NCBI GenBank assembly: GCA_023645945.1
Contig: JALAIB010000018.1
Location: 1-48,384 of the forward strand
DNA length: 48,384 nucleotides
Reading direction: 5' to 3'
Source: Diploschistes diacapsis
Lineage: Eukaryota
Part shown: positions 1-48,384 of the stretch, in pieces
How positions within the stretch are numbered: the first letter of the stretch is position 1
Layout: every line of letters starts with the position of its first letter
Program-made: the position numbers and the translations under genes
The notes under the pieces: generated by a model
What the model saw: only the letters and a program-made list of their open reading frames with translations
What the model was told of the DNA's origin: nothing
Database searches by the model: none

Positions 1-2696
1 GAGGGGAAGTGTACGCTAGATGGGTGGAGACATGCTGGGAACCGGCACAGCACAGAGGAAGAAGGGCAGGGGAGAGAGGAAGTATTAAGAGTTGTATAAC
101 ATGCAGCTCAAAGCAGGCATTGAGCTTGAGCTTCAGGTACGTACTCGGTGCCTGCAGGTTTTTAGTTGTGCCTTGCTACTTAGCAGGTGACAACTATCCC
201 AACCATTCCAGCCCGCTAGATGAAAATAATGGGGCCTGTGGACCATGCTCACGCTGGGAAGCCCCCTTCAAGCCTACTACATACCTGGGCTATCAACCCG
301 TTCCCTTCATTTCATTTCATTTCATTTTCTTTTTCCTTTTCTCACCTCACACGACCGTTTTTCACCCGGGTCAATAACATAGTACAACTCCCTACCCAGC
401 TCCCATACACCCGGAAGCGCCCAAATAGCATTATTATTCAAGAAAGATTGTCCTGCGCTGTTCATGTCCATCCACACATCGTTTTAACAGCCGCGGACGG
501 ACGGATCGGACGGTTTTATGTTCCATGCTACGAGGGCAAGGGGGCAGATAGATAGATATATCCCGCATGGTTTTTGAAGTTTTCTTTTTTTCCCCGTGCG
601 TGATTGCGTCGTCGGCTTGGTTTCTTTTTTTTTCTCGTTTGCTGATTTTTTGCTGGCCGGATGAGCCCAAATGCTGAGCTTTGGTATCTACTAGTACTAC
701 CTCTCTATCTATCCGGGCTTTGTATCTCTGGGATACTTGTTGTAGTATAGTGCAGCGCCTCGTATTTGTCCGCCGTTGGTGCTGTGTTTGGACAGTTTGG
801 GAGGTTGGGATTGGGGGTTTGTGGCATATCCCCCGTACGCTGCTGCGCTTGGGTGGGATGCCGGATATATATTTCTGCTGCGGTGAAGGCGCGTTTGGAT
901 GCTGGGTACGTGTATGCTGTGTGTTGTATCATATTATCGGATGTTGTGCCATGCCATGCCATGCCATGATGATTCGAGGGATGAAAACGCTGCGTTGATC
1001 CGCTCGTTGTCTCACCCCCGTTCTCCCTTCCACCTATCAAACGCCCTCCTGCCTCCTGCCTCCTGCCTCCTGCCTCCAGCCTCTCCTCTCGTCGAGGAAC
1101 GAATCGTTCAGAACCTGTTGATCTCGCACCGCCCACCCACTCACGAATAAAGTCTATGCATTTTCTTCGTTTTCGGCGTCTCGGTATCCCGTCGTCCATC
1201 ATCTAAATGCACTTCCTCTGCCCGGATAACGGGGTCTCGAGCAAAGTGCCTCTTGACACGACCGTTCCATTTTCTGTGTCTGTGTCTGTGCTCGTATGCA
1301 TCCATCCGTCCATCCGTGCGTGCGTGCGTGCGTCCAGGCGCTGTGGTGGATGGTGGGTTGAGCTCCTGAGGAGGGGGGTGGTGCGGTATCAGTTCCCCTT
1401 TTTTCTTTTTTTCGGTCTTTGCTTTCAAGGGCACTGGTTTCGGTTGGGGCGGTGCTGGGTGCTGGCGCATATACGGGCTTTTTGCGAGAGAGAGGGACCG
1501 TCCTTCCCCCCCTTATACAACCATGTGTTCGTGCCCCTTACTTACTCGTTCGTGCGCTTTTTCCTCTTGTTTTATCAATCTAGCCGGGACGTGTCTCACT
1601 TTCGACTAGCGCACGTCTTACAAGCATTATCCTCTGTTCGTAAAAGACCACCTTTCTACATTCTGAGCGCCGTCGGCAACTCGTCGTACACACCAACCAA
1701 CGACATCTTCGTCTCCTAATAAACCCATGGTCTTCTCTTTTTTTAGCTCATATTTTATTAACTGTGATTATACCGCACGTTTTTGACTCCTCCTTCCTTT
1801 TTTTCCCGTTATTTCGTAAGTCCATGCCGCGTGGGATGAGGCTCAGGGAAGGAAGGAGTGAGCGGAACACGAAACCGGGCATTGCAAACTAGGACAGCGG
1901 ATTGTGTGTGGAGAAGGGGCAGTAATAGAGAATTTTCCAAGAAGCATCATATATGCGGGATCACATATAGAGCGGAAAATGCGATCCACGAACGCACAAC
2001 CCTCGTCTCCCTTTTCCTACCGCGCCGTGAAATGTTGGGAGGTTCGAATTTTGGATAGAAGGAGAGTTGGCTATGATTGTAGATCTGAAGGGGGTTATCA
2101 ATAACGGATCGGATTGACTGCTATCTCCTGCCCCTATTCATAGAATCAATTAGACCCAATTCGACCAACTCCACAGCCTTACGGGGCTGTCCACTCACGT
2201 TCCTTCTCAGTCACAGCCGGTGCTATATACTCTAATACCCAGTGCATCCTCCAGCGTCGCTCAATCCTGGAATCGACACAAAAGTAACCCCTTCGAGCGG
2301 ATTCACCATGAAGACCCCTCTAACTCTGCGCCAAGTATGAAGAATGAGCCGCCAGGGATAATGGATCTGGATCTAGACACTCACATGCCCTACTTGCGCG
2401 GTAATGGCAATCGAGTGAACGCCGAGGGCAACATACTGTGCGGTTCTTTCGCATGTCACGCGTGCAGATAATAATGGCAGAAAGTAATCGATTGAGTTGA
2501 GCGCTGTGTTCGGCCACAATGCGCCTTGTTCAACAACTTGTGCCCCTTTTCTGAATGGCGGAACTGGAGTACCTTGCAAGGTGTTCCCTTAATCTCGAGA
2601 CCGGCATGCAGAATACTCGATTCTCTCGTCTCCAGCATAACCGTCTCCGCATTCAACAGCAAGTAATTCAATCCCCGTTCTCGCACATAGCACGAC

Positions 2697-3753
2697 ATGC
2701 CTAGCCGACCGTCTGCTGGTACGCCTATCTCGGAAGGTTCACACGAGGAGCCCAAACTCAGACGCTCAACTAAAGCAATTGACTCACATGATGGTCCGCG
2801 GCTCCACACCTTTCCACGCTACACGTCTCGGCTGCATATATCTCCGAGCGACTTTCGTGCTCCGTACCGCGGCATCCCGGGACGGTCGTGCCTCTCCATA
2901 TCCATCTGTATCATACGACATCCCAAGTGCGAGCAGCAAATCATCCAGTGGCTTCCGCACCCGGCAGTCATTGCGATCCGCGCCTTGGGGTGCTTGATGG
3001 TTGACACGAAGCAAAAACAACCTCGAAACTCGACATCTGCTTCCGAGAAGACTGATAGCAACAACGAGGACGGTGATAGCGAGGACAGTGAAAGTGAAGA
3101 CTGCGATGACGATGCTAACTTCCATATTCATCCTATTCCATGCTCTTCACATGCGGATGGGCGCTCCTATGGAAATGGGAGCTTCAAAGTTCCAACCCTT
3201 ACGCTAGAGATTGGTCGCCAAGACCCAATCAGGCACAGCATGGATTGGGTGTTGCAGTTAAAATGGTCGTCGAGAGGGCAAGAAGGACTTCACCAGCCTT
3301 TCCCAGACCGATCACTGTCGTGTTTGAGATTGGGGCTGAAGAGACTTACAACGAACCACTCAGCGACGTTCAAGTTTGGCTTGGTGGCGCCTTGTATCCT
3401 GCGCTGTGGACGTCGTGGTCATGATCAAGGTGCAGGACTCTCAGATTGCTCCCTGTTACACGCTGGGCCAGATCATGCGCCTGAACAGCGAGGTGAGCAA
3501 CTACTCGAAAGAGGACGAGGTCGAGCAGATCAAGAACAAACTTTGTGTCGATATACTCGCGGATCGCGGGTTAGACTTGCACGTTGAGATTTGGAGCTGT
3601 TCAGCCGCCGGACAGCCGAAGCGAACCTTCGAGGCCAGCCATCGACCCAGTGGTGGGGATCAGCTACCACTGCAGATCAACGACCTCTTTCAGGCAGTAA
3701 ACCCCGGCTTGGAAGTGAAGGAAAAGCTGAATGCCGTGCAAGATGATTGTTGA
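2697..3753 (+). pseudogene. Frameshifted relic of a fungal PD-(D/E)XK restriction-endonuclease-fold (Uma2/CR-REase-like) protein
   Basis: Family-like motifs occur in order but across different frames: LHISPSDF, YPSVSYD, IIQWLPHP, GSFKVPT (K-x-PD position, D lost), ITVVFEIGAEETYNEPLSDVQVWLGG (ORF 3140-3424), VDVVVMIKVQD, LHVEIWSC and LPLQINDLF (ORF 3376-3753). No clean splice signals were seen to explain the frame jumps. Confidence 0.5.
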
Positions 3754-3880
3754 AAGGAAGCAGGACTCAATATTGGGTCTATCGGCGTAACTATATCTCT
3801 CGTGATAGATTCAGCCTTACGCACAATGAGAAAATAGAAAATGAATGACAACAAGCTAAGCGAAGTGATGAGGTGAGTGT

Positions 3881-3976
3881 AGTTAAGTGTAATTAAGTAT
3901 AATCAAGTGCAATTAAGTGTAATTAAGTATATTTAAGTGGAATTAAGTGGAATTAAGTGGAATTAAATGTAATTAC
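3881..3976. repeat. 10-bp minisatellite, consensus AATTAAGTG(T/G), ~9.5 copies
   Basis: agttaagtgt aattaagtat aatcaagtgc aattaagtgt aattaagtat atttaagtgg aattaagtgg aattaagtgg aattaaatgt aattac. Confidence 0.95.
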
Positions 3977-4609
3977 AGGCTAAGGGGAAGGAGGCCAACA
4001 CGTGCCTGGTGAAACAAGCCAAAGAGGCTGGGTGATTTGATAATATTACAGTAGTCGAGTCTTATTTACCCGGAAAGAACATTATTCAGTCTCTATCTTC
4101 TATCTTCTACCATCCGCCTTATCTACTCTGGATACTTCCCAATGATCCATTCATCGTATGATCTTTAGATGTATGACCTGTTGGAATATGAAAGCATATA
4201 TCATCAAAAGCTCCGATGACGATGTTGGTTGGTGACAAAAACTGTGGGCTTGCGCAGGAACGGCAGATTAGCGGGGTGGGGTTGCATCAAAGGGGGCTGG
4301 AGACTAAATGCAAGTAATAGCCTAATAGTAAGGGTGTGTGTTCAGCTTTGCTGGCCTTTGCTAATCTTAATTTAGTTTCTGCTTTTTCCGTCTGCAAACC
4401 CTTCTTTCGGAGCAGCAGTGGGCGCGCCACAAGAGGCCAAAAATGAACAGAATAGGTAGACTCGACAAAGAGGCCGTGGCTTCATCGGATGCATGCGCCT
4501 TGGCTGAAGCGAAGCTGCTTGATCTGGGCCTGATACCCTAGACCTCGAGAGAATCTCGTAGATTGGCGCTGGGCCCATCACCAGAAGTCTCCAAAGTCAA
4601 CTAAATTGC

Positions 4610-4650
4610 ACTACTACTACTACTACTACTACTACCACTACTACCACTAC
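4610..4650. repeat. (ACT)n/(ACC) microsatellite upstream of the cell-wall protein gene
   Basis: actactactactactactactactaccactactaccactac read directly. Confidence 0.9.
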
Positions 4651-5063
4651 CCACACCCCCCAACGGGGCTCTAGTACCTAGTACTACTAGTACCTAGTAT
4701 TAGTAGTCGGCTAGTAACGCCCCAGTTTCCCACCAATTATCACTCATTAATATTAGATTTTTCCTTGTTCCTCTCCACTCCCACCCCCCTGTCCCCTTCA
4801 TTGATATACCCTCCTTCACTCCCTCAATTTTCTCTCTTTCCCCTTCTCTTTTCTCACCCCATCGTGCATCGACGCCCGTCGCACCTTTCGAAGCTTTTGC
4901 TTTTTGCTTTGCTCTCTTGTCGACTTTGGTCTACGTCCTATCTTTAAACAAACGCTCTCTACAAACAACGCTCGCTTCAGCTTTCCGATCTACTATCCTT
5001 TGACAGATACCTCTAATACTTAACTTCTGCAAAAGAAAGACAAAAACCCATACGTCTGCCAAA

Positions 5064-6356
5064 ATGCAGTACCTCGCTGTCTTCGCTGGTGCTGTGGCCG
5101 TTGCTTCCGCTGCCCAAGTTAGCATCCCCTCCTCAGGCTGGAATGTCACCACCACTGCCATTCCCGAGGTGACCTCGACCTACACCTCGGTCGACGAGAT
5201 CACCGTCATCTCGTGCGGTCCCGAGGTCACCAGCTGCCCAGGCAGGAGCTCCACTTCAGGCGCCGCCGCCACCACTACCTCCGCCGCGGCCATTGTCTCC
5301 TCCTCTTCCTCGGCCAGCCCAACGTCCAGCTCCGCTGCCGTTGTCATTTCGTCTTGGGTTATCCCAACATCTAGCTCGGCTGCCGCTATTGTTTCTTCCG
5401 CCTCTAGCAGCTCCGTTGCCCCGATCACCGAGACCATCGTTCCTGTCCCCGTCTCGTCCTCCGTTCCCGCGTCGTCCTCTATCGGCGCCTCTCCATCCTC
5501 GTCTGTTCCAGTGGCCAGCTCCATCCCAGCCAGCTCAAGCCCAGCTGCTACTGGAACCAGCCCTGCTAGCTCTAGCCCAGTTGCTTCGGGTACCAGCCCT
5601 GCCAACTCTGGTCCCGCTGCATCTGGCACCGTCGCCATTGCCAGCACCTCCACTGCCACTTCCGTCCACACCGTGACCGCAACCCTTTCTGCTTCGTCCT
5701 CTGCTCAGGCCGGCACTGGAAGCGCCACCAGGATCTATTCTACGACCACCACACAGGTGACCGTCACCGTCCAGCGTGCTTCATCAACCCCGGCCTCCTC
5801 GCCAAGCACCGTCGTGGTTGTGCCAATCCAGAGCTGCGCCCCAACCACCATCTACGTCACCGTCACTCCGACGGTCACTATTGGCAGCGGCTCCACCCCC
5901 ACCGTCACCGTTGGCGGCGGCTCCACCCCCACGATCTCAACGTCAGCGCTCGCGATTGTCTCCTCGCTCTCACCAAGCTCTTCTGCTCTGGCGATCGTCT
6001 CTTCTGCTGCGCCATCTTCACCTGCTGCGTCTTCACCCGTCGCTTCCTCCCCTGCCGCTTCTTCACCTGTCTCTTATTCACACGCCCAGCATTCGCACAC
6101 CGCTTCCTCGCCAGCCGCCTCTTCGCCCGTTTCCTCTGGCGCAGCTCCTTTTCCAACCAGCGCTCCAGCTGGCGTTTCCTCTGGCATCCCAGTCCCGTCC
6201 GGCACCGCGCCGGGCAGCACTCCCTCGGGGCTGACCACCAGCGCTGCTGCTGGCGCCACGTCGCCCATTGCTCCCTTCCAAGGCGCTGCACCCAAGCTTG
6301 CCTCGAGCGTCTTTGGCCTCGTCGCTGCTATGGCTGCTGCTGCTATGATGCTATAA
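5064..6356 (+). CDS. Secreted, GPI-anchored Ser/Thr/Ala/Pro-rich cell wall protein (430 aa, intronless)
   Basis: Good start context (ccaaaATG) after a CT-rich leader. Signal peptide MQYLAVFAGAVAVASAA; Cys motif ITVISCGPEVTSCP typical of fungal wall mannoproteins; long S/T/A/P tract with ASSP repeats; C-terminal omega region plus hydrophobic tail (PFQGAAPKLASSVFGLVAAMAAAAMML). Confidence 0.92.
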   Translation: MQYLAVFAGAVAVASAAQVSIPSSGWNVTTTAIPEVTSTYTSVDEITVISCGPEVTSCPGRSSTSGAAATTTSAAAIVSSSSSASPTSSSAAVVISSWVIPTSSSAAAIVSSASSSSVAPITETIVPVPVSSSVPASSSIGASPSSSVPVASSIPASSSPAATGTSPASSSPVASGTSPANSGPAASGTVAIASTSTATSVHTVTATLSASSSAQAGTGSATRIYSTTTTQVTVTVQRASSTPASSPSTVVVVPIQSCAPTTIYVTVTPTVTIGSGSTPTVTVGGGSTPTISTSALAIVSSLSPSSSALAIVSSAAPSSPAASSPVASSPAASSPVSYSHAQHSHTASSPAASSPVSSGAAPFPTSAPAGVSSGIPVPSGTAPGSTPSGLTTSAAAGATSPIAPFQGAAPKLASSVFGLVAAMAAAAMML

Positions 6357-9300
6357 ATGGGATGAGTCAACAAGAGCACAGGAAGCATGGTCCAGCGCTG
6401 GTCAGCCTTGAATTTTTGGATATAGCAGGGACTTTCATTTCGGATTGCATCTCATGATGCCAGGATATATCATTCCCGTGACAAGGATACGCTTGTACAG
6501 AATTCTTATCTAGTCGCTTCTTTTCTTGTATCTACGCGAGCAAGCGGATGTGAATACGGACTTGGACTTGTTGGGGCCGAATCTGGAGTGTTTGGTTTCT
6601 TGCTTATCCGTGGTCTTCGATCCCCAGCATGGCTTTTGCGATCTGCCTGGCTAGCCGGTTGGCCTTTGTGGTTTTGTTGCACTGAATTGGAATGGCCCGA
6701 GCTCAGCTTGCATTGTATTTACTAGTAGCTCTTGCACATGTGAAGGTGATCAATGTGTCTACTTGCCCTTGCTCTTGAATAATGTGACGTGTCTATGGAT
6801 CGAAGGCCTATACTTTTTTATGCGCCTTGAACCGAAATATGAGATGTGTAAGGAAAGATTCGAGCATCTGTATACAAAATTTCTATGTTAAGCGCCAGAT
6901 CCTGGCGGCCTTATGAAACTTCGAGAGAACAGCAACGTGCAGATAAGAAAAGAGTACTTGCTTCCTTTTCAACCCCGAAGAGCTTGGAAGTTGTCAAGAG
7001 TTCAGTCAGTGCTACGCAGTAGTGTTTCTACGCTACAGCCAAAACGCCTCAGGGTTATCGAGGCTTTGGGCCTCTGCTAATCCAGACCCATGAGCCCCAA
7101 GGATGCCATTAAGCACCCGTTATAGGAAATAGACATGCCGGAGTATTAGGTGGGCTTGGCACTAACCCAACTACACGCCAAGCCTTTGGGCCCACCGAAC
7201 GAAACTCCATCTATTATCCTAGCTTTCGTACTCAGCAAACAGTAATCCCATGACGGAGCCGAGTCCAAAGCGCATCGTTCTTCGTGCACACGACACGACC
7301 GCTACGAGCAAGAACCTCAAGCCATCATCACTTCATTTCTTTCATCGTACTCTCCAAGCCCAGTCAAGGACTATTCCATTCATCAATTGCCTTCCAACGA
7401 CAGCCGATTCCTTATCATCCTCGATCTCCACTGCACAACATATCCGTCCGTCGTGCACCAGGTCCGAAAGACGGACAGATAGTAGGTCCGTTCTTCGATG
7501 AACCCCATGCAACCGACCGCTCAATCAGTCGTTTCAAGAATCTGGAGGTTCGGGCGGGCAATATTGCGATCCAGTTTACTCTCGACTATGTCTGGGGTGT
7601 GATCACAACTACGCGAGATCACGGCCCGCCTGTGAATCGGTCGGATGAATTGCCTGGCGTTTTCCCGGTGCGGATCGGACACGCTTCATTCAAGTTCGTG
7701 GCCTGCACATCATGGGTGAGAGGCAGGTCTCTCTGCGTCCCCACCTGGTGGTGCACAGACTTCTTGGTCGGGACGACCGAGTGCAGCGGCGCAGCGGAGG
7801 AAGTGGCCTCTCCATGTAATGATTGCAACCCACATAGGTTTTGCAAGCAATAGTGCGCATTTTGTTCCTTGTTTCTGCAGTGCTTGAGTTGAAAGAAAGT
7901 GAATGGCGGAACTTTCCATGTCTCTTCCACGCTTGCTGAATAAAACGACTCCTGGAGCGGCACCGAGATTCAATGCGTCGAGCCTATATCAACAGGGTGA
8001 GGAGTCGACCGCTCCGAAAGAGGAAGATCCAGCGTTCCGCCCACACGGACAACTACACCAACGACATCGCAGCGTCCGCAACCGAGCGTGCGCGGCGAAG
8101 TGGGGGAAGGACGAGCCCAAAGGCCAGCATTCAGAGCACACGCTACAATGTCGCCCCTCGCGCATACTGTCCCTTCACTTCAGACACTACCGGCAAGCGA
8201 AAGATGCGTTTTTTTCTGCTGTGGTGGATATGTGCAGGATGACCGCCGGGATGGCCTCGTGTGGCCCGGGCTCTGGCTACGGCATGCGCTCGTAAGAGGA
8301 TTTGAAAAATCCGAAAAAGGAAAAAAATTATTTTGAATTAAAATAAGATTTATTTTCCGAAATAATTAACAATTAAAAACCATATAATACGGATGATTAA
8401 ATTGTTAAAATAATTGTGTTTTAGTTTTGGAACATGCCATTAAATTTGCAAAAAATCTTTCTATTAAATGGAATACAATGAGAGAGAACGTTTATCAAAG
8501 TTTCACCACCTGAAGATTCCCTTCCGCCGAAAGCTCTCAGGCCCATTCTCGCGCGCGCCAAAGACAAAACCCAGGCGCTGCCCCTCCGCCCTTCTTGTGC
8601 TCGCGGCACGGGCTTCTTCGCGTGGGCTCGCACAGCAAAAAGCCCCTAGACATGCAACGAGGAAGCCAGCCATCCACAAACACAACAGCAAACCGGAGAT
8701 CAAGCCTCCTCTCCTACCACGAGAACTTGGTCACGATGCTCGACGCCGTACGATAAAAAAATCCAGCTACGTCGAAAAGCAATCTCGAAAATACCCCAAA
8801 CGCACCCCATGACGAGGCAAAGGACTTTGGTTTCGCTTTCACGTGCTTCGTAGAACGGACACGCCGCGTCCCGACGACGCTGAGCGCAGCAAAGTTATGT
8901 GCACAAAGCTCGGGGCATAAAAGTCCCATGCCCTGTTCCGAACCACGTGCGAGAGATGCATACGACTCGAAGGGCAGAGAACGGTCTCGCTCTGTCAACT
9001 GCGTACGTTTTTGCAGATGGGCGACATTGAAGGGTGCAGACAGTGAAGTGGCTGGATACTGGAAAGATGTCTCTTCCTGGTCCGGTCTCGTATCCGGCAT
9101 ATCTTCGCTAGGATATTTTTACGAGTCTTGCAACCTTCTTGGAGTGTGTGGCACCATCTTACTAACGCGATGGCTCTGTTTCTTCTCAACGGTGATGGGA
9201 TAGACAATCCTTTTCTGGATGTAGAAGCGCTGAATGGAAAGTTTCGGTCAGTAGCCTTCTATTGTGCAACCTTTCGCTGGACTGACGTATTATAGCACAG

Positions 9301-9405
9301 GGACTTGAAGTCAATGGCATCCTTTTTCGAGACACCAGATCTGGTGGCTCACGGGAGACATCTGGAACATGTACAGCCATTTGAAGAACAACGCTCGCAA
9401 GGATC

Positions 9406-10597
9406 TTGACCCGTACGTCTGCCCTTCATGCTATCCGGCCAGTCTTTGGGTTTCCTCCCTCGAGTGTCCCAGAACAATATATGGCAATAATCTTACATTG
9501 GGAATCTGACGGCTCAATTGATATAATGCTCACAAAAAAAGTAACAGACGAACGAAAATTTCGTAATAAGCCAGGAGAAAGTCCGACAGCGCTACCTAAA
9601 ACGCACTTGGAACAAGTTCTCTGATTACCACAAAAAGGTCCGCAACCGACGAAAGCGTCACGGGCTTGAAGGAGACGTGTGCCTACGCTTGAAACTGGTG
9701 GAACAGGGTTGGCTGCAGAATTGGATTGAATTCCAAGCTTTCCATCTTCAGACGCTTGAAAGACTTGAGAAAGAGTCGAAGGCTCACAAGGAAGGATTAG
9801 ATGCCGCATGGACAGAATTAGATGCTGCCCGGGCTGAATCGGGTAAAGGGGGTATCCAGGTGTGTCTTCACCGGGATGCGTTAGGGCAACACTGCCTAGG
9901 GTAGGCCGCGCGGCTGTCGAGGTGGATGTTTCGAAAATAGGATAAAGTATTGCGAAAGAAGATTGAAAATGCATGAGATTCCGCTACGATGGATCGAACA
10001 GCAGCGTATGGTGATGACCACAGAGCCATGTCTGAATTTTGACGGAATCGAAAACCACAAGGTTGGGTGACGGACCTGGGGCCACTCGAACCCCCCTGGC
10101 TCTTTTCCGTGCGAAGAGAAAACCACCTCGTTCGGTACCCAGTCCGACCAAGTCAGGAGTGTCCAAATACCAACCTGAGAAGCGAGATCTACGCCCCCGA
10201 AACCGCGACGTGTTATATAAATCTAAAAGCGCAAGCGCCCGCCAGGACAGCCATTTCGCGGATACCAGGCTCAAAAAACAAGCCTCGCCGTCGCATGAAG
10301 GATGCGTTTCTTGATCCTAGACATTCATATAGGGTGTCTAGGGTTTTCAAAGCAACCACGCAAAGACAGAAGAATCGACCGTTCCAACCCGAACTCATGG
10401 CCAACGAGCCAATCACGAAGTATAAGATCACGAGAGTCTTCAGGTCAGGCAGTACGCGGCAAAGGGAACCAATACTACGGTCCACACGTAGCGTTGTGAT
10501 AACACGCTGTGGACGGGAATCAAAGAAACCAGAAATATTCTATCCTGGCTGGATGAATAGGATACTCATGATGGTTGAACTCAAAAATCCTTTTTAA
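9406..10597 (+). pseudogene. Degenerate relic of a fungal uncharacterised coiled-coil/basic-tail protein
   Basis: Protein-like blocks in different frames: QNWIEFQAFHLQTLERLEKE (9677 frame), EIPLRWIEQQRMVM (~9974-10015) and basic tail RSVVITRCGRESKKPEIFYPG (10067 frame), separated by stops and frameshifts. Resembles a Pezizomycotina family with W-I-E-(F/Y)-Q, W-I-E-Q-Q-R and TRSGR-x-S-K-x-P motifs (recalled, not searched). Confidence 0.45.
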
Positions 10598-12688
10598 AGA
10601 TTCAGTGAGTGACTCTACATTTTTATCCTGACAGGAGCTTTTCAACAACTCCAAGTCCCGGATTTTGTGCCGTATTCCCCTCGACCGATGTCGGCGCCTA
10701 GCGAGGGCAGGTTCGGGGAGCGGCCTTTGGAGATAGGCTCATCAGGATCAGGATGGGTAATTTGCAGCTTGAGAGACAGTAGCAGTCCGTGAATAGGCGA
10801 AGCAAATCCTTGGAGCCCGATGGCATTGTGGTTTATGAGTTCTCGCAAGGCGCAAATGTGTTAAGAACTAGCCGAGTGGCTGCGAATTAGCCTTCATCCT
10901 CGCATACTTCATCCACGCCGAAAGGAAATCCAATCCCTGCTGCTAACGAAGTTAAGAAGCCTAGAAGTTAAGGGTGATGTACGAACCTATAGAAGAAGAT
11001 TGAGTCTAGATACTCTTGCCTCTCTCTTAGCCATAAGCCTATAGCTTTGAGACTTGTCAAGAGCCTTGCTCGTCGAGAAGCGTCATGGTTACAGAAGAGT
11101 TGGGTACTCGGGAGCCTGCCTCTTGGGCCGGGGGGTCGTGGGTCGATAGTGCCAAAGCCAGTTCTCCGAGCCTTCGTCTCCAATTACCTCGCCGGTATTA
11201 CTCCCTTCTAAAATCCCCCGAGTTCTCCAGCATTCGCGCCTTGAGTCCCGAAGAAAAGGATGGCCTTCCACCTAACGGTATAACTTGGCAAATATATCCC
11301 ACCGGGGTGTGCGCAGCGTCCTGTCCCTCTCGCCGTGCAGTCAACCAGTCCAACAGGAAGGTGCAAAGGCTGTCGGCAGAGATCGGAACGCCAGCAGCTG
11401 CACCAGCGCCACTCGCGAGAGTCAAAAGTACTTTCAATAGAGGCGCATATCCCGCGAAATCGAAACAGAACCGGGTCCAAGATACGCACCCTTACACCCC
11501 AAACCAGACCCATTCCCGATTCAAGCAGCGTTATCCAGTCCCAAACCATCGCTTTGCCCAACTCCAGAGGGAGCAGGGGGATGATTGACAAGCCCATCAA
11601 CCGCCCGTTCCTCGACTTTGCCAGCACAAATCTTCGCAAAAGCGTTAGGGGGCCGGCGTGGGCCGTGAAAAAACGGCTGCAAAGCGAATTGGACCATGTC
11701 CAGCGTCGAAGAGCTCCCCCCCCCCAACGACGGCGGTTACCGCGTTTTTGTATGCCAAAAGAATTTGGCACACAGGTTTTTGAAGAATAAGCCTTCTCCC
11801 CTATCTCTCTCTCTGTGTTGGCGGTTGTGGCTGTGAGTTTGATCTTGAACCGGGGTTCCTTAAAATCCAAAAAAAACCTTGTGAGGGAGGATCTCTCTGC
11901 CTCGCCTGTTGCTTTGTAAATCCTGCCCCTATTCCCCAATCACCGCCCGGGGGGGGGTTAGATATGCACGGTTTTCCAGAAAGGTGAGCGAAGTGGGTTC
12001 GTTGCTAGTCCTTTCATGATCCCTTTGCAGAGGAGGACGGGACGACGCGGTTTCGAGCGCGGAGGTGGGGACGGAAAAACCGGGGGGAGAGGAAAAACCA
12101 GAAGGGAATGGATGGTTGATCGCAGGGGGAGAATTTTTTTAAGTCGATTGCTAAAAGAATGGGATGAACTGCGCAACAACGTGTTTGCGGGGGGGGGATG
12201 GGGTATTTACACTGCTGGATACCTACCCCCTTTGCAGAGGATATCGACAACTAGTATTCTACCGTTTCCGCTCGTCTCTGGTCCCATCATCGCGCTGTGA
12301 TTATACATTGGCGCTGGACATTGGGACTGGGGGTTCTCTGGACTTTGTTCGTGGTCGCCCAAAAGAAGCGCGCACATCACAAGGGACGTTGCCCGCAGCT
12401 GTCATAGAATATGGATCGCTGTTCATTCGTACTAGGAAATGGGGGGTATCATATCGTAAACTACAGACTGGCACTCCCAACTCCCAACATGAAACGTTCG
12501 CTATGTCCCGGTGGCCATGCATACCCGCACCCCCATATTTGCCCATAATCGAGTTCCCTTTCCTTCTCTTCCCAGCCCCGTGCTTTCGCCGTCGCATCCC
12601 TTATGAATGCTGGCCCGGTCCGGGTAATCGAACCGACGGTCGTTGCGGAAGCGAATCGAATGGAAGCCATGGGCAAAGCGTTTTCGCC

Positions 12689-14518
12689 TCACGCGCCGAC
12701 CGAAACGGCCCCCTCTGTCGCACGGTCCGTGCCACCTGCTCCTCGTTCCGAAGGCGCCTCGGTTTCGGCTGCGCTTCTGACGTCCATGTCCGACTCCTCA
12801 TCCCGTCCCGTTTCTGATTCCCTGTCGCTCCGTGTGCTCGCTTCCATCCGAACTTCCTCGTCTTCCAACCCGGTCCCACCGCCGTCAGACACCTCATCCT
12901 CGTCTGCCGGCCACTTGACCCCCGGCAGCTCGCCATACGCCTCCCCCCTCTCCATCTCCAACGACTTTCGCTCGATCGCCTCCTTGATCCCCCACCGCCA
13001 CACCATCCTCCGCTTCTTCGTCGCCCACTCTCTCTTCAAAGGCATCAGGTCCGTCTGCGCCTCGCCCTCTATCTTCGAGAGCTCGGCATCCCGCTTCTCT
13101 TCCAGCACGACCAGCTCCTTCTCCTGCTTCCGCCCGATGCGGTCCGCCTGCTTGGCCTGCTGCTCGCGCAGAACGTTTATGCGCGCGGTGTGCAGCTGGT
13201 CCATGCCGTTGCGCAGGTGATACTGCTCCACCAGTTTCCGGTAGTCGTCCTCCGTCACGGTCCGCGCGGGCATGCCCGCTGCTGCCGCGCTGGCCGCCGC
13301 CTGCGACGCCGCGGGTGATTGCGGCGCGGACGTGAGATGCCGGTTGCGGGAGCCGTAGCAGTAGGCCTCCATGTACTTTATCTTCGTCGAACACGCCTTG
13401 CGTTCGACGCTAAGCGCACGTTCAAGGTCCATTTCGGCTGTCAGGTGGCGGTGCTCCAGGTCCGCGTTGACGGCGGCTTGCCGCGTCAGGGCTGCGGCTC
13501 GATTGGTGGCAAAGTCTTCGTGCACGGCTTGGCGGGCAGGTTCGTGTTTGATACGCATCTGTCGGAAGGCAACGCGGCGGGAGGCAAGGAAGGCAGATTG
13601 TTCGTCCAGGTGTGAAATTCGGAGGCGCTGAAGGCGGCTGCAATGGAGCGAGCGCTGTTTGGCCGCGCGAGTGGAAGGACTGTCGGGTTCGCAGGGGTCG
13701 ATCTCTTTCTCTTCGGCTGGAGGCGTCAAAGGACGATCGTTGTTGGTGACGGCTCGGCCAGAGGTCGTCATGCGGGTTTCGGAGAAGCTAGGTAGGAGAG
13801 TGCCGACCGGGCGAGGGACTGTCGAGATTGGAGGCAGTACAGGCGGCAGATAGGAAGACCGTCTGCCATCTGCCGTCACTGGACGAGGCGGCAGTGTCCT
13901 GGATGTGTTATGTCGTTCCAGGGATGGCCTGAACAGCTCAATTGTGTCACCAGTCTTTTTCCTGCCCAAAGTTGACAAGCGTCTTATACTCTTGCGCAAC
14001 TTTGAGTCTGGCCGTGGCCGAGGAGTTGCGGAAGGTATCGATTGCGGTGGGGAAGCTATAGAAGCGGTTGTACTAGGTGTAGAGATGATTTTCTTCCGCT
14101 CTGATTGTCGCTCGCTCGAACTAAAAGACGTTGGACGAGTTGAGTCCGAGTTCCTTGACTGTAGCATAGAGGAGTCCGGCTGGCTAGACGTGATGGTGGC
14201 AGTCGAAACATTGTGTGTAACTAGATCAATTGGATCGAGGAGTTCTCTTGGTGCCCCTGGTACCCTCAAACCCAATTCGTATGCCTGCTTCACCAACTCT
14301 TGTTCGCCGTCCGCCTCGGCTCTTTCTGGCGCATTGCTGTCGCGCGCCTCGTTCATGAAGTCGACGGACATCCTAGAGATTGGGCGCGAATGGATCTGTA
14401 TTGGAAGGAAAACATCGATGCTGGATCGCGCATCCGCGGGGAGGTCAAAAAATTCGTCCATTCCGAAAGACATGTTCGGGGCTTCAAGCCAGGGTTTGAC
14501 GGAGTTCGAATCCGCCAA
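12689..14518 (-). CDS. Uncharacterised fungal protein, disordered N-half plus coiled-coil C-terminal domain (~600 aa; exact start uncertain, first in-frame ATG at 14473)
   Basis: 1.8-kb open frame with strong codon bias in the 3' half. Helical block RHLTAEMDLERALSVERKACSTKIKYMEAYC...LVEQYHLRNGMDQLHTARINVLREQQAKQ...RWGIKEAIERKSLE. Confidence 0.8.
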   Translation of the reverse strand: MADSNSVKPWLEAPNMSFGMDEFFDLPADARSSIDVFLPIQIHSRPISRMSVDFMNEARDSNAPERAEADGEQELVKQAYELGLRVPGAPRELLDPIDLVTHNVSTATITSSQPDSSMLQSRNSDSTRPTSFSSSERQSERKKIISTPSTTASIASPPQSIPSATPRPRPDSKLRKSIRRLSTLGRKKTGDTIELFRPSLERHNTSRTLPPRPVTADGRRSSYLPPVLPPISTVPRPVGTLLPSFSETRMTTSGRAVTNNDRPLTPPAEEKEIDPCEPDSPSTRAAKQRSLHCSRLQRLRISHLDEQSAFLASRRVAFRQMRIKHEPARQAVHEDFATNRAAALTRQAAVNADLEHRHLTAEMDLERALSVERKACSTKIKYMEAYCYGSRNRHLTSAPQSPAASQAAASAAAAGMPARTVTEDDYRKLVEQYHLRNGMDQLHTARINVLREQQAKQADRIGRKQEKELVVLEEKRDAELSKIEGEAQTDLMPLKREWATKKRRMVWRWGIKEAIERKSLEMERGEAYGELPGVKWPADEDEVSDGGGTGLEDEEVRMEASTRSDRESETGRDEESDMDVRSAAETEAPSERGAGGTDRATEGAVSVGA

Positions 14519-17380
14519 CTGTTGCGTCCACCACCGAGAATCCTGGTTACTATCTGGGCCGTGTGACGATCAATGCGTTCATGGTTCAACAGGGCAAACT
14601 GTAAAATTGACTCTTCGGTCAAGCAGTCTTGCCAATTGATGCCGTACGAGAAAATTGCTATACAGGAAACTATCACAAACTCATTCTAGGAGCACAAAGT
14701 CAGAGTAAAGACAATTGCCCGAGTATAGCAGATAGAAATTGGGGGGCAAAGGGCAACCTGCGACGTTGCGGCGCAAATGGGATCCAGGTCGGTCTAGGAT
14801 GTCCAGAGCGTAACGGTAGGTTTCGGTGGTTGGTTTGACGGATGCTGCCGAGTATGATGGCCTCCTGATCTAAGGATACTGGTGCTCCGAGTGCCCTCTT
14901 CAAGATGGCGTGAACACGAATTCAGGCTAATCTGGCCTACAGATATGCACAGCTGTCAGTATATGCTGAGATCTTCCTCCCAGCTGCTGTACATCTTTTG
15001 ACAACCAATTTCCTCAACTCTAAAGCTAAAGCCTTTCAGCAAGTGGCGAAGGAGTTCGTTCAGGAAGAAATAAGATGCAAGTTATTGTGAAATAAGTGGT
15101 CTCTGTTTCTGCACGTCTAAGGCCCTCCCCAAGCTTTGCAGAATCCATGGCAAAGCAGAGCGCTGATCGTTGAATGAACCTCGGCCACTTTTCCAACCAA
15201 GCCAGACTTGCGATAAGTAAATGGCATATGACATGCATCGGGAGTCAGCGCACCTTGTTGTTTGCTTTGACGTGAAGACGGTCCCTGGATACATTGAGGA
15301 ATGGATTCTTGTGTTGATGGTGGTAGATCAACTGGATATCGATGACACGCCTGTTCCTAGGAGAAGAACATTCCACTATCGCCGTTTCAGCATCAGATCA
15401 GTCAATCGCGTAAAGGATTCTTAAATAATCAAGTTGTGGGCGCCAAGGAATTTTGCGAGTTGCCCTGAAACAAGTGCAGCGTTTCCTGCGACTTCACTCC
15501 TACTCTACTCTGCTACTTTGAAACTTAGTTTCTGTTAGTTTCTATTCTTCGTTATGCTACTTGCGCAGTTAATCAAGAAGGTACCGATAGTGATCCATTC
15601 ATATTGGGAACATGGCAAAACTTCGTTTCATCAGTCACCTCTTTAGGTCAATTGGATTCTTGCGTTGAGTGCTCAATCCATTTGATCATTCCTGAAACTG
15701 ACATGCTATCAAACTTGTAAGAAAATGTTATAAACTCGGGTAACCTGGTTAGGTCGACCGTTGAGGATTGATTGAGGTCTTTCGGCTCTATTCACCTATA
15801 CCAAGAGCGAGGAATAGTGCGAGGTGCCTAGCAAATAATTCAGGCATGCAACTGCCCGAATTGGGCACGATAATGTCAAACTCTCCACCCGTCTACTCCG
15901 GAGTGTTGCGGAGGATGGCCATTGCAAGAATGCTTCTCATCCGACTCACTTCGTACAGACAAGTAAAGTTATGAAGCATGATACTGTATGCTAAAGACGA
16001 GCGTTGTGAGCCCTAGCCACCTCTGAGAGGATTACGATACCGTGGACCACTTGGCCATCAGGTAATTTATGACATCGACAGCTTCAGCGTAAGCAGATGG
16101 TCTTGAGCTTTCGATCTTTACTTGATCCGTCAAGGGAAAACCGTGGCGCTAACTCTACTAGACTTCTGTGTCATTTCTCAAATGGAAGCTCTCGGTGTTC
16201 CCAAATATACCTGATACTCTACCCGCTCGACAATCTGCTTCCATGACTGCGCGGATCCAGAGGACCATGGAAGACTATACGTCAAAGGGAAGCATTGAGT
16301 GAAGCCGGAGGCCGTCATGCAAAGACGTCAGGCCAGAGACGAAGAGATTGGCTTCTATTGCAATCCTTTACTACCATCACAGAACGTTTTAGTCACTGTG
16401 GCAAACCGCAATTACCTTGGTCCTAGGATCTTCGCTCCTCTTTCACCTACTGGCCGTTGTGTTAGAACACTGTATCATGAAAGGCCGGCCAGCTGAGCAC
16501 AAGATATAAAAGTCAGCCTTATACATCCCTCGGCAGATAGACGGTTTAGGGGATCAAGCTTTCCGAAACGAGTAGCAACTGATCATTGATTAGAGTACGG
16601 TCGAAGTGTCCAAGAAGCGTGACTGATGGTTGAACGCACTATGCTAAGTTGATCAGCTTCCTTTGTTAAGATGTAAAGTCAAGAGTCTTGAGACCATATA
16701 CATATCATTTCATCCTCGGAGATTTGCTATCCAAAGGAGCTATGGAGGTGTCTTCATCAGCTCGGGAAAGGAAGAACGGATTATAATTCCAATTATTGTC
16801 ACTAGGAAGCTATCTCCCGTCCTCATATGGCATATACAGACTTCGAAGATATTTCTAGCATGATGGCCAACGAAGATCTTGTATTTCCTAGGGCTGAGCC
16901 CCTGCGGACGCGAGGTAGATCTGCTGCCCAACGCTATTTCAGGAGAAGCCCGATGATGAAGCATGCTGTAGGTCACTCTCTGTGTTGTTTGAATTATGAA
17001 TAGACGTTGCTTGCTATAGAGAGCTTCAAAGCGCTGCAGAAACATGTCAGGTTTGCTGGAAACTTAGAACACGTCCGCTTCGTTTGTTCAAGTTGTCAAA
17101 TTTCCACATGCTAATCTGCATCATATCTTTGTATGTACTCATATGAAAGCCCAATTGCGACAGGTTCATAGATGCGCATCTTCGTTTCATTATGTTGTCA
17201 GCCGTTCAGCTCATGCGAAAGCAAAGGAGCAAACTCTCGGTCCATAGTGTGCAGCAAAGTTGAGCATTGAACAGTAACTAGATCAATGGCTAAATTGGTA
17301 TATACTAAGGCCATCCTCTATAAATGTATTCATGGGCAAGTCTTTGGCACTCTGAGGCGAGAAATACTCTGGATAGCGAT

Positions 17381-19215
17381 ATGGAGGATCAAAGCTCTTC
17401 TACTGCCATGGCAGACAATGGTGGTACCTTGATCGATCCAGCACCGTCTATTCATAACCTGCCGTCAGTGGAGCTTAGCAGTACAGCAATGCCCGCAAAC
17501 AATAACATTCCTGGCCAGAAACACGCCAGAACGTTAACTCCTCAGCAGCAGCAAGAATTGAACGAGCACAACAAGCTCCTCTCGGGCCGAGACAACAGCC
17601 ACGTTGCGGACACCCGCAGAACCGAGAGAAAAACGGCACCAATAGTTTCTGGGGCAGTTCTGACTTCATTTCCTAGAGACTTTTCACAATATGGCTTGCT
17701 TGCTGAGCATTACGCCGAAGACCCGGATTCGCGACTCTTGTTGAACGTTACGCCCCCCTGGTCCGGCTTTATATGTGGATCTCAAGGCTCGGGAAAGAGC
17801 CATACCTTGTCCTGCATATTGGAGAACTCCCTTTACCGCTCGTCAGCATCCAATGTGACAAAGCCACTTGCGGGCATCGTATTCCATTGGGATCGGTTCA
17901 CTTCGTATGGGAGCAAACAGATATGCGAAGCAGCCTATCTGTGCTCTGCTGGTATTCCTATCAACGTGCTGGTGTCGCCCTCAAATCTCAAAAGCATGGA
18001 AGACGCATATAGTAACATTCCAGTGCGCGGCAAAAATGGCAAAAAGCCTGTCGTTGTGCCAATGTACTTTGACGAAAGTCAGCTTGACGTCACTAAGATG
18101 ATGACTATCATGGGCTTGAGGGGAAAGGAGGACGAACTGCCACTGTATATGCAGGTGTGTGTCGCCCTAAGCAAGATTTCCGCGAGCTAACGTATTGAGG
18201 TGGTGATACGGATATTGCGAGAGATGGCCCGAGACCAGCAACGACTCGATTCTCGCGCTAGGCAGGGTATAAACTACAAGAAATTCCTGCATAAGATCGA
18301 GCAGGAAGAGAACCTCAATCCTGGACAAACCGGCCCTTTGAAATTGCGACTCGATAATTTGGGCAGCTTCATGCGAGAGATGAAGCCGGATGAGGATTCC
18401 GACTCTCCAACCCTTATCCCCCCACCAGCACCCCCTGCTCAGCAATCCAAAACCAAGCAGAAACAGACAGGCAAGCCACTCCAACCGCTTGAAAAGCTGA
18501 ACGAGAGGAAGGATCGAAGCCTGACCGAAACGTGGGCCTTTGAAGCTGGGGGGCTGACGATAGTTGATCTAAGTTGTCCTTTCGTGGACGAAAATTTTGC
18601 TTGTGCACTTTTCACGATCTGCTTGCAACTGTTCCTTGAGCGGAGAGGGGATGTGGGCCTCATCGTAGCACTCGACGAAGCCCACAAGGTATGAGTCCTA
18701 CAATTTGATTATCAGTACAACATACCTAACATTACTAGTTTCTAACCGGCTCAACCGGTGCAAACGCTTTCACGGCGGAACTGCTTTACCTTATTCGACA
18801 GCAGCGCCACTTTGCAACCCGCGTGCTCATCGCAACCCAGGAGCCTACATTGTCTCCGCAGCTGCTCGAACTATGTACTTTTACTATTGTACATAGGTTT
18901 AGTAGCCCCAACTGGTTCAAGGCGCTGCAAGGCCACCTCGCGGGGTTATCGGACCTGAACAACATCGCAGATACAGACGAGGACGAAAGCGCCCGGGAGC
19001 TGGGTCAGAAACGTGCGATCACCAGACTGTTCAAGGAGATTGTGAACCTCGAGACTGGTGAAGGGCTCCTCTTCTCTGCGACGGCTATGACAGGTGTTGA
19101 AGTCGACGTTAGAGGTAGACCAATCAGGTCCACTAAGCTTGGTGCACGATATTTCAAAATCCGTACGCGTCAACGCCTGACTACGGATGGAGGACAGAGT
19201 ATAATGGCGGAGTGA
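17381..19215 (+). CDS. P-loop NTPase, HerA/FtsK/VirB4-like; exons 17381-18154, 18200-18688, 18739-19215 (alternative upstream in-frame ATG at 17324)
   Basis: Walker A GSQGSGKSHT, LTIVDLSCP, Walker B IVALDEAHK, IRQQRH, VLIATQEPT, IVHRFSSPNW, GEGLLF, RLTTDGGQS. Introns 18155-18199 (GTGTGT..GCTAAC..GAG) and 18689-18738 (GTATGA..CCTAAC..TAG) join three ORFs in frame. TATAAA at 17319. Confidence 0.9.
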
Positions 19216-20265
19216 GTGTTGGGCTGTATAGAAGCCCAGCAAAGTGGACCGCTCCGGTCTGCCAACAGAGCTTCCACTGGGAGATGAACCGTGGCCGGGT
19301 AAGGGGACAGATACATACATCCCCGAATGATCTCCCAGCCATAGCTACTACGAGGTCTTTTAATACTATGCGTTCATAACACATAGGCCCAGTTGTTGTT
19401 GTAGTTATTGCGAACTTGACGGGAAGGCTGAGGATGCTTGCATGCTGCATTTACATTCTTATCTGTATGTTGATAGATGCTTATTAGACAGTTTTGTGTA
19501 CCTCTGCTACTATCCCATAGATTGCTGTCCTGTATATGGTTGACAACCTTCTTCCCACGCCCGATAGCGACAGATAAGATGCTGTTGAATACTTCGCCAA
19601 TCCTTGTCTCTTTCTTCACAATACTCCAACAGCGCTTCAAACAGAGCATTAGCTCACTGCAAATGGAGATTGTCAATCTATTGTTCCTGAAGGATCTGCA
19701 GCTTTGATTCCTTTCCTCTATTACTTTGCCCCTTTTATCCAGGGTTCCCGATAGGGTATCTTTCCCCTGCCCTTTTCTTACTGCCCCTGACTGTCTGCTT
19801 ACATCATTTCTTCGGCTTACTGCCATCAAAGTCCGATATAGCCGACAGAGGCTGACGTCAAACCGCTAGGCCGTCTTAACCGAGAAGGTGAATTGCGAGC
19901 GAACTGGAAGTCTCCATTCCTTAATGTCATACAAGCGACAGCTCGGTAAAGGGACTTCTACCGGAAGAACGTCATTAGAGAGATGGCAAGAGGAGTGGTG
20001 ATGATGAGATTGATGAGATATTTTGGTAAGGTTGTTCTTGACCGCGGTAAGCTATGGGTGCCAGTGATTCTTTTGTCTATTTCTTCAGACTTGGAAAATC
20101 ATAAAGACTTCGGGCAAAGTCTCTCTGTTTCTAGAAGTTGGCGTGCCTGAATTGTTCACGAGGAAGCCCGCGACATCCGTATGATGACATAAACCTACCC
20201 TGTAATTACAGCAGCGAGATAATAAACCATTATTTTGTTTTTATATCCTTGGCTCGGGCTCAAAG

Positions 20266-22071
20266 ATGTACAAGATGTCATTAGACGGCCCTGACTCTGA
20301 ACAGAATGCAATCCAGAAGAAGCGCAACCCAGACAACCGCTTCAGTTTGACCCGAGTTCACACCGGGCAGTATCTCGATGCGGCGTCAATCTATCATCCC
20401 GAAGGGGAACGAGAGAAAATAGCGAGACGAGGCAGCAGCGAGTACAACGAAGACGAAACCACTGAAGAAGATGGAGAAGATATCGTGGAGGTCGCCGAGG
20501 TGCGAGACGGTATTCCGGACGAGAGAGATGTGGAAAAGGGCGACAACGCGCTAGAAAAGAAGAAGACTTCAAAAAGCGCCCGCAGCGCGCGCAGTGCCCG
20601 AGATCCAAATGAGGTATGTCTTATCACTGTTAGAGTCAGAAGACGCAACTAACGAATTCCCAAGGTAACATGGGATTCGCCCTCCGACCCTAGAAACCCC
20701 AAAAATTGGCCCAAACGCAGGAAATGGATCGCCACATTTGTCATCTCCTCCTTCACGCTCATTTCTCCCCTATCCTCCACCATAGTATCGCCTTCCATAC
20801 AAGCCATCTCCCAAGAATTCAACATCACAAACGAAGTACTCCAGCAGATGGTCCTTTCCGTGTTCATCCTCGCCTACGCCATTGGACCCTTATTCATCGG
20901 CCCCCTCTCCGAAATCTTCGGAAGGGTCCGAGTCCTGCAGCTCGCGAATCTGTTCTTCCTAGTGTTCAACACCGCGTGCGGAGGTTGCACGTCGGGCGGG
21001 CAAATGATCGCATTCCGCTTCCTCTCCGGCCTGGGCGGATCCGCGCCCCTAGCCATAGGCGGCGGTGTGCTAGGCGACGCCTGGTCCGCCGACGAGCGCG
21101 GGGCTGCCATATCCGTGTATTCGCTGATGCCTCTCCTCGGGCCCGCGATAGGCCCCATCGCCGGATCCTGGATCACGGAGCGCACGACGTGGCGCTGGGG
21201 CTTCTACAGCGTCTCCATCGCCTGCGCCCTCATCCAGCTCAATGGCCTCTTCTTCCTGCAGGAAACCTACGTGCCCAAGATCCTCAGCGACAAGGCCGCC
21301 CGCCTGCGCAAAGAAACGGGGAACCCGGACCTCAAGACCAGGATGGAGCGCACAGGCGACAAGCACTTCCGCAACGTCCTCTCCGTCGCCATGCTCCGCC
21401 CCTTCAAGCTGCTCGGCACCCAGCCCATCGTCCAGTTTCTCGCCGTCTACATGGCTTTCATCTACGGCCTCATGTACCTCGTCCTTGCGACTTTCACCCC
21501 GCTCTGGACAGGCCCCTACGGCGAACCCCTCGGCATCGCGGGCCTGAACTACTTAGCCCTCGGCCTCGGCTTCTGGGCCGGCGCCCAGGTCTGCGCGCCC
21601 TTGAACGACCGTATTTATCGCTACCTAAAAAACACCCGCGGCGAGGGGAAGGGCAGGCCGGAGTTCCGCGTACCACTCATGTTCCCTGGCGCGCTTCTGA
21701 TCCCTACAGGGCTTCTGATCTACGGCTGGACAGCGCAGCACCACACGCATTGGATCGCGCCCGATATCGGCTGCGTTGTCTTCAGCGCGGGCTGCATTGT
21801 GTGTTTCCAGTGCATCCAGACGTACCTAGTCGATGCGTACACGCGGTACGCGGCCAGCGCCGTGGCGGCGGCGACGGTGCTGAGGAGTTTGTTCGGGTTC
21901 GGCTTCCCGCTGTTTGCACCGTACATGTATGCGAGCTTGGATTATGGGTGGGGCAATACGCTGCTGGCGTTTTTAGGGGTTGGGTTGGGCGTGCCGGCGC
22001 CGATTATGCTGTGGTACTTTGGGCAGAAGCTGAGGGAGAGAAGTAAATTTGCGGCGGGGGGAGGGGACTAG
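20266..22071 (+). CDS. MFS multidrug/polyamine transporter, DHA1 family; exons 20266-20613, 20665-22071
   Basis: Intron 20614-20664 (GTATGT..ACTAAC..AAG) gives VTWDSPSDPRNPKNW; motif A PLSEIFGR; RFLSGLGGSAPL; PLLGPAIGPIAG; WRW; ETYVP; PEFRVP; YLVDAY..YAASA; RSLFGFGFPLF; multiple hydrophobic segments. Confidence 0.95.
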
Positions 22072-23595
22072 AGTTGGTCGAGGGCGAATGGGAAGCTGGA
22101 AGTGCTGTTTGGGAATGGGCGGTGAGTTGGAGTAGCTTTGATGCGGCATCTAGCAGGCACGGCGTATCTGGCACTGTGTTGCACGGAAATCAGGCGTTCT
22201 TCGAAGCAGTGAGAGCTTCGGGAAACCCCGGCGCTCCAATACGCTTGATGGCGTAAAGCCATTGGATTTGTTGCTCGATGGAATAGGCAGCTGTTTCGGA
22301 GCTTCCATAAGTCCAAGCATATTTGTTACATGTAATAGGATTATGGGGATGTCACGTCTTACGGTAGAGCATGGAGCCTGGTACAGAGGGCTCGTTGCAA
22401 AGTCGGCTGTGGCTCGAAAAAAATCTGCTCCTAGCTTTGGATACGGGAGAGTTGCAGTGCAGCATACTCAAGGATTGCCTATGTTGCGTATATAAAGCTT
22501 TCAATAGGAAGAGAGTTGGAAACAAAGTTGTGGTAAAGGGATGCCCGGTAGATTGAACCGTGGATGAAAAGAAGAGGTTCAACATCTAGCGTATCAAGCC
22601 CTCCCTGGACCAAGATTGGTATGGGAAGGGAGAGAACGCTAAAAGTTGATCTGGCTGACAGGAATTTATCTCTCCCGAAACGTTGCCGCTGCAACGTGCC
22701 CGCAACGTAAAATTCAGTTCGCTAGCTTCAATCCCGGACTCCCAGGACACGCACACTCAGCTTACAGGATTAAAACAGCAATGTTGCAGACAGTGATGGA
22801 GGCTCTTGTCAAACTCTTGTGAGCTTATGCAATTCCCAATCCCGAACGCCGATTATAGCTCTCACATCAGCTCAGCCTCTGTTTTACGGTTCGCGCTGAT
22901 GGACAGGCCGTTGAAATGGGTGTCCATCATGGATAGAAGCCTTGCTTGCATGCAAAGGTGACCGGGAAACCCCACAACGATTGGCAAGATAGCTTATCAA
23001 CATTTAGGTTACATTACTGCACACCAATCAGCGCTAACCTTTGTCCTCGTCGATCAGGATATCGCGCTTCCCGCCGGAAGGCTCAGAAGGCGCATGTTAT
23101 CAGGTAGAGAGGGCTCATTGCAGACACCCTCAAAGACGATGCTTACAGCCGTTCGTCAATGTGCTGTAGCCTCGGAGACCGATGATGCTTACAAGTTGGT
23201 GCTCTGTTCTCCGCAAACATTGCAACCCACATATTGCCTATGCGGTCAACGAATGAAACGTTTATACATGGTACCAGTAGTAGCCTGTTTAGTGCTATAT
23301 TAAAGTCAGATATGTCTTCGTACTTCTCCTACTCTTTCGAAGCGACTTGATCATCATAGTACAAAACGTGGATCTCGAAGATCACAATAGAACCGTATAC
23401 CCTACATGATTGTGTAAGAAAGAACTCAGCAGCGACGCTCTCTGGGCTTTGAATTCACTCAACTAACTTTGATAGTCTCAGACCAAAGTTTTCTCGCTTA
23501 CCCGCCGACTCTAGGTACTTTACAGAGAGGAATCTTATTCTAAAGCTCTTCACGGAGATTTGTCTTTGGCGGAGAAGCCAATTGAGAAAGAAGAT

Positions 23596-26500
23596 ATGGC
23601 TCTGTATGGCTGGGATATGGTTACTGTTGGAGCTTGCGAAGGCTTCCTAACCCCGCTCATTCAGCAACCTTGTTACAATGGCTTCCTACCAAACGGTGTT
23701 AACACTTCTGAGCAACACGCTCATGATGTACCAATATCCTCAATTCAACACCTTAACTATGTGGATGAGACATACCTTGGCAGCTCCGTGGGAAGTGAGA
23801 GTAGTTCCAATGATCAACAGCACGATGAGACTGTGGACAACGGCTCGCCCTTAAGATGTCTCTGCTGTTATGAAGGGTGCAACAAGTCTTTCTCAAGGCC
23901 TAGTGAACTCAGACGTCACAAGAAGATCATTCACAGTGCTTCAACCGACGTTGTCTGGCATTGCGGTTGTTGTCTCAATTCGAATCGAAAGTTCACTGCT
24001 GGGCGAAAAGATGGCGTTGTGCAGCACCTCAAGAAATCACATGGCTTGTGTAAATTGACCAAAGATTTACTGCTTTGCTCTTCCTGCTTTAGCAGGGAGA
24101 AATCGACCCTCCAAATTTCTCCTAAGAAAGATAGGGCAAAGTTGTTGTTCGGTTATCCCTCTTGTCTTAGGAAGCATCAGGAACTGGAGCATTGCTCATC
24201 AGTAGTTTACAAGTCTCCAGGTACAAGAGACGAGCCTTCATTCCAAAGATTACTTCATGGCTGATCCTCTAAATAGAATTATCCAGGCGTCACAGTCAGC
24301 CCGCTTTGTCTGCTTCTGCTCAAGATTACCACGACTGCACACCATCACAGAGAACCTCGCAGAAACAAGCTAACCGCAAGGAAAGGAAGCATTCAGTATC
24401 CTACAACGGATTGGGGTTCAGGGCCAGGACGCTGTCAAGTTGTGCTTGTCAAGACAGCACAAGGTCATCGCCAAGAATGTATCTATCTGACAAGGACGGA
24501 CCCTGGTCCCCTTGCACTTCGGCATTACAGATGACAAGCTCAGCGGAAGCCTCTACATTCAGCGATACCTCTCTTGCCAGCACCGTCTCTTTGGTGAATG
24601 ATACATCTCCTGCCAGCAGTGTCTCTCTATTAAGTGATATCTCTCCAATCAGCGATAACGTTGGTAACGGGTGGTTCGAGGTGGGATCGCAGTTCTACCA
24701 ACCGCCTCTACTGATGTGCGGATCGGACAACGTATCCGAGTTTCAAAACGAGAATCGCCAGAAAGGCTTCTTCTACAATGGCCTTCTGACCGGCAGCCTT
24801 GCGGCTGATTTATTGAACAACTCCCCTGCAGTGACTGGTATAATGGCTCAAACAATTGGGAATTTTTCACCAACATATTTCTGGCTTCTTCTCAAAGGTA
24901 AAACAGTGTATCCAAGCTGTCAACATAGAGCTAATTCCGTAGCAGACATCCTTTGGGCCGAAACAATCTTAGACTTGCCGGCCCAACTGCGCAAAGGGCC
25001 AGAGCATGCTTCTATAAAATATTTCCCGCGGATTAGGCTGCTTGTACTACAAGGGCTCGAGTCCAGCGTCGAAAAAGCCTATGACATGTTCAAAAACCCG
25101 GAAGCCCTGGTCTTCATCCGTGCGAGGGAAGCCTTCAAAAGAATGAGCGCACTGAAGATCAATAAAGTGCTGCATCGGGCTCCGGCCGCTTGTGCAACAG
25201 CACGCTCTGATAATAACGCTCCTGTAGAGCCACCGGTTACACTGATTTTTTCCTTGGACTCCGAAATAGATGCCACTCTTATCCAGGCGTGGGAGACTAA
25301 CGTGGTACCAGCCCTTCCTGAACTTTTGCAGCCGACAGTGGGAGATGACTATTCGGTGGCTCTGCTACGGGAAGGCCCAAGCAGGAAGGACTCTAACCCC
25401 TTTGTCCGCATCCAAAGCCCAAACAAGCCATGTTCACGCAATCAGCAATGCATTCAGAAAGATATCTGGACGCTGCTTACAAATTATCAAGGAGCCCTTC
25501 CAGTTGTAAAGTTTTACAAAGGCAAGACGCTTGACCTCGTAGATGAGGTACGGAATCTTTACGAAGATGAAGATGAAGACCTGGAGCATTTCCCACATCA
25601 CAAATCCTATTGGGAGCGGCCTGGCATGGGCGGTAGTGTTGGTATACTTGGCGACCGAAGCCTTTCCGGCACCTTTGGAGGCTATGTCGTGATAGACCAG
25701 AAGCTGCACATCCTTGCAACATACCACATGGTTGAAGAGGCGCGAACCCATGTCATCCAGACAGATGGCTCACACGGTCCCGGCTCTGTCAGGCTTACTT
25801 CACCATCACTAGCTGATGTTGATGAGGTGAACAAATTCTTAAAGCACTCTTTACGCTCGGGCGATGCGTGGATTCGAGATATTCTTTCGACTGGTAACGA
25901 TTACGTGGTGCCAAGAGAAGCAGAGTCCCTTTTTAACTTAATAGCCGAGCGAGAATTTGGGGAAGATATTGAAGTTCAGTTAACCCTTTTGGAAGATGTG
26001 GTAAAGACAAGCGAGGAATATGTGATTGGAAATCTTGTTTACTGGAAGGTGTGGCCTTACCGACAATATTCTGGCTCCCCTTTCGCGCCGGCAGCTGCAG
26101 AATCGGATTTGAATTGTTTGAGAATGGATTGGTGTCTCTTCGAAATAACGAACAACAACCGGCTGGGGCAAAACAGACATCGCTATCGCCAACTTCCAGG
26201 AGGGAATGGGCTGGACTACACAGCAGCCGATACTACAACAGATACTATGGGTCTAGGGAATTTGTGCTCGCAGGCTTGCTACTTGCAACCTGGTAGTCCG
26301 GCACATTACGTTGGAAGGAAGAGCGGTCTGCGGAGGGGAAGGATCAATCCAACAAGAGAAGTCGTCAGCATTGGAGGCAGGGTTACCCGCGAATGGTGCT
26401 TCATCATCGAGGGTCGCAGGCTGAGTGGCGAAGACCTGACCGGCGATTCCGGAGCCTGGATTTTGAAAGATGGCAGTAATGAAGCAATGGCCATGATCCA

Positions 26501-26999
26501 TGCCTCCGGCAGCAACGGGCCGCTCGTTACTCCTTTATTGGACATCTTCCAAGATATTCGAGATGTAACTGGTGCCAGTGACGTCCATGTCCCCAGACCA
26601 CCACCCGGCCCACAGGCGTCCAACCTGTGTGAGTTCGCCAACAAAGAGAAACAAGCCAAACGGTACGATGTCAAAACCCTGCCGAAACCCAGCCGACTCC
26701 GCCTGCGCTTGATGCTGAAGCGCGGGGTCGAAGAAATTAACCTTCTCCATCCAAAGGACGAATCGCCTCGACTGCCCAACCTCACGAGCCCCACTTCCTC
26801 CTCGAATTCTGATTCAGGATATTCAGTCGCTACACCATCAGACGGGACAACCGAATACGCTACACCATTAGACGGGACAACCGAATACGCGAGTAATATC
26901 AGTCTACCTATTCGGACAAAGAACATCACCTCTGCACCGATCAGGACTTTGGAAGAGGTCCAGGCGCAGGAACCTGTCTACGCCATTGCTACTTCCTAG
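23596..26999 (+). CDS. C2H2 zinc-finger / chymotrypsin-fold serine protease (Ssy5/Nal1-like) fusion protein, ~1100 aa; exons 23596-24220, 24277-24897, 24943(or 24946)-26999
   Basis: Fingers: CCYEGCNKSFSRPSELRRHKKIIH, WHCGCC..RKDGVVQHLKKSH, and a looser third CSSC..CLRKHQELEH. Phase-1 intron 24221-24276 (GTACAA..GCTGAT..TAG) joins in frame to ORF 24306-26999. Protease motifs: GGSVG..GTFGGYV, ATYHMV (His), MDWCLFEI (Asp), GRKSGLRRGRI, GDSGAWIL (Ser), VTPLLDIFQDI. Confidence 0.85.
26828..26890 (+). repeat. 30-bp in-frame tandem duplication (ATPSDGTTEY / ATPLDGTTEY) in the protease C-terminal tail
   Basis: cgctacaccatcagacgggacaaccgaata / cgctacaccattagacgggacaaccgaata, one mismatch. Confidence 0.95.
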
Positions 27000-28359
27000 T
27001 GCTGTTTTTAACATCTGTAACAGGTATTGCAACACACAATCGTTATATTTCGAGCATCTCCGAGCTACTCTTTATCCTGCCCTTTTGTTTTGCTTTCGAC
27101 CTAACCGCTTGCACTGCAAGCTCTGGGTTCGCTGAGCGCCTGTGCTCCGCAACTCCCCCCAATCAAATGCTTACGCACTGTATCGCGATTAAGAACCCAA
27201 TCGTTAGATTTCCTTGCTTCTGTTCGGAATTGGCCGTTTCTTTAGTGTTTGTTGATGCCTGTCGAAGAAAGGGGGAATAATAAGTGGCTCGGTTCTACCG
27301 GTATTAGAATGACAAGGCCTTGCATCGAGCCTGATCTGTTCCGTTATAGGCGTTCCAGGCGTAGATAGAATGGAAGGTGTTTGTTTCTTGCCCAATAGCT
27401 GCAAGTGATGTTTGAAAACGTGATATGCCTAGGATTCTTCCTCCTTTGGTTTTAATGTCTACTGTTGTTTTCTACTTACAGTCCACGGAGGAGGCCTACC
27501 CCGATACTATCAAGCTTTCAAAGAGCATCTCGTTCGGTATGCCTGCTTGATCTCTGTTCCTTCCTTGCATGCTCCTCCTGTTACTGCAGCACGTTCTCCA
27601 TTCTTATTCCCTCGTTTCTGCCGGCCAGTCCTACTCCTTACTCTAAGACCCCAGTCATTTCTCTCGCGCTAATATATCCAGACATTCTCTTCCCTGCAAC
27701 CTCCCCCTCCGCCCCCCTCTTCCTTTATAACACAAACCCCTTCCACACAATCTTAGTCTCATCTATTTCCTCTCTTCTCGCATTTCAAACATCCCATTCA
27801 CGACCACAGAGCTCCCAGCTATATGATTACACATATAGCCAAAAAAAATTTGACCGCCGGCCATCATGTTTCCGTTCAACCAAAGTTTCACACCTCTTCC
27901 CATCCCTCAATTTTTACAGGGCGTTTCTCTAAGTGAACCATACCGGGATACTGGCGAGCATTATGGATCGAAGTGCTCCCGAAGCCTCCTTGACACGCCT
28001 GGAATTCATATAATAGAAGCCTTCGGGAGCATTCTGCTTACCGATACGGTACTCTCTAGCGTTACGCTTTAGTCTGTCTAGGAAGAGGCTGCTTACTTTG
28101 CACATGAAGCAGGTGCCCTAGCCTGGTGTCGTTACGTACTTATAGCCTTGGAGACTATCTCGAGTCCCCCCCGTAACCAAGGCATCATAGGATTGAGCGG
28201 GAGAGAGCTTGGCAGGCCGGCTTGATTTTTTATTATTATCCTGGAGGGCCTACGAGTTGACTCGCTGCTTTCAGCGTGAGCACCAAGTCTCTCGCCTTCT
28301 ATCGCAGGACCGAAGCAGCAGCATCAGTCCGCTACAGATTCCAGCCGTCTGCTTCCACC

Positions 28360-29985
28360 TCACGCAATCCAGAACCACATCCTTTGCAGAAAGTTCTTCG
28401 GCTCCACAACGGGCCACGTCGGTTCCAGCCGATCGATCTCCGCCTTTCCGCTCCACAGGTCCATGTCCTGCACCTTTACAAACTTCGTCCCGTGGACGAT
28501 CTTGTAGCCCAGAAACAGCGCCAGGAAAATCGGGATGTCGATATACGGCGGCAGGAACGTCCTCGCGCTGAATCTCCCGGGGAAGAAGCAGTCGAAGCCG
28601 TTGAACAGCGCGACCAGGCTGGAGAAGCCGAGTGCGAACCACGCCAGAAAAGGCTGCAGCGGGGACTTGAACGGCAGCTCGTCGCGGTCCATGCCGTTGT
28701 GCCGCAGCGCCCCGTGGAAGCGCAGGTACGTGACGGCGATGGTGCCCCAAACGACCAACGTGCTGACGGCGCTGACGTTGGCGAACCAGAAGAAGACCTG
28801 CACGGCCGTGCCGGCGCCGGCGTTGAGGAACACGAGGCAGCTCAGCAGCGCGGTCGCGGCAACGCAGGCGTACGGCACGCCGAAGCGCTCGAAGCGCAGG
28901 GCTGCGGGAGCCTTGCCGTCCGAGGCCGCAGCGTACAGGATGCGGGTGGAGGAGTAAAAGAAGGAGTTGCCGGCGGACCAGGCGGACGTGAGGACGACGG
29001 CGTTGAGCACGGACGGCAGGGCCGCGATGCCGGCGTTCTGGACCGCGACGACGAAGGGGCTGGCGGCCGCGCCGGGCGAGGAGGCGTCGATGGCGTCGAG
29101 CAGGCGCGGGTCGTTGGCCGAGACGCAGAGACCGACCAGCAGGATGGCGAGCACGTAGAAGATCAGGATGCGCCAGAAGACGCGGCGCACGGCTTTGGGG
29201 ACGTTGCGTCGTGGGTTCTCCGTCTCGCCTGCTGCTACGACGACCATTTCGCTGCCGCCGTACGAAAAGGTCGCTTGCACGAAGACCTTCCAGAAGGCTA
29301 GGAAGCGGCCCAGTGCTCCGTCCTCGAGGTACTCCAGCATCGGCCCGGGCACGTCCCAGTAGCGGAAGCCGGTCGCCTGTTGGTCCGGTCCCCCGCCGCA
29401 GGTGATGACCAGCATGAGGAGCAGCAGCCCGACGATGGCGGTCAGCTTGACGGCGCCGAACCCGAACTCGACCTCGCCGTAGATGCGCACGGGGAAGAGA
29501 TTGACAAGGACCATGGGCACGAACAGGATCGCGATCCACGCCACCGTCGGCACAGCATTGGGCCAGTAGCCGATCACCACGGCCGCGGCGCTGATCTCGA
29601 TCGGCACCCCTATAGCAAACTGATACCAGTAGTTCCAGCCCAGCGTGAAGCCGAGCGCCTCGTCGACGTAGCGCGCGGCGAAGACGGGCGTCGAGCCGGG
29701 CAGCGGCAGGTACGCGGCCATTTCGCCGAGCGAATTGATGACGCAGTACAGATTGAAGCCCGTGATCGCGTACGCGAGGAACGCGGAGAGCGGGCCCGCG
29801 AGCGATAGCACTTGCCCACTGCCGACGAAGAGGCCCGTGCCGATGGCGCCGGAGAGGGCAAGGAACTGCACGTGTCGGGCTTTGAGGGAGCGGTGTAGGG
29901 TACCGACATTTTTGCTGGGGGTGATGCCATCTTTGGCGTATGTTTCCGTGGCGGGGGCCTCGATGTCTTTGGCTTCAATTTCCAT
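28360..29985 (-). CDS. Amino-acid permease, APC superfamily YAT family (proline/dicarboxylic amino-acid permease-like), 541 aa, intronless
   Basis: LKARHVQFLALSGAIGTGLFVGSG, SLGEMA, GFTLGWNYW, YGEVEF, GFRYW, FSYGGSE, AGETENPRRNVPKAVRRVFWRILIFYV, SPFVVA, SAWSAGNSFFY, LPFKSPLQP; about 12 hydrophobic segments. Confidence 0.96.
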   Translation of the reverse strand: MEIEAKDIEAPATETYAKDGITPSKNVGTLHRSLKARHVQFLALSGAIGTGLFVGSGQVLSLAGPLSAFLAYAITGFNLYCVINSLGEMAAYLPLPGSTPVFAARYVDEALGFTLGWNYWYQFAIGVPIEISAAAVVIGYWPNAVPTVAWIAILFVPMVLVNLFPVRIYGEVEFGFGAVKLTAIVGLLLLMLVITCGGGPDQQATGFRYWDVPGPMLEYLEDGALGRFLAFWKVFVQATFSYGGSEMVVVAAGETENPRRNVPKAVRRVFWRILIFYVLAILLVGLCVSANDPRLLDAIDASSPGAAASPFVVAVQNAGIAALPSVLNAVVLTSAWSAGNSFFYSSTRILYAAASDGKAPAALRFERFGVPYACVAATALLSCLVFLNAGAGTAVQVFFWFANVSAVSTLVVWGTIAVTYLRFHGALRHNGMDRDELPFKSPLQPFLAWFALGFSSLVALFNGFDCFFPGRFSARTFLPPYIDIPIFLALFLGYKIVHGTKFVKVQDMDLWSGKAEIDRLEPTWPVVEPKNFLQRMWFWIA

Positions 29986-30294
29986 TCTTTCTAGGATGTG
30001 CTGCGTGAATAGACCTTGTAGCTGATCTCGGTGACCCCCAGGTTCATCCTAACAACCGAAGGGGCAGATGAACACGTCAAGTTTTTCTATGGAACATTCT
30101 CATAAAATTCTTTCCCACAGCGAAGCCTTTTGGTTCCTGCAGGCTTTGTCCGGACCAGTCTAACTGCGCCGATCGACATACAGAGCGGGGGTATTGATCT
30201 ACGAATCCCTCCCTTTCGTGATGAGTGTCTTCAGAGCCAAGAAACACTCCAAATCTTGTCCAAGGTATAGCATAAACCCTGGAGTTGACTGATG

Positions 30295-30619
30295 GATAAT
30301 AGGTAGGTAGGTAGGACAATGGTATTGGGGAGCATGGCTCGTACAACAGGCCATATGGTGTAATGTGTATTAATTGTTGGATGAAGTTTCGGGAAGACCT
30401 TCATGATTATGTACAAGTACCTGGGGCGTTCCCCAACACCACATGCATTATATGGATAAGTATTGGAAGCATGCTCGTACAATAGGCAGGAGGGGGTGTA
30501 ATGTGTCTTAATTATTTGGATAAAGGCTCGGGGAGACCTTCATGATTTTTATTAAAGTGCCTGGGGCGCTCCCCAACACCACATGCATTATGTGATAAGT
30601 CACATGATGCGTCACATGA
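30295..30619. promoter_or_regulatory. Putative permease regulatory region with GATA-core, CreA-type and E-box-like sites
   Basis: GATAA cores at 30295, 30455, 30519, 30594 (only the last fits strict HGATAR); SYGGRG sites CTGGGG at 30421 and 30561; TCACATGA at 30600 and 30612. All lie 300-640 bp upstream of the permease ATG. Confidence 0.45.
30323..30599. repeat. Diverged tandem duplication, two ~138-bp units (30323-30460, 30461-30599), upstream of the permease
   Basis: Both units run tattgg..agcatg..ctcgtacaa..ggtgtaatgtgt..ttaatt..ttggat..agaccttcatgatt..cctggggcg(t/c)tccccaacaccacatgcattat..gataag. Confidence 0.92.
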
Positions 30620-30683
30620 TTAGATTCTCTTGTTTCAACGTATCATTCCAACAGCATATCAGAAGCATGATTCTAGCTATGGC

Positions 30684-31765
30684 CTAATTCAAAGAACGAT
30701 GCCAAGGGCGATCGGGTTCATCCGTTGGCAGAAAAACTCTGCTACCAGTCAACATTTCTATATCTTGAAATATCCGTCGGGTTGGCGTGATGACAGAAAC
30801 GTCCGTTTGATCGCCGTCACGCCTCCTGCCTGTCGAGATTTGCTGGCTCACTATTGCGCCCGCTTTGTTGAAGACCCAGGCTCCTGAGTCCCCAGCCCGA
30901 CCGAATGTTTTATCCACGAATCTTGTATCCGACGTGGTTCCGACAACTGCTATCTCGATAGACACCGAGTCCATCGACGGGCCAGCCATTCGCTTCATAG
31001 TCCATTCTATGAACTTTACCGGTGGAGACTCCCGAACTTCTTCCACGCAAGACAACCCATTCATCCACGTCCAGACTATCAGTCGCATAGGTCGCAGTCC
31101 CCGGAGTTAAGACATCCGCATAATCATCGGGTCGGTTCATGAATGGGAGGTCCTGCAATTCCAGCGTATAATTCTTTCTGAAGTTCTTATCCGCCACCTC
31201 AACGACCGACCCGTCCATCATATGCCCGAACCTACTTATGCGGTAGCCTGATGAGGCGATTGTTTGCCCGATGGGCCCTTGCTTAGAGTCTGGCATTTTG
31301 AGCTCAGACTTCATCTGTTCTTTCTCCCGCTGGCTATCCTTTAAAATTCTTGCGTCGAAGGTATCGGAAAGCCGTCATTTTCTTCTTGTTTAGCCTTGGG
31401 CGCAGTAACTGCCGTTAGTAATCGGTTCAATTCCTTAGTCAGAAAAGTTTTAGTTGTGTCCCAGTCCTCGTGTGAAGGGGAAGTCATGAGCGTGCTTTCT
31501 TTCATTAGCAGACTTTTGCGGTTGTAAAGATAACGCGTTATTGAAATCTGGCGTCCCCTCTTGCTTCGTGCCGTGTGACGTGATGACGAGCTATAAATGC
31601 TGGCCGAATTGGCTCGGTCAGGTTCTCCTGCAAACCTATGAAGCCGCCCATAGTACCTGTGCCTCTCGCGCTACCGTAGATACTAATACTCTCCGGCATC
31701 TCTTTCAGCTCGTATGGGAAGGTTCGGTGGTGAAGAATACTGTAAATCTCCATAATTGAACTCAA
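30684..31765 (-). pseudogene. Frameshifted pseudogene of a chymotrypsin-fold (Ssy5/Nal1-like) serine protease
   Basis: Motifs in correct order over several frames: GTGTMGGFIGL, FIARHHV (His), MTSPSHED, IGQTIASSGYR, MMDGSVVEV (Asp position), VLRGRSSGVSTGKV, FGRAGDSGAWVF (Ser), ITPTRRIFQDIEMLTG. Confidence 0.8.
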
Positions 31766-32284
31766 CTTTCAGCCTCTGGGGCAGATCATAGCACGCTCAA
31801 TGCCGATGTCGATTACAGGAAGGGACAGCCAGAAAGTGGACAAGGCCAAACATACTGTGGGCGAGCAGAGATAAGTAGATTAGAAAAGGTAGAAACAACA
31901 GCGAGGGTGAAGTAGAGTCGAAGGAGATGGATGTTATCTGGACTTATGAAGAAAAAAGGAGGAACCAAACGCATTCAGTGAATATAAATGGCAATTGAGA
32001 CTGGACTGTGCTTGGGTGAAGCCAAGAAATGAAAATTCAATTCACCACGCAAACCATCTGAATTGGCTCATACCACCCACAGGATTGTAAGCAATCACTA
32101 TTTCAAAAGGGGCAGCCAAATGCCAAGCTTCGTGATCAAAGCTTCTGCCGCGCCGCTTCGCTACAGGAAGCATGCAAGAGGGTACTATATGCGAATATCG
32201 GTGAAAACGCTGCCATTCTCGTTTTGTCACCCACATCCCCCACCACCCAACCAATCTTTGCTCCTCATCCTCGTTTCCCACCTT

Positions 32285-35200
32285 TCAGTCCCCCTCCCAC
32301 CCGCCATATCCGAAATCCGGCCTCCACTCCTGCCCCGGATACGCCGTGCTGCTCATGACGATCTCGTCGTCGCTTTCGTCGGCACCCGCTTCGTGACGCA
32401 CCGTACCCTGGCTTGTTTCCCGGGGCTCGTCCTTCATCTTCTCTACTGGCGACATGTGGCGCGGCATTGTCGCGGCCGTGGGTGCTGGCCTCCCCCCGCC
32501 TCCGAGAGATGCATCTGCTACTACTATGGGCTGAGGAGTTGTATCTTCAATTGCGGACACACGAGGTTGTGGCGCTTGCGAACTAGCCGGTATTGCCGAT
32601 TTCTGGGGAGAGGAGCTTGTGACGGTCATTGTGCTTGTGATCGTCGGCGCATGCGTGGTAGTGTTTTGTGGCGACGAGCTCATTGCCGAGTCGGTAAGCT
32701 TGGGAGCTGCTGACAGACTTTCTCGGGGTGATTTGAGCTGCTGTCCCACGAGGTTCTGTGTCTTTAGAGGCGGCAAGCTTTGCCGGTACGATGACCTGCT
32801 AGGCTTAGGTGATGAAGTGGAGCTCACCGACTGCTGTAGTCCCTGCGAGCTGGACGATCCGTCTTGTTTCAGTCTGCTAGGCTGGCTCGGGCTGGATAGA
32901 CGCTTGTGCTGTGTCGTCGTAGTGGTTGTAGTGGTTGTGATAGGCAAGCTGGAGAACGTGACCTTTGTAGGCACAGTAGACTGGCGTTTGCCGCGTTGCG
33001 GGCCGCTAGTTGGGCGCTTGGTCGAAGAGTATCGCTTGTCTTTGGGTGGTGGTGGAGGAGGCGTTTCTATATCGAAGAGATTGCTATCGATTGAGCGGAT
33101 GGTTTGCCGCCTTGGCGATGGGGGTTTGGTGGTTTCCAAAGATAAATCAAGGGGTGCTGAAGCTGACCGGTTGTGGGACTGTTTTTGAAACTGTGCTGAG
33201 ATCGAGTCTCGCTCTGGCGATGGGGGTGTGGTAGTTTCAAAAAGTATATCATGGGTTGCGGAGGGTGACCGATTTGGGAACGGTTCTAGAAACTGCGTGG
33301 AGATCGAATCTCTTTTCCTTGGCGCCATGGCCACCGCATATGCAGCCAGCGGTATGCTTGATTGTAGGCTGCGGTTGGCTGTGGTTGAAGGCTCTGGTCC
33401 ATGGTCATGCTGTTGTGAAAAACGCACCGGCGCTTGCGAAGCTCCGTAGTAGCCTTCCACGGGGTCCCTGGCGTAGAATTCAGGCGGAAAGACAGACTTA
33501 TAGTCATTATCTGCCTGACCAGCATCAGATTCTATACGTTTGTGACTGATGACAGCATTCTGAATTGGTCCCCGGCCTTGCGGAACAGGTTCCTGAGTGC
33601 TGGAACTATCTGGGCTATATGCTTTCTGCTGGACTGCTTGCTGAAGAGGGACGACGCGATGGGATTGCTCAAGGGTGCTTTTAAATATCGGTTTTTCGAA
33701 CGGCTCTGGTGATGTAAAATGGTTCTTTTCAGGACTCGAACGCTGACGTCTTGGGCCTGCCTTATTGATAAAGCTCTGATGAAACGTTAGTGACTTTGAG
33801 GCTTTGATCATTACGATTCTGTGCCTATGCCAAGATCTCGGAATATAAGAGTGCCATGAATACCAGCAGATCAGTGTACAGACAGCTTCTTTCAAAAGGG
33901 AGACGCCATGCTGAAAAGTTTCACGAGAGAAAAGTCACTTACGCTGAGACCCAGGAACCTGGCCTTCTTCTTTTCTCCAAGTGAATTTGGTGTGACCGTT
34001 GCTGCTCGTTGCAGATTCTCCCGCGGCGGCTCGGTAATCGGTTGTGGGCTGGATGTCTTTCTGTCCGCTGCAAAATCCGAACTGTAACTTTGCATGTCCG
34101 TGCCAGCTCTTTTGTGAAGGCTTGGATGCGACCGTGTACTGCTTTCCAAACCTTTAATACCAAGATTGCCGAGAAGACTGGATCTCTGCTTCTTTTTTGA
34201 TGCAGTAGCTTGCGGAGTTGATACTGCAGTACTAGGAGTTAGAGGCGCATTCTGCTGCATCGGAAAAAGGCTGGGGCGGGCAGCAACGAGCGGTTGAGAA
34301 GCGCTTCTCCCCGTCGTGTTTGGAAACAGGGAAATGGAGGGCTGCTTTTTATGGTCTTGCTGTTTCATTACTCGAAATGTGTCCGCCGGGATTGTTGGGC
34401 TATCGAGTTGCTCGACGTCGTATTTCGGGGTGTCTCGTGTTGAAGTCCTCCGTAACGAAGATTTGGTGCTAGCCGAGCGAGATTGCCTATCTCTCATCTG
34501 GGAAGACGCGGACATGGATCTACTAGACTGGCGCATAGTAGCTTGTTCATCTGACTCTACTGATACCACTTGATCCAGGTCTCTTTCTGGAGAATCAAAA
34601 GCAGTCTTATCAAAAGTGCTCCGAGACTCCCGAATATGTCTCAGTCTATGAGGCGTTACTGGAGCTTGTAGAGCAAGGCCCTCGGCTTGCATGTCCGTGA
34701 ATTGAATGAAAGAGAGTGAGCTGGCGCGATTGCCTCGTCCACCATGTGCCTCTCCGACGTCTAGTAGCTGCTCGGCTGGAGTCCGTTCGGGATCAATAGC
34801 ATGGTCTGTGCTTGCTGGAACATCGTAAGGCTCCAGGTGGGCGTTCTTTTCTAGCCCGTTAGATAGCGGATTATCCCTGCAGCCTGAGTCGTCGAATGTC
34901 CGCGGTGGGTAATCGGCTTGTGTTGGCGTTTCCTCCTCGGTAGCATTGCGTTTGGGATCGTTGGGATATGCCGGCAGATTTCGGAACTCGGCTGGAATGA
35001 TAAGGTCTGGAGGGAAAGAGTCCTGAAACGGCATCATTTGCTTCTCGTGCACCGTCAACCTGCTTTGGAAGTCGGATGCGGAGGGTCCATAGGCACTTAC
35101 GGACGCCCTCTTATTCGTATGCGACGCTCGCTTTTGCTGCAATGCTCTTCCGTTCTCAAACGAGGCTTCAGCTGAGATGGGGCTGTCAGGTGCGGCATCT

Positions 35201-38200
35201 GAAGCACGTGGTATTTCCGATCTTTCCCTGTTCTCCTCTCCTGTTATGGGCGAATCTACCTGATCAAAGGGCGGTGGAATAGGGCAAGCAAGGTCAGGAC
35301 TAGGTGGGGATTCTATAACGGAGGGCTCTGTAAAGCTTTGAGGAGTCGGCGGAATGTGGCTGGTGGGAACCTGGTGTGTGGGTATCGGTAGCGTAGATGT
35401 TTCCGGACTCCAAGGCGAAGAAGAATCTGCGCCTATTGGTGGCGTATTCGAAGCTGAATCTGAAGGCTTTCGAGACTTCTTGGGGGCCTGTGATGACAAA
35501 GCGGTCAATCACTTACACTCCAGAAACGCAAAAAATGCATGGAAGAGATTCAATTTCCTAACGACGATAGGTACATTATCTGATCATGGGCCTTTAAGCC
35601 CGTTCAGCGTACATTCAGCTCCCTCAACAGACCTGCTATCATCCAAAGCATACGGTCGGAAGGGATAAAGAAATCGTAAGAAAAAAAAGTTCAATCTACC
35701 TTATCGCCGCCCAGTCCCCTTAATTTGCTTCTTCCCTTCGAAAAGAAACCTTTTGTCGCGCTGCCAGCTTTACCACCGAAAACTCCGGCCGTATGAATCA
35801 AGTCTTTGCCCTTTTGAGACGTCGTCTTTCCTGCTCCTGGTGGGAAGGAAGACTTCAATACTTGCGACTGCAGAGGACGTTGTGAACCAGAGTTTGGGTT
35901 GGACGAAGCTTGAATAGGTCTGGCGTTTGGTCCAAAACAGCCGCCGTTGCGTATCAAATCCGAATGCTCTGGTAGGGTGCTGATGGTTGCTTGTATCCAG
36001 TCTGCCAACCCAGTATTCATGTTGGCGAACTGCGTCCTCGTAGCATCGTATGTACGAAGTCTTTCGTCGACGTCTTTAATTGCCATTATCTCCCGGAAAG
36101 CCGGAATTTTAGCTTGTTGAGACGACTGAGGTGGAGTTTCGCTCGGCACTGTTTCCTGTGAAGGTTCAACAAAGGCTGGATATTCTGATCGGAAGCTGTC
36201 GCGCTGTCCAGGCACATCATAGGCCGACTCCGCTGGACCCTGTGGTAGCTGCTTGTTAAGGTCAGGCATGCTACTGGATGATGGAGTATGCTCGTGTGCT
36301 ACTGCAACCGGCGGACGAGGTAGCGGTGACTCGGCAGTAATCTCATTTCTCAGATTGTTTGCCGCAGTGTCCGATGCTTGGGACGGATTATTTTGGGAAG
36401 TGGCCTCTGCTGGGCCTTCCCAGGAAAACTTGTGTGACATCCTTCGTGGTTGTTGAGGCATTAACGTTTCTCCGGTTTGACTGGAGTAGGATGATGCGTC
36501 TTCCGGTTGGTCCTTCCTGGACTGTACTTCGTTCGGCACTGCTTGGTGCCCTTGATTACCAGAGAATTGTCGCTGATGGAGTGGCTGTGGGTGAGGCTGC
36601 ATCGGATGTGATGTGTTTTGCGCTGGCTGGAACTGGCTTTTTTGCACTGGAGGTGAACCGGCGGGAAGAGAACCTAGCTCGCTCGCCTTTCGACTCGATT
36701 CGCCACCTTCGGGGGCAGCGTTCCAGTAACTCTCATACTCGCTTGGAAGGAACATACTTTCGTGCGCACGAGCTTGACTTGGAGAATCCTGGTTGTGTAC
36801 CGGTGATTCGGATACTTGATTGAAACTCTCCACTTGAGGACTAAGCTCTCGCACCAACTCTTTCCTCAGCCGATCACTTTCCAGGTCGTTCGGACTGCTT
36901 TCGGTACTCATATCGTCGTATGCCCTTGTCTTCTCCAGCTGGGGGAGATCTTTGAGATTCCCTTGTTTGGCTCTCTGGTTAAGCGGTGTAATTGGAGCAA
37001 AATACTCTTCATTGCCTTCTCTATCTGAAGTCTCGGACTTCATGTACGTAGGTGTCGGGACAATGCTTGACGGAGCGTCAGACTCGCTACGAGGGAGCGG
37101 AAGTCTCTGTGCTTCGGGACGCATTGCCGATCCTTTTGTCGGAATTGATCGAGGCTCTTCAAGCTTAGCCGTTGGTTGACCGTCGTTGTCGTTGGGTTCG
37201 GGCATGAAGCCAACGGCGGTGGCAAGCGCACCGGCAAGAGCTGTACGGGCTGCTGCCGCTGCGGCAAAAGGATCGTTTGCTCCTGGGGTTGTGGTTTCGG
37301 ACTCGTGCTTAGGCTGCTGGCCCGGAACATTCGACAGGTATGAAGGCCAAGCTCCAGGAAGCTGGGGCCTGAAGCTCTGCTGGGTGTCGAGATTAGGTCG
37401 TTGCGATACGTCGGCCTTCTCTCGCAACGAAGATTCGGAGCCCTTGCGGCTATTGCTTGCGCTGTCCAGCTTGTCCACTAGATCACGCACCCTTCCCTTT
37501 GTAGGAGAACCAGCGCGGCTGGGAGAATTCGGCTCTTCATGCGCTACCCTATTGCTAGTAGAATTGGTATTATATGAGGCGGTAGTAGGTGTAATCGTTT
37601 CGAGCTCAGCTTCCTGTGGTGACTGTAACTGTCGATTGACTTCAACGTTCGGCGTTCTCGCAGGGCTGTTGTCTGGACTGGGCGTGCTAATATTGCGTCG
37701 GTGGCCTTGCTTCAATGCTTGTAAAGATTCTCTGGAAGCTGTTCGCTCTCCAACCACAGCCCAGGACGCGACTGCAATCCCTGGTCGTGGTGTAGTTGGA
37801 GGCTCCTCGGGTATGGAAGTTATTGAAGGTATATCCTTTTTGGGCGGAGCGACTGCACCACTCGTATTACGGCTGATGATCGGGCTGATATCATTCGTGC
37901 TTTCGCTGTTGCTTCTGTCAAGGTTGGACCCAGATGCTGACGAGGGCGTAGGAGGTATTTGCGAGTCAAAAGCTTGATTGACAGCTGATCGGAAACCCAA
38001 AGATGGCTCATGATGTAGGGAAGAATTGGGTGATGGATTCGTAATTTTGGAATCGGGTTCTGCCGGTTCCGCTCTCGTTGGCTGCGAAGGCTTCGCTAAA
38101 GCTTCGGGAATTGTGTCAAATTCAATGGGCGTCTGGGAAACTGGTTCTATCTTAGCAGGCCCAGCTTTCACTTCGGCTCCTCCGGAAACAGAGAGTGACT

Positions 38201-39341
38201 CTGTTCGTCCCTCTCCGGCTTCTGTATCTCCAGGCAACGACATGAATGAATCTCCAAACCCTTGCCCGAAACCTTCGAAGCCACCAATTTCGGGCAAGAC
38301 TAGGCTGTCCTTTGGTCCCGCAGGTTTGATGCTCGGCTTCGTGTTGGTCGCCACCAGCAATCCTTCTATACCGTGCTCGCTTTTCCGCTCAGCCACAGAC
38401 TCAAGACCTTGCTTTTTCTGCTTTCTCTCGTTATCACTAGCATTGGCTGGCGAAGGTTCCGGAGCTTGAATACTATCCATGCTTGGCCTGGAAGACTCTT
38501 GTGAGAGGCGCTCCCTTTCCTTCTTTCCTTTCATGCGAGCATAAATATCCGCAGGTCGAATAATTGTAGGGGTAGAAACATTTTGCTGAGATGTGCCATG
38601 GGTTTGAGAGCCACCCAAAGGCATGTTCGTCTGCGGCGGTGCTATTGACCCAGGCTGACCTCTATCTGACTGACTAAGGCTACTCTTTCGCGGTGGGCGG
38701 GCTTGTAGTGGTTGGGGAGCCGCAGAAGGGTACGAAAATTCAAGCTGCTGAGGATTAGCTGCAGATGAGCTCGTCATGGATTGTGACCGGCTGCTGTCGC
38801 TCCAGGGAGCTCGGTTGGGAATGCCTTGACCGCTTGTGGATGGAGCTTGCTCGAAGCTCGGTTGAGCCTGTTGCTGCATTCCATGAGCATCGGAAGGCGC
38901 GCGTGGTCTGTTTGGAGTCGGAAAGGGAGTCGCGCGACCTCTATCCACCAGCGGCTGGGTGAACGATGGGTTAGAAGGTCCTGAAAAGCCTCGACGATCG
39001 TCACCTCTTCCAAATGAGTTTGTTCTTTGCCGATCGGACTGCTGAAACGGTGGTTCCGGTTGCCCTAGTGGACGAGTGTCTTGGATTTGCTGCGGAGGAA
39101 ACGGTTGCACTTGTTGCGGCGGAACGTTGCTCATACCAGCAGCACCTTTGCCGGCTTGCCTTAATCCTGTAGGCTTTGGCGGAGGCTCTGGCTCGTCGTC
39201 ATATCCACCATCATACTCTCCGTATTCGTCTGCCTCTCCCCAATCATCACCATCGTATGTGTAGGACTTTGCTTCCACCCATCTCTTAGTCTTTGCTCGG
39301 TTGACGTTTGTCTTCCAATTCGTTGCCCCGCCAGAACTCAT
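32285..39341 (-). CDS. Large intrinsically disordered conserved fungal protein with FYV8-like N-terminus, ~2225 aa; exons 39341-35700, 35487-33943, 33775-32285
   Basis: N-terminal WKTNVNRAKTKRWVEAKSYTYDGDDW; conserved islets ESDRLRKELVREL, FLPSEYESYW, IPAFREIMAI, GKDLIHTAGVFGGKAG; C-terminal EIVMSSTAYPGQEWRP. Phase-0 introns 35699-35488 (GTAGAT..ATTGAC..CAG) and 33942-33776 (GTAAGT..ACTAAC..CAG) join three long ORFs in frame. Confidence 0.82.
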
Positions 39342-40282
39342 TGTGCTTGCAACTCAGTGATTACTTCGAGACGTAAGCAGACCGGTCTAGGTTCTGGATG
39401 AAGGAGGTTGACAGTCTGCTTATCGGGTAGCTTGCACCAGGCGTCAAATCATGGGAAAGCCAACATCGCTTCTACCAATGCTGGAACTCAGGTGCTTGAG
39501 CTTCTCAATTCCAACTTCTTGCGACTAGCTCCATTGTATTGGAATACGACAAAGCTTTTCAATAGTAAATGGATCAGACTATGATAACGCCGCAACAAAA
39601 GAAAGTGGAAATTGATCGGCAGAAGGTGAGCAGGTTTAGGTTCGGAGCCAAGGACAGAGACGTGAGGCGATCTTTTTTACTGCCCTTGAACTGGCGCGAT
39701 GGGCAATCTGCACAGCCACATTGGACCTTCCCCCTCGGACGTGTTCTCGCCGTATTCCCAGATTAGACTGAGTGCAGTGCTTTAAATAGAGATTGTTTAT
39801 CGCTCTACTAATTCTCTCTGAGCCCACGTACCGATTGAAAGACGTTGTCTCTTTTGAGTGCTCTATACAACTTGTATCGAGACGATGTTTCTATGGGGGT
39901 GTATGTCACTGAGTGGCACGGCCTGACAGCTGTCAAAGTTGGGCCGTAAATTTCGAATGACCACTGACTTGATCGTCATCGTATCTTGTTGCGGGTCGAG
40001 ATATTCCCTACTACGACATCTCTAGTAAGCAAAACCTACAATACCTCCACCAATATCCTGCTTAAGATGTAAGATGGCGGCCTCAAACTTCGGGCAAGGG
40101 GGGACTCCTTTGATTCTACCGAGGCTCTTTCAATGCTCTGCTAGATATCTTGACACTAGAATTAAGTATGTACATAAACTTAAGTAAAGATTATCGATAC
40201 CGTCCAATTCCGCAGTGACCCGCAGCCAGGACGAGCTATTAGCCTCAGGCTTCGGTGAGCCGTAGCTCTATTATAAAGTCCA

Positions 40283-42665
40283 TCAAATCATTCCACCCAT
40301 TGGCATCCCTCCTCTACCGCCCCTTCCAGGCCCCCGGCCATCTCTTCCCGCCGGTAGTTCAAAGTCTGGATTGTTTACCAGTAGGAAATCTCTTTGCTGC
40401 TGCGGCGGTGGTCCTCGATTGGGCACGCCGCCCGTTGCGTATCCCCGGTGCTCAGCTTGCCATTGCGGATTAACTCCTCGCTCGGAGATAGACGTGAAAT
40501 TGCTGTTCTCGCTGGATGGTCCGTCCTGGACAGAATCGTATGAAGGAGTGGTCTGAAGCGGGCGCGGTTGTGTGTCATGAACATACGGGTCTCCCATTTG
40601 TCCTCCGGGCATGAGGACGGTCGGTATATTTGGCCGAGGTGCTTGGTCCACGAATCGGGGGTCTACATCTTCGTAATAATCGTCGCTAGACATTTGAGCC
40701 TTCGAAGGAGCAGGAACCGAAGACTCATGGATTTTTGGTGGCGATCTCCGATCAGCCACAGGCGTCCCAGTTGTCCGTGGAGGGGTTGCTGTTCGAGCGG
40801 GTCCATCTTCCCAGGCGGTTCTTGGCGGTACGTAGCTGTTGCTGTTAGCTTGGATAGCTGAGTAGCTGTTTGGGCGGACTTGCTCCTGTTGCGAGCTGTA
40901 TGCGCCGGAGATGTGAGAGTCCAGCTGCTCGGCTTCCCTACTCCGCTGAAGACCGACTAAGCCCTGAACTTCGCTGTCGCTGTCCCTCAACGGTTGCATT
41001 TGCATTGGAATTCCAAAGGTCGGAGAAGGCGGGTTCGCCGGACTACCGGTATGCTCGTCCATCTCGATGGCCTGTCCGATCACGGCTGGCTCATGCTCCA
41101 GTTGTTGCGGTGGATGATGGATTGGCAGAGGTGGAGGAGATTCAGCTCTACCGAAACGGCCTTCGGGCGGAGTTGGCTGACGTGCACCATAGCCATAGGC
41201 GGCATTGTAAGCTCCCGGAGCCGAAGGTGGTCCCGGGGATGGCTGGCGGCCGTAGCCTGGTGCAGATGGGGGCCCTGGAGATTGTCGTCTTCCATAGCCT
41301 GGTGCAGATGGAGGGCCGGGCGATTGATGTCTCCCATAGGGACCGGGGCCTGCATATGCAGCATTGTACGATCCGGGTGGCAGCGGGCCTTGTCTGCCAG
41401 GCGGTGGCTGCCCATAGGGGTTGCTGTAGCCAGGAGGCGGACCTCGTCCCCTGCCCATCATTTCTCCTGCCATCATGCCAGCTCCGGCGCCTGCAGCCAT
41501 CGTTCCCATGGGCATGCCGCCGCGGCCGCCCGGCCCCCCAGGTCCTCCTCTTCCATAGCCGCGAGCCGGAAATCCTCCTCTCCCTCTACCTCTGTGACCC
41601 ATCGACTCGTTGGAGGGTCGTCTTTGCGCATATTCTGCCTCATCTGCTGAGATCAGTGTTCCCGATGATACAAGAGGAGTTCCGTCCTCGTTTCTCAAGC
41701 CATTGTTAAGACCACCTCTCCCCATCAGCGGTGGCAGATTGCTTCTTGCTGCTCCCGGCCCGTATCGTTCCATACCGTCCAGTTCCATACTAGGTCTGAC
41801 GGTAGTAGAGCCGCTCACGCCAGTACCCGTCCGCGAGTAAGCGTTCAATGGCGTTCGGTCATCCTCACCGGCCGAGGACTTGTTCTCGAACGTTGCAAAT
41901 GCAGGCAAGTTATTTGCGCCCGGAGCGCCATTAACCATGGGGGCACTTGGTTGCTGCGACAAGGGTGGTGGTGAGCTGACCGGTTCTGATGGAGCGTTCT
42001 GGCGATGGTAGAAATTCTCCCCACTCATTTCTGCATTCTCGGCTATCCTCTTCTTCCTTGCCTTCCTGCTCACTATGGTCCTTCTCATAGCACAGGTCAA
42101 CACGCCCGATATCACAATTAGTATGAAGGCTGCGAGGACCACGTAACTACCCCATGCGAGATGTGGGGCGAAAAGGAGGACGTCAACGAGGAAGGCCAAA
42201 AGTGTTATAAGTACAGTTGGAATCATGAGAATAATAAGGCCCAGCAGGTAACGCGAGGAGTGTGCTGCGGTGTGCACATGCGACACAATGGCCAGAACCA
42301 AACATACGAGTGAAAGAAAGGCAGCGACCGGGTGAACAACGAGGAGGTCGGAAAGGGAAAGTCGAGCGTTCCCGGGCAGGCCGAGGAAGTCATTACTGTT
42401 TCCTGCGAAATCGTCTCGTCAGAACCAAAGCGCTGCGCGCTTTGCTGTCTTCAGAACTTCGGGGACACGATTGCATACCTGTTGAGTATCCAACCTTTAT
42501 GCCGCTGCACTCGCCCGACTGACACAGTCCGAACACGCCATAGTCGGTCCCTCCGAGTGAAGCGAGAGGAATGGCACGAACGATGGGTGTTGAAATGACC
42601 GACAGCAATAACAGAACGAAAGCTGCAAACAAGAGAATGGTGAGGGGTGTTGCCGGCCTCAGCAT
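40283..42665 (-). CDS. palI: pH-response membrane protein PalI/Rim9 (SUR7/PalI family); exons 42665-42479, 42402-40884, 40835-40283
   Basis: MLRPATPLTILLFAAFVLLLLSVISTP, YGVFGLC..C..IKVGY, LLVVHPVAAFL, HSSRYLL, LLAFLVDVLLFAPHLAWG, CAMRRTIVSRKARKKRIAENAEMSG, then a long G/P-rich tail. Intron 42478-42403 (GTATGC..CTGAC..CAG); probable GC-AG intron 40883-40836. Confidence 0.92.
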
Positions 42666-43527
42666 GGTTAGGATGGGGAGGTAAAGAGTGACGGGTCCGC
42701 CAGCGCTAAAGTATTCTAAAGGTCGTCGCAGTGCCAGCTGGGGGGCCTAGAGGAAGTGCAATGGTAGGAGAGTAAAGGTAGGTTGGAAATGGGTAAGTCA
42801 TGCTCTGATTGTCGCAGGATTAGTATGGTGCTGCCCGAGACCATGCGAGAAACAGAGGGTTGAGCTGGGGTGGATTAAGTGGCAGTCGAAGAGTGCATGG
42901 CGTGCGTGATGGGGCGGAACGAGCTGAATGGACCATGGAATAGATCTTATAGATGATGGATGTCAATCTACATGAAGTTGGGAAATGGTAGAATATGAAG
43001 GTGAGATCGCGTGGTAGCGGGTAAGAAGGATTGGTGGTAGTGGGACGAGGACGATAGCGCACAGGGGAAAGCTTGGAAGTGAAGAAGAAAGCGAATGGGG
43101 GGGCTTTAAAGGGGGCGGCGGCTTAAAGGGGGGCCCCGGGTATCTATCTGCACGTAAGAGCCTTACAACTAGAACCCTTTCCCCGGGACAAGATGATGAT
43201 GACAGAGGAGTCAAGTTTAAGCGGCGCAGGAAAGGAAAGGAAAGGAGGAGGTTCAGCCCCGCCAGAGATATCTTAGACTCTGAAGAGCCTCTCTCTCTGG
43301 TCGTTCCGTTATCATGATATTATGATAGGGTGTCAAGAATATCTATCGAATATCTATCTGAAACAGAGATACATACGAGCGAGGTGATTTAAAAGTGCAC
43401 CCGCCACCAAATTGCGCAGCCTCATTGGGACTAGCAGCCCACCAAGCTTGCAAACTCGATAGATGGGACGTCATATAGAGATAGAGATAGCACTAGATAG
43501 CCCTCGCCCATTCGCCCAGGCTTTTCC

Positions 43528-44771
43528 TCATACAGCATTTCCAGCCATCTTCTCCGTTTCCTCTGGCTGTACTGTCGGTAAACGTGTCGAGGATTCCCCA
43601 ACGTTGAAATAGCGCCTCAAACCAAGGTGTGGCTGATTCAGCGGACTATCTGGTCCTGTATAGATAAACAAATCGTACAGGAAGCCTCCCCACATACAGC
43701 CACAGAAGGAAGCGACCATAGGAACCCAGAAATAGTAGTCTCCGGCACTCCAGACTTCGTATGGATACCCTACAGCGTACGACATGAGACGAGGACCAAA
43801 GTCTCGAGCGAGATTGATGGCGTATCCTGTCTCCCAGCCGAAGCAAGCCCCAAGTCCGAAAATCAGAAAGAACAGCGCAAGGGGGAAGAATTTCCCAGCA
43901 CCAGATTTGCCCATAGCCCCCTGATTGGACTCATCCTTGAGGGCGAAAATAACAAACATCAGTATCGAAGCGGTCACGAATTCCGAGAGAAACTGCATGC
44001 CCTTGGTTAGAAACGGCTGAGGATAGGTGCAAAAAATTCCTGCTGTTGCCGTTTTGCTGGGCGGAGCAGTCCTTATACCAGGGCCCTCCAGAGTATCGAT
44101 GGCAGAATAGTAATTTGCATATACGACGCCAGAACCTGCGAACGCTCCCAGGACCTGCACAAACATGTATATAGGGAATCGTCGCCATGGCAGATTCCTG
44201 TAGAAGCAGAACGCGAAGGTGACAGCAGGGTTTAAAAAACCTCCTGAATCACCAGCGGTATATATACCAAGCATAACGCCCAGTCCCCATCTACTTGAAA
44301 TTAGTGCTGCCGCTACATTGGGGTGCACCGGCCAACTTACCCCCATGAAATGGATTGATACGGTCCGAAACCATCTCCTCCGGGCGCCCCTTTCTCTCCG
44401 CCACTGAGCAGGACCTGTGCTACACTGCCGCAACCAAACAGAATCATGACAAAGGTACCCCAGAACTCAGCAAACGGCTCGCGGCAGATGGTCCTCACGC
44501 GAGGCCACCACAGATCGTGATGCCCTACGGAGACGCTGTGTTCTTCATGTACAGGATGCTCTGCTGCAAGACCCAATCGCGTTCTAATTTTGGCATGGCG
44601 GTGTCTATGATGAAGATGGGAAAAGTGGTGACTGTGATGATGCTGGGCAGAGGCATCCTCTCGTTGCTGGATCGGTATTGCTCTAGCCTGTTGAGGTGCA
44701 TAACGGGTATGCTCGGTTTTGATGTTTTCTTGGTAGTCCAATGAAGGACTCTGTTTGACACGTGTGGACAT
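43528..44771 (-). CDS. Aquaglyceroporin (MIP family), 397 aa; exons 44771-44341, 44290-43528
   Basis: REPFAEFWGTFVMILFG, SGGFLNPAVT (NPA), TAGIFCTYP, GWETGYAINLARDFGPRL (NLA), YFWVP. Intron 44340-44291 (GTAAGT..ACTAAT..TAG) restores ISWGWGLGVMLG. Confidence 0.95.
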
Positions 44772-45855
44772 TGTGACTATGGGTGAACCCTCGGCTCTAC
44801 CTTGGGAAGCCCAACTTGTTGCACTATAGCCCGCAAGAAGAGCGCGGATCGAAATCGCAACGTCCCAGGAATAGCGAAAACCGGAGATCGGTCGTATACA
44901 GCTTGCTCTGGCGAGATGAAGAGCTAGCGAAGTTTGCACCCCATGTCTTCCAATTGGCCTCTTACAGAACACTCAGAGTATTCAAGCTTGAGGTCAGATA
45001 GGTGCGAAAGCTCTTCTTTAAGACGCTCCTCACGACCTCCACACCAACGGTGCAGCAATAATAGGGCCGGGAAGATGGGAGGAGGAGCAAAGGGCCCATT
45101 ATGTCAGTCTTCGGCAACAGAACCGTTTTCGATAAGAAAACTGAACACAAGTCCTACCAACCCACCTGCAGCGTCACATTACACCTGGAAGCCCACATCA
45201 TATCCTTTCGAAGCCTGCCAGAAAAAGCGGGGAAAGCTTCAAGTTCCTGCGCTTCGTCGGACGAGGCCGCGTTTAGGTTAGAGAATGACAAATTGTTGCG
45301 GCAGTTCAATAAACAACTATTCCTCATATCACGTAACTTCGTTACCTCAGTCAGCACAGGCTGCAACACAAAAATCTGAATTCCCTTCATGTACAGGCAA
45401 TTTTAATGATAATTTGCGTACGCATTACCTCTTTTAGACACACCCACTTAGGAGCTCAAGGGATTCTTCTGACAACTTTTCTTGGGAGAGCTTCTAGTAT
45501 CTCAAATTTGTTGTGCAGTTGACCTGAAGCATCCCTCGAGCTCTTGTTCTTGCGATACCTAGGTAAGCCACTAGACCCGAGTAGGAGCGCCCTCGAGAGC
45601 GAACTAGAATCGGATTAGCTTGATCTGCGACGGTGCGGCAACTAAAGATCCCGACACGGACTATTGCCGGGTCCGATGCGCCTGCTGAGATGAAGGCATC
45701 ATCGTGAATTTGGCATGAGCTCAAAGTCACAAAGAAATGCAAACAAAGATCTTGATAATCTTGAAAAAAGTTTCCTAACACAGCTATTCTAGTGGCGCCC
45801 ACTGTGAGTCGACGTTCTCTGAGCATCAAGCTACTTGAATCCTTGCGACGATGAG

Positions 45856-47890
45856 ATGTACAGATCGTGCTTGGGCCCTGGATGCCTAAAATGTCACTTT
45901 TCTTCGAACTACACAGCAACGCCCGCGCGGAGACTCTATCGAAAGCCTCTACTTGTACCAAGATTCATCCAGACTGAGCGGCTCCAAGCGTTTGCGCCTC
46001 CTCCGCCATCCTCCCTACCAAAACCCGCTCCTCCAAAGACCTACAAACGCACGCAGAAATGGCTGCGCCGGTTCGTCTACTTAGCAGCAGGTTCCGCGGC
46101 CATATGGGCCTCCGATCGCCAGTTCTACGCTTCAGCACTGACTCGTAGTCTTCGAACCTTTACCACAGGAGCCATCGTCGCGACAGACTACAAGGTCAAC
46201 TTCCGCGAGAACCCGCCGTTTGCCGACTCGATAGAGGCATTGCACGCGAGGAACGCCACGCGCTTGTTCGATCTCTTGCGAACCAATGGCGGCCTGTACC
46301 TCAAGATCGGGCAGGCAATCGCAATGCAGAGCGCCGTGCTGCCGCCGGAATTCCAGAAGATGTTCTCGCGCATGTTCGACGATGCGCCGCAGAACGATTG
46401 GGCGGACGTACAGAGGGTCATACAGGAGGACTTTGGGAAATCTGCGGAAGAGCTGTTTGGAGTCTCGTATGATGTCGGAGATGGAAAAGCTCTCATGGAG
46501 CGGACGGCGAGAGCGAGCGCAAGCGTGGCGCAGGTGCATTGGGCGAGGCTCGCAGACGGAAGGGAGGTCGCGGTCAAGGTACAGAAGCGCGAGATTGCGA
46601 CTCAAGTCGGGTGGGACCTGTGGTCTTTCAAGTAGGTATATTCTCAGACGTGGTCGTATCGTTACTCACTGTTGCAGGATCGTCGCTTGGATATATTCGA
46701 AGTGGTTCGATATTCCCTTTTACACCCTGGTGCCTTATATCACAGATCGCCTGATGCTCGAGACGGATTTCGAAAATGAAGCGCAAAATGGAGAGCGCAT
46801 GGCTAAGCTCGTAAATTCAGATTCCCGACTACGCGACCGCGTGTATATCCCCAAAGTATATCACGAATTGAGCTCGAAACGCGTCATGACCGCGGAATGG
46901 ATCGAAGGAATTCGATTGTGGGATAAAGAAGGTATAACTCGCAAATGGCGCGGTGGATGGCGGGAAGGGAGTCCAGGATGTCACGGAGCGCCCTTGGATC
47001 CACCCAGCACCTTGGAAGTTCAGCGGGCCCCCAAGAAGCCAGTCGATGATGAATGGATGAAGCCTTCCCGGGATTGGTGGAAAGGCAAGGATGGGAAAGG
47101 TGGCTTGGGGTTGAACTTGAAGGAAGTCATGACGACAATGGTCGACCTCTTTTCCGCGCAGATGTTCCTTTGGGGCTGGGTACATTGCGACCCGCACCCC
47201 GGCAACATTTTCATTCGACGCCAACCTTCCGGCAAGCCGGAGCTCGTCCTCATCGATCACGGTCTGTACATCCACATGGACCCCAAGTTTCGCCATCAGT
47301 ACAGCCTCTTCTGGAAGAGTCTCATGACCTTTGACAATAAGACGATTGGCGAAATTGTCAAGAGCTGGGGAATCAACGCCCCAGACCTGTTCGCATCTGC
47401 GACCTTGATGCGGCCGTACCAGGGAGGAGACGGCATGACTTCCAAAGAGATTTCCCGGATGTCGAAGCAGGAACGACGGCAACGTTCCTACGAGATGCAG
47501 CAAAAGATGCGCAAGGGCATGAAGGAGATTCTGGGCGACGAGAACAAGTGGCCAAAGGAGCTAATCTTCATCGGACGCAACTTCAGGATCGTGCAGGGCA
47601 ACAATCAGTTCCTGGGATCGCCGGTGAATCGCGTCAAAATCACGGGCAGTTGGGCATCACGCGCCCTCGTCGAGAATCCAGATCTTTCGTGGAGCGAGAA
47701 GTTCAAGAATTTTGGCCGGCACATGATTTTCAAGCTCGTACTGTTTAGCAGCGACGTCGTCTTCTATACAAGCAAGGTGCGGCAATACTTTGGGTTCGGG
47801 GGCGGCATGGAGGACGACCTGGAGGCTTCGATGAAAGTCATGGCGAAGGACATGGGCGTTGAGCTCAACCACAGCGTTTTTGAGGGCTGA
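45856..47890 (+). CDS. ABC1/UbiB atypical protein kinase-like, probably mitochondrial (Mcp2/ADCK1-like); exons 45856-46631, 46678-47890
   Basis: NGGLYLKIGQ (KxGQ), ASASVAQVH (A-rich loop), VAVKVQ, ETDFENEAQN, VHCDPHPGNI, LIDHGLY; basic N-terminal leader. Phase-2 intron 46632-46677 (GTAGGT..CTCAC..CAG). Confidence 0.93.
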
Positions 47891-48260
47891 ATGTGATTGT
47901 GTTATAGCATTTAGAGATATAGATACCCGACATAGACCTAAGGTATAAGATAAAACAGCACAGGAGTAAAAAGGGTAAAAAGGGTGTGTGGGCATCTCTA
48001 CTTTCAGCGGAAGGTCTGGCTCTGAGAAAATCCTTCACCGTCGAATTGTACAACGTGACACAGCATTCCATTATCTCAGAAAACAGATAATCAAATATAC
48101 ACGCAAGTAGTTTGTTGTCTACGGTGTAAAATGTTCTGAGCCAGCACAGCGGTTGTCCCAACATTCAGAAAACTCACCCCCAAGATCGGGGCAAATGGAC
48201 GAATTTTCCCATCCCCATCCAAGCCGCTCCCCTTCCCAAGACCCGATCCATATTCCGTCC

Positions 48261-48296
48261 ACCTCGACCTCGACCTCGACCTCGACCTCAACCTCA
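48261..48296. repeat. (ACCTCG)n hexanucleotide microsatellite
   Basis: acctcgacctcgacctcgacctcgacctcaacctca. Confidence 0.9.
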
Positions 48297-48384
48297 TCCC
48301 AAGCCACCGACCCCTCCCACGCATCCCCCGTTCCACCGTCTTCCAACCTCCTAGACGACGTCTTCGGATCCCCCGAGCCAGAGC

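Follow-up and report, generated by a model that had tools for sequence, protein, structure and literature searches.

The forward strand of the DNA analysed here (the window, 48,384 nucleotides of a contig from the lichen-forming fungus Diploschistes diacapsis) carries a zinc-finger ORF directly followed by the ORF of a serine protease. This arrangement raises the question of whether the two encode a single protein and, if so, what fingers and protease would do on one chain. The finger ORF runs from stop to stop over positions 23515-24264, with its first ATG at 23596 and an in-frame TAG (23512-23514) just 5' of it. The protease ORF (24273-26999, 908 codons, stop TAG at 26997-26999) opens 9 nt from the end of the finger ORF. 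No long ORFs are found in the 1.5 kb upstream of the ATG at 23596, and nothing lies between the finger and protease ORFs. Judged from the gene structure and, above all, from comparison with homologues, the interval 23596-26999 (+ strand) is very likely one fused gene joining fingers to protease.

The two ORFs are connected by a predicted intron at 24221-24276 (+ strand, 56 nt) with the borders CAG/GTACAA and TAG/AA and a CTGAT branch sequence. Since exon 1 (23596-24220, + strand) is 625 nt long, this intron is in phase 1, and the codon formed at the junction is g/aa (Glu). The stop codon of the finger ORF, TGA at 24262-24264, falls inside the intron. The computed borders and phase agree with the original prediction, in which a 56-nt phase-1 intron at these positions joined the two ORFs in frame. 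In-frame joining alone is not special: over the scanned ranges, an open in-frame product results from 116 GT..AG pairs. Of these, the pair at 24221-24276 is the only one that follows an exonic CAG, falls within 48-56 nt and has its CTRAY branch at a distance of 12 nt from the AG. Two further probable introns in the window resemble it, being 50 and 51 nt long with branches at 9 and 12 nt from their AG. Exon 1 begins with the first ATG after the in-frame TAG and encodes an 85-aa Ser/acidic N-terminus and a three-finger module. Exon 2 (24277-24897, + strand), whose frame is open from the acceptor on, encodes a Ser-rich linker (18% Ser) with a basic cluster, RKERK.

A second in-frame intron, also of phase 1, is predicted at 24898-24945 (+ strand, 48 nt, GTAAAA..CTAAT..CAG). 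It is spliced out in the NCBI model (P0003), and its removal gives a gapless alignment across the junction with the orthologue from Thelotrema lepadinum (P0163, MCJ1332158.1); coding use of this 48-nt segment was rejected on the same alignment. In addition, the ORF piece P0164 is broken at this site, and of 129 short homologues 71 have N-termini that map no more than about 40 residues away from it. This intron had been missed earlier, and with its removal the spliced product is 1099 aa long, not 1115 aa.

The finger module lies in exon 1 and consists of three units (+ strand; residues in exon 1 numbering). Finger 1 (23863-23934) is a canonical C2H2 finger, C90-x4-C95-x12-H108-x4-H113, matching Pfam zf-C2H2 with an E value of 5e-4 and 20.8 bits, under the cut-off of 25.2. 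Finger 2 (23962-24042) has a family-typical CGCC knuckle and a long spacer, C123-x2-C126-x17-H144-x4-H149, and finger 3 (24076-24192) is non-canonical, C161-x2-C164-x29-H194-x4-H199, with an insertion relative to its homologues. Across 19 sequences, C90, H108 and H113 of finger 1 and C123, G124, C126 and H149 of finger 2 are invariant, and H144 and H199 are nearly so. Three C2H2 fingers had been proposed for this region; the number stands, while the classical pattern C-x2-4-C-x12-H-x3-5-H is fitted by finger 1 alone, fingers 2 and 3 having x17 and x29 spacers, and Pfam zf-C2H2 stays below its cut-off. With one canonical finger only, sequence-specific DNA binding is uncertain. In the model of the homologue P0078, the three fingers fold as beta-beta-alpha units (pLDDT 82-93).

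The module appears to be specific to this protein family. A profile built from the finger modules of 17 homologues, with the window left out, matched the exon 1 ORF in one stretch (E 4.2e-20, 68.3 bits), and the next best of 1166 ORFs had an E value of about 1. Generic C2H2 similarity was considered as the source of this match and rejected, as the match comprises 68 bits in one stretch versus at most 14.5 bits per stretch for a generic multi-finger protein. Word-based searches with exon 1 returned one generic zinc-finger protein (E 0.066) among longer proteins and only an ORF call from the same organism among near-length proteins.

Between fingers and protease, the exon 2 linker of about 200 aa is probably disordered: the equivalent stretch of P0078 is modelled with a pLDDT of about 30. 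The last 30 or so residues of the linker align with the Thelotrema orthologue, and the homologue alignment showed no conserved cleavage motif along the linker. Exon 3 starts with a small alpha/beta domain (24946-25238, + strand) upstream of the core, which short and long homologues alike conserve and which corresponds to residues 335-427 of P0078 (pLDDT 63-92). The next segment (25269-25535, + strand; model residues 32-120, pLDDT 95-97) superposes on the ATP-binding domain (ABD) of rice NAL1, which spans residues 89-172 (PMC12012508). An alpha/beta segment upstream of the protease had previously been described as pro-domain-like, a description that this superposition replaces. At the other end of the protein, the tail (26601-26999, + strand, including the stop codon) contains the motifs KRY, LMLKRG, SP.PSL and PIRTLEE, conserved among close relatives, and its counterpart in the P0078 model is disordered.

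The protease domain itself (25614-26600, + strand) is predicted to adopt a chymotrypsin fold, into which about 100 aa of helical sequence are inserted in the His-Asp interval (helices at model residues 183-282). The AlphaFold2 (AF2) model of the C-terminal half has a pLDDT of 87.7 and a pTM of 0.88. Its best structural match is rice NAL1 (VIA-align Z 20.3, rmsd 4.6 Å over 304 residues, model residues 32-478 against NAL1 91-449; Foldseek E 2e-10), and Foldseek gave 63 matches at E values of 0.001 or lower. Streptomyces griseus protease B (SGPB, 3sgb_E) superposes on model residues 149-473 with a Z of 17.4 and an rmsd of 2.4 Å over 177 of its 185 residues, and 738 of 993 chains reach a VIA-align Z of at least 8. 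The catalytic residues are His in ATYHMV (25725-25727, + strand), Asp in MDWCLF (26127-26129, + strand) and Ser in GDSGAW (26448-26450, + strand), namely H184, D318 and S425 of A1, each invariant in 124 of 124 sequences. Both the intact triad and the chymotrypsin-like fold expected at the outset are thus borne out, the latter by AF2, Foldseek and VIA-align. By its modelled two-barrel fold and the conserved order of His, Asp and Ser, the core is a predicted clan PA serine protease, and it is probably active.

Its classification by sequence is less direct. A single-protein sequence search of the PDB gave nothing below an E value of 0.97, and a profile search of PDB sequences aligned the catalytic Ser segment with the GDSG of NAL1 (E 0.003). 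The window protein scores 9.7 bits against Pfam S64 (PF08192; E 0.36, cut-off 23.6), matching only profile positions 583-687 of 692, and two of 33 scanned homologues pass this cut-off (P0006, 28.4 bits; P0078, 25.0 bits). No match to Nal1_C (PF25819) was obtained for the window protein at E values up to 1, and one of the 33 homologues (P0123) matches it below threshold, with 18.8 versus 26.1 bits. Of the proposal that the protease shares the fold of Ssy5 (S64) and Nal1-type enzymes, the second part holds, rice NAL1 being the nearest solved relative, while the Pfam S64 threshold is missed. No kinase-like Pfam domain was found in the window protein or the 33 scanned homologues. Complex prediction between finger module and core gave a score of 0.00, in a run in which alignments were not used and the partner was poorly folded.

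The fusion recurs among homologues. Alignment and motif scan place the triple-finger module at the N-terminus of 17 of 19 homologues of at least 1000 aa, and of P0105. When exon 1 was compared by phmmer with 151 protease homologues, 16 matched at E<0.05, 15 of them 1027-1318 aa long and one (P0105) 830 aa; in all 16, the match lies N-terminal of the core. The spliced 1099-aa product is co-linear with the long, finger-bearing homologues. Had the fingers been absent from all homologues, the fusion would have been in doubt; as it is, the long homologues carry them, and the closest annotated orthologue, Thelotrema P0163 (988 aa; 41.6% identity by tblastn, 43% in the alignment), has no fingers in its 278-aa N-terminus. 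On the tree, forms with fingers occur dispersed (13 changes for 14 rows), often beside near-identical short forms; short forms are also all that the other four of the nearest relatives show. A single protein of one 90%-identity cluster has 1165 aa on contigs of 4466 and 5099 bases, whereas longer contigs show it as pieces of 113 and 788 aa and as a 641-aa form. Short homologues can therefore be truncations, and at least part of them are attributable to ORF calling. Intron positions in relatives were derived from ORF pieces. The family comprises 272 clusters at 50% identity (E values of 0.001 or lower), nearly all named 'hypothetical'; the ESM Atlas match is one unnamed Ascomycota cluster, and of 328 stretches matched when metagenomes were scanned with the alignment of close relatives, none was confirmed. 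Our literature search found no paper describing a zinc-finger and protease architecture, in line with the original remark that no characterised fungal protein is built in this way. Fingers plus protease are most likely a widespread but unstudied fungal design.

Stp1 and Stp2 of yeast are C2H2 factors. They are activated by Ssy5, the endoprotease of the SPS amino-acid sensor (MEROPS S64), which also autoprocesses (PMC4985261, PMC5567314). The window protein resembles Ssy5 in being an intracellular chymotrypsin-fold protease with a large N-terminal non-catalytic part and in its weak profile similarity around the catalytic Ser; it differs in carrying the fingers in cis. A survey of S64 describes Ssy5 peptidases as 'single domain proteins', and the word zinc is absent from it (PMC5567314). 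In Aspergillus nidulans, SltB is an Ssy5-like serine protease restricted to Pezizomycotina whose long N-terminal region is non-catalytic; it autoproteolyses and processes the C2H2 factor SltA to its active form (PMC4985261, PMC4557415). Compared by this description, SltB has a pseudokinase instead of fingers, and SltA is encoded by a separate gene. Rice NAL1 (PDB 8hau, 8pmg, 7y77) shares with the window protein an ATP-binding-type domain followed by a protease domain, both superposed. In contrast, the identity is 14%, Nal1_C is unmatched, and the fungal protein adds the helical insertion, the N-terminal fingers, the long linker and the tail. NAL1 hydrolyses the transcription factor FZP, forms a hexameric cage and binds ATP (PMC12012508). 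The bacterial S1E proteases (Streptomyces griseus protease B, alpha-lytic protease) superpose almost end to end on the protease domain, yet these enzymes are secreted and consist of one domain, their pro-region is cleaved off, the identity is 16% or less, and they lack fingers, an ABD-type domain and the helical insertion. In MYRF and LexA, which are self-cleaving regulators, proteolytic activity of the same chain frees or inactivates the DNA-binding part; their catalytic folds are unrelated to that of the window protein.

We propose a three-exon gene whose 1099-aa finger-linker-protease product would, by analogy with these systems, be an active regulatory protease that frees its own finger module, a reading to which we assign a probability of about 0.45. 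The protein would be intracellular and would consist, from N- to C-terminus, of the Ser/acidic N-terminus, three fingers, the disordered Ser-rich linker with its basic cluster, the small alpha/beta domain, the NAL1-like ATP-binding-type domain, the protease with intact triad and the disordered tail. The protease would be regulatory like its relatives Ssy5, SltB and NAL1, with the 'substrate', the finger module, built into its own chain. It would cut the linker either in cis or between copies within an oligomer, releasing a finger fragment of about 25-45 kDa whose basic cluster might serve nuclear entry. Self-release as the working mechanism is tentative, and we hold it at somewhat less than an even chance.

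A protein of the same make-up could also keep its fingers. The module would then be an address or regulatory handle that directs a NAL1-like protease, possibly oligomeric and possibly ATP-binding, to chromatin or a partner; there, other transcription regulators would be degraded in trans. We regard this as possible though rather doubtful. It is favoured by the best structural match, as NAL1 is a hexameric cage acting on a separate substrate, FZP (PMC12012508), and also by the linker, in which no conserved cleavage motif was seen. The non-canonical fingers 2 and 3 would suit tethering to protein or nucleic acid as well as they would a classical transcription factor. FAM111A acts at replication forks, and its protease domain is among the fold matches (Z 12.0). 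Release is nevertheless suggested by the obvious substrate that a disordered linker of about 200 aa offers beside an active protease, and by the autoprocessing of both characterised fungal relatives, Ssy5 and SltB (PMC4985261).

The remaining alternatives dispute the fusion itself. In one, a three-finger protein of 222 aa (23596-24264) would be followed by a separate protease gene starting at an internal ATG, 24477 or the NCBI start at 24714, and the in-frame intron would be coincidental. The NCBI annotation (KAI4156393.1, 745 aa) indeed starts at 24714, inside exon 2, without fingers, and ORF callers list the two parts separately as P0166 (232 aa) and P0162 (840 aa). Many other GT..AG pairs could join the frames, as noted above, and the donor of intron 1 is non-consensus: the usual splice donor has G at +5, which is absent from both donors, GTACAA and GTAAAA. 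Log-odds of codon usage, for which three coding stretches in the window served as training set, neither separate the frames of exon 1 and the linker nor favour the proposed frame in either, so the linker as coding sequence is unsupported by codon usage. Against two genes stand the same finger module N-terminal of the same protease family in the long homologues, and the 213-450 nt at most that would have to hold terminator, promoter and 5' UTR. Moreover, upstream of the NCBI ATG the protease ORF has a further 145 open codons, exactly to the intron 1 acceptor, for which we estimate a chance probability of about 1e-3 (3/64 stops per codon), and NCBI does not annotate the fingers as a separate protein either, an exact look-up and a near-length search returning only an ORF call from another assembly. 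We consider two genes improbable. It is very improbable that the finger exon is a relic, intact in appearance and no longer spliced to the protease, in a lineage that gave up its fingers like the Thelotrema model. The fingerless Thelotrema protein and the four short nearest relatives would fit such a loss. However, exon 1 has 208 open codons counted from the ATG, no conserved Cys/His ligand has been lost and both splice signals are intact; ORF-called short forms are not evidence of loss, and the Thelotrema model is itself a prediction.

The finger exon has probably been missed by current annotations, including the NCBI model and many ORF-called relatives, and for that reason these proteases are listed with a single domain in domain surveys. 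A broader and more speculative extension, which we consider unlikely as a whole, is that the entire Pezizomycotina family consists of latent self-processing regulators, a 'Rosetta-stone' fusion of the Ssy5-Stp1/2 and SltB-SltA modules with a NAL1-like, ATP-gated core assembly, most entries being 5'-truncated models that hide the fingers.

Ssy5, SltB and NAL1, the three studied proteases of the superfamily, all switch transcription regulators on or off by cutting. A natural finger-protease fusion would be a compact and genetically tractable case of such switching. If true, it would provide a function for a large family of fungal 'hypothetical proteins' and connect the NAL1 fold, which is important in agronomy, with signalling in fungi, in a design by which a gene regulator may free itself by its own cut.

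The finger exon (exon 1, 23596-24220, forward strand) very probably belongs to the protease gene, a reading to which we assign a probability of roughly 0.85 and for which the case is comparative. A phmmer search of exon 1 against 151 protease homologues returned 16 matches at E<0.05, 15 of them in proteins of 1027-1318 aa and one in P0105, a homologue of 830 aa, and in all 16 the matching region precedes the core in the chain (the NAL1-like ATP-binding-type and chymotrypsin-fold serine protease domains). In the alignment, the finger module consists of a canonical finger, a 'CGCC' knuckle separated from HL..H by a spacer of 16-19 residues, and a non-canonical third finger. A search for fingers combined with protease, as the original prediction had advised, recovered the combination in 17 out of 19 homologues with at least 1000 aa, plus P0105. 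Built from 17 homologues with the window left out, a profile of the module matched exon 1 with an E-value of 4.2e-20 (68 bits in a single stretch covering 103 of 124 positions) and nothing else among the 1166 window ORFs, and a generic multi-finger protein scored at most 14.5 bits per stretch on this profile. The spliced product is also co-linear with the long forms, with fingers at about residues 85-160 and the core from about residue 515.

In the structural model of the homologue P0078, the three fingers form beta-beta-alpha units (pLDDT 82-93), after which come a disordered linker, a small additional alpha/beta domain, the core and, at the C-terminus, a tail that is again disordered. Its pTM of 0.61, with pLDDT below 50 in 421 of 1128 residues, is above that expected from the core alone, a hint that the folded parts may be placed relative to one another. 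The small conserved alpha/beta domain (24946-25238 in the window, 335-427 in P0078; pLDDT 63-92) separates the linker from the NAL1-like core.

The finger ORF extends from stop to stop over 23515-24264, with its first ATG at 23596, and the protease ORF runs from 24273 to a TAG at 26997-26999, both on the forward strand. The 56-nt phase-1 intron proposed between them (24221-24276, CAG|GTACAA...CTGAT...TAG|AA) is present in the sequence as predicted and would join the two frames through a Glu codon. As 116 GT..AG pairs in the ranges scanned yield an open product, an in-frame join alone is not beyond chance. Among the scanned pairs, only 24221-24276 has an exonic CAG together with a small size and a CTRAY box placed 12 nt ahead of the AG. 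Two further probable introns elsewhere in the contig share these features (lengths of 50 and 51 nt, with the branch 9 and 12 nt ahead of the AG), as does the second intron of this gene. Above the start chosen by NCBI, the protease ORF continues without a stop for another 145 codons, reaching exactly to the intron-1 acceptor. The deposited model KAI4156393.1 (24714-26999, 745 aa) starts at an internal ATG and omits both the finger exon and these 145 codons; no separate NCBI finger protein was found for exon 1.

That model excises a further in-frame intron of 48 nt (24898-24945, forward strand; GTAAAA..CTAAT..CAG). With intron 2 removed, the product aligns without gaps across the junction to P0163, the orthologue from Thelotrema lepadinum; the ORF piece P0164, from a 122,267-base contig, ends at the same residue; and, among 129 short homologues, 71 have a projected N-terminus no more than about 40 residues away from the site. 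The orthologue alignment, the P0164 break and these N-termini show that the predicted intron 2 is real, so the mature product would be 1099 aa long and not 1115 aa, as a single intron had implied.

Short homologues bear on how general the fusion is. On a FastTree tree of the core, the forms with fingers are dispersed: 13 changes are needed for 14 rows, they cluster no more strongly than shuffled labels, and they often adjoin close short forms. One cluster at 90% identity contains a protein that spans 1165 aa on contigs 4466 and 5099 bases long, probably transcripts judging from their size; this same protein is broken into pieces of 113 and 788 aa on a 9486-base contig and measures 641 aa on a 71,874-base contig, showing that ORF calling shortens the gene on intron-bearing DNA. 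The model of P0163 (988 aa) has a 278-aa N-terminus devoid of any finger and the remaining nearest relatives are short forms, which counts against a universal fusion.

Pfam Peptidase_S64 scored 9.7 bits on the window protein (E 0.36; cut-off 23.6). When 1.84 billion representatives were scanned in full with HMMER, 272 relatives reached E<=0.001 and 126 of them E<=1e-30, sharing a core at residues 320-780 of the exon-2/3 translation. The predicted triad is intact: His184 (ATYHMV, 25725), Asp318 (MDWCLF, 26127) and Ser425 (GDSGAW, 26448), all on the forward strand, are invariant in an alignment of 124 sequences, as are three glycines and one Asn, and GDSGAW aligns with the GDSG of NAL1 in a profile search of PDB sequences. 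The chymotrypsin fold is likewise supported by an AlphaFold2 model on this alignment (pLDDT 87.7, pTM 0.88), for which Foldseek ranked rice NAL1 structures at the top (E 2e-10), followed by alpha-lytic protease and Streptomyces griseus proteases. VIA-align superposed residues 32-478 of the model on NAL1 91-449 (Z 20.3, 304 residues) and 177 of 185 residues on SGPB (Z 17.4, rmsd 2.4 A). In the accessible portion of PMC12012508, NAL1 has an ATP-binding domain at 89-172 and a protease domain at 184-458 with the triad H234/D291/S385. Given these limits and the superposition, the alpha/beta segment before the protease, originally described as pro-domain-like, is in the model the counterpart of the NAL1 ATP-binding domain. 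The fungal family carries an insertion of about 100 residues, modelled as four helices, between His and Asp.

A divergent, shorter second relative of the family is encoded on the opposite strand (30687-31753), 3.7 kb downstream, where the family profile matched the ORFs 31106-30687 (E 2e-7, with GDSGAW) and 31374-30913 (E 0.013) and Pfam gave no match; its frame is split over several ORFs, through either introns or decay. Between both protease genes, and convergent with the finger-protease gene, is an amino-acid permease (28363-30048, reverse strand; AA_permease E 1.6e-129). In yeast, the Ssy5 pathway controls permease genes. The window is an entire contig of 48,384 bases from a metagenome-assembled genome of the lichen fungus Diploschistes diacapsis. 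It also encodes, on the forward strand, a P-loop ATPase split into three ORF pieces (17324-19215), an MFS transporter (20206-22071, E 1e-44) and an ABC1 atypical kinase (46235-47887), and on the reverse strand a SUR7/PalI-family protein (40286-42418) and an aquaporin-type MIP (43531-44466); several large window ORFs, such as 35694-39353 (1220 aa), have no Pfam match. Elsewhere in the family, the protease part of P0127 (928 aa) is followed towards the C-terminus by a HET (heterokaryon incompatibility) domain (E 3e-33), so the core occurs in further fusions too.

The predicted single chain comprises the finger module, a linker rich in Ser (18%) that carries the basic cluster RKERK, and the protease. 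According to the available sections of PMC4985261 and PMC4557415, Aspergillus nidulans SltB undergoes autoproteolysis and cuts the C2H2 factor SltA to an active 32-kDa form, and yeast Ssy5 is autoprocessed and activates Stp1 and Stp2; those of PMC12012508 state that NAL1 hydrolyses the transcription factor FZP. Because these proteases cut or activate transcription factors, we infer that the window protease is likely active and that the protein may process itself. In the simplest working model, the protease would cut the linker and thereby release the finger fragment, a mechanism that we put forward tentatively. The main rival, in which the fingers would tether or regulate a protease acting on other proteins, seems somewhat less likely. 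Only one finger is canonical, so DNA binding by the module is putative.

In line with the original prediction, which knew of no characterised fungal protein of this architecture, no description of fingers joined to an Ssy5/NAL1-type protease was found in the main text of openly readable papers. In its accessible part, a survey of S64 describes Ssy5 peptidases as single-domain proteins and does not contain the word zinc (PMC5567314). Homologues are named 'hypothetical protein' and once 'C2H2-type domain-containing protein', and the ESM Atlas cluster carries no name. Clan-PA proteases with a regulatory role in processing transcription regulators are already known, and we rate the window gene as a variant of these.
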